The position numbers and the translations under genes are program-made. Under the pieces are notes generated by a model. The model made no database searches. It saw nothing but the letters and a program-made list of their open reading frames with translations, and was not told the origin of the DNA. A stretch of DNA of 54,767 nucleotides, taken from positions 1 through 54,767 of the forward strand of contig JAZODI010000054.1 in the NCBI GenBank assembly GCA_045596965.1, read 5' to 3'. Within the stretch, counting starts at the first letter, position 1. Each line of letters opens with the position of its first letter. Of this stretch, positions 1 to 54,767 are shown piece by piece. The stretch is from Eubacteriales bacterium. Its GTDB lineage: Bacteria > Bacillota > Clostridia > Oscillospirales > QAKW01.

Positions 1-1
1 C

Positions 2-1378
2 GGTTATCAGGCATTGGGCAAGGTTCTGACCGAAATGACTCCTGCCGATGTTATTCAAATCATCAAGGATTCCGGTCTGCGTGGCCGTGGCGGCGGCGGT
101 TTCCCCACCGGCCTGAAGTGGGATCTTGCTTCCCGCACCAAGGCAGATGTGAAGTATGTCTGCTGTAACGCCGATGAAGGTGACCCGGGCGCATTCATGG
201 ATCGTTCTGTTTTGGAAGGTGATCCCCACGCCATCATCGAGGCGATGGCTATCGCTGCTTACGCTGTTGGCGCTTGCAGAGGTTTTGTCTACATCCGTGC
301 TGAGTATCCCATCGCTGTAAACCGCTTGCAGATCGCTATCAATCAGGCTCGTGAATACGGTTTGCTTGGCGAAAACATTTTTGGTACTGATTTCAATTTT
401 GATATGGAGATTCGTCTGGGCGCCGGTGCGTTTGTTTGCGGTGAGGAAACTGCTTTGATGACCTCCATCGAAGGTAACCGCGGCGAACCCCGTCCTCGTC
501 CGCCTTTCCCCTCCGAAAAGGGTATCTTCCAGATTCCTACCATGAACTGCAACGTTGAGACCTATGCCAACATTCCTCAGATCATTCTGAAGGGTGCGGA
601 TTGGTTTGCTTCCATGGGTACTGAAAAGTCCAAGGGTACCAAGGTCTTCGCTCTGGGCGGTAAGATCACCAATACCGGCCTTGTCGAGATTCCCATGGGT
701 ACCACCCTGCGTGAGGTTATTGAAGATATCGGCGGAGGTATCCCCGGCGGGAAGAAGGTTAAGGCTGCTCAGACCGGCGGTCCTTCCGGCGGTTGTATTC
801 CGGCCTCTTTGATCGATACTCCCATTGACTATGATAACCTGATTGCTATCGGCTCCATGATGGGTTCCGGCGGTCTGATCGTTATGGACGAAGATAACTG
901 CATGGTTGACATTGCGAAGTTCTTCCTGGAGTTCACCGTTGATGAATCCTGCGGTAAATGTACTCCCTGCCGTATCGGCACCAAGAGAATGCTGGAGTAT
1001 TTGGACAAGATCACTTCCGGTAAAGCAACTATGCAGGATCTGGATGATCTGGAGCAACTTTGCTACTACATCAAGGCAAACGCCCTTTGCGGCTTGGGTC
1101 AGACTGCTCCTAACCCTGTTCTCTCTACTCTGCGTTATTTCCGCGATGAGTATGAAGCGCATATTCTGGAGAAGCGTTGCCCTGCCGGCGTATGTAAGGA
1201 TCTGATGCGCTATGAAATTACCGACGCATGTAAGGGTTGTACCCTCTGCGCCCGCAACTGCCCGGTCAATGCCATTGAAGGTACTGTTAAGAATCTGCAT
1301 ACCATCGACCAGGATAAGTGTATCAAGTGCGGCGTCTGCATGAGTAAGTGTAAGTTCAACGCCATCATCAAGAAGTAA
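2..1378 (+). CDS. hydB: NuoF-like NADH/FMN-binding subunit of a multimeric (bifurcating-type) [FeFe]-hydrogenase; 5' end outside window
   Basis: The frame is open to the window edge (GYQALGKVL precedes the first ATG at 14). NuoF signature [24 protein letters not shown] cluster motif, and two C-terminal ferredoxin motifs ([23 protein letters not shown]). Directly upstream of hydA. Confidence 0.85.
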
Positions 1379-1392
1379 AGGAGAGGTAGACA

Positions 1393-3150
1393 ATGCAAAT
1401 GATTAATTTAACAATCGATGGCACTCCGGTAAGTGTACCTGCCGGTACTACTGTTCTGGAAGCGGCCAGAAAATTGAATATTGATATTCCCACTCTGTGC
1501 TTTTTGAAAGAGATCAATGCAATCGGTGCTTGCCGTATCTGCGTTGTTGAAAACAGAGTGAATGGGATGGGCCGTTTGGTTGCATCCTGTGTATTCCCCG
1601 TAGCTGAGGGTATGGAAATCTATACCCACAGCCCCATGGTTCAGAATGCCAGAAAGAAGACTCTGGAACTCATTCTTTCGGATCATGATAAGAAGTGCCT
1701 TTCCTGCGTTCGTTCCGGTGATTGCGAATTGCAGCGCCTTTGCAACGAATACGGCGTGGATAAGGAAGATGCCTTTGAGGGTGATATGAACGTTTTTGAT
1801 GTGGATGATTCTGCTGTTCATATGATCCGCAACAATAATAAGTGCATCCTCTGCCGCCGTTGCGTCGCCGTCTGCGACAAGCTGCAGGGTGTAACCGTTA
1901 TCGGTGCCAATGAGAGAGGCTTTGCTACTCATATTGGCTCCGCCTTTGACGACGGCCTGGGCATGACCTCCTGCGTATCTTGCGGTCAGTGTATTGTTGC
2001 TTGCCCCACCGGCGCCTTGGCTGAAAAGGATGATACCGATAAGGTATGGGAAGCTTTGGCTGATCCCACCAAGCATGTTGTTGTTCAAGTTGCTCCTTCC
2101 ATTCGCGTAACCTTGGGCGAATCCTTTGATATGCCCATCGGCACCAATGTGGAAGGTAAGATGGTTACCGCTCTGAAGAAGCTCGGCTTTGATAAGGTAT
2201 TTGATACCGATGTTACCGCTGACCTTACCATCATGGAAGAGGCCAACGAATTGATTGAGCGTGTTCAGAAGGGCGGCGTTCTGCCCATGATCACCTCTTG
2301 CTCTCCCGGTTGGATCAAATATTGCGAGCATTATTTCCCCGATATGATTCCTCATCTTTCCTCCTGCAAGTCTCCTCAGCAGATGTTTGGTGCTGTTTTG
2401 AAGACCTATTATGCAGAGAAGAATAACATTGATCCCAAGGATATCGTTAGTGTATCTGTTATGCCTTGCACCGCCAAGAAGTTTGAGGTTGGCCGCGAGG
2501 ATCAGAGCGCAGCAGGTATTCCCGATGTTGATATTTCCATCACTACCCGCGAGCTGGCCAGAATGATCAAGAGAGCCGGTATTGTCTTCACCAAGCTGGA
2601 AGACGGTGAGTTTGATCATCCTCTGGGTATCGGTTCCGGCGCCGGCTTGATCTTCGGTGCTACCGGCGGTGTTATGGAAGCCGCTTTGCGTACGGCTGTT
2701 GAGACCCTGACCGGCGAAGAGCTTGGCAAACTTGAGTTCGAAGATGTTCGCGGCACCGCAGGCATCAAGGAAGCTTCCTATAAGGTTGGCGATCTGGACG
2801 TTAAGGTTGCTGTTTGCTCCGGTCTTGCCAATGCCAAGGAACTGCTCAAGAAGGTTCAGTCCGGCGAAGCCGACTACACCTTCATCGAGATCATGGGTTG
2901 CCCCGGCGGTTGCGTAAACGGCGGCGGTCAGCCTTATCAGCCCGCTTCGGTTCGCAACTATGAGGATCTGCGCGCCATGCGTGCAAAGGCTCTTTATGAT
3001 ACCGATGCCGCTATGACCTTGAGAAAATCCCATGAGAACCCGGTTGTTAAGGAACTTTATGATTCCTACTTCGATCATCCCGGCAGTCATAAGGCTCATG
3101 AGGTTTTGCATACCTCCTATGTTGCCAGAAACCGTTTTGGCGATCAGTAA
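1393..3150 (+). CDS. hydA: [FeFe]-hydrogenase catalytic subunit (NuoG-like N-terminal Fe-S modules plus H-cluster domain)
   Basis: H-cluster motifs L2 (MPCTAKKFE) and L3 (EIMGCPGGCVNGGGQP) are present; L1 reads TSCSPGW. N-terminal 2Fe-2S and 4Fe-4S Cys clusters. RBS AAGGAGAGG upstream of the ATG. Confidence 0.92.
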   Translation: MQMINLTIDGTPVSVPAGTTVLEAARKLNIDIPTLCFLKEINAIGACRICVVENRVNGMGRLVASCVFPVAEGMEIYTHSPMVQNARKKTLELILSDHDKKCLSCVRSGDCELQRLCNEYGVDKEDAFEGDMNVFDVDDSAVHMIRNNNKCILCRRCVAVCDKLQGVTVIGANERGFATHIGSAFDDGLGMTSCVSCGQCIVACPTGALAEKDDTDKVWEALADPTKHVVVQVAPSIRVTLGESFDMPIGTNVEGKMVTALKKLGFDKVFDTDVTADLTIMEEANELIERVQKGGVLPMITSCSPGWIKYCEHYFPDMIPHLSSCKSPQQMFGAVLKTYYAEKNNIDPKDIVSVSVMPCTAKKFEVGREDQSAAGIPDVDISITTRELARMIKRAGIVFTKLEDGEFDHPLGIGSGAGLIFGATGGVMEAALRTAVETLTGEELGKLEFEDVRGTAGIKEASYKVGDLDVKVAVCSGLANAKELLKKVQSGEADYTFIEIMGCPGGCVNGGGQPYQPASVRNYEDLRAMRAKALYDTDAAMTLRKSHENPVVKELYDSYFDHPGSHKAHEVLHTSYVARNRFGDQ

Positions 3151-3160
3151 GTAATTAAAT

Positions 3161-3191
3161 AAGGAGTTCCGCAAGGAACTCCTTATTTTTT
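3161..3191 (+). terminator. Rho-independent terminator after hydA
   Basis: AAGGAGTTCC-GCAA-GGAACTCCTT hairpin followed by ATTTTTT. Confidence 0.8.
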
Positions 3192-3214
3192 ACACTTTTT
3201 TCATTATTTAGATA

Positions 3215-3243
3215 TTCACAAATTCAAATATCTATAGTATAAT
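3215..3243 (+). promoter_or_regulatory. SigmaA-type promoter candidate for the 3277 gene
   Basis: TTCACA, 17 nt spacer, TATAAT, about 35 nt upstream of the start codon. Confidence 0.5.
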
Positions 3244-3276
3244 ATAAGCATCGTATTTTAAAACGGAGGTTTTACC

Positions 3277-4815
3277 ATGGGTAAAGGAAAAAGAGTCCGT
3301 GAAGGACGCGCTGCCGAAAAGGAAGCGTTAAAAATTGCTGCTGCCAAAAAGGCAAAAAAAGATCGGGCAATAAAGATCACCAGTATTGTTGTTGCGATCG
3401 TTTTGTTTGTTTCGTTGCTGGGCGGAACTATCTATCATGTTGTTCATTCTTCGGCGTATTCCCGCGGCGATATTCAGCGCGGAACGGTTGTTCTTGAGTC
3501 GGATAACTATACCGTTGATGCGGCGATGATGTCCTACTATGTTTTTTCTACTTATAATGGCTTTGTCAATCAGTATTCCAGTATGCTTTCTTCTCTTAGC
3601 CTGGATACTTCTAAATCCATTAAGACTCAAAAGAGTCCTTTTGGTGATGGCACCACTTGGTTTGAATATTTTTGTGATCAAGCCTCTAGTCAGGTGAAGG
3701 AGTATGTTTATCTTGCAGAAGCGGCTTTGAAGGAAGGCATGAAACTGGATGATGAGGATCAAAAGAGCATCCAGAAAATCATTGATAATTACTATGCCTA
3801 TGCTAAGGAGCAAAATGTATCTAACGAGAAATTCCTCGGCTTGGCATTCGGCACCGGTGTGAAAGAGGGGGATGTTCGCAAATGTTTGGAACTTTCAACC
3901 CTGGCCGATAAGTATTACACTGAATATCAGAACGGATTGAAATATTCTGATGAAGATGTCGAAAAATATTATAATGATAATATAGATTCTTATCGGTATG
4001 TTGATTACTTGAGTTATGCCTTTGTTGCCTCCAGTACTTCGGATTCGGCCACTTATGCTGCAGCAAAGAGCAAAGCCAATGAGCTTGCCGACGTATCCGG
4101 TATCGAAGAGTTCGAGAAACTGGTTGAAAAGGATGTTCGTGCCTCGGCGGAGATTACAGATGATTACACCCAAAAGGATCTGGACGAAGACGTTAAGGAA
4201 GAATTAGAACTTCTGAAGTCGGAGCAGGTGACTTTTGTTGAAGATGATGCCGTTTCCAAGTGGTTATTTGAAGAGGCAAAAGTGGGTGAAACCTATGTTC
4301 ACGATGATGAGGCCGGAACTTATACGGTCTACTATTGTACTGCAACACCCTACCGTGACGAAACCATCAGCCGTACCATTCGCAATATACTTTTGACTGA
4401 GAATACTTACGGTGAGGATGAGGTTGAAAAGAAAGCGGCTTCTCTGCTTGCTGAAATGACCGAAGCAGGCCTGACTGAGGAAACCTTCAAGACCTATGCG
4501 ATGGAATATAGCGAAGATACCAACACCTATAATAATGGTGGTCTTTGCGAGAATTACTCAGAGGCATCTCTGGGCGAGGAAATTAGCGCATGGGCTTATA
4601 GCAAGGATCGCAAAGAAGGCGATTTCGAGGCTGTGAAGATGGATGGCGGTTATGCCCTTTGCTATTATATCGGCGAAGGCCTTCCCGCTTGGAAATCTAC
4701 CTGCATTAATGCTTTGAAAAACGAAGATTATAATGCTAAAGTTGAAGCCTGGGAGAAGGATGTTTCCTTGAATGAAAATGAAAAGGGTTACAAACAAATT
4801 TCTTCGAATGTTTAA
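3277..4815 (+). CDS. Membrane-anchored PrsA/SurA-like foldase with a parvulin (PpiC)-type domain, probably catalytically degenerate
   Basis: Lys-rich N-terminus followed by one TM helix (ITSIVVAIVLFVSLLGG). The C-terminal region resembles a rotamase fold (RNILL...NNGGL...GGYALCYYIG). Assignment made by eye only. Confidence 0.55.
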   Translation: MGKGKRVREGRAAEKEALKIAAAKKAKKDRAIKITSIVVAIVLFVSLLGGTIYHVVHSSAYSRGDIQRGTVVLESDNYTVDAAMMSYYVFSTYNGFVNQYSSMLSSLSLDTSKSIKTQKSPFGDGTTWFEYFCDQASSQVKEYVYLAEAALKEGMKLDDEDQKSIQKIIDNYYAYAKEQNVSNEKFLGLAFGTGVKEGDVRKCLELSTLADKYYTEYQNGLKYSDEDVEKYYNDNIDSYRYVDYLSYAFVASSTSDSATYAAAKSKANELADVSGIEEFEKLVEKDVRASAEITDDYTQKDLDEDVKEELELLKSEQVTFVEDDAVSKWLFEEAKVGETYVHDDEAGTYTVYYCTATPYRDETISRTIRNILLTENTYGEDEVEKKAASLLAEMTEAGLTEETFKTYAMEYSEDTNTYNNGGLCENYSEASLGEEISAWAYSKDRKEGDFEAVKMDGGYALCYYIGEGLPAWKSTCINALKNEDYNAKVEAWEKDVSLNENEKGYKQISSNV

Positions 4816-4826
4816 TGATCGATAAT

Positions 4827-4859
4827 AAAAAGGAGTGTGCTTACGCACACTCCTTTTTT
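4827..4859. terminator. Bidirectional terminator between convergent genes
   Basis: AAAAAGGAGTGTGC-TTAC-GCACACTCCTTTTT with A-run and T-run flanks. The right arm overlaps the last codons of the minus-strand gene. Confidence 0.75.
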
Positions 4860-5512
4860 ACTTTGGTTCGAATGAGTTTATGCCAGGGGATCACATAACT
4901 GATCAGATAGAGGGGGATGGATAGACCAATCGCACCAAACATATCCAAGATGGAATGTTGCTTTACAAACACCGTTGAAAGGCAAATGGAAACAGTAAGT
5001 AAAGTAACAAGTACGATCAACCAAGGACGTTTTTTGCACCATTCATTTTTGGCCAAGGCAATATTCATACCAATGGAATTAAGGCAGTGGATACTCGGGA
5101 ACACGTTATAATTGGTGTCTCCTAATTGCAGAAGGCGAATGGCTTCGGTTAAAATGTTTCTTCTTCCAAGGGCCTCATAATCTACTCGCAGATTTTGATA
5201 ATTTGGAAAAAATGTATAGACAATCAAGCAGATGGTCATTCCAACATAAAGGAATAAACACATCCTTAAGAAATCAGATTTGTTATTAAAAAATAAAAAC
5301 ACATATCCGATTGCAATATAAGCAAACCATAGAAAATAGGGGATAACAAACCATTCGTTAAATGGAATCAAATCATCTAATTTGCAATACATTTCAATGG
5401 CATTGGGTTGCGTTGTTGAATGGATGTTAAGCCAACTGAACCACGGCAGATATATGAAGAAATAAATAACCATGGTGGCATGCCAATGTTTTTTCATGAA
5501 ATTTTTAAGCAT
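4841..5512 (-). CDS. PAP2-superfamily (PAP2_3-like) integral membrane phosphatase/transferase
   Basis: About 6 TM helices. PSIH and SILD motifs (FPSIHCLNS, KQHSILDMFG) are typical of the PAP2 C2/C3 boxes. Confidence 0.6.
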   Translation of the reverse strand: MLKNFMKKHWHATMVIYFFIYLPWFSWLNIHSTTQPNAIEMYCKLDDLIPFNEWFVIPYFLWFAYIAIGYVFLFFNNKSDFLRMCLFLYVGMTICLIVYTFFPNYQNLRVDYEALGRRNILTEAIRLLQLGDTNYNVFPSIHCLNSIGMNIALAKNEWCKKRPWLIVLVTLLTVSICLSTVFVKQHSILDMFGAIGLSIPLYLISYVIPWHKLIRTKVKKECA

Positions 5513-5523
5513 AAAAAAATCCT

Positions 5524-6543
5524 TTAATTAAATTTATAAAATTTCCGAACGATTTTATATGCACCGATCGTTATTTTGCGAATGATGGGGTTTTTATAGG
5601 CGTAAAGACCCGCCAGGGAACGATAGCGAAGATGGCCATATTGGTTGGGAAAGTTGATCTTTAAATAATGCCAATATTCCTTCAATTTTTGCAGGGCTTC
5701 TTTGGAACCGTCTAAGGTCAAAAGAAGCGCTGAAACCAAGACCATAATGCTGGCATAGTTGATCATAAAGCGATAAAGCTTTGGCTCTTTGCGCCGAATT
5801 TCGCTGAGATCGTGGGATTCCAGTAGGATTTTTGAAACTAAGATCTGCTGATCCACGCGCTTGATCATATTGGCTTCATTGACCGATTGATCGGAACGGC
5901 CGATATAATAGCGATAAAAATCCACATCGCAATAATACATGGTTTTAACCAGGGGCAGGGGCTTATATAAGTAAACATTATCCACATAGAAGGTGTGGAG
6001 GGGGATCTCCAGGTTACTCTGCTTCACCATTTCGGTGCGGTAAAAAACAGAATGCATGATCATATAGCGGGAAATATCAAAGGGGCCGCACTCGCTCCAA
6101 CTAAATTCTCGCTCTCTGGGGAAGATTCCGCGGTAATGGACGGTATGGGGCGAAGAGGCTTCGTGCTCATAAACATAGTTGCAGATGATAAGGTCCAAAA
6201 GACGCTCTTGCTTGTTATAGTGTTCAATAAGGGCTAAGATTCGCTTCAGCGCGTTGGGGTCTGCCCAATCGTCGCTGTCCACAACTTTATAATAAAGACC
6301 TTCTGCAACTTGAAGACCGGCCATAATTCCAGAACCGTGACCGCCGTTTTCTTTATGGATCACTTTAATGATCTCGGGATACTTTTCTTGGTATTCATCG
6401 GCAATTTTGCTGGTATTATCGGTGGATCCATCGTTAACTAAAATGATCTCTACCTGATTACCGCCCACTAATAAGGAATCAATGCAACGGCACATGTAAC
6501 TTTCGCTGTTGAAACAGGGAACAGCAAAGGAAATCAATTTCAT
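5524..6543 (-). CDS. Family 2 glycosyltransferase
   Basis: N-terminal GT-A motif (SFAVPCFNSESYMCRCIDSLL...ILVNDGSTDNT) and a DSDD (DxD-like) motif. RBS AAGGAG upstream. Confidence 0.85.
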   Translation of the reverse strand: MKLISFAVPCFNSESYMCRCIDSLLVGGNQVEIILVNDGSTDNTSKIADEYQEKYPEIIKVIHKENGGHGSGIMAGLQVAEGLYYKVVDSDDWADPNALKRILALIEHYNKQERLLDLIICNYVYEHEASSPHTVHYRGIFPREREFSWSECGPFDISRYMIMHSVFYRTEMVKQSNLEIPLHTFYVDNVYLYKPLPLVKTMYYCDVDFYRYYIGRSDQSVNEANMIKRVDQQILVSKILLESHDLSEIRRKEPKLYRFMINYASIMVLVSALLLTLDGSKEALQKLKEYWHYLKINFPNQYGHLRYRSLAGLYAYKNPIIRKITIGAYKIVRKFYKFN

Positions 6544-6578
6544 GGAAATTACTCCTTTTCAAACTTCGTGACTTTTAA

Positions 6579-6607
6579 AGTATATCATAGTCTGCTTAAT
6601 AAATCAA
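6579..6607 (-). promoter_or_regulatory. SigmaA-type promoter (extended -10) for the GT2/PAP2 genes
   Basis: On the minus strand: TTGATT, 17 nt spacer, TGaTATACT. The -35 overlaps the stop codon of the upstream ATPase gene. Confidence 0.55.
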
Positions 6608-7668
6608 GTTTTACGATAAAGGTCATTGATGAAGTTTTCCTTTAGCTGCCGGGTGGCGGTATGGTCCATGCCTTTGGCATATTCATTTTCGATCTCCATA
6701 TGAATATAGCGGGCTTCGGCTAATTTATCCACAGCCAGGAGAAGAATTTCTTTTTCGAGGCGCTTAATAAAATTGAGTTTATTTTTATTAGATTCCAGGT
6801 ATTCTTTTTCAAGTGAGTTTTGTAGATTTATTTTTCGCAGTATATTTTCTTCTGCTATTTCTCGGACGAAAAGGCCATCTTTGGTGATGATAGAGAGGTT
6901 TGCTTTGGGGATGATCATGTGTTGCATGGTCTTTTTTCCGCTGAGTGGATGAAAACTGTTGATGTGGTCAATCCCTCGCTTGGAAAGCTGGTGATCCAGA
7001 TAGGATAACAGCACATGGCTTATTTGCCATCGATCCTCTAAGAGGATAAAGTTTTTTCCTAATTTTTCAAAAGTTTCCCAAAGGGTGAGCATACCGTCCG
7101 GCGAAATGGAGGATAAGAAGCGGTTTTTTATCGAGGCATCTCTTCCGGCAGGATCCCATAGCGCGTTTTGCCGCAGGATTTTATCACCGATGTATTCAAT
7201 CTTTGCATGATCCAGATGTGGATTCAGAGCGGAAAAGAGGGTGTTTTTTAAGGATAGTGCGCTTTGAAGTAAACTGTAACAATTCTCATAAATTTTGCTC
7301 TTTTGGTCGCTTAACGCTACAATTCTTTCTTTATTGAGTTTTTTGGAATCCCATCCGATTCCTAAATCAAGAATATTTCCTCCTACACCCGGATATTTTG
7401 GTTCATGGCTGTGGGGTTTGGTTGCGTCGATGATGATGGTGTTTTCTTTAGGGAGGACAACACCGTCGAGGCTGGAAGGATCCCCGGAGCAAAGGATCAA
7501 CTCTGCGTGATCCGTATGTTTGGCGATCTCTTTCATGAAGGTGCTTTTTCCGCTTCCGGGGCCACCTTTTATGTAGAATACTTTATGCTTTTTTTCGTTT
7601 AGCAGCGTATCAAAGAAGGAAATAAATCCTAAACCGCTGTTTGCGGCACAAAAACTTTCGAATTTCAT
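6604..7668 (-). CDS. Uncharacterised P-loop NTPase (about 354 aa)
   Basis: Walker A motif GGPGSGKST. I prefer the start at MKFESF because GGAGGTGATAAT lies directly upstream; the longer ORF start at 7716 has no RBS. It resembles a conserved hypothetical ATPase family of spore-forming Firmicutes (from memory, unverified). Confidence 0.6.
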   Translation of the reverse strand: MKFESFCAANSGLGFISFFDTLLNEKKHKVFYIKGGPGSGKSTFMKEIAKHTDHAELILCSGDPSSLDGVVLPKENTIIIDATKPHSHEPKYPGVGGNILDLGIGWDSKKLNKERIVALSDQKSKIYENCYSLLQSALSLKNTLFSALNPHLDHAKIEYIGDKILRQNALWDPAGRDASIKNRFLSSISPDGMLTLWETFEKLGKNFILLEDRWQISHVLLSYLDHQLSKRGIDHINSFHPLSGKKTMQHMIIPKANLSIITKDGLFVREIAEENILRKINLQNSLEKEYLESNKNKLNFIKRLEKEILLLAVDKLAEARYIHMEIENEYAKGMDHTATRQLKENFINDLYRKT

Positions 7669-7712
7669 ATTATCACCTCCGTTTATCATATGTTTTGATC
7701 CCGTCTTTGTTC

Positions 7713-7742
7713 GCATAAGAAAAGATCAATATGGAGATAATG
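7713..7742 (+). promoter_or_regulatory. Forespore sigmaF/sigmaG-type promoter upstream of sigG
   Basis: GCATA, 15 nt spacer, GGAGATAATG. This fits the remembered sigmaF consensus GYATA-N15-GGnnAnAHTR at every specified position. It lies about 30 nt upstream of the sigG ATG. Confidence 0.6.
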
Positions 7743-7770
7743 AGTGTAACAACGATTTGCGGAGGTGGCT

Positions 7771-8538
7771 ATGATCAATAAGGTGACGATCAGCGGTGTC
7801 GACACATCGAAATTGCCGATTCTGACCAATGATGAAAAAAACGAATTATTGCGACGGATCAAAGCGGGGGATAAGAAAGCAAAAGATCAGTTTGTGGAAG
7901 GAAATCTGAGGTTGGTACTATCCATCGTGCAACGCTTTGCGGGGAGAGGCGAATGTATGGATGATCTATTTCAGGTGGGGTGTATCGGTTTAATTAAGAG
8001 CATTGATAATTTTGATCTTAGCTTAGGCCTACGGTTTAGTACCTATGGGGTGCCGATGATTTTAGGTGAGATTCGACGGTACCTGCGGGATAATAATATG
8101 GTGCGGGTATCCAGGGCGACGCGAGACCTTGCTTATCGTGCGCTAACGACAAAGGAAAAATTGGCAAATGAAAAAAACCGCGAACCGAACGTGGGGGAGA
8201 TTGCTAAAGAAATGGGGGTAAAAAAAGAGGAGGTCGTTATGGCGTTGGATGCGATTGTGGATCCCATCTCGCTGTTTGATCCGGTTTACTCTGATGGAAA
8301 TGATGCGATCTATGTTATGGATCAGGTCAGCGATGGTCGCGGGGGCGAGGATTGGTTGGATGAACTTTTGATTAAGGATGCCATCAATAACCTCCCAGCA
8401 CGGGAAAAGAATATTATTGAACTGCGCTTTTTGGAAGGTAAAACTCAAATGGAGGTGGCGGAAGAAGTGGGAATTTCTCAGGCGCAGGTGTCGCGTTTGG
8501 AGAAGGGTGCAATGGAACGGATCAAGGGGCAACTGTAA
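7771..8538 (+). CDS. sigG: Sporulation sigma factor SigG
   Basis: Near-collinear with B. subtilis SigG: ISGVDTSKLPIL, GNLRLVLSIVQRF, DDLFQVGCIGLIKSIDNFD, FSTYGVPMILGEIRRYLRDNN. ATG at 7771 follows GGAGG; the track start (GTG at 7765) is less likely. Confidence 0.9.
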   Translation: MINKVTISGVDTSKLPILTNDEKNELLRRIKAGDKKAKDQFVEGNLRLVLSIVQRFAGRGECMDDLFQVGCIGLIKSIDNFDLSLGLRFSTYGVPMILGEIRRYLRDNNMVRVSRATRDLAYRALTTKEKLANEKNREPNVGEIAKEMGVKKEEVVMALDAIVDPISLFDPVYSDGNDAIYVMDQVSDGRGGEDWLDELLIKDAINNLPAREKNIIELRFLEGKTQMEVAEEVGISQAQVSRLEKGAMERIKGQL

Positions 8539-8554
8539 CACAGTTGCCCCTTTT
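8526..8554 (+). terminator. Rho-independent terminator overlapping the sigG stop codon
   Basis: GGGGCAACTG-TAACA-CAGTTGCCCC followed by TTTT. Confidence 0.85.
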
Positions 8555-8593
8555 AATCATAGTCTGTAATATATTGTTTTGGGAGGTTGGAAA

Positions 8594-9178
8594 ATGCTTG
8601 TGAAGGTGCTGGATGAAAATCGGGTAAAAATATTGATGGAAGATCAGGATATTGAGCAATATGATCTTCCTTTTGAAAAATTGAATTATGATGATCCTTA
8701 TTCGCGGGCGTTTATCTATAACCTGATTGAAAAGACCTACGATCAAACCGGTTTGAATTTTCGGGATAGCCGATTGATCATCGAAGTTGTGCCGGGGTTT
8801 TCGAGATCCTATTATATTTTGCTAACGAAAATTGAAAAGGAAGGGAAAGAAAAAATTGAATTTGATAAGTCTGAATCTGTTGAAACGGAAATGTATGTTT
8901 TTCGATTGGAATGTGCGCATGATGTTTTTAGGTTTCTGGAGCGACGGGGAGTTTTTTATCCGGAAAAGATAGCTCTATATTTATTAAACGATCATTTTTA
9001 TCTGACGTTATGTTATGGAGCCGAGACAGTGAAAAAAGCGGAATTTGGGCGTTATATAAAGGGGTTGGAGGAGTTTGGGTCTCGATGCCGTTATCATTAT
9101 GCTAATGAATCCATACTTAAAGAATGGGGAATATTGCTCGCGGGGCCGGATGCAGTATTGGGGTTAAACGAATGGTGA
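8594..9178 (+). CDS. mecA: MecA-like adaptor protein (Clp adaptor family)
   Basis: N-terminus MLVKVLDENRVKILMEDQDIEQYDL and C-terminus (YLLNDHFYLTL...EEFG...ILKEWG) mirror the MecA architecture. ATG at 8594 follows GGGAGG. Confidence 0.65.
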   Translation: MLVKVLDENRVKILMEDQDIEQYDLPFEKLNYDDPYSRAFIYNLIEKTYDQTGLNFRDSRLIIEVVPGFSRSYYILLTKIEKEGKEKIEFDKSESVETEMYVFRLECAHDVFRFLERRGVFYPEKIALYLLNDHFYLTLCYGAETVKKAEFGRYIKGLEEFGSRCRYHYANESILKEWGILLAGPDAVLGLNEW

Positions 9179-9292
9179 TTTTGGATGGAAAGGAAAAAAA
9201 CTTTGCACTCTAAATGATGCCATTTTAAATCAATCAACTTTTATGAATCATTTTCATAGGATAAATGGGCCGTAATTACTTCTTTTAAGGAG

Positions 9293-9487
9293 ATGATTCT
9301 GTTGGAATTACCTGTTAAAAGTGCCACCTATGCTATGAAGGGAAGGCAACTGCTTCACCTCCATGGGATAAGGGCTTATGTTGGGAAACGGAGCGGGGAA
9401 GACGGGTGTTATTACTACTTGAATGTTGCGGATAAAAACCTTGCCGTAGCCCGGCAACTTTTAATGAATGAAGAGATTTTAAAGTGA
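9293..9487 (+). CDS. DUF3343-like small protein (putative S/Se carrier-like)
   Basis: About 60 aa with the family-typical pattern (ATYAMKGRQLL...GI.A...). Sits directly upstream of a class V aminotransferase/desulfurase. The start is ambiguous: ATG at 9293 abuts the GGAG, while TTG at 9302 is better spaced. Confidence 0.5.
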   Translation: MILLELPVKSATYAMKGRQLLHLHGIRAYVGKRSGEDGCYYYLNVADKNLAVARQLLMNEEILK

Positions 9488-9511
9488 AATTGATAACTGG
9501 AGGAATGCGGA

Positions 9512-10639
9512 TTGATCTATTTTGATAACGGGGCATCCTCCCATCCGAAACCTCAATGTGTCGTTAAAGCGGTGGGGGACTGGCTTCGAAAAAATGCTTC
9601 AAATCCGGGCCGTAGCGGGCATCGATTATCGATGGAATCGGCCGAATTGGTTTATAACACCAGGGTTGTATTGGGCGGTCTATTCGGTCTGGAAAAGGCA
9701 GAAAATGTCATTTTAGTGCCAAATGCCACCTATGCTATGAACATGGTTCTATTGGGTCTCTTTGAAAAAGGAGATCATATTATAACAACCGATTTAGAAC
9801 ACAATAGTGTTCTACGCCCCCTTTGGCATCTGCAGAGCAAGGGTGTGGAAGTATCGGTGATTAAAGTGGATTTTGAGGATGATGAAAAGACAATTGAAAA
9901 AATGATGCGGTCGATTCGGAGTCAAACCAAGGCAATCGTTTGTACCCAATGCTCTAATATTTGCGGACGGATTTTGCCCATCGAAAGGATCGCGGCGCGA
10001 AAACCGAAGGATGTTCTTTTGATCGTCGACGGATCGCAAGGAGCGGGAACAATCCCGATCAATGTTGTGGAGGGTGGAGTTGATTATTATTGTGCTCCTT
10101 CCCATAAGGGATTATTGGGCCCGCAGGGCGGTGGGTTGATATTGATCAACAACAGAAGTCCCCGTCCGCTGATATATGGCGGAACCGGAACGGAAAGTTT
10201 AAATCCGGAGCAGCCGATGGCGTTGCCTGAGCATCTGGAGAGCGGCACATTACCAACGGCGATTTGCGCCGGTATGCTTGCTGCTGCCAACTATATAAAA
10301 GACTTAGGTTGGAAGAAAATATATAACCACAAACGGGCTTTGACTGATTATGCCTATGATGAATTGCACACCGTTTCTGGGATTGAACTTTATATGTACC
10401 CGTATGCTTCCAAATGTTTGGGGGTAATTCCGTTTAATATGGCTGGAAAACATTCCGGTGATACGGTTGCGTATTTGGATCAGAAGGGGATTTGCACCCG
10501 AGGCGGGATTCACTGCGCTCCGCTCTTTCATTTGCGCATGGGAACGCAGGTGCGAGGGATGGTTCGGATCAGTTTTGGTTGCTTCAATAACGACCGCGAG
10601 ATTGATCAATTGGTTCGTGCGCTTAAAAATTTTAAATAA
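9512..10639 (+). CDS. Class V aminotransferase, cysteine desulfurase / selenocysteine lyase family
   Basis: IYFDNGASS N-terminus, PSHKGLLGPQG (PLP lysine motif SxHK), C-terminal GIHCAP (active-site Cys loop). TTG start with GGAGG upstream. Confidence 0.8.
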   Translation: MIYFDNGASSHPKPQCVVKAVGDWLRKNASNPGRSGHRLSMESAELVYNTRVVLGGLFGLEKAENVILVPNATYAMNMVLLGLFEKGDHIITTDLEHNSVLRPLWHLQSKGVEVSVIKVDFEDDEKTIEKMMRSIRSQTKAIVCTQCSNICGRILPIERIAARKPKDVLLIVDGSQGAGTIPINVVEGGVDYYCAPSHKGLLGPQGGGLILINNRSPRPLIYGGTGTESLNPEQPMALPEHLESGTLPTAICAGMLAAANYIKDLGWKKIYNHKRALTDYAYDELHTVSGIELYMYPYASKCLGVIPFNMAGKHSGDTVAYLDQKGICTRGGIHCAPLFHLRMGTQVRGMVRISFGCFNNDREIDQLVRALKNFK

Positions 10640-10653
10640 TTTTTATAAAACTA

Positions 10654-10682
10654 TTTATTTTATAATCAATCTATGTTATAAT
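10654..10682 (+). promoter_or_regulatory. Extended -10 promoter candidate for cdaA-cdaR
   Basis: TGtTATAAT at 10674-10682 with a weak -35 (TTTATT) 17 nt upstream. Confidence 0.4.
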
Positions 10683-10750
10683 GCTTATAACTATGGAATT
10701 ATTTGAGCGCAGGTTCTAAAATATACGGAAAGAAAGAGTTGTGGGTGTAA

Positions 10751-11587
10751 ATGTTTGCGGATTTTTTCGGTCATTTGCTAAATGTGTTTCGTACAATTCA
10801 GTGGCAGGATTGTATTGATATCCTGGTCGTTGGCTATTTGATCTACAATGTATTACGGTTTATCAAACAGACAAGGGCAGGCCACTTGTTGCGCGGTCTG
10901 GTGCTTTTGCTGGTCTTGATCTTGATGGCCCGTTGGCTCAATTTGAGCGCGGTGGGCTATTTGATGAATAACGTCCTGCAATTGAGCTTCATTACCATTA
11001 TTATCGTTTTTCAGCCGGAGCTTCGCTCTCTTTTGGAAAAATTGGGTAGAATCAATTTTTCAAACGTATTGCCGTTTTCTAAAGCGGGGAATACCGAGCG
11101 AGATCGAGTTGAGATGGCGATCGATCATGTCTGCGATTGTTGCGCAGATCTTTCTGCACGGCGGATCGGCGGATTGCTTGTCTTTGAAAATACGACCAAA
11201 CTGGGTGATATCGCATCAACGGGGACTCAATTAGATTGTGAACTTTCGGCTCAGGCGCTTGTTACCATCTTTTTCCCCAATACCCCATTGCATGACGGTG
11301 CGGTTTTTGTTCGCGATTTCCGCATTGTATCTGCCGGATGTTTGTTGCCCTTGAGTCAACGCTTGGAGATCAGCAAGGCGCTGGGGACCCGTCATCGCGC
11401 GGCGGTAGGTTTGAGCGAGATTTCGGACGCAATCGTCGTTGTTGTCTCTGAAGAGACCGGCAAGATCTCTTATGCGCAAAACGGTGAGATTCACCTGGGA
11501 ATCGTAACGGATGAATTGCGCGACGTACTGAAGGCAACCTTCCTCTCCGATCAAAAGAAAATTATGAGCGCGGAGGTGGAAGCATGA
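10751..11587 (+). CDS. cdaA: Diadenylate cyclase CdaA (c-di-AMP synthase)
   Basis: Three N-terminal TM helices plus a DisA_N domain: PLHDGAVFVRD, GTRHRAAVGLSE, VVVVSEETGKISYA. Confidence 0.92.
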   Translation: MFADFFGHLLNVFRTIQWQDCIDILVVGYLIYNVLRFIKQTRAGHLLRGLVLLLVLILMARWLNLSAVGYLMNNVLQLSFITIIIVFQPELRSLLEKLGRINFSNVLPFSKAGNTERDRVEMAIDHVCDCCADLSARRIGGLLVFENTTKLGDIASTGTQLDCELSAQALVTIFFPNTPLHDGAVFVRDFRIVSAGCLLPLSQRLEISKALGTRHRAAVGLSEISDAIVVVVSEETGKISYAQNGEIHLGIVTDELRDVLKATFLSDQKKIMSAEVEA

Positions 11588-12828
11588 AATACGATCTGAA
11601 AGCAAAATTTCTCGGCTTTTTCAGTAACAACTGGCAACTAAAGTTGATCTCATTGTTGCTTGCCGTTGTTCTCTGGTTTGTAATCTGCGAATATGTTGAT
11701 CCCGAAACAGATACGCCCGTTTCCAATATCAAGATTACGATGGAGTATGAAGGCTCTGTTCCTCAAAAAGAAGGGCTTGGAATCATGACGGCGATCGATG
11801 AAACGGTTTCTATCCGCGTCAGTGGATCGCGGGATGCGGTTGCGCTGATGGATCATCAGAAAATCACTGCATCGCTGGATCTGAGCAATGTTACCCGAAG
11901 CGGGGAATATGACCTCCCGGTGAAGATCAATCTGGGGAATCAGAACCTGAAATTGGAAGAACAGTCGATTGAATCGATCAAAGTGCAATTTGATACAAAT
12001 ATCGTTTCGAATGTAAAGATCAACGTCAAAGTGAAGGGCGCGGTTCAAGAGGGATATATACGCGAAGAGCCGAAAATGCTCAATAACTATATTAACGTTA
12101 CGGGGCCCAAAGCAATTGTTGAAACCATTGTTTCTGCCGAGGTGGAGATTGAGCAGGAGACCTTCCTGGAGACCAGCACCTTTAATTGTGCTTATAAGTT
12201 TCTTGATAAGAACGGCAAAGAGATTCCTAAAACGTTCCTTACTACCGATGTGCCGACTGTGGATGTTACCGTTGCAGTGGTCAAGGAAAAGACTGTTCCC
12301 ATGACGGTTACGATCGTTAATAGCAGCGGTGGATCGGATCAAGCATTCTGCATTGCTAAGGTTCAGCCTGAAACGATTAAGATTACAGGAAATGAAGAAA
12401 CCTTGAATGCGATCAATGCGATCGATCTTGGCGTTATTGATGTTGCAGAAAACACCAAGGATTTTGAAACGACGGTACCGGTTGTTCTCCCCAATGGAGT
12501 GAATAATGTTAAGAACATTGAAACTGCGAAGGTTACCGTTAAATTTAACGATATTCAGACTCGTACCATTCGGGTAAACAATATCAACCTTCAAAATGTC
12601 CCCAAGGGAACCGATGCAAAGGTGAGTGAAAAATCCATCTCCATCAAGGTGCGCGGAATTTCGGAGGACATTAACCGTTTAAATGCCGAGGATATCAAAG
12701 TCGTTGTGGATGCAAACGATCAGATTTTGCCTGCCGGAACCAATCGGATGAACGCGTTGGTCGTTTTTCCAAAGGATTATAAAGTGGGCGCAGTTGGAAA
12801 ATATCAGTTGACGGTTGTGGTATCATAA
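11584..12828 (+). CDS. cdaR: CdaR (YbbR-domain regulator of CdaA)
   Basis: ATGA overlap with the cdaA stop. N-terminal TM helix followed by repeated beta-rich YbbR-like modules. Confidence 0.8.
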   Translation: MKYDLKAKFLGFFSNNWQLKLISLLLAVVLWFVICEYVDPETDTPVSNIKITMEYEGSVPQKEGLGIMTAIDETVSIRVSGSRDAVALMDHQKITASLDLSNVTRSGEYDLPVKINLGNQNLKLEEQSIESIKVQFDTNIVSNVKINVKVKGAVQEGYIREEPKMLNNYINVTGPKAIVETIVSAEVEIEQETFLETSTFNCAYKFLDKNGKEIPKTFLTTDVPTVDVTVAVVKEKTVPMTVTIVNSSGGSDQAFCIAKVQPETIKITGNEETLNAINAIDLGVIDVAENTKDFETTVPVVLPNGVNNVKNIETAKVTVKFNDIQTRTIRVNNINLQNVPKGTDAKVSEKSISIKVRGISEDINRLNAEDIKVVVDANDQILPAGTNRMNALVVFPKDYKVGAVGKYQLTVVVS

Positions 12829-12832
12829 AACG

Positions 12833-12866
12833 ATCCGGCCTTTAGAAGATAAAGGCCGGATTCCTT
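12833..12866 (+). terminator. Hairpin/terminator after cdaR
   Basis: ATCCGGCCTTTA-GAAGA-TAAAGGCCGGAT. The T-tract is weak (TCCTTT). Confidence 0.55.
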
Positions 12867-12879
12867 TGCGCAAAGGAAG

Positions 12880-13290
12880 GTGTATATTTTGGATACAGAG
12901 GGGAAAGTGATTTGTATCAATGGAACATCTGCCGTTGTTGAGGTGATCCGCAGGGGTGCCTGCGGCGGAAACTGCACCGATTGCTCCGGATGCAAAGAGC
13001 TATCCATGCAGGTGGAAGTGTTGGCGGAAATTCCTGCTTCTCCCGGGGATCGAGTTTTGATCTCTTCTAAGCAACAGCCGATTTTATTGGGGCTGTTTGT
13101 TGTGTTTATTCTCCCTTTATTGTTGCCGGTAGGTGTGTATCTTTTAACAATGCAAACCGGCTTTGGAGGGTTATATGCGACGTTGGCGGTCATCGTTGCG
13201 ATAATATTGATCTGGTCTTTAAGTAAGAGCAGTTGGTATTTAAAGAAGACAAAACCGCATATAATTCGCGTGATTTCAGAAAAGAGGTAA
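12880..13290 (+). CDS. RseC/MucC (SoxR-reducing system)-family membrane protein
   Basis: N-terminal soluble Cys-rich segment (ACGGNCTDCSGC) followed by two TM helices, the typical RseC layout. GTG start; an alternative TTG lies 3 codons in. Confidence 0.6.
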   Translation: MYILDTEGKVICINGTSAVVEVIRRGACGGNCTDCSGCKELSMQVEVLAEIPASPGDRVLISSKQQPILLGLFVVFILPLLLPVGVYLLTMQTGFGGLYATLAVIVAIILIWSLSKSSWYLKKTKPHIIRVISEKR

Positions 13291-13294
13291 AAAG

Positions 13295-14593
13295 ATGAAC
13301 TATTTAAAGGCAAAAAATGAAGAACTACTGAAGGAATTGGAAGAACTGCGTTCGCAGTATTCTTGTTTTATGGAGAATGTTCTCCGCTTGGATATTACTC
13401 GCGGAAAGCCCAGCGCAGAGCAGCTGGAATTGAGCGAGGATATGCTGGGCATTCTTTCTTCGAGCGAAGATTGCTTTGCGGTCAACGGCTTGGACTGCCG
13501 CAATTATGGGGTGTTGGACGGAATTCCTGAGGCAAAAAAGTTATTTGCAGATGTTTTCTCGATTCGACCCGAGCAAATGATCTTAGGTGGAAATTCCAGC
13601 TTGAATATGATGTATGATGCGGTTTGCCGCGCATTCTGCTTTGGTAATCTGGATAGCATCCGCCCTTGGTGCAAGGAAGAAAAAATCAAGTTCCTTTGCC
13701 CCTCTCCCGGCTATGACCGCCACTTTGGCGTTTGCGAACAGTTTAATATCGAGATGATCCCCGTTCCCATGAAAGAGGATGGCCCCGATATGGATATGGT
13801 TGAAGCTCTTGTTTCAGAAGATGAAGCGATTAAGGGTATCTGGAGCGTTCCTAAATATTCCAATCCCACCGGAATTATTTATTCCGACGAGGTGGTTCGC
13901 CGGTTTGCCAACCTGAAGCCCAAGGCTCCCGATTTCAGAATCTTTTGGGATAACGCCTATGCAGTTCATCATTTATATGATGAGGAGCCCGAGATCCTTG
14001 ATATTTTAGATGAGTGCGAAAAAGCAGGAAATCCGAATATGGCCTATGTGTTTGGCTCTACCTCTAAGATTTCCTATCCCGGAAGCGGTGTTGCTTTTAT
14101 CGCCTCCAGCATTGAGAATATTGAACATATGAAAAAGCAGATCGGGATGCAGACCATTGGCCCCGATAAGCTCAATCAATTGCGCCATGTTCGCATGTTT
14201 CCCTCGAAGGAACACCTGATGGAGCAGATGCGTAAACATGCTGATCTCTTGCGTCCTAAATTCGAGGCTGTTTTGAATATTCTGGAGCGGGATCTTGGCG
14301 ATAAGGAAATTGCAACTTGGAGCAAGCCTTTGGGCGGCTATTTTATCAGCTTTGATTCCATGCCCGGCTGCGCTACCCGCATCTATAATCTTTGCGGCGA
14401 AGCAGGGGTTGCGCTCACAACCGTAGGTGCCACCTTCCCGTATGGGAAAGATCCTGAGGATACCAACATTCGGTTGTCACCCTCCTTCCCGCCGGTTGAA
14501 GAGCTTGTAATTGCAATGGAGCGGTTTACCGTTTGCGCGCGCATTGCTTCTATTGAAAAAATCCTTGCAGATCGAGGCGTATCTGCTTGCTGA
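13295..14593 (+). CDS. PLP-dependent aminotransferase, class I/II fold
   Basis: GGNSSLNMMYD, YSNPTG, FWDNAYAVHHL, STSKISYPGSGVAF (PLP-Lys region). Confidence 0.75.
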   Translation: MNYLKAKNEELLKELEELRSQYSCFMENVLRLDITRGKPSAEQLELSEDMLGILSSSEDCFAVNGLDCRNYGVLDGIPEAKKLFADVFSIRPEQMILGGNSSLNMMYDAVCRAFCFGNLDSIRPWCKEEKIKFLCPSPGYDRHFGVCEQFNIEMIPVPMKEDGPDMDMVEALVSEDEAIKGIWSVPKYSNPTGIIYSDEVVRRFANLKPKAPDFRIFWDNAYAVHHLYDEEPEILDILDECEKAGNPNMAYVFGSTSKISYPGSGVAFIASSIENIEHMKKQIGMQTIGPDKLNQLRHVRMFPSKEHLMEQMRKHADLLRPKFEAVLNILERDLGDKEIATWSKPLGGYFISFDSMPGCATRIYNLCGEAGVALTTVGATFPYGKDPEDTNIRLSPSFPPVEELVIAMERFTVCARIASIEKILADRGVSAC

Positions 14594-14613
14594 ATTTAAA
14601 GGGGGAGTAAAAG

Positions 14614-15399
14614 ATGGAGATCGGGATGTCCTTGGCTTGCTTTTACCCCATGGAACCGGAACACGCTTTAGTGCAGGCGGCAAAGCTGAATATCCGCGTT
14701 TGTGAAATTTTCTTAAATACCTTCAGCGAGCTGGATGAGAAATATCTGATTGCTCTGCGTAATGATTGCGACCGCTATGGTATTCGTGTCCATTCCATCC
14801 ATCCGTTTACCAGTTTCCTGGAAAACTATTTGTTTTTTTCTCCCTATCCTCGCCGTATCGTAGATGCTACGGAATTTTACCGCAAATATACCGAGGCGGC
14901 CAAAATCCTCGGTGCGGGGATGATTAATATTCACGGCGATCGAGGCGTGGGGGTGGAGAGCATCGAAGACTATGTATGCCGGGCGGCGCCGATGCTCAAA
15001 CTTCAGGAACAGACAGGGATCCTCTTTTCCATGGAAAACGTTTTTTATAATAGCGTCAATCACCCTGAATTTGTTGCACGCCTGCGCCAAAAGGTTCCCG
15101 AGGTCCGTTTTACCTTGGATATAAAGCAGGCGTTTAAAGGCGGGCAGGATGCCTATTTACTGGCCGAGGCAATGGGTGGATCTATTGTGAATTTTCATGT
15201 TAACGATCGGGATGAAGAGCATATCTGCCTTCTCCCCGGCCAAGGAACCGTTGATTATACAAGGCTGAAGGTTCTCTTGGATCAAGTGGGTTACCAAGGG
15301 CCTGCTTTAATCGAGGTATATCGAAATAATTTTGTGGAGAGCGACGAAATTCTATCCTCCAAAGCCTTTTTGGAAGAAAAATTTTTACTTGCAAAATAA
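14614..15399 (+). CDS. Xylose-isomerase-like TIM-barrel protein (sugar phosphate isomerase/epimerase family)
   Basis: Family-typical spacing of HG / E / H.ND metal-site motifs (INIHGD, FSMEN, FHVNDRD). RBS GGGGGAG upstream. Confidence 0.7.
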   Translation: MEIGMSLACFYPMEPEHALVQAAKLNIRVCEIFLNTFSELDEKYLIALRNDCDRYGIRVHSIHPFTSFLENYLFFSPYPRRIVDATEFYRKYTEAAKILGAGMINIHGDRGVGVESIEDYVCRAAPMLKLQEQTGILFSMENVFYNSVNHPEFVARLRQKVPEVRFTLDIKQAFKGGQDAYLLAEAMGGSIVNFHVNDRDEEHICLLPGQGTVDYTRLKVLLDQVGYQGPALIEVYRNNFVESDEILSSKAFLEEKFLLAK

Positions 15400-15453
15400 T
15401 TTCAATTAAGATATAATACTAAGTGCTATTTTATGAAAGGTGGTGACCACTCA

Positions 15454-15909
15454 ATGAAGTGTCCGTTTTGCGGTTGTCCGGAGAGTAAGGTCATCGATTC
15501 CAGACCGACAGACGATGAAGAAAAGATCCGTCGGCGCCGTGAATGCACCAAGTGCAGTAAACGGTTTACAACCTTTGAGGCGATTGAAACCATCCCCCTG
15601 GTTGTGATTAAAAAAGACAAAACACGCGAGCCGTTCTCGAAAGAGAAGATCATGAAGGGTTTGCTCCGCGCTTGTGAAAAGCGCCCGGTCAGCGTGGCAG
15701 AGATGGAAAAAATCGTATCGGATGTTGAATCGGTGCTTTATAATTCCATGGAGAAGGAGATAACAACCCAATATATCGGCGAACTGGTGATGGAGTCTTT
15801 AAAGACCTTGGACGAAGTTTCCTATGTGCGTTATGCCTCGGTGCATCGTCAGTTTAAGGATATTAACTCCTTCTATGAAGAAGTGCTCAAGTTGTTGAAG
15901 AAAGGTTAA
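15454..15909 (+). CDS. nrdR: Transcriptional repressor NrdR
   Basis: MKCPFCG...[12 protein letters not shown] zinc ribbon plus an ATP-cone. The ATG at 15454 is preferred over the track start at 15433. Confidence 0.93.
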
Positions 15910-16451
15910 TGCTCATGAAGCAATGCGTTAATGTTGTTCAGGAAGAATATGATGGTGAGCTTCATTTTTCCATCATCGATCATTCCATCGAACCCGATGC
16001 CTGCGTTATTACTATCGGGGCTATGGATGGAGAAGAATTGATCGGAGTTAAGGTGACGGTTCCGATGCTGACGAAACGGTTGGCTTTTAAGGTGTTTCAG
16101 TTTATTATGCCTTCCGGGCAGGTGAAGTTCTCATCGATTGGGGAGAAGAGTGATCGCTTGATTCAGACTTTGGTGAAATATTTTCACCCCAATTACGAAG
16201 CTTCGGATGGCTTTTCGGAGGATGAGGTAGAAATTGATTATAAACTGCGTAATCAAGCGGGTTATGATCTGAATCGAGATAAGATCTATCTCAAATTGTT
16301 CTATGATGAAGAGCAGGATGAAGATCTGCCCAAAAATGAGCGCATCCACCTGAACATGAGTTTTACCTTTAACCTTTCGCGGGAGTCTGCCAGCCTGATT
16401 GAAACGCAGGAAGGGTATTCTGCCGATTTGGTTGCATTTTTAATGAAATAA
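15909..16451 (+). CDS. Hypothetical acidic protein (180 aa), translationally coupled to nrdR
   Basis: TAATG overlap with the nrdR stop codon. No motif I recognise. A hairpin follows the stop codon. Confidence 0.6.
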   Translation: MLMKQCVNVVQEEYDGELHFSIIDHSIEPDACVITIGAMDGEELIGVKVTVPMLTKRLAFKVFQFIMPSGQVKFSSIGEKSDRLIQTLVKYFHPNYEASDGFSEDEVEIDYKLRNQAGYDLNRDKIYLKLFYDEEQDEDLPKNERIHLNMSFTFNLSRESASLIETQEGYSADLVAFLMK

Positions 16452-16455
16452 TTTA

Positions 16456-16482
16456 TTACTGCGCTTTATAAAAGCGCAGTAA
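16456..16482 (+). terminator. Hairpin after the 15909 gene (possible terminator or tRNA-processing boundary)
   Basis: TTACTGCGCTTT-ATA-AAAGCGCAGTAA with no clear T-tract. It ends 4 nt before tRNA-Thr. Confidence 0.45.
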
Positions 16483-16486
16483 ATAT

Positions 16487-16562
16487 GCTGGAGTGGCGCA
16501 GCCGGTAGCGCAACTGATTCGTAATCAGTAGGTCGTGGGTTCAAATCCCATCTCCAGCTCCA
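16487..16562 (+). tRNA. tRNA-Thr (anticodon CGT), CCA encoded
   Basis: Folds by hand into a cloverleaf: acceptor GCTGGAG/CTCCAGC, D stem GCGC/GCGC, anticodon stem ACTGA/TCAGT with loop TTCGTAA, T arm GTGGG-TTCAAAT-CCCAT, 3' TCCA. Confidence 0.95.
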
Positions 16563-16596
16563 AAAACCTCTCGTTCTTCGGAACGAGAGGTTTTTT
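16562..16596 (+). terminator. Rho-independent terminator after tRNA-Thr
   Basis: AAAAACCTCTCGTTC-TTCG-GAACGAGAGGTTTTT plus T. Confidence 0.85.
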
Positions 16597-16598
16597 AT

Positions 16599-16777
16599 CC
16601 AAGCCGACAGGCTTGGTATATCATCAACACGACATTGCCGTGTTGTATCTCATCAGTCCGTTAGGACTGTATATCATCACGCGAAGAGTGTATTTCTGTA
16701 GGCTTGATGATATACAAAACTTCGTTTTGATGATATGCAATTCCTTGCGGAATTGATGATATACAATGCTCCGCATT
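16599..16777. repeat. Array of a 12-nt motif (3 forward, 3 inverted copies) interleaved with six different perfect mini-hairpins
   Basis: TATATCATCA at 16617-16626, TGTATCTCATCA at 16644-16655, TGTATATCATCA at 16668-16679. Inverted copies: TGATGATATACA at 16705-16716, TGATGATATGCA at 16728-16739, TGATGATATACA at 16754-16765. Hairpins at 16599-16616, 16626-16644, 16656-16667, 16716-16728, 16739-16754, 16765-16777. Confidence 0.8.
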
Positions 16778-16804
16778 GATTTATTTTTATCTTTATGCTA
16801 TACT
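16776..16804 (+). promoter_or_regulatory. SigmaA-type promoter (extended -10) for the small membrane-protein gene
   Basis: TTGATT, 17 nt spacer, TGcTATACT. The -35 is itself a truncated copy of the TTGATGAT repeat. Confidence 0.6.
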
Positions 16805-16824
16805 ACATTTAAGGCGGTGATATT

Positions 16825-17235
16825 ATGAAGAAAGCAAAGAAATATATTTATCCACTTCTTTTTTCTATTGGTTTTTTAGTTTCATGGTTGGCACTTGTGG
16901 CGATAATTAATGCCTCTTCCATTGGAGAGGGATATGGTGGTCTTGGTATGGGAATGTTAATTCTATTCGTGTGGCTTATAGTTGCACTGCCAATTTACTG
17001 CATAAAATATAGTAAAATAATTATTGATGAGAAATTTAAATTTTTGTTTTCCGCTTATAATTCTTTACTGATTATATTCTTTCATATTCTGCCTTTCAAT
17101 TTGCAAGGGCAAGCAACAATTGTTTCACTCTTTACACTTTGGGTGTTGTTTTGGAATACAGTTCCGCTAATTTGTCGATTGGTTTTTCGTAAACGTCAAC
17201 AAAAAGCTATCGCAAACCAAACTGAAAATCAGTGA
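16825..17235 (+). CDS. Hypothetical small integral membrane protein (136 aa, about 4 TM helices)
   Basis: Visibly AT-rich ORF with RBS AAGGCGG. Hydrophobic segments throughout. No motif recognised. Confidence 0.6.
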   Translation: MKKAKKYIYPLLFSIGFLVSWLALVAIINASSIGEGYGGLGMGMLILFVWLIVALPIYCIKYSKIIIDEKFKFLFSAYNSLLIIFFHILPFNLQGQATIVSLFTLWVLFWNTVPLICRLVFRKRQQKAIANQTENQ

Positions 17236-17297
17236 GATAAAGTGTTAATAATAAAAAAATCAACTTTTCGGATTTGTTCCGTTTTATTGGCGGTTTC

Positions 17298-17330
17298 AAA
17301 AACCTCTTTACGAATGTAAAGAGGTTTTTT
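17298..17330 (+). terminator. Rho-independent terminator
   Basis: AAAAACCTCTTTA-CGAATG-TAAAGAGGTTTTT plus T. The outer stem is identical to that of the terminator at 16562. Confidence 0.85.
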
Positions 17331-17403
17331 CTTTCCCAAACAGTCTATTTTTGAAAGGATGATCTATACTTATAATATACTTTATCGTTTTTGGGGGCTT
17401 GAT

Positions 17404-18228
17404 ATGAAAAAGTTCACTGGTATCTTTCTAAAGGGCGTCTTCATAGGCGGGACACTTTCTGTGCCCGGAGTAAGCGGCGGGTCAATGGCCATGATCTTGG
17501 GGATTTATGAAAAATTGATCCAATCAGTTAATATATTGATCGGTCATGGTGGAGAGAAAAAGAAAGCGGTGGGATTTTTATCTCTTTTCAGCATTGGGGC
17601 GGTTGTTGGAATTTTAGGGATTTCCGGAATCGTTGTTCGATTGTTGGATTGCTATCCCATGCAGATGGTGTTTTTCTTTTCGGGCGCGGTCGCCGGAGGA
17701 ATTCCTTTGATCTACGGGGAGGCGAAAAAGGAGCCTATACGCTTCATTCATTATATTTACTTGCTGGTTGGCGTGGCAAGTGTGGTGTTTTTATCCATCC
17801 TTCCTAAGGATTTGTTTCAAATGGAAGCGGGAGGTGGTTTCTGGAGTGTAACCATGCAGTTTTTAGGGGGCGTTATAGCGGCGATTGCTTTGGTTTTGCC
17901 CGGAATCAGCGTTTCCCATATGCTCTATGTTTTGGGTCTTTATAAAGGGATTATGGTTGCGATTACGGAATTTGATCTAATCGTTTTACTTCCCTTTGTT
18001 TTGGGCGCTTCGACAGGGGTTTTGCTATCCGCCCGCGGAATAAACTATTTGTTTGATCGTTTTCCGGGGTACACTTATTTTGTTGTTTTAGGGTTTATCC
18101 TCGGGTCTGTGGGTGAACTATTGAGTTCTGTTATGGGGGCGATCCCCCCATTATCCTGTTATCCTCTGGCGGTTTTGGGATTTTGCTCGGTATATTTCAT
18201 CTCCGGAAAGAAAAAAGCAGTCCATTAA
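17404..18228 (+). CDS. DUF368-family membrane protein (family implicated in undecaprenyl-phosphate recycling/translocation)
   Basis: Signature VPGVSGGSMAMILGIY near the N-terminus and a second LPGISVSHML repeat. Polytopic. ATG at 17404 preferred (GGGGG upstream). Confidence 0.8.
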   Translation: MKKFTGIFLKGVFIGGTLSVPGVSGGSMAMILGIYEKLIQSVNILIGHGGEKKKAVGFLSLFSIGAVVGILGISGIVVRLLDCYPMQMVFFFSGAVAGGIPLIYGEAKKEPIRFIHYIYLLVGVASVVFLSILPKDLFQMEAGGGFWSVTMQFLGGVIAAIALVLPGISVSHMLYVLGLYKGIMVAITEFDLIVLLPFVLGASTGVLLSARGINYLFDRFPGYTYFVVLGFILGSVGELLSSVMGAIPPLSCYPLAVLGFCSVYFISGKKKAVH

Positions 18229-18235
18229 ATTTTGC

Positions 18236-18264
18236 TTGCATTTTATATGTAGAAATATTAAAAT
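18236..18264 (+). promoter_or_regulatory. SigmaA-type promoter candidate
   Basis: TTGCAT, 17 nt spacer, TAAAAT. Confidence 0.4.
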
Positions 18265-18296
18265 AAATACAATGCTATATAAGGATTGAAACGATT

Positions 18297-19517
18297 GTGA
18301 AAAAAGTTGTTGTTATAGGAGGAGGCCCCGCGGGCTTAATGGCGGCGATCACTGCGGCTAAGGCCGGCGGGCGTGTTTCCTTGATCGAACAGAATAATAT
18401 GCTTGGCAGAAAACTTCTGATAACCGGTAAAGGCCGTTGTAACGTCACCAACTTTAGCTCGGAGGATGAGTTAATCTCCCAAGTTGTTACAAATCCAAAG
18501 TTTCTATATTCTGCCTTTAATGCCTTTAACGCCTATGATGCCTATGCTTTTTTCGAGGAAGAGGGCGTTCCCTTAAAGATTGAACGGGGCAATCGCGTTT
18601 TTCCGGAATCGGATCGGGCGGCGGATGTGCGGAATGCTTTGAAGACTGCCGCGCAACAAGCGGGCGTTTTCTTTATAAAGGATAAGGTTGTTGCGGTTTC
18701 TGCCGATCCTCTTTTGATAAAAGGGGAGGCGGGCGAATATCGTTGCGATGCCATAATTCTTGCTACAGGCGGCTGTTCCTATCCGCTTACAGGCTCCACC
18801 GGAGATGGCTATAAAATAGCAAAAATACTGGGACATTCGGTCGTTGAACCCCAACCCGCCCTGGTTGCGCTGGAGGAAGAGGGGAGAATCTGCTCCTCTT
18901 TGATGGGTTTATCACTTAAAAATATAAAAATCAGCATCTCAAACTGCAAAGGAAAAGGGCTTTACAGCGAATTCGGAGAAATGCTCTTTACCCATAAGGG
19001 GATTTCGGGTCCGATTGTTCTTTCTGCCTCATCATATTTAAAAAAATATGATTTTCCGTGTATTGCTGAGATTGATCTTAAACCGGCAATGGACGCAGAT
19101 ATGCTGGACAAACGGTTGCTGAGAGATTTTGAGGCCTTTACAAACAAGGATTTTCTCAACGCCTTGGACAAGCTTTTGCCTAAGAAAATCATTCCCTTGA
19201 TAATAGAGTTGAGTGGAATTGATCCCCACAGCAAGGTTCATCAGATCACCAAAGCACAGCGGGAGCGATTGGTTTACATAATCAAACATTTTCGGATCAA
19301 ACTGAAAGGAAAGGCAGGTTTCTCCGAGGCAATCATTACCTCGGGAGGAATCAACGTTCGTGAGATCGAGCCAAGCACCATGCAATCCAAATTGATTCCC
19401 GGATTGTATTTTGCCGGTGAGGTGATGGATGTGGATGCCTTGACCGGTGGATATAATCTTCAAATAGCGTATTCAACGGGTTATCTTGCGGGTTTATCCG
19501 CAGCCAAGGAGGAGTAA
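18297..19517 (+). CDS. HI0933/YhiN (BaiN-like) NAD(P)/FAD-dependent oxidoreductase
   Basis: VVVIGGGPAGLMAA dinucleotide fold, GKGRCNVTN, and C-terminal GLYFAGEVMDVDALTGGYNLQ. Confidence 0.8.
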   Translation: MKKVVVIGGGPAGLMAAITAAKAGGRVSLIEQNNMLGRKLLITGKGRCNVTNFSSEDELISQVVTNPKFLYSAFNAFNAYDAYAFFEEEGVPLKIERGNRVFPESDRAADVRNALKTAAQQAGVFFIKDKVVAVSADPLLIKGEAGEYRCDAIILATGGCSYPLTGSTGDGYKIAKILGHSVVEPQPALVALEEEGRICSSLMGLSLKNIKISISNCKGKGLYSEFGEMLFTHKGISGPIVLSASSYLKKYDFPCIAEIDLKPAMDADMLDKRLLRDFEAFTNKDFLNALDKLLPKKIIPLIIELSGIDPHSKVHQITKAQRERLVYIIKHFRIKLKGKAGFSEAIITSGGINVREIEPSTMQSKLIPGLYFAGEVMDVDALTGGYNLQIAYSTGYLAGLSAAKEE

Positions 19518-19520
19518 CAG

Positions 19521-20189
19521 ATGGGAAAAAATATTGCGATCGACGGGCCGAGCGGTGCGGGGAAAAGCACTCTTGCCAGAAAACTTGCAGAAAAATTAGA
19601 TTTTATTTATGTTGATACCGGTGCATTATATCGGACGGTGGGACTTCATGTTTTCCGCAAAGGTATTGAGCCTACCGATGTTGAGGCTGTTGCGGCTGTT
19701 TTGCCCGAGATCAATGTTATGATCCGTTTTATTAATGGGGAACAGCATGTTTATCTCAACGGTGAGGATGTTTCCGGGGATATTCGCTTGCATGAGGTGA
19801 GCCAATATGCATCTTTGACCAGCGCCATTCCTGCCGTTCGTCAATTTTTATTTGAGACTCAGCGAAGATTGGCAGCTGAGAATGATGTAATTATGGACGG
19901 TCGGGATATCGGCACCGTTGTTTTGCCGGATGCAGACGTGAAGATCTTTTTGACAGCTCGGCCGGAAGTGCGGGCCGAACGGCGTTATCGGGAACTTTTG
20001 GAACGTGGCCAAGAGGTGAATTTTGAGCAAATTCTGGCAGACGTTAATCGGCGGGATGAGCAGGATATGAATCGACCGGTCGCGCCTTTGAAGCCCGCAG
20101 ACGATAGTGTTATTCTGGATACATCCGAATGTAGTTTCGATGAATCTTTGATGTTGCTTTATAAGACCGTGAAGGAAAGGCTGAACTGA
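19521..20189 (+). CDS. cmk: Cytidylate kinase
   Basis: IAIDGPSGAGKST P-loop, YVDTGALYR, DGRDIGTVV. Confidence 0.93.
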   Translation: MGKNIAIDGPSGAGKSTLARKLAEKLDFIYVDTGALYRTVGLHVFRKGIEPTDVEAVAAVLPEINVMIRFINGEQHVYLNGEDVSGDIRLHEVSQYASLTSAIPAVRQFLFETQRRLAAENDVIMDGRDIGTVVLPDADVKIFLTARPEVRAERRYRELLERGQEVNFEQILADVNRRDEQDMNRPVAPLKPADDSVILDTSECSFDESLMLLYKTVKERLN

Positions 20190-20192
20190 TTG

Positions 20193-22163
20193 ATGGCGGT
20201 TAGAGTGATTGAACACGCGGGGTTTTGCTTTGGCGTATCCCGCGCGGTGGATTTGCTTGAAAAGGAGATTGAAAAAGGGAGTGCCCCTTTATATACGGTT
20301 GGGCCTATCATCCATAACCCCCAGATTATTGAGGAGATGAAGGGGAAAGGGGTTATTATCGCCGAGGACGTGCGGGATATCCCCGGGGGCAGTACGGCGG
20401 TTATCCGCGCCCACGGAATAACCAAAGAGGATCTGACCTATTTGGAGAAGAGTGGGATCCAATATATTGACGCCACCTGTCCGTTTGTTGAAAAAATTCA
20501 TCGGATCGTTGAAAAAGAGGCGAAAAATACTATTCTTATCGGCGGAAACCCCGACCATCCGGAGGTTCGGGGCATCCATAGTTATTGCGGGGAAGATACC
20601 TATGTTTTTCGCAATGCGGAGGAATTGGAGAAAATTGCTGAAAACAATCCTTCTTTTTCGTCAAAATACATAGTTGTTGTATGGCAAACCACCTTTAATT
20701 TAAAAGAATTTGAAAAATGTTTGTTAATTCTTAAAAAAAAGTTTGAAAATTTGAAACTTTATGATACAATATGTAAAGCGACTCATGTTCGGCAGCAAGA
20801 AACGGCTGCCCTTGCCGCAGAAAGTGATGCTATGATCATTGTCGGCGGTAAGCAGAGTTCCAACACGGCAAAGCTGCATTCCATTGCGAAGGCAGTATGC
20901 CCCTGCACGATTTTAATCGAGCAAGCTAATGAGGTACCAATAAATTTGTTATATAAAGAGAGGATTGGTATTGCAGGCGGGGCTTCCACCCCTGTCTGTA
21001 TCATCGAGGAGGTAAAACGTATTATGTCGGAACAAAATGTTAACTTGGTTGAGGAAGAATTGACCTTTGAGCAAATGCTTGAGAATTCCTTGAAAGTAAT
21101 TAGTAATGGAGATAGGGTGAAGGGCATTGTTGTCGGAATTAATCCTTCCGAAGTTAAGGTCGACCTTGGAACTAAGTATTCCGGCTTCATTACCAGAGAT
21201 AATTTCTCTGCAGATCCTTCTTTTGATCTGATGAGAGATGTTGCTGTTGGCGATGAGATTGAATGCATCGCATTGAGAGTTAATGATGTCGAAGGTACTG
21301 TTGCTCTTTCTAAGAAGAAGGTAGATGCCCTGGCCGGTTTTGAAAAGCTGGAAAAGGCATGCGAAGAGAAGGCTACCCTGGAGGGTAAGGTTGTTGAGGT
21401 TACCAACGGCGGTCTGACCGTTATGATCGATGGTTCCCGCGTGTTTGTACCCAAGTCCCTTTCCGGTAAGCCCCGTAGCTTCGATTTTGATACTATGATG
21501 AACGAAACCGTTGAACTGCAGATCGCTGAGATCTCTGTTGTTCGCGGCCGTAAAAAGGTGATCGGTTCCATGCGCGCTCTGGAAGCAGAGAAGCGTAAGG
21601 CTGCCCGCCAGGAATTCTGGGATAATGCCGCTGTCGGCAATCGTTACAACGGTGTTGTTAAGTCTCTGACTACTTTCGGTGCGTTTGTTGATCTGGGCGG
21701 TGTTGACGGCCTGTTGCATATCACCGAAATGTCTTGGAATAAGATCAAGCATCCCAGCGATATCATGAACGTTGGCGATGAAATCGACGTTTACATCAAG
21801 GCAATCGACGATGAGAAGAAAAAAATATCTCTCGGTTATAAGAAAGCAGAGGATAATCCCTTTGTTCTCTTCACCAATCAGTATGGCGTTGGTGATGTTG
21901 CCACTGTTAAGATCATGAATCTGATGCCCTTCGGTGCGTTTGCACGCATCATCGAGGGCGTTGACGGTTTGATCCATATCTCTCAGATCAGCACCAAGCA
22001 TATCGCAAAGCCCGCAGATGTTCTGAAGGTTGGCGATGAGGTTGAGGTTAAGATCGTTGATATCAATGAGGAGACTCAGAAGGTTGGTCTTTCCATCCGC
22101 GCTTTGATGGAAGAGGCTGCCGAGGCAGAAGAAGCTGCTCCTGCTGAAGAAGCCGCTGAATAA
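20193..22163 (+). CDS. ispH: Bifunctional IspH (HMBPP reductase) / ribosomal protein S1 fusion
   Basis: N-terminal LytB motifs (HAGFCFGVSRAV, GPIIHN, DATCPFV, SSNT) followed in the same frame by four S1 repeats (e.g. GAFVDLGGVDGLLHITEMS, GAFARIIEGVDGLIHISQIS). Confidence 0.9.
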   Translation: MAVRVIEHAGFCFGVSRAVDLLEKEIEKGSAPLYTVGPIIHNPQIIEEMKGKGVIIAEDVRDIPGGSTAVIRAHGITKEDLTYLEKSGIQYIDATCPFVEKIHRIVEKEAKNTILIGGNPDHPEVRGIHSYCGEDTYVFRNAEELEKIAENNPSFSSKYIVVVWQTTFNLKEFEKCLLILKKKFENLKLYDTICKATHVRQQETAALAAESDAMIIVGGKQSSNTAKLHSIAKAVCPCTILIEQANEVPINLLYKERIGIAGGASTPVCIIEEVKRIMSEQNVNLVEEELTFEQMLENSLKVISNGDRVKGIVVGINPSEVKVDLGTKYSGFITRDNFSADPSFDLMRDVAVGDEIECIALRVNDVEGTVALSKKKVDALAGFEKLEKACEEKATLEGKVVEVTNGGLTVMIDGSRVFVPKSLSGKPRSFDFDTMMNETVELQIAEISVVRGRKKVIGSMRALEAEKRKAARQEFWDNAAVGNRYNGVVKSLTTFGAFVDLGGVDGLLHITEMSWNKIKHPSDIMNVGDEIDVYIKAIDDEKKKISLGYKKAEDNPFVLFTNQYGVGDVATVKIMNLMPFGAFARIIEGVDGLIHISQISTKHIAKPADVLKVGDEVEVKIVDINEETQKVGLSIRALMEEAAEAEEAAPAEEAAE

Positions 22164-22176
22164 GAAAAATAATACT

Positions 22177-22207
22177 AAAAAGCACCATGGATCTCATGGT
22201 GCTTTTT
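22177..22207 (+). terminator. Rho-independent terminator after ispH/S1
   Basis: AAAAAGCACCATG-GATCT-CATGGTGCTTTTT. Confidence 0.85.
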
Positions 22208-22257
22208 AATACTTAATCGGCACGCTTTTGGCTTTTGGAATGAAATGGGTGATAATA

Positions 22258-24270
22258 ATGGGGTATATACGTAATTTTAGAAAAGAACTTCCGGGGCTGG
22301 CGGTATTTTCGTTTTTGCAAGTGTTTGTCTGCTTCTTTCTTACTGCACGGTTGCAGACGTTTTTGAAGGATGCATGGAGTGTTGCATTAGATGCAAAGGT
22401 CTTTTATTTTATATTTTTAACATTCTCTTTGCTGCTTACCGTATTTTTGCCTTTGCTGATAAACTATCTTAAAAAATATTATGTCAGCCCCTGGCTTTCC
22501 GCCGCGGCCGCTGTATTTGCCCTTATATTTGTTTCGTTGTGCCACGGAATAGTTGTAACGCAGTGTTGCTTCGGTCATAATACGTTTCTTTGCTCAGTCG
22601 GTGCGGTTGTTTTTCTGGCGGTATTTTTTTATTTGCTTTTTTCAAGCGCCGTCTTTGTTATGAAAAAAGTGTTTTCCTCGCCCCCTGATAAAAAAGATTT
22701 GCTCGTAGGAATATTGATTTTTGCAGTACTTAACCTATGGGCGATTGTTTTTTGCATGTCTATGAAGAAAATATTTGTTTGGGATAATGCAGGCTATTTC
22801 CCGACAGTTTTGGAATTAGACGAGATCTTCCCATCGAAAGAGTATTTTAAAGCTGTTTATAGGTCGGTATTTGAAATTGATTACAATTACATCATTTCAG
22901 TGCCTGCAAGTATAATGTGTAAGATATTCGGAAAGACAAGACTTGTTTTTGTCCTCGGAATATTTAATTTTTATCTTTTTCCCCTTTGTCTTATGATATA
23001 TGCTGCGGCAAGGCGGATTTTTAAAGTGTCCCGTATAAAAAGCATTTGTACTTTGGTAGCATTACCTATACTTATTTTTTCTGTAAACGGTTTTATCGAT
23101 ATCGGCGGAGTTTTGCCGCTGTTTGCCTCTGCGGTGCTGTTTTTGTACTGTAAAAACGAAAAGGCGGGGCCCGTTATAGGTACGTTGCTCGCCTTCAGCG
23201 TTTTGATGAGAAGATGGTATTCCTTTTATGCAGTGGCGTTTATCATTGTTGCCATTATCTATGAGGTTTTCAACCGGAAGTTAAGGCATTCTCTTGAAAT
23301 GGTTGCTTTTTCTGGATTTACATTGTTTTTCTTTGCGCAAAAACTGGTATCTGAAAGATTACTCGCCGATTACGGAAACCTTTATAGTGCTTATGCACTG
23401 GGGCTGAAATATGATATTTTTCTTTTTGCAAGATATTTCGGTGTTATACTAACGTTAATTGTCACTGTTTATACTGTTTTTCTTCAAATAAAGCATTTCC
23501 GAAAAGGCATGCTTCCTGAAACTTTTGCCCTTTTGTCCGGGGCACTCTGTTTCTTGATGTTTGTTGGGGTTCAAACTCACGGTCAGCAGCATTTATACCT
23601 TTATATTCCGTCCTTTGCTATTATTTGTATGTCGCTTTTAAAGGCGCTCAAGGCGAGGTTCGTTGCAATTGCAGGTGTTTGTTTTTGTTTGTTGCAGACA
23701 GCAAATACCTTTGTTCCGAGAGTACAACCAACGGCTATACGGGAACTTACATCTCCGGCGATTATTCCTAATTTTTCAAATCTGCCCCCTATGGAAATGA
23801 ATACAGATCAAATACTTGATATGGTGGAGTATCTCGATGAAAACATTGGTGAAAAGGGTAAAACGCTTTGCTTTCTTTCTTCCTCGCTTGCCTTTAATAC
23901 CGATACATTGCGTTTTGCGGAGATTTCTCTTTCTGTTGATAAAAAATCGGATATCGAAAGAGATTCTTATATCAAGCCGATTCCGCAGGTGGACAACCGC
24001 GACGGGATTTCACATGAAATGTTTTTAACAGATTATATTCTTGTGCCTTCTGAACTGCAGATCCATCTTGCGGAAAGTGATCAGGAGGTGATCTCTGTTC
24101 CTTACCGGAAACTTGTTAACGCTGAAGGATTTGGCAAGGCATATGAAAAGACGGATGTAGTATTTACTATGGAAAGCGGCCTTGAGATCTATCTCTACCG
24201 CCGCACAAGAGAAGTTACTCTTGCCGAAAGGCGGGAAGTTACGGACGAGATATATAATCAACAGAAATAA
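22258..24270 (+). CDS. Large polytopic membrane protein with a C-terminal soluble domain; possible GT-C-fold glycosyltransferase
   Basis: At least 12 hydrophobic segments. A WDNAGYF loop motif is reminiscent of the DExxY loop of GT-C enzymes. The last ~180 aa are hydrophilic. ATG at 22258 preferred (GGGTGA upstream). The functional call is weak. Confidence 0.55.
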   Translation: MGYIRNFRKELPGLAVFSFLQVFVCFFLTARLQTFLKDAWSVALDAKVFYFIFLTFSLLLTVFLPLLINYLKKYYVSPWLSAAAAVFALIFVSLCHGIVVTQCCFGHNTFLCSVGAVVFLAVFFYLLFSSAVFVMKKVFSSPPDKKDLLVGILIFAVLNLWAIVFCMSMKKIFVWDNAGYFPTVLELDEIFPSKEYFKAVYRSVFEIDYNYIISVPASIMCKIFGKTRLVFVLGIFNFYLFPLCLMIYAAARRIFKVSRIKSICTLVALPILIFSVNGFIDIGGVLPLFASAVLFLYCKNEKAGPVIGTLLAFSVLMRRWYSFYAVAFIIVAIIYEVFNRKLRHSLEMVAFSGFTLFFFAQKLVSERLLADYGNLYSAYALGLKYDIFLFARYFGVILTLIVTVYTVFLQIKHFRKGMLPETFALLSGALCFLMFVGVQTHGQQHLYLYIPSFAIICMSLLKALKARFVAIAGVCFCLLQTANTFVPRVQPTAIRELTSPAIIPNFSNLPPMEMNTDQILDMVEYLDENIGEKGKTLCFLSSSLAFNTDTLRFAEISLSVDKKSDIERDSYIKPIPQVDNRDGISHEMFLTDYILVPSELQIHLAESDQEVISVPYRKLVNAEGFGKAYEKTDVVFTMESGLEIYLYRRTREVTLAERREVTDEIYNQQK

Positions 24271-24278
24271 TAGTAATA

Positions 24279-24305
24279 GGGCGTACTGTTCGCAGCAGTG
24301 CGCCC
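24279..24305 (+). terminator. Weak hairpin after the membrane-protein gene
   Basis: GGGCGTACTG-TTCGCAG-CAGTGCGCCC (one G-U pair), no T-tract. Confidence 0.35.
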
Positions 24306-24361
24306 TTGAATTATTTTCATATAAATCATTGTTTTGGAATATATTATTTATTCTTTAATTA

Positions 24362-24390
24362 TAGACATAATCATAAAGTTATGGTATAAT
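24362..24390 (+). promoter_or_regulatory. SigmaA-type promoter (extended -10) for miaB
   Basis: TAGACA, 17 nt spacer, TGgTATAAT. Confidence 0.6.
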
Positions 24391-24422
24391 GAAATGAATT
24401 TAAAATGGAGCAGAATGTTTGA

Positions 24423-25832
24423 ATGAGTAATTACAGCCGAACCGATGATAAAACCAATAATTCCAAGGATGCGATCGCATGGATCAAAAAGAATGTTGTT
24501 TTTTCAAATCATAAGCCGTTGGCCTGCGTGCGGACATACGGTTGCCAACAGAATGTGGCGGATAGTGAACGCATGAAGGGGATGCTTTCGGAGATGGGGT
24601 ATGATTTTACCGATCGTACGGAAGACGCAGATTTGGTGTTGTTTAATACCTGCGCGGTACGGGAACACGCGGAACTAAAGGTATACGGAAATGTCGGGGC
24701 ATTAAAGAATTTGAAAAAGGCCAAACCCGATATGTTGATTATCTTATGCGGATGTATGATGCAGCAGGAAACGGTGCAAACTCAGATTCAAAAGAAATAT
24801 AAGCATGTGGACATTGTATTTGGCCCCTCCATGCTCCCGGAACTGCCGTTTATGATGAAACAGGCGATAGAACGGCGCGAAAAGGTTTTTACCCGCGAAG
24901 AGAACCCGAAAATTATCGAGGGGATCCCCATTGTTCGCGATGATGCCCATAAAGCCTGGGTATCGGTAATGTATGGGTGCAATAATTTTTGCACTTACTG
25001 CATTGTTCCCTATGTGCGGGGGCGTGAACGCAGCCGTGTAAGTGCTGAAATTCTTCGGGAAGTGGAGGAGTTGGTGCGGGAAGGGTATCGCGATATCACC
25101 CTTTTGGGCCAAAATGTCAATTCCTATGGCAAGGATCTGGAGGGTGAGATGGATTTTGCGGATCTGCTTGCCGCAATCAATCGTATCCCCGGTGAATTCT
25201 GGATTCGTTTTACTACCAGTCACCCTAAGGATTGCAGTTTCAAACTTTTAGATACCATGGCTTCCTGCGAAAAGGTATGCCATCAGCTTCAGCTTCCGTT
25301 CCAATCGGGGAGCAACCGCATCTTAAAAGAGATGAACCGTAATTATACGGCGGAATCCTATTATGAATTGATCGAGTATGCCCGAAAGGTGATGCCTGAT
25401 GTTGTTATTACCAGCGATGTTATCGTCGGCTTCCCGGGCGAGACAGAAGAGGATTTTCAGTGTACCCTCGATCTGGTGGATAAGGTGCAGTTCGATAATT
25501 TATATACCTTCAATTATTCCAGACGAACCGGGACCAAAGCGGCGCTGATGGAAAACCAAATAGAAGAATCGGTGAAGAAGGAACGTTTTAACCGTTTGTT
25601 GGAATTGCAACACGCTGTCTGCCTTAAAAAGAACAGGGAGATGGAAGGGAAGGATATCACCGTTTATGTTGAATCGGTCAGCAAAAACGATGCGGAAACG
25701 CTGAGCGGTAAAACTGCCGGTGGCAAAACGGTCGATTTCAAGGGTACACCCGAATTGATCGGAACATTTTGTAAAGTAACCGTAACCAAGGCGAAATCTT
25801 GGTCCTTGGACGGAAAAATAAAGGAGAAATAA
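24423..25832 (+). CDS. miaB: tRNA-i6A37 methylthiotransferase MiaB
   Basis: UPF0004 N-domain (TYGCQQN), radical-SAM motif CNNFCTYCIVP, C-terminal TRAM domain. Confidence 0.92.
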   Translation: MSNYSRTDDKTNNSKDAIAWIKKNVVFSNHKPLACVRTYGCQQNVADSERMKGMLSEMGYDFTDRTEDADLVLFNTCAVREHAELKVYGNVGALKNLKKAKPDMLIILCGCMMQQETVQTQIQKKYKHVDIVFGPSMLPELPFMMKQAIERREKVFTREENPKIIEGIPIVRDDAHKAWVSVMYGCNNFCTYCIVPYVRGRERSRVSAEILREVEELVREGYRDITLLGQNVNSYGKDLEGEMDFADLLAAINRIPGEFWIRFTTSHPKDCSFKLLDTMASCEKVCHQLQLPFQSGSNRILKEMNRNYTAESYYELIEYARKVMPDVVITSDVIVGFPGETEEDFQCTLDLVDKVQFDNLYTFNYSRRTGTKAALMENQIEESVKKERFNRLLELQHAVCLKKNREMEGKDITVYVESVSKNDAETLSGKTAGGKTVDFKGTPELIGTFCKVTVTKAKSWSLDGKIKEK

Positions 25833-25834
25833 AA

Positions 25835-26224
25835 ATGACTGAAATTATTGAAAAAGCAAAAGAACTGGGCGCTTTGCTGCAGAGCAGCGAGCAGGTGCAG
25901 AAATATACAGCCGCAAAGGCTGCTTACGAGCAGGACGAAGAGGCTCAGAAATTGGTGCAGGAATTCAACCTCCATCGGATGACTCTGATGACCCTTACCA
26001 CCGGCGCAGATGCGGATCAGAATCGCATCGCAGAAGTGGAAGAGCGCGTAAAGAGCGTTTATACCAAGATCATGGAGAATCAGAGCATGGTCGCTATGCA
26101 GGAAGCCGGCAAGGCGGTAGAAGAATTGATGGGCCAGGTTAATGGCGTTTTGACTTTCTATGTTACCGGTGAAGAGCCCCAGAGCTGCACGCATGATTGC
26201 TCTACTTGCGGCGGATGCCATTAA
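25835..26224 (+). CDS. ricA: YlbF/YmcA-family protein (RicA-like), with a Cys-rich C-terminal tail
   Basis: Helical YmcA-like sequence located directly after miaB (ymcB) and before mutS, as in B. subtilis ymcB-ymcA. The tail reads CTHDCSTCGGCH. ATG at 25835 follows AAGGAG. Confidence 0.7.
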   Translation: MTEIIEKAKELGALLQSSEQVQKYTAAKAAYEQDEEAQKLVQEFNLHRMTLMTLTTGADADQNRIAEVEERVKSVYTKIMENQSMVAMQEAGKAVEELMGQVNGVLTFYVTGEEPQSCTHDCSTCGGCH

Positions 26225-26250
26225 ATAGAGTATATTCGGGAGGTTTTTAA

Positions 26251-28851
26251 ATGGCAAAGCTTTCTCCGATGATGGAGCAGTTTTTTGAAATTAAGAATCG
26301 CTATAAAGATTATATCCTTTTTTACCGTGTTGGAGATTTTTATGAAATGTTCTTCGACGATGCGGTTACCGCATCGCGGGAACTCCAGCTCACATTGACC
26401 GGCAAGGATTGCGGCATGAGTGAGCGCGCACCGATGTGCGGCGTACCCTTTCATAGTTATGAAAGCTATGCGGCCAAGCTGGTGGCAAACGGATATAAAG
26501 TCGGCATATGCGAGCAGGTAGAAGACCCTAAAAATGCAAAGGGTCTGGTTCGTCGCGACGTTATTAAGGTGATAACCCCCGGAACGGTTACCCAATCGAG
26601 TATGTTGGATGAGGGGCGAAATAATTATCTTGCTTGCCTGATCGGCGGGGAGGACCGCGTTGCATTATGCTTTGCTGATATTTCTACCGGCGATATTGAA
26701 CTGACCGTGCTGGAGCACCCCGATAATAAGGCATTGATCAATGAGATTGGGCGGTTTTCTCCCAGCGAACTGTTGGTCAGCGAGGAGTCTTGCGGCCGTA
26801 AAGAGGTGGCTGATTATGCCAAAGAGCGATTGGGCGCTTTGGTAACCGATCTCGGCCCGATTGAAGAGCAGGATTTTGCGCCCGCCATTTTAAAGCATTT
26901 CCATGTTGTTACCTTGGATGAGTTGGGATTGCCGGACCGCAAAGAGAGTGTTTGCTGTTTATTTTATCTTCTTTCCTATATTTCCGATACCCAAAAGTGT
27001 GATATCGGGTATTTGGATAAGCTTCATGTCTTTTATCCCGAGCAATATATGGAATTGGATGCGGCAACTCGCCGCAATTTGGAATTGACCGAATCCATTC
27101 GTCGGGGTGATAAAAAGGGGACGTTGTTTTCGGTTTTAAATAAAACCAAGACCTCTGCAGGTTCTCGCTTGTTGCGTACATATCTGGAGCGTCCGTTGGT
27201 GCAGATCGGGGAGATCAATCGCCGCCTTTTTGCCGTTGAAGAACTTAAGAGTAATATGATGCTTCGGGATGAACTGCGGGAACTTTTGAGCAAGACCTAT
27301 GACATGGAGCGGTTAATGACCCGCGTAATGCTCAACACCTGCAACGCAAGGGATCTCAATGCTCTTGGGCAGACCTTTGGGATGTTCCCTCAAATTAAAA
27401 ATGTCCTGAAATCCTTCCAGGCCGGGATGCTTTGCGAGGCAGACCGCAACTTATCGGATATGGAAGATCTGCATCAATTGATTGAATCGGCCATTTGCGA
27501 TGAACCTCCCCTTACCATTCGGGAGGGAAATATCATCCGCGATGGCTACGATGCAGAAGTGGATGAATGCCGCACCATGACCAAGGATTCCGAGAAGATC
27601 ATGTTTGATTGGGAAGCCGAGGAACGGGAGCGGACAGGCATTAAATCCCTGAAAATCAGTTATAACAAGGTTTTCGGCTATTATATTGAAGTAACAAAGC
27701 TTTATTATGATCTTGTGCCCGAAACCTATATCCGCAAACAGACCTTGGTGAATTGCGAGCGGTATATTACCGAAGATCTTAAAAATCTGGAAACCAAGAT
27801 CCTATATGCGAATCAGCGGTGCCAAAGCAGGGAGTATGATTTGTTCTGTGATGTGCGGAGCAAGGTCGGCGCGCGGCTGAAGGAGATTCAGCGCGCCGCA
27901 ACTGCGTTGGCAACCTTAGACGTTCTTTGTTCCTTTGCGCAGGTTGCGCAGGAGAACAATTATGCCCATCCGATCGTGGATGAAAGTGATGAGATTCACA
28001 TTGTTGATGGGCGTCATCCCGTTGTTGAGAGCGTGATGAAAAATACGCTGTTTGTTCCCAATGATACCCTTTTGAACCAGAATGATCAGCGGCTTAGCTT
28101 GATAACAGGGCCGAATATGGCAGGTAAATCTACCTATATGCGTCAGGTGGCGGTGATCACTTTAATGGCGCAGATCGGCAGTTTTGTCCCTGCCAAGAGC
28201 GCCCATATTGGTATTGTCGATAAGATCTTTACCCGCGTAGGTGCGTCGGACGATCTCTCTTCGGGCCAGTCTACTTTTATGGTGGAGATGACAGAGGTTG
28301 CTCATATTTTGGATCACGCAACCCCCTCCTCGCTTTTGATTTTTGATGAGATTGGGCGCGGAACTTCTACTTATGACGGCATGAGTATTGCCCGTGCAGT
28401 GATGGAGTATGTCAGCGATGCCAAAAAATTAGGGGCAAAAACTTTGTTTGCAACCCATTACCATGAATTATGTGCGCTGGCGTCACCGGATAATGGGATC
28501 GTGAATTATAATATCGCTGTTAAAAAGCGTGGTGAGGATGTTATTTTCCTGCGCAAGATCATTCCCGGCGGTGCTGACCGAAGCTATGGTATTGAGGTTG
28601 CTGCCTTGGCAGGGGTACGGCCTGAGGTCGTTAAACGCGCTAAGAAAATATTGCAGGAGATTGATAACGGCGGTGTTGCCGTTGCGCCTGTTGCGCCGAA
28701 GGAATATGAGCAAGAGGATCAGATCAGCTTGGGTTATATGGAGCAGTGCGCCATCATTGATCGTTTGAAGGAACTGGATGTTAGCACATTGACTCCTATT
28801 GAAACCATGGGAATCTTATATGAATTAACGCAAAAAGCAAAGGAGCTTTAA
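26251..28851 (+). CDS. mutS: DNA mismatch repair protein MutS
   Basis: N-terminal mismatch-binding motif (FYRVGDFYEMF), Walker A GPNMAGKSTYMRQ, DEIGRGTSTYDG. Confidence 0.97.
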   Translation: MAKLSPMMEQFFEIKNRYKDYILFYRVGDFYEMFFDDAVTASRELQLTLTGKDCGMSERAPMCGVPFHSYESYAAKLVANGYKVGICEQVEDPKNAKGLVRRDVIKVITPGTVTQSSMLDEGRNNYLACLIGGEDRVALCFADISTGDIELTVLEHPDNKALINEIGRFSPSELLVSEESCGRKEVADYAKERLGALVTDLGPIEEQDFAPAILKHFHVVTLDELGLPDRKESVCCLFYLLSYISDTQKCDIGYLDKLHVFYPEQYMELDAATRRNLELTESIRRGDKKGTLFSVLNKTKTSAGSRLLRTYLERPLVQIGEINRRLFAVEELKSNMMLRDELRELLSKTYDMERLMTRVMLNTCNARDLNALGQTFGMFPQIKNVLKSFQAGMLCEADRNLSDMEDLHQLIESAICDEPPLTIREGNIIRDGYDAEVDECRTMTKDSEKIMFDWEAEERERTGIKSLKISYNKVFGYYIEVTKLYYDLVPETYIRKQTLVNCERYITEDLKNLETKILYANQRCQSREYDLFCDVRSKVGARLKEIQRAATALATLDVLCSFAQVAQENNYAHPIVDESDEIHIVDGRHPVVESVMKNTLFVPNDTLLNQNDQRLSLITGPNMAGKSTYMRQVAVITLMAQIGSFVPAKSAHIGIVDKIFTRVGASDDLSSGQSTFMVEMTEVAHILDHATPSSLLIFDEIGRGTSTYDGMSIARAVMEYVSDAKKLGAKTLFATHYHELCALASPDNGIVNYNIAVKKRGEDVIFLRKIIPGGADRSYGIEVAALAGVRPEVVKRAKKILQEIDNGGVAVAPVAPKEYEQEDQISLGYMEQCAIIDRLKELDVSTLTPIETMGILYELTQKAKEL

Positions 28852-28852
28852 G

Positions 28853-30742
28853 ATGCCGAAAATTCAGGTGTTGGATCAGGATATTGCGAATAAAATTGCA
28901 GCCGGCGAGGTGGTAGAGCGCCCCGGCAGTGTGGTAAAGGAACTGGTGGAGAATGCTTTGGATGCCGGTGCCGAGCACATTACGGTTGAGATTAAAAACG
29001 GCGGAATTACCTATATTCGCGTTACCGACGATGGCTGCGGCATGAACTGCCAGGATGCGCGCAACTGTTTTTTGCGCCATGCTACCAGTAAAATTAAAGA
29101 CATATCGGATCTTTATGCTATTGAAACCCTCGGCTTTCGCGGTGAGGCCTTGGCGGCAATTTCCGCCGTTTCACGGATCGAGCTGATTACAGCCAATGAT
29201 GAGGGCGGAACACGCCTGGTTTTACAGGGTGGTAAAGAGATATCCTGCGAGGAGACCGGTGCTCCTAAGGGGACAACCATTATCGTTGAGGACTTATTCT
29301 TTAATACCCCGGCCAGAATGAAATTTTTAAAGACTGATCGTTCGGAGGGCGGTTTTATTGCCGCCTTGATGGACCGCCTGGCCTTATCCAATCCTCAGGT
29401 AGCCTTCAAATTGATTCAGGACGGTAAGGTTACCCTTTCCACCGATGGCGGTGGAAAACTTTTGGACGTGATTTATGCGGTTTTGGGTAAGGATGTAACA
29501 AAAGGGATGCTTCAGGCGGACGCCACTCTTCAGCAGGTGCGCGTCTATGGTTATGTCGGTGAACCGACGATTACGAAAAATAACCGCAATTTCCAGCTTT
29601 GTTATATCAATGGACGTTTAGTCCGCAGCCAGACTGTTTTTGCGGCGATCGATCAGGCATACCGCAATGATTTGTTTCATGGCCGCCATGCGGTCTGCGT
29701 TTTGAAGATTACACTTCCGTATGGGTTGGTGGACGTTAATGTCCATCCCAGCAAGATGGAAGTGAAATTTTCCAATGAAAAACTGATCTTTGAGGCGGTC
29801 TATTATGCCATTAAAGGTGCATTAAATAAACAAACCCTGGTAAAGGCGGAACAACCGAAGAAGGTTGAGCCGATTGTTAAGACAAAACCGATGCCCTTGC
29901 ATAACGAAGGGAAACCAAAGGATGATCCTGCGGTTGTCCGTGTTCTTGAAAAGCCTCAGAATCTTCGCCCTGCTCCGGTGATTGAAAAAGAGGAGCCCAA
30001 GCCGATCGTTTATAAGATGGAATCGAAAGATCCGATCATTTCTCTGCCGAGAAAATCGCCGGCTTCGGGCACCATGGTCTTGCGGGAGATGCCGTTTATT
30101 GATCCCGAGGAAGAGCCCCTCATTAAACCGATTCAACAGGAAATCCAAGCGGAACAACCCAAAAAAGAAATTCCTTACCGCTACATTGGCGAGGTTTTTA
30201 ATACCTACCTTTTGGTAGAAAGCGGCGAGGAGCTTCTTTTGATTGATAAGCACGCCGCTCACGAACGTATGATTTTTGAGCGGCTTTTGAAGGAATGCGC
30301 ATCCAATGAAAATGAGAGCCAGCGCATGCTGGTCCCGGAACGGGTGCGATTATCGCCTGAGGAATTAACCTTTGCGCTGGAAAATAAGGATGCATTTTTC
30401 AAGCTTGGTTTTGATCTGGATGCCTTTGGTGAGCGTCAGATCGTTTTGAGAAGCCGCCCGGTTTGTATCACCAACGAGTCGGCATCGGAAGCCTTTTTGG
30501 AAATTATCAATGACTGGATGCAGGGCGGAAAAACCGATCGGACTGCGCGGGAAAACCGCGCATTGAAGACCATTGCGTGTAAGGCTGCTATCAAGTCGGG
30601 AAACGTAAATAATTCTGAGGAACTAAAGGCGTTGGTGGTTCGCCTGATCGAAGAGGATAAGATCCATCAATGCCCTCATGGAAGACCGATTGCGGTCCCA
30701 TACAGTAGGAAGACGATCGAAAAAGCATTTAAGAGAATTTAG
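28853..30742 (+). CDS. mutL: DNA mismatch repair protein MutL
   Basis: GHKL ATPase motifs (VVKELVENALDAG, DDGCGM, LGFRGEAL) and a C-terminal endonuclease-type domain (DKHAAHER). Confidence 0.95.
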   Translation: MPKIQVLDQDIANKIAAGEVVERPGSVVKELVENALDAGAEHITVEIKNGGITYIRVTDDGCGMNCQDARNCFLRHATSKIKDISDLYAIETLGFRGEALAAISAVSRIELITANDEGGTRLVLQGGKEISCEETGAPKGTTIIVEDLFFNTPARMKFLKTDRSEGGFIAALMDRLALSNPQVAFKLIQDGKVTLSTDGGGKLLDVIYAVLGKDVTKGMLQADATLQQVRVYGYVGEPTITKNNRNFQLCYINGRLVRSQTVFAAIDQAYRNDLFHGRHAVCVLKITLPYGLVDVNVHPSKMEVKFSNEKLIFEAVYYAIKGALNKQTLVKAEQPKKVEPIVKTKPMPLHNEGKPKDDPAVVRVLEKPQNLRPAPVIEKEEPKPIVYKMESKDPIISLPRKSPASGTMVLREMPFIDPEEEPLIKPIQQEIQAEQPKKEIPYRYIGEVFNTYLLVESGEELLLIDKHAAHERMIFERLLKECASNENESQRMLVPERVRLSPEELTFALENKDAFFKLGFDLDAFGERQIVLRSRPVCITNESASEAFLEIINDWMQGGKTDRTARENRALKTIACKAAIKSGNVNNSEELKALVVRLIEEDKIHQCPHGRPIAVPYSRKTIEKAFKRI

Positions 30743-30751
30743 GTGTTGGAA

Positions 30752-31693
30752 ATGCAAAACATTATTGCCGTTGTCGGCCCGACTGCTTCGGGGAAAACCG
30801 GCCTATCCATAAATCTTGCCAAACACTTCAATGGTGAGATCGTATCGGCGGATTCGATGCAGATTTATCATGAAATGAATATCGGAACAGCCAAACCGTC
30901 TTTGGATGAACGGCAGGGGATTATGCACCATCTTATGGGCCATTTGAGCGTTGAGGAGACCTATAATGTTGCAACCTATGTTCGGGATGCGCAAAAGATT
31001 CTGAAGGATCTGGAACAAAGGGGCACCTTGCCGATCCTCTGCGGGGGGACCGGCCTCTATATAGATCATCTGCTGAATGATACGGAATTTTTTGAGATTC
31101 CACTGGATTTGGCTGTGCGTGAGCGGTATCAACGATTGGCCTTGGAAAAGGGTAACGGAGCCATATTTGAGCTTTTGAAGGAGCGGGATCCGGCTCTTGC
31201 CGAAAATCTCCATCCCAACGATAGCAAGCGGATTATCCGCGGCTTAGAGGTGTTGGATATAACCGGCCGCCGTCTTTCGGATTTTCAGCAGGAAAGCAGG
31301 CGGGAGAGCCCCTATCGCGTCCTTTATATCGGTTTGAATTATAAGGATCGTGCTTTGCTTTATGAGCGAATTAATCGGCGGGTCGATCTGATGATTGCAG
31401 ATGGATTGTTGGATGAGGTCCGCAGCTTGATGAAGGATTATAATCTTTCGGATACAGCGCGTGCGGCTATTGGATACAAAGAGTTGATCGATTCTTTTGC
31501 ATCGGGCTCTGATTTGGATGCCGCTGTTGAATTGATCAAACAAAAGAGCAGAAATTATGCCAAGCGGCAATTGACCTGGTTTCATCGTAATTCGGAAATT
31601 CACTGGTTATACGGGGATGAGATGTCTTCGGAAGAATTATTGGAGAATGCGGTGCGACTTATGGAGGAATTTTTGAAAGGAGGCAAAGCGTGA
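30752..31693 (+). CDS. miaA: tRNA dimethylallyltransferase MiaA
   Basis: VVGPTASGKTG P-loop, SADSMQIY, GTAKP, GGTGLY. Confidence 0.93.
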   Translation: MQNIIAVVGPTASGKTGLSINLAKHFNGEIVSADSMQIYHEMNIGTAKPSLDERQGIMHHLMGHLSVEETYNVATYVRDAQKILKDLEQRGTLPILCGGTGLYIDHLLNDTEFFEIPLDLAVRERYQRLALEKGNGAIFELLKERDPALAENLHPNDSKRIIRGLEVLDITGRRLSDFQQESRRESPYRVLYIGLNYKDRALLYERINRRVDLMIADGLLDEVRSLMKDYNLSDTARAAIGYKELIDSFASGSDLDAAVELIKQKSRNYAKRQLTWFHRNSEIHWLYGDEMSSEELLENAVRLMEEFLKGGKA

Positions 31694-32919
31694 AGAATAG
31701 CGGATTGACGTTTATAAAAATCATTATCGGTGTTTTGGTCTTGTTTGCCGTTATCGTTGTCGGTTATCAGCTTTATAAATATAATTTTGTCTCCATTCGG
31801 ACCGAAAGTGCTGTTATGGGCGAGATGGAAGAAGTTGTTAAGGCGAAAGGGCTTTTCTTTCGGGATGAAAAAGTGGTGGGTAATAGTGGGTATAACTACC
31901 TTGATGTTATCCGCACCGAAGGAGAGCGCGTTGCGGCCGGCGGCGTTATTGCGCGGGTTTATCGCGATGAGCAATCAGCCAAGGATCAGAAGGTTATTCG
32001 TGAATTAAAAGAAAAGATCGCCACTTATGAAGAAGTTCTTTCCAACAGCGGATCTTATCAAAGCGCGGCCGCGAGCATTGATGAGGCTATATATAGTAAT
32101 ATCGAGGGCATAGCCTATCTTGCCCAAGAGGGCGGAATGGATGCTTTTAATAAAGCGGAATCCTTGGTGGTTGAAATTATGAAGAAAAAGATCGCATCGG
32201 GGGATTTGGTTCATTATGATTCTATTTTGAGTGATTTGCGCGGTCAGCTAAAGGCGTTGAATACTTCCGCCGGTGATAGCGTGAACACCATTAAATCAAC
32301 TGAAAGCGGCTATTTTTCCTTTGGAACAGATGGAATGGAGGATCGCTATACCCTCGATGCCCTGAAGGAATTAACGGCTGAAAACTTTGATGATACAGCC
32401 AAATGGATGGATGATGCGGCAACTGAAGGTGATCCTCTGGGCAAATTGGTCTATGATAATAACTGGTCGGTTGCTATGAAGGTGGATACGGATGATGTCT
32501 CCAAGTTGGAGGCGGGAAATACCGTTTATATCCGTATTCCTTCTTTTGGAAATAACCGCATCAAATGTACCGTTGCCGAGCTTCGAAGAAGCGGGAAAGA
32601 GACCTTGCTCATTTTATCGTCTTCCATTATCAGCGAAAATATTTTAACTTTGCGTCAGGAGGAGATCAGCCTGATCGTTAAGACTTATAACGGCATTCAG
32701 GTGCGTCAGAGCGCTCTGCGTAAAGTGGATGGGGAAGATGGCGTATTTGTTAAAGTTGGCTTGTTGCTGAAATATAAGAATGTCAACATTCTTTATAACG
32801 ACGGTTCCAATGCGATCATTGAATATGATGCTGCTGCAACCGGTGGATTGCGTTTGTATGATCAGGTTGTCTATAAAGGTTCTAACCTTTACAGCGGAAA
32901 GGCGGTTTCAGATGGATAA
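31690..32919 (+). CDS. HlyD-like membrane-fusion/adaptor family protein (single N-terminal TM helix)
   Basis: N-terminal TM helix, lipoyl-like hairpin (EGERVAAGGVIARVY), coiled-coil segment, C-terminal beta domain. GTG start overlaps the miaA stop codon. Family call made by eye. Confidence 0.5.
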   Translation: MKNSGLTFIKIIIGVLVLFAVIVVGYQLYKYNFVSIRTESAVMGEMEEVVKAKGLFFRDEKVVGNSGYNYLDVIRTEGERVAAGGVIARVYRDEQSAKDQKVIRELKEKIATYEEVLSNSGSYQSAAASIDEAIYSNIEGIAYLAQEGGMDAFNKAESLVVEIMKKKIASGDLVHYDSILSDLRGQLKALNTSAGDSVNTIKSTESGYFSFGTDGMEDRYTLDALKELTAENFDDTAKWMDDAATEGDPLGKLVYDNNWSVAMKVDTDDVSKLEAGNTVYIRIPSFGNNRIKCTVAELRRSGKETLLILSSSIISENILTLRQEEISLIVKTYNGIQVRQSALRKVDGEDGVFVKVGLLLKYKNVNILYNDGSNAIIEYDAAATGGLRLYDQVVYKGSNLYSGKAVSDG

Positions 32920-33583
32920 AACATTGATTAAAAATAATCTTGACCGCATTTTTTCTCAGTTAGAGGAATCATCTGCAGAATTGATCGCCGTTACCAAAAC
33001 ACGAACGGTCGAAGAGATCAATCATGCGATTGAATGCGGCGTTCGGCATATTGGCGAGAATCGTGTCCAAGAACTGCTTTCAAAGTATGACCATCTTCAT
33101 AAAGAAGGGCTGTCCATTCATTTGATCGGGCGGTTGCAGACAAATAAAGTGAAATATATCATCGATAAAGTGGATTTGATCCATTCGGTGGATTCGGTGC
33201 GTCTTGCAGAGGAGATATCCAAACGCGCAGAGCGCATCGGTAAAATCCAGCGTGTTTTGGTTGAGGTAAATTTGGGGGAAGAGGAATCAAAAGGGGGAGT
33301 TTCTGCGGATGATCTGCCTGCTTTTTTAGAGGAGATTTCCTCCTATCCCGGTATCGCTGTCTGCGGTTTAATGTGTATTCCTCCGATCGCAACAGAATCC
33401 AACGGGAATTTTGAATATTTTTTAAAATTGAAGCAATTGTCAGTTGACATAAAGGACAAAAAGTTAGATAATATTGATATGAGTATTCTCTCGATGGGTA
33501 TGTCCGGCGATTACGAAGATGCCATTCGCGCCGGCAGCACATTTATCCGCGTTGGACGCGGCATATTTGGCCCACGGAATTAA
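32912..33583 (+). CDS. yggS: YggS/YlmE-family PLP-binding protein
   Basis: AVTKTR (PLP lysine), HIGENRVQE, HLIGRLQTNKV, SMGMSGDY. The internal ATG at 32912 gives the canonical ~223 aa. Confidence 0.88.
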   Translation: MDKTLIKNNLDRIFSQLEESSAELIAVTKTRTVEEINHAIECGVRHIGENRVQELLSKYDHLHKEGLSIHLIGRLQTNKVKYIIDKVDLIHSVDSVRLAEEISKRAERIGKIQRVLVEVNLGEEESKGGVSADDLPAFLEEISSYPGIAVCGLMCIPPIATESNGNFEYFLKLKQLSVDIKDKKLDNIDMSILSMGMSGDYEDAIRAGSTFIRVGRGIFGPRN

Positions 33584-33598
33584 CGGAGGTATAGTGTT

Positions 33599-34042
33599 AT
33601 GGGTAATTGGGAAAAATTCAAGCAGGTTATCGGCATTCCCGATGATAGCGATATCATCGGCGGCGATGACGGTAGTGAGGACGTAGTTGAAACTGCTCCG
33701 ATCCGTGAATCGGTTGCATCGGTGAAAAAAGAAAGCGTTCGCACTCCCGCGGCAAGACCTTCTGCTGCAAGAAGCCAGGTGAATATGGTCATTATCCGTT
33801 CCAGTGATTACGGTGATGCCAGAACGGTTGCGGATCATATTTTGGCCAATCGCGCAGTTTTACTGAATCTTGAAAACTGCAATAAAGAAATGGCGCAAAG
33901 AATTTTGGACTTTTTGAGCGGTGTTGTTTATGCTCAAGGCGGTGATCTGCAACGCGTTGCTCATAGTACATACGCGGTTACGCCCCGTAATGTTGGTTTG
34001 CAGGGTGAACTGTCGGATGAAGTGAGAGAAGAGGAGTTTTAA
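33599..34042 (+). CDS. sepF: Cell division protein SepF
   Basis: Conserved C-terminal domain (AVLLNLENCNKEMAQRILDFLSGVVYAQGGDLQRV). Sits in the ylm cluster. Confidence 0.88.
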   Translation: MGNWEKFKQVIGIPDDSDIIGGDDGSEDVVETAPIRESVASVKKESVRTPAARPSAARSQVNMVIIRSSDYGDARTVADHILANRAVLLNLENCNKEMAQRILDFLSGVVYAQGGDLQRVAHSTYAVTPRNVGLQGELSDEVREEEF

Positions 34043-34044
34043 AT

Positions 34045-34326
34045 TTGATCTCATTTTTGATTTTGATTTTAAATCAAATTGTTACGATTTATGCTGCCAT
34101 TATGCTGATCTATTGCTTGTGTGGTTGGTTTATTCGTGATTCCGGCAATAAGTTTATGCAAATCCTCGCGTTGATTTGTGAACCGTCTTTAGCTCCCATT
34201 CGCAGGTTTTTATGGAGATTTGAATTCTTTCGTAATTCGCCGGTTGATTTCTCACCCTTGGTTTTGTTTCTGCTTCTGCGAGGACTTTTGAGTTTGCTGG
34301 CTCAAGTACCCGGATGGTTTCGCTGA
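34045..34326 (+). CDS. yggT: YggT (YlmG)-family membrane protein
   Basis: About 90 aa with 2 TM helices, between sepF and ylmH. TTG start. Confidence 0.75.
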   Translation: MISFLILILNQIVTIYAAIMLIYCLCGWFIRDSGNKFMQILALICEPSLAPIRRFLWRFEFFRNSPVDFSPLVLFLLLRGLLSLLAQVPGWFR

Positions 34327-35066
34327 TGGAACAATCATATTTTAACGGAAAGATTGAAGATCTGATCCGGCGGGAATCCAAAGGGGATCCGATGGTTTTT
34401 TCCTGGTTTTTAACAGGTGAAGAAGCGGTCTTGGCTCAAAATATCTGCAAAAGAGCAGGCGCTCCTCATTTCTTATACGGCGGATATGATGGGGCAGAGC
34501 GAAAGATCCTCGCGGTTTCGGGAATGGATACGGAACTGCTGAAGCAATGTTTCCCATTCGTTCTTTTAAGGTTGGAAGGTGCAGATCTTTCCGAGATTTC
34601 CAATCGAGACGTTTTGGGGGCGCTGATGGCAACCGGCATTCGCCGCGAAATGCTGGGGGACATTATTGCGCGGGATAGTCTGGTTCTGGTATTTGTTGCG
34701 GAGCAGATCAAGGATTTTTTGATTCAGAATGTGGAATCTGTCGGCAGGCAGAAGGTTCGTTTTACTGAGGCTCCGTTGTCGTTTGAAATTCCGGAGCCTC
34801 GATTTGAATTTATTCGTCTAACAGCGGCTTCTCTTCGTGCAGATGCGGTTATAGGCGGTTTGATTCATTGTTCGCGTGAACAAGCAAGCCGTTTGATCGA
34901 TGAAAAGTTGGTTTCGGTAAACCATGTTTTGCTAAATAAAAAGACAAAAGAAATTCATGCCGGCGATCGTATTGTCGTCCGTGGGTCCGGAAAATGGATC
35001 GTTGATGAATGCGGGGATTTGAGTAAAAAAGGCAGAGCAATTTTGCTTTGCAGAAAGTATATTTAG
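34326..35066 (+). CDS. ylmH: YlmH-like RNA-binding S4-domain protein
   Basis: ATGA overlap with the yggT stop codon. C-terminal S4 motif (RADAVIGGLIHCSREQASRLI). Cluster context. Confidence 0.75.
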   Translation: MEQSYFNGKIEDLIRRESKGDPMVFSWFLTGEEAVLAQNICKRAGAPHFLYGGYDGAERKILAVSGMDTELLKQCFPFVLLRLEGADLSEISNRDVLGALMATGIRREMLGDIIARDSLVLVFVAEQIKDFLIQNVESVGRQKVRFTEAPLSFEIPEPRFEFIRLTAASLRADAVIGGLIHCSREQASRLIDEKLVSVNHVLLNKKTKEIHAGDRIVVRGSGKWIVDECGDLSKKGRAILLCRKYI

Positions 35067-35078
35067 GAGGATTATAAG

Positions 35079-35930
35079 ATGTTGAAGCCCGAAGCAATCC
35101 ATAACAAAGAATTTGAGCAGAGTGTGCTCGGCGGTTATCGCCGCGATGAGGTGGAAGCCTTTTTGGATGAGGTAGAGGCGGATTATCAGAAATTATACAA
35201 CGATAACGCAGATTTGGTTGAAAAACTAAAGGTTTGTGTTTCTAAGATTGAGGTTTATCAAAAGGATGAGGAGTTTTTAAAGACCGCGATCATCAACGCT
35301 CAACGCCTGAATGAGACGACTCTTAAGGAAATTGAGCTTCGCGAAAAGGAAGTGGAAGTGGCATCTAAGGAAAAGGCGGCCGCTATCATCGCCGAGGCGG
35401 AAGCAAAGGCGGCAGAGATTCTTAAAAATGCTGAAATCGAATCGGCGGATGCCATTCGCACTGCTCGGGAAAAATGCCGCGCAGAGATTGAAATTGAGCA
35501 GAAAAAATCTGCTGAAGCAATCGCAACCATTCATGCCGAAACTGAGGCAGAGCAAAAGAAATTAGACTATCTGCGCGGTCAGGTTTCGGAGTTTAAGAAT
35601 ACCATTATTGAGCTCTATAAGGCTCATTTGACCTCCATTTCTAAATTGCCCGAATTTAAGGCAGAGGTAGCTCCCGTTGAGCCGGTGAAGGAAGAACCTG
35701 TTGAACCGGAGAAGCCTGCGGTTATGGAAGAACCTATCGTTGAAGAACAACCGATAGTTGAAGAAATCGCAGAAGAGCCCGCCAAGAGCGAGAATACGGT
35801 TGAATTCAAGATCAGTGAAAAAATTGAGAAAAAAGAAGCGGAAAAAGAGGAAAATCGATATGCCGCAAAGCAGATCCGCTTTGAAAATTTGAAGTTTGGC
35901 ATTGATTATGATATCAATAAGGATGAATAA
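35079..35930 (+). CDS. divIVA: DivIVA-domain protein with an acidic Pro/Glu-rich C-terminal extension
   Basis: IHNKEFEQSVLGGYRRDEVEAFLDEV N-terminal lipid-binding domain, then coiled coil, then an EPVEPEKP/EEPIVEEQPIVEE low-complexity region. Confidence 0.85.
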   Translation: MLKPEAIHNKEFEQSVLGGYRRDEVEAFLDEVEADYQKLYNDNADLVEKLKVCVSKIEVYQKDEEFLKTAIINAQRLNETTLKEIELREKEVEVASKEKAAAIIAEAEAKAAEILKNAEIESADAIRTAREKCRAEIEIEQKKSAEAIATIHAETEAEQKKLDYLRGQVSEFKNTIIELYKAHLTSISKLPEFKAEVAPVEPVKEEPVEPEKPAVMEEPIVEEQPIVEEIAEEPAKSENTVEFKISEKIEKKEAEKEENRYAAKQIRFENLKFGIDYDINKDE

Positions 35931-35941
35931 GGAGCAACGGA

Positions 35942-36451
35942 TTGAATTATTTTAAGCGGTATTATTGGATCGTATTGTCGGCTGTTCTCGTTGGGCTTGA
36001 TCAGCTGACAAAATATTTGGTTAATGCTTATATTCCGCAAAATGATGCGATCTCAGTGATTCCTAACTTTTTTTCACTTGCCCATGTGCGTAATCGCGGT
36101 GCTGCCTTTGGGATGCTGAAGGAGCATCGCTGGGTGTTTTTGATCTTCACAACGATTGTCTTGGTTGCTGCATTTATCATCATGTTTTCCGGGAAAATCA
36201 GAAGCCATTGGGGGATCTGGGCGGTCTCTTTGGTGGCATCCGGTGGAATCGGTAACATGATTGATCGAATTTTCCTTGGGGAAGTTGTGGACTTTTTCGC
36301 CTTTAATTTCTGGGGATATGAGTTTGCCGTTTTCAATGTGGCGGATATTTTCGTCTGTTGCGGTGTGGGGATTTTGGCATTTTATATTCTGTTTTCCAAG
36401 GACTTTGATTCTCCCCGCAAAAATGAGGAGTCGGAAGATGAATCGGTTTGA
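35942..36451 (+). CDS. lspA: Lipoprotein signal peptidase II
   Basis: NRGAAFG, GNMIDR, FNVAD motifs. TTG start. Confidence 0.88.
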   Translation: MNYFKRYYWIVLSAVLVGLDQLTKYLVNAYIPQNDAISVIPNFFSLAHVRNRGAAFGMLKEHRWVFLIFTTIVLVAAFIIMFSGKIRSHWGIWAVSLVASGGIGNMIDRIFLGEVVDFFAFNFWGYEFAVFNVADIFVCCGVGILAFYILFSKDFDSPRKNEESEDESV

Positions 36452-37364
36452 ATTTGAAGCGGATCAGGAGGGGGCGCGCCTGGATTCCTACCTTGCGGAA
36501 AAACTTTTCGATTTTTCCCGTTCCCGTATTGAGCAACTCATCAAAAACGGTGATATAACCGTCAACGGAAAAAAACTTTCCAAAAGTTATCGTTTGCATG
36601 AAGGGGATCGGATCATGGCGGAAATTCCGCCGTTGGAGGATCCTGTTCCTAAGCCTTGCGAAATGGAATTGGATATTGTTTATGAAGATCGGCATCTTTT
36701 GGTTGTGAATAAACCGAAAGGGTTGGTTGTTCATCCCGCGCCGGGTCATAGTGGTGATACCCTTGTGAATGGCTTGCTGGCCCATTGCGGTGATAGTTTA
36801 TCGGGAATCAACGGCGAAAAACGGCCAGGTATCGTTCATCGGATTGATAAAGACACCAGCGGTCTTTTGGTGGTAGCGAAGGATGATATTACTCATCAGG
36901 GGTTATCGGCTCAATTTGAAGAGCATAGCATTGATCGTGTATATGAAACCATCGTTTTCGGAAAGATGCCGAATGATAGCGGGACCATTGACGCGCCAAT
37001 CGGCAGAAGCCAAAAGGACCGTAAGAAGATGGCTGTTGGCGCTCGCCATTCCAAGAGAGCGGTGACCCATTATGAAGTTTTGATGCAGTATCAGGGTTTT
37101 GCTCACCTGGCCTGCAGGTTGGAAACGGGGCGTACCCATCAGATTCGTGTCCATCTTTCATCGATGGGACATTTTGTTTTGGGCGATTTGGTTTACGGTC
37201 GCTCGGTATCCAATTATAAACTTGATTTCGAGGGTCAATGCCTTCATGCAAAGGTTCTTGGCTTTGACCATCCGGTTACCGGAGAGCATCTTCGCTTTGA
37301 AAGTGAATTGCCGGATTATTTTAAAAATATGCTCAAAAAACTTGAAAATCAGAAGCAGCCTTAA
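36438..37364 (+). CDS. rluD: 23S rRNA pseudouridine synthase, RluD family
   Basis: S4 domain plus HRIDKDTSGLLVVAK catalytic motif. ATG at 36438 with GAGGAG upstream, overlapping the lspA end. The longer track ORF is an upstream read-through. Confidence 0.9.
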   Translation: MNRFEFEADQEGARLDSYLAEKLFDFSRSRIEQLIKNGDITVNGKKLSKSYRLHEGDRIMAEIPPLEDPVPKPCEMELDIVYEDRHLLVVNKPKGLVVHPAPGHSGDTLVNGLLAHCGDSLSGINGEKRPGIVHRIDKDTSGLLVVAKDDITHQGLSAQFEEHSIDRVYETIVFGKMPNDSGTIDAPIGRSQKDRKKMAVGARHSKRAVTHYEVLMQYQGFAHLACRLETGRTHQIRVHLSSMGHFVLGDLVYGRSVSNYKLDFEGQCLHAKVLGFDHPVTGEHLRFESELPDYFKNMLKKLENQKQP

Positions 37365-37384
37365 AAAGACTGCTTCTTTTTTTG
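37351..37384 (+). terminator. Rho-independent terminator spanning the rluD stop codon
   Basis: AGAAGCAG-(11 nt loop)-CTGCTTCT followed by TTTTTTT. Confidence 0.7.
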
Positions 37385-37402
37385 TAAAAGGGGATATTTT
37401 AC

Positions 37403-37432
37403 TTTACAAACAACCCAATAATATATTATAAT
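37403..37432 (+). promoter_or_regulatory. SigmaA-type promoter candidate for pyrH-frr
   Basis: TTTACA, 18 nt spacer, TATAAT. Confidence 0.4.
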
Positions 37433-37466
37433 ATTATAAAATATGACTTTTGGGAGTGTGGATATT

Positions 37467-38186
37467 ATGTCTAAAATTGCGTATCGAAGAATTCTCTTGA
37501 AATTGAGCGGCGAGGCACTTGCCGGTGCGGGGAAAACCGGTATCGACTTTGACTATGTTCTCAAGATCGGCTCATATATTAAAGAGTGTGTTGAGCATGG
37601 CGTTCAGGTTGCAATCGTTGTGGGCGGCGGAAACTATTGGCGCGGCAGAAGCAATCAGCAAATGGATCGTACCCGCGCCGATTATATTGGCATGTTGGCA
37701 ACGACGATGAATGCTCTGACCGTGCAGGATGCTTTGATCCAAAACGGAATTGAGTGCCGTGTGATGAGTGCGATCGAGATGCGTCAGATCGCCGAAACCT
37801 TTATTCGCAATCGTGCGATTGCTCATCTGGAAAAGGGGCGTGTTGTTATCTTCGCCAGCGGCACCGGAAATCCCTATTTCTCCACTGATACCTGCGCTGC
37901 TCTGCGCGCGGCCGAGATCAATGCGGATGTGATCTTTAAGGCAACCAATGTGGACGGTGTTTATACCGCCGATCCTAAGAAAGATCCCAATGCAAAGAAA
38001 TTGCACCATATCCGTTATATCGATATTCTTAAGGATGGTCTGCAGGTAATGGATAGTGCTGCGGCCGCCCTTTGCAACGATAATAATATCCCGATCTATG
38101 TTTTTGATATGTCCGATCCGGCAAATATTGTTCATGCTGTGATGGGCGATGATATTGGCACAACTATTGATAACAAAGGAGAATAA
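37467..38186 (+). CDS. pyrH: UMP kinase
   Basis: [33 protein letters not shown]. Confidence 0.95.
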
Positions 38187-38190
38187 CAAA

Positions 38191-38742
38191 ATGGCTAACT
38201 ATACTGAATTTGAAGACAAAATGAAGAAGACCCTGACCTCTCTCAGCAACGATTTTGCCGGTGTGCGCGCAGGACGCGCAAACCCTGCGGTTCTGGATCG
38301 TCTGCGCGTGGAATACTATGGCGCTTCCAGCAAGATCAACGAGGTTGCGGCGGTTAGCGTTCCCGAAGCCCGTATGCTGGTAATTCAGCCTTGGGACGTT
38401 ACGGTTTTAAAAGAGATTGAAAAGGCAATCCTTGCCTCTGATATCGGTATTACCCCCAATAGCGATGGTAAGGTGATCCGTCTGACCTTCCCTCAGCCCA
38501 CTGAAGAGCGGCGTAGAGAGCTGGTTAAGGATGTTAAGAAATATGGCGAGGATGCCAAGGTTGCCATTCGCAACGTCCGTCGCGATGCTTTGGATAAGTT
38601 CAAGAAGCAAGAGAAGGCTCATGAGATTACAGAAGATGAGCTGAAGGGCATTGAAACGGATGTTCAGAAATTGACTGATAAGTATATCGGCGAGATCGAA
38701 AAGATGGTTTCCGAAAAAGAAAAGGAAGTCATGGCAGTTTAA
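38191..38742 (+). CDS. frr: Ribosome recycling factor
   Basis: Full-length match to the Frr pattern (GVRAGRANPAVLD, IRLTFPQPTEERR, IRNVRRDA). Confidence 0.95.
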   Translation: MANYTEFEDKMKKTLTSLSNDFAGVRAGRANPAVLDRLRVEYYGASSKINEVAAVSVPEARMLVIQPWDVTVLKEIEKAILASDIGITPNSDGKVIRLTFPQPTEERRRELVKDVKKYGEDAKVAIRNVRRDALDKFKKQEKAHEITEDELKGIETDVQKLTDKYIGEIEKMVSEKEKEVMAV

Positions 38743-38755
38743 TTGATTTTGGTAG

Positions 38756-39502
38756 GTGAACGCATTGAAATTATCGCGCAAGAAAAAAGAAATGATCGAT
38801 CCCGAACGGTTGCCTGAGCATGTCGGTATTATTATGGACGGCAATGGGCGTTGGGCTCAAAAACGCGGTCTGCCGCGTTATGCGGGTCATGTAGCGGGTG
38901 CGCAGGTTTTTAAAACCATTGCTTATTATGCAAGGGATATCGGTTTGAAAAATCTGACTGTTTATGCGTTCTCCACCGAGAATTGGAGCCGCCCGCAGGA
39001 AGAAGTTTCCAGAATCATGAAGGTTTTGGAAGAATTTATCGATGATGCGCTGAATACCTTTGAAAAGGAAAGGGTGCGGATTCGATTTATCGGCGATCTT
39101 TCTGTTTTCTCCGGCATATTATTGGAGAAAATGGAGCGTATTGTTGATGCAACAAAGGATTTTTCGGGTCTGACATTGAATGTTGCGATGAACTATGGCG
39201 GTCAGCATGAGATCGTTCATGCGGCGCGCAAGGCGGCGGAGCTTGTATCAAAGGGGTTGCTTAAACCCGAAGATATTACGCCGGAAGCGTTTGGAAAAAT
39301 GCTTTATTTTGATGATTGCGAAGCGGTGGATCTTGTTATTCGCCCCAGCGGAGAGAAGCGCCTTTCGAACTTCCTGCTTTGGCAGTCTGCTTACGCGGAG
39401 TTTTGGTATTCGGATATTCTTTGGCCCGATTTTAAGCCGAAGGATCTGGACCAGGCAATTATTGACTATCAAAAAAGGAATAGGAGGTTTGGCGGCGTAT
39501 GA
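38756..39502 (+). CDS. uppS: Undecaprenyl diphosphate synthase (cis-isoprenyl transferase)
   Basis: GIIMDGNGRWA, AFSTENW, RPSGEKRLSNFLLWQSAYAEF. Confidence 0.93.
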   Translation: MNALKLSRKKKEMIDPERLPEHVGIIMDGNGRWAQKRGLPRYAGHVAGAQVFKTIAYYARDIGLKNLTVYAFSTENWSRPQEEVSRIMKVLEEFIDDALNTFEKERVRIRFIGDLSVFSGILLEKMERIVDATKDFSGLTLNVAMNYGGQHEIVHAARKAAELVSKGLLKPEDITPEAFGKMLYFDDCEAVDLVIRPSGEKRLSNFLLWQSAYAEFWYSDILWPDFKPKDLDQAIIDYQKRNRRFGGV

Positions 39503-40353
39503 AAGAAAACTTTTTGCAACGGTTATGGACATCGTTGATCATTCTGGGTGTCTTTATCTTGCTGTTTGCAACATCTGCCTTTTCTCCTTTCTTTGAGATT
39601 GCAATTGCTGCTTTGATCTGCATCTGCATTTATGAAGCACTTACCTGCGCAGGATGCGCCACGAAGAAGAAACTTTTGATCCCCAGCTTGTTTTACGGAG
39701 CGGCGGTGCCACTTTCTTTTTTGATAAGAGATTTCCTATATCCTGAAAGAAACCCTTATTATGGTGTTATTATTATCTCTTTTATTTATCTCGTCTTTTT
39801 GTTTGTTATTTTAATGACAAATTTTGAAAAGACGGTGTTTAGCGAGGCGGCGGTGGCGATGTTTATCACATTTGTTATCACTTGCTTCCTGAGCAACATC
39901 ATTTTTATTCGCCGCATTGAAAACCATGGATTTTTCTTTATGGTTCTCTGTATTGTATGTGGAGCGTGGTGCACCGATATTTTCGCATACCTAACAGGAA
40001 TCCTTTTGGGTCGCCACCGTCCCTTCAAAATCATCAGCCCTAAAAAATCGGTGGAAGGGTGCATTGGCGGCTCCTTATTTTCCATTGGCTTTTTCTTTTT
40101 GTTTTGCTTTATTTATCAGAAGGTTACTCATGTGGGAATGGATTGGTTGCTGGTTTTGGTCTATGGTTTGTGTTGTACCTTGATTGCGCAGATCGGGGAT
40201 CTTTCATTCTCCTACATAAAGCGTTCTTATGGCATTAAGGATTTCGGCAAGATTTTGCCCGGTCATGGCGGATTTTTGGATCGCTTGGATAGTTTGATCT
40301 TTATTGCGCCGATGTTTTATGCATTGTTGAACGCGAAAAGTTTCATTGGGTGA
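39499..40353 (+). CDS. cdsA: Phosphatidate cytidylyltransferase
   Basis: C-terminal signature SYIKRSYGIKDFGKILPGHGGFLDRLDS. Polytopic. ATGA overlap with uppS. Confidence 0.88.
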   Translation: MKENFLQRLWTSLIILGVFILLFATSAFSPFFEIAIAALICICIYEALTCAGCATKKKLLIPSLFYGAAVPLSFLIRDFLYPERNPYYGVIIISFIYLVFLFVILMTNFEKTVFSEAAVAMFITFVITCFLSNIIFIRRIENHGFFFMVLCIVCGAWCTDIFAYLTGILLGRHRPFKIISPKKSVEGCIGGSLFSIGFFFLFCFIYQKVTHVGMDWLLVLVYGLCCTLIAQIGDLSFSYIKRSYGIKDFGKILPGHGGFLDRLDSLIFIAPMFYALLNAKSFIG

Positions 40354-40358
40354 TGATC

Positions 40359-41510
40359 ATGAAAAAAATATCAATTCTCGGCTCGACCGGCTCCATCGGT
40401 ACGCAGACGCTTCAGGTTTGCAGAGATCTCAATATTGGTGTGGCTGCCCTCAGCGCGGGGAGAAATATTGATCTCTTGGAAAGCCAAATTCGTGAATTTA
40501 ATGTTCCTGTTGCCAGCGTATATGATGAAGCGGCGGCGGAAATATTAAGAAAGAGATTAAATGGCTTTCCTTGCACGGTTTATTCCGGAAATGAAGGAAA
40601 TTGTATTGCGGCATCTGCGGCGGAATCCTCTATCGTTGTTACCGCCATGATGGGGATGATTGGTCTAAAACCAACATTGGCTGCCATTGATGCCGGTAAA
40701 GATATCGCGCTTGCGAATAAGGAAACATTGGTTTGCGCCGGCCAGATCGTTATGCCGGCGGCTAAAAAGAGAGGCGTATCGATCCTTCCGGTCGATAGCG
40801 AGCATAGCGCGATCTTTCAATGCTTGCAGGGCGCAGCAGAGAATTCTATTAATAAAATCCTTTTGACCGCTTCCGGCGGGCCGTTCTTTGGCATGAAGAG
40901 CGAGGCATTGAAGAAGGTTACGCTTAGGGATGCCCTAAATCATCCCAATTGGAGTATGGGATCGAAAATTACCATCGATAGTGCCACCTTGATGAATAAA
41001 GGTTTGGAATGGATGGAAGCAAAATGGCTCTTTGATGTTACGGATGATCAGATTGAAGTGGTTGTCCATCGGGAGAGTATTGTTCATTCCGCGGTTGAAT
41101 TTGCCGACCATTCGGTGATTGCCCAGATGGGCGTTCCTTCCATGTATTTGCCTATTAAATACGCGCTGACCTATCCTGCGAGGGTTCAAAGTGGTGATTA
41201 CGCCCTTTCCTTGATTGGAAAGACATTGCATTTTGAGCAGGCGGATGAAGAAACATTCCGTTGCTTAAAGCTTGCAAAGCAAACGAGCCGTGCCGGAGGG
41301 TTATATCCAACTGTTTTGAACGGAGCCAATGAACAGGCGGTTGCTTTATTTCTGGAAAACAAAATCGGATTTGCCGAAATCGCAGATCTTGTCGAAAAAG
41401 CGCTGATGAATGTTCCTGCGGGGGATGCTGAAAAACTCGATGATGTCCTGCGGGCAGATCAAATTGCCAGAGAGCAGGTTCGCATGGATTACAAGAAGGG
41501 TGCTGTTTGA
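40359..41510 (+). CDS. dxr: 1-deoxy-D-xylulose-5-phosphate reductoisomerase
   Basis: ILGSTGSIGTQTL, ALANKE, DSEHSAIFQC, HPNWSMG. Confidence 0.95.
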   Translation: MKKISILGSTGSIGTQTLQVCRDLNIGVAALSAGRNIDLLESQIREFNVPVASVYDEAAAEILRKRLNGFPCTVYSGNEGNCIAASAAESSIVVTAMMGMIGLKPTLAAIDAGKDIALANKETLVCAGQIVMPAAKKRGVSILPVDSEHSAIFQCLQGAAENSINKILLTASGGPFFGMKSEALKKVTLRDALNHPNWSMGSKITIDSATLMNKGLEWMEAKWLFDVTDDQIEVVVHRESIVHSAVEFADHSVIAQMGVPSMYLPIKYALTYPARVQSGDYALSLIGKTLHFEQADEETFRCLKLAKQTSRAGGLYPTVLNGANEQAVALFLENKIGFAEIADLVEKALMNVPAGDAEKLDDVLRADQIAREQVRMDYKKGAV

Positions 41511-42538
41511 TGCGAGTTATTTTCAACATTGTTATAACTATATTGGTTTTTGGCCTGCTGATTCTATCCCATGAGGCAGGCCATTTCTTCACAGCTGTTT
41601 GGGCTAAAATCAAAATTCATGAATTTTCAATCGGCATGGGCCCCGCGTTATTCAAGCGGGAAGGAAAGCTTTGCCGATTTTCTATCCGTGCATTTCCCAT
41701 TGGTGGGTTTGTCCAAATGGAGGGGGAAGACGGTGACTCAACAGATGAGAATTCCTTCGCCAGCAAACCTCGTTGGAAACGATTTTTGGTTTTGATAATG
41801 GGCGCAGCGATGAACATCCTGATGGGTTTTTTATTGATCTGTTGCGTCAATGCTACCATTACGGCCTATCCAACAACGGAGGTCGCGGAGTTTTATTCCG
41901 ACGCTGTTTCTTCTTCTCAACTTCAGCAGGGTGATAAAATCGTTTCGATTGATGGGTATGATATCTTTTCTTATATGGATCTTTCCTATGCCCTTTCCCA
42001 AAAGAGCGAGGATCATACCTTTGATGTTACAGTTATGAGAGGCGGCTCTAAGGTTGAATTATCCAACGTTCCCTTTCCTGTTATTGAAGATGATCAATAC
42101 GGAACATTTCATGATGTAGACTTTAAAGTGTATGGAGAAAAACGAAATGTTATTTCGGTGTTTCGATATTCCGCAGGGTACACGCTCTCGGTGTCTCGCT
42201 CCATCTATTCATCCATTTTCTCGATGTTTTCAGGGAAGGCCGATTTTGATCAGGTGAGTGGTCCTATCGGAACCGCCTCGGCCATAGGAGAAAGTGCTAC
42301 GGTAGGGTTACGTTCGCTTTTAATGATGATTGCGTTTATTTCTATCAATCTGGGGGTTATGAATTTGTTGCCGTTTCCCGCTTTAGATGGTGGGCGGATA
42401 TTATTGCTCGGAATTGAGGCTATTCGCCGTAAGCCGCTTAATCCAAAGGTTGAATCTGCTCTGAACGGCGCAGGACTGATTTTATTATTATGTCTGATGG
42501 TCGTCGTTGCGTTTAAAGATATTATCAATTTATTCTGA
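41510..42538 (+). CDS. rseP: RIP site-2 metalloprotease (M50, RseP/RasP)
   Basis: HEAGHF zinc motif, central PDZ-like segment, NLLPFPALDGG. TGATG overlap with dxr. Confidence 0.88.
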   Translation: MRVIFNIVITILVFGLLILSHEAGHFFTAVWAKIKIHEFSIGMGPALFKREGKLCRFSIRAFPIGGFVQMEGEDGDSTDENSFASKPRWKRFLVLIMGAAMNILMGFLLICCVNATITAYPTTEVAEFYSDAVSSSQLQQGDKIVSIDGYDIFSYMDLSYALSQKSEDHTFDVTVMRGGSKVELSNVPFPVIEDDQYGTFHDVDFKVYGEKRNVISVFRYSAGYTLSVSRSIYSSIFSMFSGKADFDQVSGPIGTASAIGESATVGLRSLLMMIAFISINLGVMNLLPFPALDGGRILLLGIEAIRRKPLNPKVESALNGAGLILLLCLMVVVAFKDIINLF

Positions 42539-42553
42539 AAAAGGGGGATCTGA

Positions 42554-43600
42554 ATGGCTAAAAAAGTTCGTGTTGGCAATTTAGAACTTGGCGGAGATCG
42601 TATTTATGTCCAATCTATGCTGAGTACGCCGGCGGGGGATCATGATGCCGCCTTGGCCCAGGCTATTGCTTTGGAAGAGGCCGGTTGTGATATTTTGCGC
42701 CTCAGTATCCCCAATATGGATTCGATTGAAACCATCCGCAGGCTGAAAAAAACAGTTTCAATGCCTATCGTTGCAGATATTCATTTTGATTATCGTTTGG
42801 CAATTGCCTCGGTTGATGCGGGTGTGGATAAAATTCGCATAAATCCCGGAAATATCGGCTCGGAAGAGAAGGTACGGGCGGTTGTGAATGCTTGCAAGGC
42901 AAAGAATGTGCCCATTCGCATCGGTGTTAACGGTGGTTCGCTGGAGCGTGAATTGCTCGAGCGCTACGGATCGCCTACTCCTGAGGCGATGGTTGAAAGT
43001 GCGATGCGTCATGTTCGCATTCTGGAGCGTTTGGATTTTCATGATATTGTTATTTCCATCAAAAGCTCGGATGTTAAGAAAATGATTGCCGCATATCGTC
43101 TTTTGGCAAAAGTGTGTGATTATCCCTTTCACCTTGGCGTTACCGAAGCGGGAACCAAAGACATGGGCGTTGTTAAAAACGCCATTGGAATCGGAAGCCT
43201 GCTTGCAGAGGGTATCGGATCGACAATCCGCGTTTCTCTTACTGCTGATCCTGTTGAAGAGATCTATGCGGGATTTCGCATCTTAAAGGCGCTGGATCTG
43301 GTGGAGGGCGCTTGTCAGTTGGTTTCTTGCCCCACCTGCGGCCGTACCAAAATTCCTGTTGTTGAAATTGCAGAACGTGTTGAAAAAGCGTTGGAGAAAA
43401 ACCGCAGCGGATTAAAAGTTGCGATCATGGGGTGCGCGGTAAACGGACCCGGTGAAGCGCGGGAAGCGGATGTTGGCATCGCCGGCGGTAACGGCGAGGG
43501 CTTGATTTTTAAAAAGGGTAAGATTATCAAGAAGGTTCCTCAGGGTCAATTGTTTGATGCCTTGATGGATGAAATAAATGAAATGTCAGGGAATAAGTAG
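42554..43600 (+). CDS. ispG: HMBPP synthase IspG (GcpE)
   Basis: TIM-barrel N-domain (VQSM, ADIHFD, RINPGN) and C-terminal CPTCGRT...GCAVNGPGE Fe-S motif. Confidence 0.93.
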   Translation: MAKKVRVGNLELGGDRIYVQSMLSTPAGDHDAALAQAIALEEAGCDILRLSIPNMDSIETIRRLKKTVSMPIVADIHFDYRLAIASVDAGVDKIRINPGNIGSEEKVRAVVNACKAKNVPIRIGVNGGSLERELLERYGSPTPEAMVESAMRHVRILERLDFHDIVISIKSSDVKKMIAAYRLLAKVCDYPFHLGVTEAGTKDMGVVKNAIGIGSLLAEGIGSTIRVSLTADPVEEIYAGFRILKALDLVEGACQLVSCPTCGRTKIPVVEIAERVEKALEKNRSGLKVAIMGCAVNGPGEAREADVGIAGGNGEGLIFKKGKIIKKVPQGQLFDALMDEINEMSGNK

Positions 43601-43601
43601 A

Positions 43602-46600
43602 ATGTCGAACAAATACTTATTGAATTTTTTTAAACGGTGTTCATTCACTGATGAGGAAATCAGTCTTTTCGGTGAATCAATTGCAACAAAGGTTGTTGTT
43701 AACCAGGAACACCGCATTTTGAAGGCACATGCTCAGTTTTCGAAGTATGTGCCTTTTTCCCATATCCTGCAACTCGAAAAGAAGGTTAAAACTTCATATG
43801 ATTTGAGTTTGGTTGAGATCATTCCAAACTTTGAGAATGTTGAACTATCGGTGGATCATTGGGAAGATATTATCGCTTGCGCCAAGCGTAAAAACGGTGG
43901 AGTAAACGGATTTTTGAATGATTCTACCGTTACGGTTAACGGGATGGAATTAACCGTCTCTTTGCAATACGGCGGATTGGATATCATGGAAGCGCTTGGT
44001 GTTGAAAAGACCCTTTTAGAGGTTCTTTTCGAATGGTATCAAAAACGCTATAAAATTGTTTTTACCGGCGCGACTAAAGTGGATGAATCCAATCTGATTG
44101 AAGTTCCTGAGCCGATCTATGAGGAGGCTCCGCCTCCGCCCGAACCTATTGCACCGCCTGCTCCCAAGGAGCCGGTAAAAAGGGAGTGGCGCCGCGCTCC
44201 GGTGGTTACCGAGATGCCGGATATTCCCTTTAAACCTACTGAGAATACCATTCATGGGGATCGGATCGGTAAGAATTTCTATGCCCTTAATAAGGTTAAT
44301 CAGGTGGATGGAACCGTTTCGGTTATGGGCAATATTTTTAAATGCGACAGTCGCACTACTTGGGATCAGAAGAATGTTCGTTTTTCTGTATACATAACCG
44401 ACTACACCGGATCGATCATTTTGAAATTCATGGTACCCGCCGAAAAAGCAGAGGAGTTATCGGGAAAATTAAAGCCCGGTAAAGCTGTTGGTGCAACCGG
44501 CCAAGCGATGTATGATAAATATGAAGAAGACTATGTAATTAACGCCAAATGTGTCTTTGAATCAAAATATACCATTCGCCAGGATTTTGCTGATGAGAAG
44601 CGGGTGGAATTGCATCTGCACACCAATATGTCGGCAATGGATGCGGTAAATACCATCGAGGATTATGTCCGCAGAGCAGCCTATTGGGGCCATAAAGCCA
44701 TCGCGATTACCGACCATGGTAATCTTCAGAATTATCCCGGTGCCCAGGCGGCGGCCAAAGATTGCGGCATTAAAATGATCTATGGTGTTGAGGGTTATCT
44801 GGTGGATGATACCGTTCCGGGATTTGATCCGAAATCTTCCTATAAGCAAAAGGCAACACCGCGGTATCATATTATTCTTTTGGTCCAAAATAAAATTGGA
44901 TTAAAGCATTTATATGAGCTGATTTCTAAATCGAATATTGAACATTTTTATCGTAGACCCTTGATGTTCCGCTCAGAGATCGAACGGCTGCGGGAGGGCT
45001 TAATTATTGGTAGTGCCTGCGAAGCGGGAGAATTGTTCCGTGCGGTGGTTGAAAAGAAGGGGGAAGAGGAGCTACTCAAGATTGCCTCTTTTTATGATTA
45101 TTTGGAGATTCAACCCATCGGGAATAATGCCTATATGCTTCGCAATGGTATGGCTTCGGGCGAAGAGGAACTGCAAGGTTTCAATAAAACGATTGTTCGC
45201 CTTGGCGAGACCCTTAATAAACCCGTTGTTGCCACCTGTGACGTTCATTTTCTGGATGCGCGGGATGAGGTGTTCCGCCGCATCCTGATGGCAGGTAACG
45301 GCTTTGAAGATGCAGATAATCAGCCACCGCTTTATTTGCGAACAACCGAGGAAATGCTGCGTGAATTCGATTATCTGCCCTTCGATGTTGCTCATAAAAT
45401 CGTTGTTGAAAATACAAACATGATTGCGGATATGGTGGAGGAAATCGTCCCCATTCCCTTTGGAATGCACGCGCCCGAGATGGAGGGGGCAGAGGAAGAA
45501 CTGCGCGAATTGGCTTGGAAAACGGCCCATGATATTTATGGCGATCCTTTACCTGAAATTGTCGAAAAACGGCTGGATCGTGAGCTGAATTCCATCATCG
45601 GTAACGGTTATGCCGTTATGTATATGATTGCGCAGAAGTTAGTGAAAAAATCCAATGAAGCAGGCTATTCGGTGGGTTCCCGTGGCTCGGTCGGTTCGTC
45701 CTTTGCGGCATCCATGGTGGGTATTTCGGAGGTTAATCCTTTGCCGCCCCATTATGTTTGCCCTCATTGCAAATACAGCGAGTTTTTCGAAGATGGTTCG
45801 GTAGGTTCAGGATTTGACTTGGAGGATAAAGATTGCCCCCGTTGCGGCAAACCCATGAAGACGGATGGCCATGATATTCCCTTTGAAACCTTTTTGGGAT
45901 TCAAGGGGGATAAGGTTCCGGATATTGATCTGAACTTTTCGGGTGAATATCAGTCCACAGCGCATAAGTATGTTGAAGAATTGTTTGGCGAAGGTTATGT
46001 TTTCAAGGCGGGAACCATTGGCACATTGGCGGACAAAACCGCATATGGCTATGTTAAGAAATACCTTGAAAGCAAAGAAATGAAACTGAATAAAGCGGAA
46101 GAACAGCGATTGGTGGATGGGTGCGTCGGTATTAAGAGAACCACCGGCCAGCATCCTGCAGGAATGGTTGTTATTCCCAAGCAATACAGTGTTTACGATT
46201 TTTGCCCCATCCAACATCCTGCTGATGATCAGGATTCGGATATCCTGACAACCCACTTTGATTTCCATTCTCTTCACGATACCATTCTGAAATTGGATAT
46301 TCTCGGTCACGATGTGCCGACCCTCCTGAAGCATCTGGAGGATCTGACTAACTTGAAATTTGCGGATATTCCGATGAATGATCGCGAGGTTTACAGTTTA
46401 CTTACCAGCCCTGCGGCGCTGGGTGTAACTCCCGAGGAAATTGAGTGCGATACCGGCACATTGGCCCTACCTGAAATGGGCACAAAATTTGTGCGCCAGA
46501 TGATGGTGGAAGCGCGTCCCAAGAATTTTTCGGAATTGTTGCAGATTTCAGGACTTTCCCATGGTACCGATGTTTGGATCGGCAATGCGCAGGATCTGAT

Positions 46601-47354
46601 CCGCGATGGAAAATGTGAGATCAAGGATGTTATTGGGACCCGTGATAATATTATGGTCTATCTCATTCATAAGGGTTTGGAACCGAGCATGGCCTTTAAG
46701 ATCATGGAGATTGTTCGAAAAGGGAAGGCAAAAAAGCAACTTACCGATGAAATGATCGAGGCAATGAAGACTCATGATCTACCTGATTGGTATCTGGATA
46801 GTTGTCTGAAGATCAAATATATGTTCCCCAAAGCCCATGCTGCTGCTTATGTTATGGGCGCAATGCGATTGGGCTATTATAAAATTCATTATCCCAAAGA
46901 ATTTTATTGCGCAACCTTTACCGTTCGTCCTGAAGGCTTTAATGCGGTGGATGTTGCCAAAGGCCCCGATCATCTGCGGAGCGTTATCCGCGGACTGGAG
47001 AATCTGGGGAAAGCTAAAACGGCGAAGGATGATGATACGATCAACACTTATCAGGTTGTTATTGAAGCCATGATGCGCGGTGTACGTTTCCTGCCGGTGG
47101 ATCTCTATAAATCCCAAGCCACCCGCTTCACCATCGAAGAAGAAGGTATTCGGATGCCCTTCAGCGTTATGAATGGGGTGGGGGAAAATGCGGCTTATAA
47201 TATTGTTCGTGCTCGTGATGAAGGGGATTTTCTCTCCCAGGAGGAATTCCGCGTGCGCGCCGGTATTTCCAATACCGTTACAGAATTATTAAACAAAGAA
47301 GGCGTTTTTGGGTCTATTCCCGAGAGTGCACAAATGTCGTTGTTTGATTTTTAA
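43602..47354 (+). CDS. polC: PolC-type DNA polymerase III alpha subunit lacking the internal 3'-5' exonuclease domain
   Basis: PolC N-domain and OB fold; split-PHP motifs (HLHTNMSAMD, AITDHG, GVEGY, HIILL, GSACEAGE, TCDVHF); PolC zinc finger CPHCKY...CPRCG; polymerase core PDIDLNF; C-terminal GVGENAA. About 1250 aa. ATG at 43602 lies 2 nt after the ispG stop codon. Confidence 0.9.
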   Translation: MSNKYLLNFFKRCSFTDEEISLFGESIATKVVVNQEHRILKAHAQFSKYVPFSHILQLEKKVKTSYDLSLVEIIPNFENVELSVDHWEDIIACAKRKNGGVNGFLNDSTVTVNGMELTVSLQYGGLDIMEALGVEKTLLEVLFEWYQKRYKIVFTGATKVDESNLIEVPEPIYEEAPPPPEPIAPPAPKEPVKREWRRAPVVTEMPDIPFKPTENTIHGDRIGKNFYALNKVNQVDGTVSVMGNIFKCDSRTTWDQKNVRFSVYITDYTGSIILKFMVPAEKAEELSGKLKPGKAVGATGQAMYDKYEEDYVINAKCVFESKYTIRQDFADEKRVELHLHTNMSAMDAVNTIEDYVRRAAYWGHKAIAITDHGNLQNYPGAQAAAKDCGIKMIYGVEGYLVDDTVPGFDPKSSYKQKATPRYHIILLVQNKIGLKHLYELISKSNIEHFYRRPLMFRSEIERLREGLIIGSACEAGELFRAVVEKKGEEELLKIASFYDYLEIQPIGNNAYMLRNGMASGEEELQGFNKTIVRLGETLNKPVVATCDVHFLDARDEVFRRILMAGNGFEDADNQPPLYLRTTEEMLREFDYLPFDVAHKIVVENTNMIADMVEEIVPIPFGMHAPEMEGAEEELRELAWKTAHDIYGDPLPEIVEKRLDRELNSIIGNGYAVMYMIAQKLVKKSNEAGYSVGSRGSVGSSFAASMVGISEVNPLPPHYVCPHCKYSEFFEDGSVGSGFDLEDKDCPRCGKPMKTDGHDIPFETFLGFKGDKVPDIDLNFSGEYQSTAHKYVEELFGEGYVFKAGTIGTLADKTAYGYVKKYLESKEMKLNKAEEQRLVDGCVGIKRTTGQHPAGMVVIPKQYSVYDFCPIQHPADDQDSDILTTHFDFHSLHDTILKLDILGHDVPTLLKHLEDLTNLKFADIPMNDREVYSLLTSPAALGVTPEEIECDTGTLALPEMGTKFVRQMMVEARPKNFSELLQISGLSHGTDVWIGNAQDLIRDGKCEIKDVIGTRDNIMVYLIHKGLEPSMAFKIMEIVRKGKAKKQLTDEMIEAMKTHDLPDWYLDSCLKIKYMFPKAHAAAYVMGAMRLGYYKIHYPKEFYCATFTVRPEGFNAVDVAKGPDHLRSVIRGLENLGKAKTAKDDDTINTYQVVIEAMMRGVRFLPVDLYKSQATRFTIEEEGIRMPFSVMNGVGENAAYNIVRARDEGDFLSQEEFRVRAGISNTVTELLNKEGVFGSIPESAQMSLFDF

Positions 47355-47363
47355 GAGGAGCTT

Positions 47364-48269
47364 ATGAATTTGATAGAATCTTTGATCTCCAAATTGAATA
47401 TTAAGGTGCGGCGGGATTGCACCCTCACAGAACTGACAAGTTTTAAAGTGGGCGGTCCTGCGGATTGTGTTCTCTATCCGGAAACAGTGGAGCAATGTTC
47501 TGCTTTGATCCATGCGGCAAATGAATCGGGTAACCGGCTGATTTTCTTGGGGAACGGCTCCAATATGCTGGGTTCCGATAAGGGCTGCAGGGATTATATT
47601 TTACGAACAGACGGGCTTTCGACTCTTTCTATTGATCGGAATGGGGTCATGACTGTGGGTGCGGGTGTCAAAGGTGTAAAGGCATCTTCCTTTGCGGCCA
47701 AAAACGGTTTTTCCGGCCTGGAGTTTTTATATGGCATCCCCGGAACGGTCGGCGGTGCGGTGTTTATGAACGCAGGAGCTTATGATGGTTCGATGGATCA
47801 AGTGGTTTTGCGAACCCGATATCTGGATAATAACGGTAATCTATGCTCCCTTGAAGGGGCGGATCATTCTTTTGGGTACCGTAAGAGCTTTTTTATGGAG
47901 CATCCGGATTATTTGATTTTAGAGACCGAACTCCAATTGAAACCCGGCAGTTCTGATGAAATTTTTGCTAAAATTGAGGAATTGCAAGCGCGGCGCAGAG
48001 AAAAGCAACCTTTGGAATATCCCAGCGCGGGCAGTACTTTTAAGCGACCCGAAGGCTATTTTGCAGGAAAATTGATTCAAGATGCCGGATTGGCCGGTTT
48101 TTCCATCGGTGGAGCGCAGGTGAGCGAAAAGCATTGCGGTTTTATTATTAATGCGGATCACGCTACCGGCGCAGATGTGCGTAATTTGATTTCTCATGTT
48201 AAGGAAACGGTATTGGAGCGTTTCGGCGTCAAGTTGGAATGCGAGGTTCATTTACTGGGCGAGGAGTAA
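47364..48269 (+). CDS. murB: UDP-N-acetylenolpyruvoylglucosamine reductase
   Basis: FAD-binding domain (FKVGGPADCV, GNGSNML), AGSTFKRP, GGAQVSEKHCGFIIN. Confidence 0.92.
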   Translation: MNLIESLISKLNIKVRRDCTLTELTSFKVGGPADCVLYPETVEQCSALIHAANESGNRLIFLGNGSNMLGSDKGCRDYILRTDGLSTLSIDRNGVMTVGAGVKGVKASSFAAKNGFSGLEFLYGIPGTVGGAVFMNAGAYDGSMDQVVLRTRYLDNNGNLCSLEGADHSFGYRKSFFMEHPDYLILETELQLKPGSSDEIFAKIEELQARRREKQPLEYPSAGSTFKRPEGYFAGKLIQDAGLAGFSIGGAQVSEKHCGFIINADHATGADVRNLISHVKETVLERFGVKLECEVHLLGEE

Positions 48270-48290
48270 CAATAAAGGAGGTTTGCGGCA

Positions 48291-49184
48291 ATGTCTTTTT
48301 GCTTTGATGTTAAGGAAGAACTATGCAGAATTGAAGAAAAAGATAGTGCTTGCAAGGCTGCGGCACTTTACGGAATGGTTTTGTTCGGTCAGTCGGTGGA
48401 GAAGGATTATTTGAAGATCTCCACCGAGAATGTGTTGGTCATCAACCACCTTCAGTCTCTGGCTTCCGGCCTGATTGGGTCATTTTTTGAAATGACCGAG
48501 GTCGGGGTTACATACACCGCCACTTTGAAAGGGGCCTCGCTGGACAAGTTATATCGCCTGATCCGTATGTTTGAGGAAGGGGATACGGTTTTGGAGGCAA
48601 AAGATCATTTGCTTCGTACCCGCGAGCGTTTTTTTGCCTTTCTTCGCGGAGCGGTTTTGAGCGGTGGTTATTTCAGCGATCCGCTCAGCGGTTATCATTT
48701 TGAACTTGTTACGTCATATTATACAGTGGCCAAATCGGTTGTTGAACAACTGAAAGCTCATGACATACCTTGCAAAATGGTTGTTCGCCGTTCCAATCAT
48801 GTTGTTTATTTAAAGGATAGCCAGCAGATCTACGATCTTTTATACCGATTGGGCGCACGTTCTTCGGCATTTGATCTGATGGATGTTAAGATCGATAAAG
48901 AAACAAATAATAATAACAATCGCGTGGATAATTGCGCCGCATATAATATGGATAAAGCTTTGAATAAGGCAGTGGAGCAGGTTCGTGCTATTGAGAAGAT
49001 CGAAAGTTCGGTGGGGCTTTCGGCCCTGCCGGAGGATCTCCTCTATGTTGCGATTTTGCGGAAAGAAAATAAGACGGCAAATCTGACCGAACTCAACGCC
49101 ATTTGCGAAGGGCGGATCAGCAAGCCCGGTTTAAGCCGCAAACTGAATAAGATCATTGATTTTTCAAAAAATATTAAAGGGTAA
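48291..49184 (+). CDS. whiA: DNA-binding protein WhiA
   Basis: MSFCFDVKEEL N-terminus, LAGLIDADG-like core (FLRGAVLSGGYFSDP), C-terminal HTH (ISKPGLSRKLNKI). Confidence 0.85.
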   Translation: MSFCFDVKEELCRIEEKDSACKAAALYGMVLFGQSVEKDYLKISTENVLVINHLQSLASGLIGSFFEMTEVGVTYTATLKGASLDKLYRLIRMFEEGDTVLEAKDHLLRTRERFFAFLRGAVLSGGYFSDPLSGYHFELVTSYYTVAKSVVEQLKAHDIPCKMVVRRSNHVVYLKDSQQIYDLLYRLGARSSAFDLMDVKIDKETNNNNNRVDNCAAYNMDKALNKAVEQVRAIEKIESSVGLSALPEDLLYVAILRKENKTANLTELNAICEGRISKPGLSRKLNKIIDFSKNIKG

Positions 49185-49189
49185 ATGAA

Positions 49190-52100
49190 ATGAACGATTT
49201 TGTCCATCTTCATCTTCATACAGAATATAGCCTTTTAGATGGTGCTTGTCGGATCAACGAGGTGGTTGCTCGGGCCAAGGCCTTGGGTCAGTCTGCCCTG
49301 GCGATAACAGACCATGGCGTTATGTATGGCGCGGTGGATTTTTATAAGGCTTGTAAAAAAGAAGGGATCAAGCCTATCATCGGTTGTGAGATCTATATGG
49401 CGCCCCATGGCCGAAAGGATAAGCAATACGATCTGGATGGAAAATATTACCACCTCATTTTATTGGCTAAGAATAAAATTGGCTACCATAATCTGATCAA
49501 AATCGTTTCGCGCGGATTTACCGAAGGGTTTTATTTTAAGCCGCGGGCGGATTTTGAGCTGTTGGAGCAATATAGTGAGGGATTGATTTGCCTTTCGGGC
49601 TGCATTGCGGGTTCGGTCCAGCAACGTCTGCTTCGGGATGATTATGAGGGCGCTAAAGCGGAAGCGTTGCGCTATCGCGCCATTTTTGGGGATGATTATT
49701 ATCTTGAGTTGCAAAACCATGGATATAAGGAAGATGCGGTGATTCTTCCGAGTTTATTGCGTCTTCATGAAGATACCGGGATTCCCATGGTTGCAACGAA
49801 TGATGCGCATTATATTCAAAAAGAGGATTCATTCACTCAAAAGGTTTTGATGTGTATCCAGATGAATAAGACTCTGGAAGATGATGATGCTCCGGGTTTT
49901 GATACCGAAGAGTTTTATCTTAAAAGCGGTGATGAAATGGCCGCTCTTTTCGCATCATATCCCGGCGCAATTGAGAATACCTTGAAGATTGCAAATGAAT
50001 GCAATTATGATTTCGAATTTGGTCAGTTCCATCTGCCTAAATTTCAACTGCCGGAAGGGGAGGTGGATAGCTTCTCCTATCTGCGTAAACTTTGTTATGC
50101 AGGACTTTTGGAAAAGTATTCATCGGCTACAAAAGAATTGGAAGATCGGCTAAACTACGAACTTGAAACCATTCGAAGCATGGGATATGTTGATTATTTC
50201 TTGATTGTCAGCGATTTTATTGCTTATGCAAAGAATAATGATATCCCTGTTGGACCGGGGCGTGGAAGTGCGGCGGGTTCGTTGGTATCTTATTGCCTGA
50301 GTATTACCGATATCGATCCTATTAAATATGACCTTCTGTTTGAGCGGTTTTTAAATCCGGAGCGGGTGACCATGCCGGATATCGATATCGACTTTTGCTA
50401 TGAAAAACGGAGCCGCGTTATCGATTATGTTATTGAAAAATATGGGGATAACAATGTTGCACAGATCGTTACCTTCGGAACGATGGCTGCTAAACAGGCG
50501 GTTCGAGATGTTGGTCGCGCGATGGGGATTCCTTATGGAGAAGTTGATGCGGTTGCTAAGATGATTCCTTTCCGTTTGGGGATTACTTTGCAAGAGGCAA
50601 TCAACAATGTCCCTACTTTAAAGGAACTTTATGAAACCAACCAAACGGTGCATCGGTTGCTGGATCAAGCTTTGCGGTTGGAAGGCGTTCCTCGCCATAA
50701 TTCAACGCATGCCGCGGGCGTTGTTATAACAGAGAATGAGGTAAGCGATTTTGTTCCCATTTCGTTAAACGGAGATGCCTTTGTTACTCAGTTTCCCATG
50801 ACAACCCTGGAGGAATTGGGCTTGCTCAAGATGGACTTTTTGGGGTTGCGAAATCTTACCATCATTCGGGATACCGAAAAGTTGATCCGCCAGACCAATC
50901 CTGATTTTGATATAAGCAAAATACCATTAGATGATCCCGCTACTTTTAAAACATTGGCAAGTGGCAACACGATTGGTATTTTTCAGATGGAAAGTCCCGG
51001 TATGCGGCAGGTTTTGACCAGACTTAAACCCTCCGAATTTGAGGATATCATCGCGGTGATATCCCTTTATCGTCCCGGCCCGATGGATTCCATCCCGACG
51101 TATATTGAAAACAAAAATAACCCGCAAAAGGTAAAATACTTGACACCTGAATTGGAGCCGATTCTAAAGGTGACCTATGGCTGCATTGTCTATCAGGAGC
51201 AGGTAATGCAGATCGTTCGTTCTTTGGCGGGTTATTCCTATGCCAGAGCGGATCTGGTACGCCGTGCCATGAGCAAAAAGAAGAGCGACGTTATGGAGCG
51301 GGAACGGGAAATCTTCCTGCACGGCTCTCTTGATGAAAACGGAAACGTATTAATTCCCGGAGCGGTACGCAATGGGGTTTCGGAAGCGGCAGCAAATAAA
51401 ATTTTTGATCAGATGATTGATTTTGCAAAATACGCTTTTAATAAATCCCATGCAACCTGCTATGCAAAGGTCGCCTATCAGACAGCATATCTGAAGACCC
51501 ATTATCAGACCGCCTATTTGGCGGCGCTGATGACCAGCGTGATCGGTTCCACTGAAAAGACGGCGGAATATATTGAGGAGTGCAGAAGGCTTGGAATCAA
51601 GGTTCTTCCGCCTCATATCAATAAAAGCCGTTCGCGTTTTCAAGCAACGAAGGATGGAATCATTTACGGGATGCTTGCAATTAAAAATGTTGGCGTAAAG
51701 ATGGTTCATGATATTGTTGCAGAGAGAGATAAAAATGGGGAATATAAAGATTTTGTCGATTTTTGCAGCCGCATTGTGGGAGCGGATATTAATTCTCGAG
51801 CTATTGAAAGCATGATCAAGTGCGGCGTTTTTGATTGCTTTAAATATTCCAGACGACATCTGACAATGGTTCATGAACCCCTTCTCAACAGTATTACGGC
51901 CGAAAAGAAGAACCAAGTGGATGGCCAGATCGGCCTCTTTTCTATGTTGGAGGAGCCTGCGGATGTGGGCGGAAGATTTTTTGCGGATCCTCAGCCGGAA
52001 TTTGAAAAATCGGTCAAACTCGCTTTTGAGAAGGAGCTGATCGGCATTCATTTATCGGATAATCCTTTTGAGCCCTATCGTCATATTTATGCGCGCAAGG

Positions 52101-52636
52101 ATATTTGCAAATTTTCCAAAGTTCTCTCGGATGAAATACCCGACGGAGCTGAGATCTGGTGTTTTGCGCAGATCGATAGTTTTCGGTCAGTCAAAACAAA
52201 AGCCGGAAAAGAAATGGGATATCTTGGGTTATCGGACATCAGCGGAGGGATGGAAGGAATCTTATTTCCAAAGATCTATGCAATGCTTCGGTCGCGGTTA
52301 TCCAAAAATGCAATGGTATTTTTGCGTGGTAAGATTCAAAAGGATGAGCAACGCGGAACAAAACTTTTGATTGAAGAGATCCGCTATCCCAGCGAACGAG
52401 AGTTAAATGAGAAAGTCAAGCGCTTATATTTAAAACTTCCCGGTCAGAATGATCCGTTAACAGAGCGTGTTTTAGAGGTGCTGCGAGATTATGCCGGTGA
52501 TCAAGAGTGTATTTTATATTTCTCGGATACCAAGAAAAGTGTTTCGACATTAAATAAATTTGGTATAACCATCGGAGATGCACTTTTAAAAGAATTAAAA
52601 AAATTGCTTAATGACTCGGAAATTGTAATAAAATAG
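49190..52636 (+). CDS. dnaE: DNA polymerase III alpha subunit, DnaE type
   Basis: PHP domain (HLHLHTEYSLLDGA, ITDHG, GCEIY, ATNDAHY); GPGRGSAAGSLVSYCLSITDIDP; MPDIDIDF; FNKSHA; C-terminal OB fold. Confidence 0.95.
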   Translation: MNDFVHLHLHTEYSLLDGACRINEVVARAKALGQSALAITDHGVMYGAVDFYKACKKEGIKPIIGCEIYMAPHGRKDKQYDLDGKYYHLILLAKNKIGYHNLIKIVSRGFTEGFYFKPRADFELLEQYSEGLICLSGCIAGSVQQRLLRDDYEGAKAEALRYRAIFGDDYYLELQNHGYKEDAVILPSLLRLHEDTGIPMVATNDAHYIQKEDSFTQKVLMCIQMNKTLEDDDAPGFDTEEFYLKSGDEMAALFASYPGAIENTLKIANECNYDFEFGQFHLPKFQLPEGEVDSFSYLRKLCYAGLLEKYSSATKELEDRLNYELETIRSMGYVDYFLIVSDFIAYAKNNDIPVGPGRGSAAGSLVSYCLSITDIDPIKYDLLFERFLNPERVTMPDIDIDFCYEKRSRVIDYVIEKYGDNNVAQIVTFGTMAAKQAVRDVGRAMGIPYGEVDAVAKMIPFRLGITLQEAINNVPTLKELYETNQTVHRLLDQALRLEGVPRHNSTHAAGVVITENEVSDFVPISLNGDAFVTQFPMTTLEELGLLKMDFLGLRNLTIIRDTEKLIRQTNPDFDISKIPLDDPATFKTLASGNTIGIFQMESPGMRQVLTRLKPSEFEDIIAVISLYRPGPMDSIPTYIENKNNPQKVKYLTPELEPILKVTYGCIVYQEQVMQIVRSLAGYSYARADLVRRAMSKKKSDVMEREREIFLHGSLDENGNVLIPGAVRNGVSEAAANKIFDQMIDFAKYAFNKSHATCYAKVAYQTAYLKTHYQTAYLAALMTSVIGSTEKTAEYIEECRRLGIKVLPPHINKSRSRFQATKDGIIYGMLAIKNVGVKMVHDIVAERDKNGEYKDFVDFCSRIVGADINSRAIESMIKCGVFDCFKYSRRHLTMVHEPLLNSITAEKKNQVDGQIGLFSMLEEPADVGGRFFADPQPEFEKSVKLAFEKELIGIHLSDNPFEPYRHIYARKDICKFSKVLSDEIPDGAEIWCFAQIDSFRSVKTKAGKEMGYLGLSDISGGMEGILFPKIYAMLRSRLSKNAMVFLRGKIQKDEQRGTKLLIEEIRYPSERELNEKVKRLYLKLPGQNDPLTERVLEVLRDYAGDQECILYFSDTKKSVSTLNKFGITIGDALLKELKKLLNDSEIVIK

Positions 52637-52638
52637 CA

Positions 52639-52667
52639 TTGATTTTTTATTTTTTATAGTGTATAAT
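52639..52667 (+). promoter_or_regulatory. SigmaA-type promoter for pfkA
   Basis: TTGATT, 17 nt spacer, TATAAT, about 30 nt upstream of RBS GAAGGTAAGG. Confidence 0.55.
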
Positions 52668-52698
52668 TCATCTATAATTTCAAAAAGAAGGTAAGGCT

Positions 52699-53670
52699 AT
52701 GGAATCTAAAGTTAAAAAGATCGGTGTTTTGACCAGCGGCGGCGATGCACCGGGTATGAATGCGGCGGTTCGCGCAGTTGTGCGTGCGGCGCGTTATAGA
52801 GGAATCGAAGTTGTTGGTATTCGCAGAGGTTATGCCGGTTTGATTGCCGGTGATATCATGGACTTGGATGTTCGTGATGTCTCGAATATTCTTCACGCCG
52901 GCGGTACCATGCTGTTTTCTGCCCGCAGCAAGGAATTCTGTACCGAAGAGGGTATGGAAAAGGCGATTGCTGTTTGCAAGGAGCAGGGGATCGAAGGATT
53001 GGTTGTTATCGGCGGCGATGGATCTTATCGCGGCGCAGGTGACCTTTCTGCGCGTGGTATTCCTTGCATTGGTATTCCCGGTACGATTGATAATGACATT
53101 ACTTCTACCGATTATACCATTGGTTTTGATACCTGCATCAACTGTGTTGTTGATATGGTGGATCGTATTCGTGACACCATGCGTTCCCACGAGCGTTGCT
53201 CGGTTGTTGAGGTTATGGGCCGTCATGCGGGATATGTTGCTCTGCATGCAGGCATTGCAACCGGAGCAACCTTTGTTATGGTACCTGAAGTACCCAGCTC
53301 GGTTGTGGACGTAATTAAAAAGATCGAAGAAGGCCGTAAACTTGGTAAATCCAACTTCATTGTGATCGTTGCTGAAGGTGTCGGCAATGCGGAAGAAATG
53401 TCCAGATATATTCAGGAAACAACCGGCATTGTCACCCGCGCCACCATTCTCGGTCATGTTCAGCGCGGCGGTTCGCCCACATCGCGTGATCGTGTTTTGG
53501 CCAGCCAATACGGCAACTTTGCTGTCGAATTACTTGCGGCAGGGAAGAGCAACCGTGTTGTTGGTATGCGTAAGGATAAATTGGTGGATTATGATCTTCA
53601 TGAGGCATTGGCGATGAAGAAGGAATTCCCCATGGATCTTTATAATATGAGCGATATTATTTCAATCTAA
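52699..53670 (+). CDS. pfkA: ATP-dependent 6-phosphofructokinase
   Basis: GVLTSGGDAPGMNAA, IGGDGSYRGA, PGTIDNDI, MGRHAG, GHVQRGG. Confidence 0.95.
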   Translation: MESKVKKIGVLTSGGDAPGMNAAVRAVVRAARYRGIEVVGIRRGYAGLIAGDIMDLDVRDVSNILHAGGTMLFSARSKEFCTEEGMEKAIAVCKEQGIEGLVVIGGDGSYRGAGDLSARGIPCIGIPGTIDNDITSTDYTIGFDTCINCVVDMVDRIRDTMRSHERCSVVEVMGRHAGYVALHAGIATGATFVMVPEVPSSVVDVIKKIEEGRKLGKSNFIVIVAEGVGNAEEMSRYIQETTGIVTRATILGHVQRGGSPTSRDRVLASQYGNFAVELLAAGKSNRVVGMRKDKLVDYDLHEALAMKKEFPMDLYNMSDIISI

Positions 53671-53677
53671 ATGAATG

Positions 53678-53712
53678 CGGCGCAGTCTTTTGAAGGCTGC
53701 GCCGATTTTATT
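53678..53712 (+). terminator. Rho-independent terminator after pfkA
   Basis: CGGCGCAG...CTGCGCCG stem followed by ATTTTATTT. Confidence 0.7.
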
Positions 53713-53733
53713 TAGATATTTTAAAAATTTCTC

Positions 53734-53762
53734 TTGATTTTTTTGTAAATATAGAATATAAT
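53734..53762 (+). promoter_or_regulatory. SigmaA-type promoter for tRNA-Leu
   Basis: TTGATT, 17 nt spacer, TATAAT, ending 18 nt before the mature tRNA 5' end. Confidence 0.6.
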
Positions 53763-53779
53763 AGATGCGTTCACAAAAT

Positions 53780-53866
53780 GCCGGTGTGTTGGAATTGGCA
53801 GACGAGACGGACTCAAAATCCGTTACCAGCAATGGTGTGTGGGTTCAAGTCCCACCACCGGCACCA
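53780..53866 (+). tRNA. tRNA-Leu (anticodon CAA), class II long variable arm, CCA encoded
   Basis: Acceptor GCCGGTG/CACCGGC, anticodon stem ACGGA/TCCGT with loop CTCAAAA, long variable arm, T arm GTGGG-TTCAAGT-CCCAC, 3' ACCA. Confidence 0.95.
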
Positions 53867-53897
53867 GAGCCCCAAGAGTTTCTTGGGGCTCTTTTTA
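53866..53897. terminator. Terminator after tRNA-Leu, abutting the convergent dapA stop codon
   Basis: AGAGCCCCAAGA-GTT-TCTTGGGGCTCT followed by TTTT. Confidence 0.8.
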
Positions 53898-54767
53898 TTG
53901 TTTTCTGTACAGATTGACTTTGTTAAGTTCCCGTTTGAGCATATCTACAGTTCGGTCATCGCAAGGGATCAGTGGCATACGCGGCTCACCCGCTGAAAGG
54001 CCAACGATTTCCATTGCCGCCTTTATGGGGATCGGGTTGACCTGCGAAAATAATGCGCGAATTAACGGCAGTAAACGTAACTGCTCCTTGGTGGCTGATT
54101 CGATATTTCCTCGTTTGAATTCGCTGTATATTTTTTGAACTTCACCGGGAGCGATGTTGGATAAGACCGAGATTACGCCATCTCCGCCAAGAGAAAGGAA
54201 GGGGAGGATCTGATCGTCGTTTCCGCAATATATAGCCTCTTGTTGTTTACAAAGCATATAATCGGCTGTTCCGCTGATGTTGTTTCCGGCATCCTTTAAG
54301 CCAATGATATTTGGATGCTCAAACAGTTTTTTGCAGGTATCCGGTTCGATCTTTAAACCGGTACGCGCCGGAACATTGTAAACGATGATAGGGATTCGAA
54401 CACGGTCTGCAATCGTATAATAATTTCGAATCAATCCATCTTGGGTCGTTTTGTTGTAATACGGCGTAACGATAAGCAGGCCGCTGGCGCCGCGTTTTTC
54501 GGCCTCGAGGCTTAATTTGAGTGCCTTGGCAGTATCGTTACTTCCTGTGCCTGCGATCAGCGGTACGCGTTGGCCAATAAAAGCAGATGCTTTGGCTACC
54601 AGTAGACTGAATTCTTCAAAAGAAAGCGTACTTGCTTCCCCGGTGGTTCCTGCCACAACGATCGCCTGAATTTCGTTTTGAATCTGGAATTCAATTAGCT
54701 CTTCAAGTCGGTCAACGTCCAGTGCACCATCACGGTTAAAGGGTGTTACCAAAGCGGTTGCCGCACC
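53895..54767 (-). CDS. dapA: 4-hydroxy-tetrahydrodipicolinate synthase; 5' end outside window
   Basis: VTPFNRDG, AGTTGEASTLS, GTGSNDT, VTPYYNK, VYNVPARTG, GLKDA (Schiff-base Lys). The frame stays open to the window edge (GAATALVTPF). Confidence 0.92.
   Translation of the reverse strand, partial: GAATALVTPFNRDGALDVDRLEELIEFQIQNEIQAIVVAGTTGEASTLSFEEFSLLVAKASAFIGQRVPLIAGTGSNDTAKALKLSLEAEKRGASGLLIVTPYYNKTTQDGLIRNYYTIADRVRIPIIVYNVPARTGLKIEPDTCKKLFEHPNIIGLKDAGNNISGTADYMLCKQQEAIYCGNDDQILPFLSLGGDGVISVLSNIAPGEVQKIYSEFKRGNIESATKEQLRLLPLIRALFSQVNPIPIKAAMEIVGLSAGEPRMPLIPCDDRTVDMLKRELNKVNLYRKQ

Follow-up and report, generated by a model that had tools for sequence, protein, structure and literature searches.

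PolC-type DNA polymerase III alpha subunits serve as antibiotic targets, and the DnaQ exonuclease built into them is treated as a hallmark of such enzymes. PHP-domain proofreading has been demonstrated for M. tuberculosis DnaE1 and for Thermus Pol III alpha, and in the E. coli replisome editing is carried out in trans by epsilon. It has been reported by Timinskas, Balvociute, Timinskas and Venclovas (NAR 2014; PMC3919608) that the Exo insertion is missing in 6% of PolCs. These exo-less proteins were retained in the PolC group as a minority architecture; bar one extra PolC copy in Thermotogae, all came from Clostridia or Negativicutes, and they were always paired with DnaE1, making up 16% of the PolCs in PolC+DnaE1 systems (PMC3919608). 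Clostridia usually possess three "active" proofreaders, namely the PHP domain of PolC, the PHP domain of DnaE1 and the DnaQ domain of PolC (PMC12926913).

Here we describe a polC gene lacking the exonuclease insert, found in a window of 54.8 kb (the whole stretch of DNA that was analysed) from a gut-type Clostridia genome. A preliminary description of the sequence had been unsure whether exo-less PolC clades were already catalogued. Because the architecture was catalogued in Clostridia in 2014 (PMC3919608), it is not new, and the present gene is a further example of a known variant. It shares with the 2014 proteins the lack of Exo, the order of N-terminal domain, OB, uninterrupted PHP, Pol3 and (HhH)2, the retained PHP metal site, the co-occurrence with a DnaE1 bearing a perfect PHP site rather than with DnaE3, and a host in the range of Clostridia and Negativicutes, its nearest relatives being labelled Clostridia. 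It differs from them in lineage, which consists of uncultured "Eubacteriales/Clostridia bacterium" MAGs outside the 2014 set. The taxon is read from record labels: the genomes closest to it carry the titles of Eubacteriales, Clostridia, Acutalibacteraceae or Ruminococcaceae MAGs, and some of their "cleanbin" labels look unreliable.

Architecture of the gene and the missing exonuclease domain

The open reading frame (43578/43602-47354, plus strand) has an ATG 2 nt past the ispG stop (Table 1). Its product scores 1525.7 bits against the NCBIfam PolC equivalog NF001688 (cut-off 873) and 1387.7 bits against TIGR01405 (cut-off 1043), each match being split in two and leaving out the exonuclease section of the profile; the best NF001688 stretch pairs query residues 414-1249 with profile positions 607-1445. 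Pfam matches at E<=1 comprised PolC-NI, OB, PHP, pol3-alpha, finger and HHH_6. The match to the N-terminal domain PF14480 (DNA_pol3_a_NI, residues 9-64) is marginal (E 2.6e-4; 21.3 bits, just below the cut-off of 22), and the core is covered by PF07733 at 633-902 (E 1e-58) and PF17657 at 906-1056 (E 9e-25). The product thus starts with the N-terminal domain and OB, continues with an uninterrupted PHP and the zinc-finger-bearing Pol3 core, and ends in (HhH)2 followed by the C-terminal clamp motif. Of the features that mark the PolC group, the product carries the N-terminal domain/OB, the Asp triad of the Pol3 core, the (HhH)2 module and the clamp motif, and lacks the DnaQ-like DEDDh insertion.

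Table 1. Features of the window that bear on polC and its setting (all residue numbers are those of the respective product)
Feature	Position	Strand	Description	Basis
mutS	26251..28851	+	post-replicative mismatch repair	Pfam MutS domains I-V
mutL	28853..30742	+	post-replicative mismatch repair	Pfam MutL_C, DNA_mis_repair, HATPase_c
uppS-cdsA-dxr-rseP-ispG	38756..43600	+	block upstream of polC, marks the orthologous slot	Pfam
polC	43602..47354	+	1250 aa plus stop; PolC-type DNA polymerase III alpha subunit without DnaQ-like exonuclease insert	ORF list
PolC-specific N-terminal domain	43602..44096	+	approximately residues 1-165, then a proline-rich linker; extent approximate	
OB region	44310..44567	+	3f2b alignment starts at residue 237	PF01336 residues 245-316, E 0.001
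PHP domain, N-terminal half	44607..44810	+	ligands H338, H340, D347, H372, E397	Pfam PHP 336-504, E 1e-32
19-residue linker TVPGFDPKSSYKQKATPRY	44811..44867	+	residues 404-422, at the site of the canonical ~180-aa DEDDh exonuclease	
PHP domain, C-terminal half	44868..45401	+	ligands H423, C473, D547, H549	
Polymerase core (palm, thumb, fingers)	45498..46769	+	catalytic D774, D776, D899	Pfam
Two CxxC motifs	45759..45845	+	CPHC at 720 and CPRC at 745, inside the palm	regex
Tandem helix-hairpin-helix module	47079..47324	+	DNA-binding	PF14579 HHH_6 residues 1160-1241, E 1.2e-13
C-terminal beta-clamp-binding motif	47331..47345	+	QMSLF at residue 1244	regex
dnaE	49190..52636	+	DnaE1-type Pol III alpha subunit, 1148 aa	Pfam PHP, pol3-alpha, finger, HHH_6, OB

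We found the DnaQ-type domain to be cleanly absent, in frame and with no relic, from this natural PolC. No match to RNase_T (PF00929) or to any other exonuclease family was seen in the product at a Pfam E<=1, and regular expressions for Exo I to III (FD.ETT, HN..FD, H.A..D) had no match in the protein, as the preliminary description had claimed. The PHP motifs on which that description relied are all in place, before the site of the missing domain (HLH 338-340, SAMD 344-347, TDHG 370-373, GVEG 395-398) and after it (YHI 422-424, GSACE 470-474, CDVH 546-549), and the two PHP halves are joined by a 19-residue linker where it had put one. When 116 full-length homologues were aligned with MAFFT, the query showed a gap of 180 columns after residue 413, which 76 homologues fill with 157-179 residues. 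A search of the six frames of the window by tblastn with six PolC exonuclease domains gave a best E of 0.12, and an HMM of the domain had no match among window ORFs of at least 80 aa, so that no relic was found in the polC ORF or in the 54.8-kb window. The DNA around the linker (44761-44940) is ordinary sequence with no Ns.

Structural comparison suggests that the exo-less form is viable. Query residues 237-1249 align to residues 18-1031 of the 3f2b chain in one unbroken stretch (E=0). The G. kaustophilus structure had been invoked as a canonical, exo-containing comparison, which it is not: at the exonuclease site 3F2B has only a short "lgsgsg" segment, in the place of the short linker of the query. 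We take 3F2B to be an engineered exo-deleted PolC construct crystallised with DNA and dGTP, and the construct of 3F2B, 3F2C and 3F2D (PDB) to be a laboratory deletion; the query, by contrast, is an evolved product that keeps its N-terminal domain. In an AF2 model of residues 231-700 (mean pLDDT 84.8), 3f2b_A was the best Foldseek match (E 9e-46, TMq 0.74). Mean pLDDT in the linker blocks 171-180 and 181-190 was 84 and 71, and block 191-200 reaches 95. The OB region forms a beta-barrel at model residues 8-91, with weak partial Foldseek matches to SSB and Stn1 OB folds (TMq ~0.15, E ~1e-5).

Compared with canonical PolCs (B. subtilis, S. aureus; full-length structure 9qpc), the query belongs to the same NCBIfam equivalog and has the same catalytic triad, zinc finger, HhH module and clamp motif, and its C-terminal 67% is 60-73% identical to clostridial exo-containing PolCs. 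It differs in lacking the ~180-aa DEDDh (RNase_T, PF00929) insert between PHP strands and in being paired with DnaE1, not DnaE3. The residues required for polymerisation, clamp binding and PHP metal binding are all conserved. The catalytic Asp triad is present in 192/192 aligned PolCs; the clamp motif occurs throughout, its commonest patterns in aligned relatives all fitting the type Q[MILV]x[LF]F; and the CxxC columns, presumably a zinc-finger element like that of the G. kaustophilus structure, are nearly invariant in the alignment of relatives. The nine PHP ligands, which had been described as intact, indeed read HHDHEHCDH and agree with the pattern HHDHEH[C/H]DH of the M. tuberculosis DnaE1 type. 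This signature is kept in 101/101 exo-less and 91/91 exo-containing PolCs. Because exo-containing relatives keep the ligands equally well, their conservation does not discriminate between functions, and it could reflect a structural, pyrophosphatase or other role.

An intact gene in the orthologous slot

The window has the gene order uppS-cdsA-dxr-rseP-ispG-polC-murB-whiA-dnaE-pfkA. We examined 81 loci, comprising 80 GTDB species-representative loci (L001-L080) and L081; the gene is exo-less in 66 of them, and the uppS-cdsA-dxr-rseP-ispG order precedes polC in nearly all, whether exo-less or exo-containing. The segment polC-murB-whiA-dnaE-pfkA is common to the query clade (L001, L003, L051) and to its exo-containing sisters (L004, L005, L006, L009). 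Since these sister lineages use the same gene slot, the exo-less gene is the organism's own orthologous polC, in its ancestral position. This placement argues against the alternative that it is an accessory paralogue of a canonical, exo-containing polC elsewhere in the genome, which we consider very improbable. Precedents have been recorded (PMC3919608): one clostridial genome has two PolCs, and a Thermotogae genome has an extra exo-less copy. The former is, however, the only clostridial genome with two PolCs in the 2014 survey, whereas 16% of the PolCs in PolC+DnaE1 systems there are exo-less (PMC3919608), so that literature statistics make a second copy unlikely. By a weak test, no WGS accession prefix is shared among L001-L080, and therefore no species representative gave two polC loci.

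The dnaE gene starts 1.8 kb downstream of polC, and its product scores 1631.7 bits against NCBIfam NF005298 (cut-off 1260). All nine of its PHP ligands are intact when aligned residue by residue to the Taq and M. tuberculosis DnaE1 structures, and an internal clamp motif, QIGLF, lies at residue 913. This DnaE1 is the partner of PolC in a PolC+DnaE1 system. The label "main replicase", which the preliminary description had given to PolC, is therefore an assumption, with a full DnaE1 carrying a perfect PHP site so close by. The window also holds mutS and mutL, a replication-fidelity context separate from polC, and encodes an [FeFe]-hydrogenase.

Apart from the unusual length of polC, nothing speaks for an artefact of assembly or for a deletion that recently inactivated the gene. 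The frame is continuous and free of Ns, every catalytic residue is kept, and dN/dS is well below 1, in agreement with the earlier judgement that the gene is neither frameshifted nor a pseudogene; against the three species-representative exo-less loci of the query clade, which come from independent assemblies, dN is 0.10-0.12 and dS is saturated (1.9 or more). Another 23 exo-less protein clusters (1244-1284 aa, 71-86% identity) come from NCBI, ENA and Logan assemblies. Because so many independent assemblies show the same exo-less architecture, a collapse in assembly, raised at the outset as a way in which the domain could have gone missing, is excluded. We conclude that polC is intact and under purifying selection; an artefact or pseudogene is effectively refuted by the independent assemblies, the dN/dS and the intact frame and catalytic residues, and its probability is negligible.

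Recurrent loss among relatives

In the trees, all 100 of 100 bootstraps recover the query clade as monophyletic, and it joins 18 exo-containing PolCs in a clan (100/100) from which every other exo-less PolC is excluded. The PolCs closest to the query clade have kept the exonuclease, and the query lineage therefore lost this domain independently of the larger exo-less clades, which are labelled Acutalibacteraceae and Ruminococcaceae. Fitch parsimony gave 7-8 state changes, an approximate count, on NJ trees of 192 PolCs in 100/100 bootstraps. The trees are distance-based, with deep nodes that are not fully reliable, and the one split that is firmly supported is that between the query clade plus its exo-containing sisters and the rest. 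The linkers left where the exonuclease was lost have 11-33 residues across exo-less PolCs. Taken together, these comparisons indicate that loss of the exonuclease in PolC is recurrent, which is a small addition to the 2014 picture. A wider reading, to which we give some weight but do not lean, is that gut Oscillospirales-like Clostridia have repeatedly and precisely excised the DnaQ domain of PolC, with PHP as the working proofreader of PolC in clostridial PolC+DnaE1 replisomes and the DnaQ insert redundant and disposable. If this were true, the natural exo-less variants would be a ready-made system in which to settle the role of PHP in PolC.

Proofreading and the division of labour with DnaE1

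The preliminary description had offered PHP proofreading and a trans-acting DnaQ as the two ways in which editing might be retained, and both stand as sensible candidates. We judge it highly probable that, as a whole, the following account is correct: the gene is the organism's own orthologous polC, naturally exo-less, with editing by PHP in cis as the likeliest arrangement and DnaE1 and MutS/MutL as backing. As in other PolCs, polymerisation of DNA by the exo-less enzyme would take place on the beta clamp. By analogy, 3'-5' editing would most likely come in cis from the metal-dependent PHP active site, and fidelity would probably be backed further by the neighbouring DnaE1, with its perfect PHP site, and by MutS/MutL. 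In clostridial PolCs, the DnaQ insert seems to be one proofreader among three that are mutually redundant, and for that reason it can be lost. M. tuberculosis DnaE1 and Thermus Pol III alpha are the nearest functional parallels: they have the identical PHP signature and no integral DnaQ domain. They are, however, sole replicases of the DnaE1 type, whereas the query is a PolC beside a DnaE1, and its PHP exonuclease activity is putative.

Alternatively, a separate DnaQ-like (DEDDh) exonuclease encoded elsewhere in the genome might bind PolC or DnaE1 and edit for the replisome, in which case the PHP site of PolC would be structural or otherwise employed. Stand-alone DnaQ homologues are common, with >3 per bacterial proteome on average (PMC12926913), clostridial DnaE1s have a conserved putative epsilon-binding surface (PMC3919608), and the DnaQ domain of B. 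subtilis PolC can edit in trans for DnaE3 (PMC12926913). We nevertheless think such an arrangement rather unlikely: neither the 54.8-kb window nor the flanking regions of the 81 related loci yielded a gene resembling the PolC exonuclease, no domain fission was seen beside polC, and a short linker that lacks any evident docking element spans the insertion point in PHP. Editing in trans is compatible with editing by PHP. It has also been raised as a possibility by Timinskas et al. (PMC3919608) that DnaE1 is the principal proofreading replicase, the role of the exo-less PolC being reduced or specialised so that intrinsic DnaQ editing is dispensable; such a role could be, for example, the synthesis of one strand, primer hand-off or repair synthesis. 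No property of a self-sufficient replicase is missing from clostridial DnaE1, which occurs alone in some Clostridia, and all exo-less PolCs are found in clostridial genomes (PMC3919608); in the present window, the full DnaE1 downstream of polC, with its perfect PHP site and clamp motif, would fit such a role. In PolC, however, purifying selection is strong over the entire length, the clamp motif is near-consensus and the PHP site is intact, a pattern that does not point to relaxation. We regard a reduced PolC as unlikely, and retain PHP editing in cis as the preferred account.

The significance of exo-less PolCs was already pointed out in 2014, and the present gene adds a lineage and evidence of recurrent independent loss, with no new principle. 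Natural exo-less PolCs show that the DnaQ editor is dispensable where the PHP site is intact and both a DnaE1 partner and mismatch repair are present, and they offer natural material for probing PHP proofreading in PolC and the division of labour in PolC+DnaE1 systems.

Absence of the exonuclease domain

The preliminary description had reported that the PolC-type polymerase of this window lacks the whole DnaQ-like DEDDh exonuclease insert (RNase_T, PF00929) of the PHP domain, and this held in every detail, with each PolC motif that it quoted found where it had been placed. The polC ATG at 43602 lies two bases beyond the ispG stop codon. The profile search that the description had proposed, run with Pfam at a permissive threshold (E≤1), recovered the PolC N-terminal domain, OB fold, PHP (residues 336-504), Pol III alpha (633-902), fingers and HHH_6, with no match to RNase_T or any other exonuclease family. 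Regular-expression searches of the protein found no exonuclease motifs, tblastn of six PolC exonuclease domains against all frames of the window gave a best E-value of 0.12, and a custom exonuclease-domain HMM had no match among window ORFs of at least 80 aa. A hidden or degenerate exonuclease is ruled out by these negative searches. Furthermore, the protein scored 1525.7 bits against the NCBIfam PolC equivalog NF001688 (cut-off 873) in two stretches, the best of which pairs residues 414-1249 with profile positions 607-1445. When 116 full-length database homologues were aligned with MAFFT, a 180-column gap followed residue 413, a position at which 76 sequences carry 157-179 residues. Near 44.81 kb the DNA is ordinary and contains no Ns. 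Taken together, the failed exonuclease searches, the alignment gap, the skipped profile positions and the ordinary DNA confirm that the observation is real and was accurately described.

Features of the window discussed in the text, in forward-strand coordinates
Feature	Position (nt)	Strand	Remarks
NuoF-like flavoprotein, then [FeFe]-hydrogenase large subunit	14-3150	+	Flavoprotein: Complex1_51K, NADH_4Fe-4S
P-loop protein	6604-7716	-	369 aa; NCBIfam matches limited to 'hypothetical protein' models of the PRK06851 family, all under their cut-offs
ORF after nrdR	15909-16451	+	180 aa; no family match
ispH-S1 fusion	20190-22163	+	One 657-aa ORF: IspH (LytB, residues 4-279) and S1 RNA-binding repeats, rpsA-like C-terminus
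ORF between ispH-S1 fusion and miaB	22228-24270	+	680 aa; no match in Pfam (maximum E 1e-5) or NCBIfam (maximum E 1e-3)
mutS and mutL	26251-30742	+	Intact, adjacent
polC	43578/43602-47354	+	1250-aa product from ATG 43602
PolC linker	44811-44867	+	Residues 404-422; TVPGFDPKSSYKQKATPRY
dnaE	49190-52636	+	1148 aa, DnaE1-type; NF005298 1631.7 bits (cut-off 1260)

The rest of the window consists of ordinary clostridial chromosome, with genes for [FeFe]-hydrogenase, a sigma factor, mecA, cdaA, nrdR, cmk, the ispH-S1 fusion, miaB, miaA, divIVA, pyrH, frr-region genes, pfkA and dapA, together with two tRNAs. The pairing of a NuoF-like flavoprotein with an [FeFe]-hydrogenase is typical of the electron-bifurcating hydrogenase operon of a strict anaerobe, and the IspH-S1 fusion is known in Clostridia.

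Orthology and repeated loss

The same architecture was present in 23 further protein clusters (90% identity level), which share 71-86% identity with the query PolC, are 1244-1284 aa long and all lack PF00929; their source assemblies, in NCBI, ENA and Logan, are independent. A collapse of the assembly at about 44.81 kb, the artefact that the preliminary description had been concerned about, is thus rejected by the recurrence of the exonuclease-less form in independent assemblies and by the absence of Ns. When polC was compared with its counterparts in L001, L003 and L051, which are GTDB species representatives from the clade, dN was 0.10-0.12 and dS was saturated, which indicates strong purifying selection on the gene. 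The order uppS-cdsA-dxr-rseP-ispG-polC was kept in nearly all of 81 related loci, those with exonuclease-containing and those with exonuclease-less PolCs alike, and polC-murB-whiA-dnaE-pfkA was common to the query clade and its exonuclease-containing sisters (L004, L005, L006 and L009) and absent from more distant relatives. Because gene order is conserved on both sides, polC is an orthologue in the ancestral polC slot and not an extra copy. Independent assemblies, gene order, selection and continuous DNA together rule out both assembly collapse and a pseudogene. The exclusion of a second polC from this genome is indirect; among the genomes surveyed by Timinskas et al. in 2014, a single clostridial one had two PolCs (PMC3919608).

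We examined how often the domain was lost with a neighbour-joining tree built on 1189 columns from which the exonuclease block had been taken out. The query clade, of 24 clusters, was monophyletic in 100/100 bootstraps, and with 18 exonuclease-containing PolCs (P0027-P0043, P0052 and P0064) it formed a 100/100 clan that excluded every other exonuclease-less PolC. A single ancestral loss common to all such proteins is therefore rejected for the query clade. With genome loci added (192 sequences), exonuclease-less PolCs fell into eight separate clans, Fitch parsimony required 7-8 changes in 100/100 bootstrap replicates, and the linkers that replace the domain ranged from 11 to 33 residues and differed between clans. 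It is implausible that the domain would be re-inserted at precisely one and the same position, so the exonuclease has been lost repeatedly, with the query lineage representing a loss of its own. The deep neighbour-joining nodes are only approximate, so we hold the safe count to at least two losses and probably several.

The linker itself may preserve a trace of this event. Comparison of the query linker with relatives P0024, P0025, P0029 and P0030 revealed a similarity between the query-clade pattern, GFD..Y[KR]xK..PRYH, and the sequence with which the exonuclease insert of sister proteins ends, NFDYKSKDAKRYH; the deepest clade members have GFDYRKAPRYH and NFNFRKAPRYH. An FD dipeptide also begins Exo I (VFDLETTG). 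The deletion could have occurred between two short repeats, and this FD...FD junction is suggestive of a microhomology origin, although the event is old.

PHP site and predicted structure

The nine PHP metal ligands, HHDHEHCDH (H338, H340, D347, H372, E397, H423, C473, D547 and H549), were invariant in exonuclease-less (101/101) and exonuclease-containing (91/91) relatives alike, as was the catalytic Asp triad (D774, D776 and D899) in 192/192 sequences. A clamp motif of the type Q[MILV]x[LF]F forms the protein end in the relatives examined. An AlphaFold2 model of residues 231-700, computed from a 37-sequence alignment, had a mean pLDDT of 84.8, with means of 84 and 71 for the two 10-residue blocks covering the linker, and its top structural match was 3f2b_A (E 9e-46, TMq 0.74). 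From this model and match, the PHP barrel is predicted to close over the short linker as in the 3F2B crystal construct of Geobacillus kaustophilus PolC. The query aligns to 3F2B, which we take to be an engineered exonuclease-deleted construct, in one unbroken stretch, that chain having only an 'lgsgsg' linker at the exonuclease position; against 9qpc, a full-length PolC structure, it aligns in two stretches. Judged from its sequence, the polC product is thus an intact, selected and putatively clamp-binding C-family polymerase that lacks the DnaQ domain and has a perfect PHP metal site.

Proofreading and distribution

Encoded in the window alongside this PolC are a DnaE1, whose PHP site is likewise perfect, and MutS and MutL. 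The dnaE gene lies 1.8 kb downstream of polC, with murB and whiA in between; its NF005298 score, the presence of all nine PHP ligands (aligned to the Mycobacterium tuberculosis and Taq DnaE1 structures) and its internal clamp motif QIGLF identify the product as DnaE1-type. The intact mutS and mutL genes suggest that the lineage keeps mismatch repair despite the lost DnaQ editor of PolC.

The PHP domains of M. tuberculosis DnaE1 and of Thermus Pol III alpha are established editors, and 3'-5' editing in cis from the PolC PHP site would be the most likely source of proofreading here, a reading that, taken by itself, has a roughly even chance of being right. Conservation of the PHP ligands does not discriminate, because exonuclease-containing relatives keep them too. 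Two further arrangements could operate alongside PHP editing. A DnaQ homologue encoded elsewhere in the genome might edit in trans, although a search of the sequence flanking polC in the 81 related loci found no stand-alone DnaQ. Labour might also be divided, with DnaE1 performing the proofread bulk synthesis; DnaE1 as the main replicase of PolC+DnaE1 systems has been discussed by Timinskas et al. (PMC3919608). According to a 2026 survey, Clostridia usually have three 'active' proofreaders, namely PolC PHP, DnaE1 PHP and the PolC DnaQ domain (PMC12926913).

The preliminary description had left open whether exonuclease-less PolC clades were already catalogued. They were: the architecture is published, in Clostridia and Negativicutes with PolC paired with DnaE1, the exception being one extra copy in Thermotogae, and it accounts for 16% of PolCs in PolC+DnaE1 systems (PMC3919608). 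It is common in current genome collections, being encoded by 66 of the 81 related loci (80 GTDB species representatives and L081). Record titles of these loci name Acutalibacteraceae, Ruminococcaceae, Ruminococcus and Faecalibacterium MAGs, and some 'cleanbin' labels are plainly unreliable. Four loci (L033, L035, L041 and L053) are titled Bacteroidaceae, Paludibacteraceae or Muribaculaceae, yet have a Firmicutes-type uppS-dxr-rseP-ispG-polC locus and an exonuclease-less PolC; the labels of these 'cleanbin' MAGs look wrong, or the bins contaminated. The polC described here is therefore a further member of a known architecture, from an uncultured lineage of Clostridia, and its modest addition to knowledge is the evidence for what are probably several independent losses of the exonuclease.
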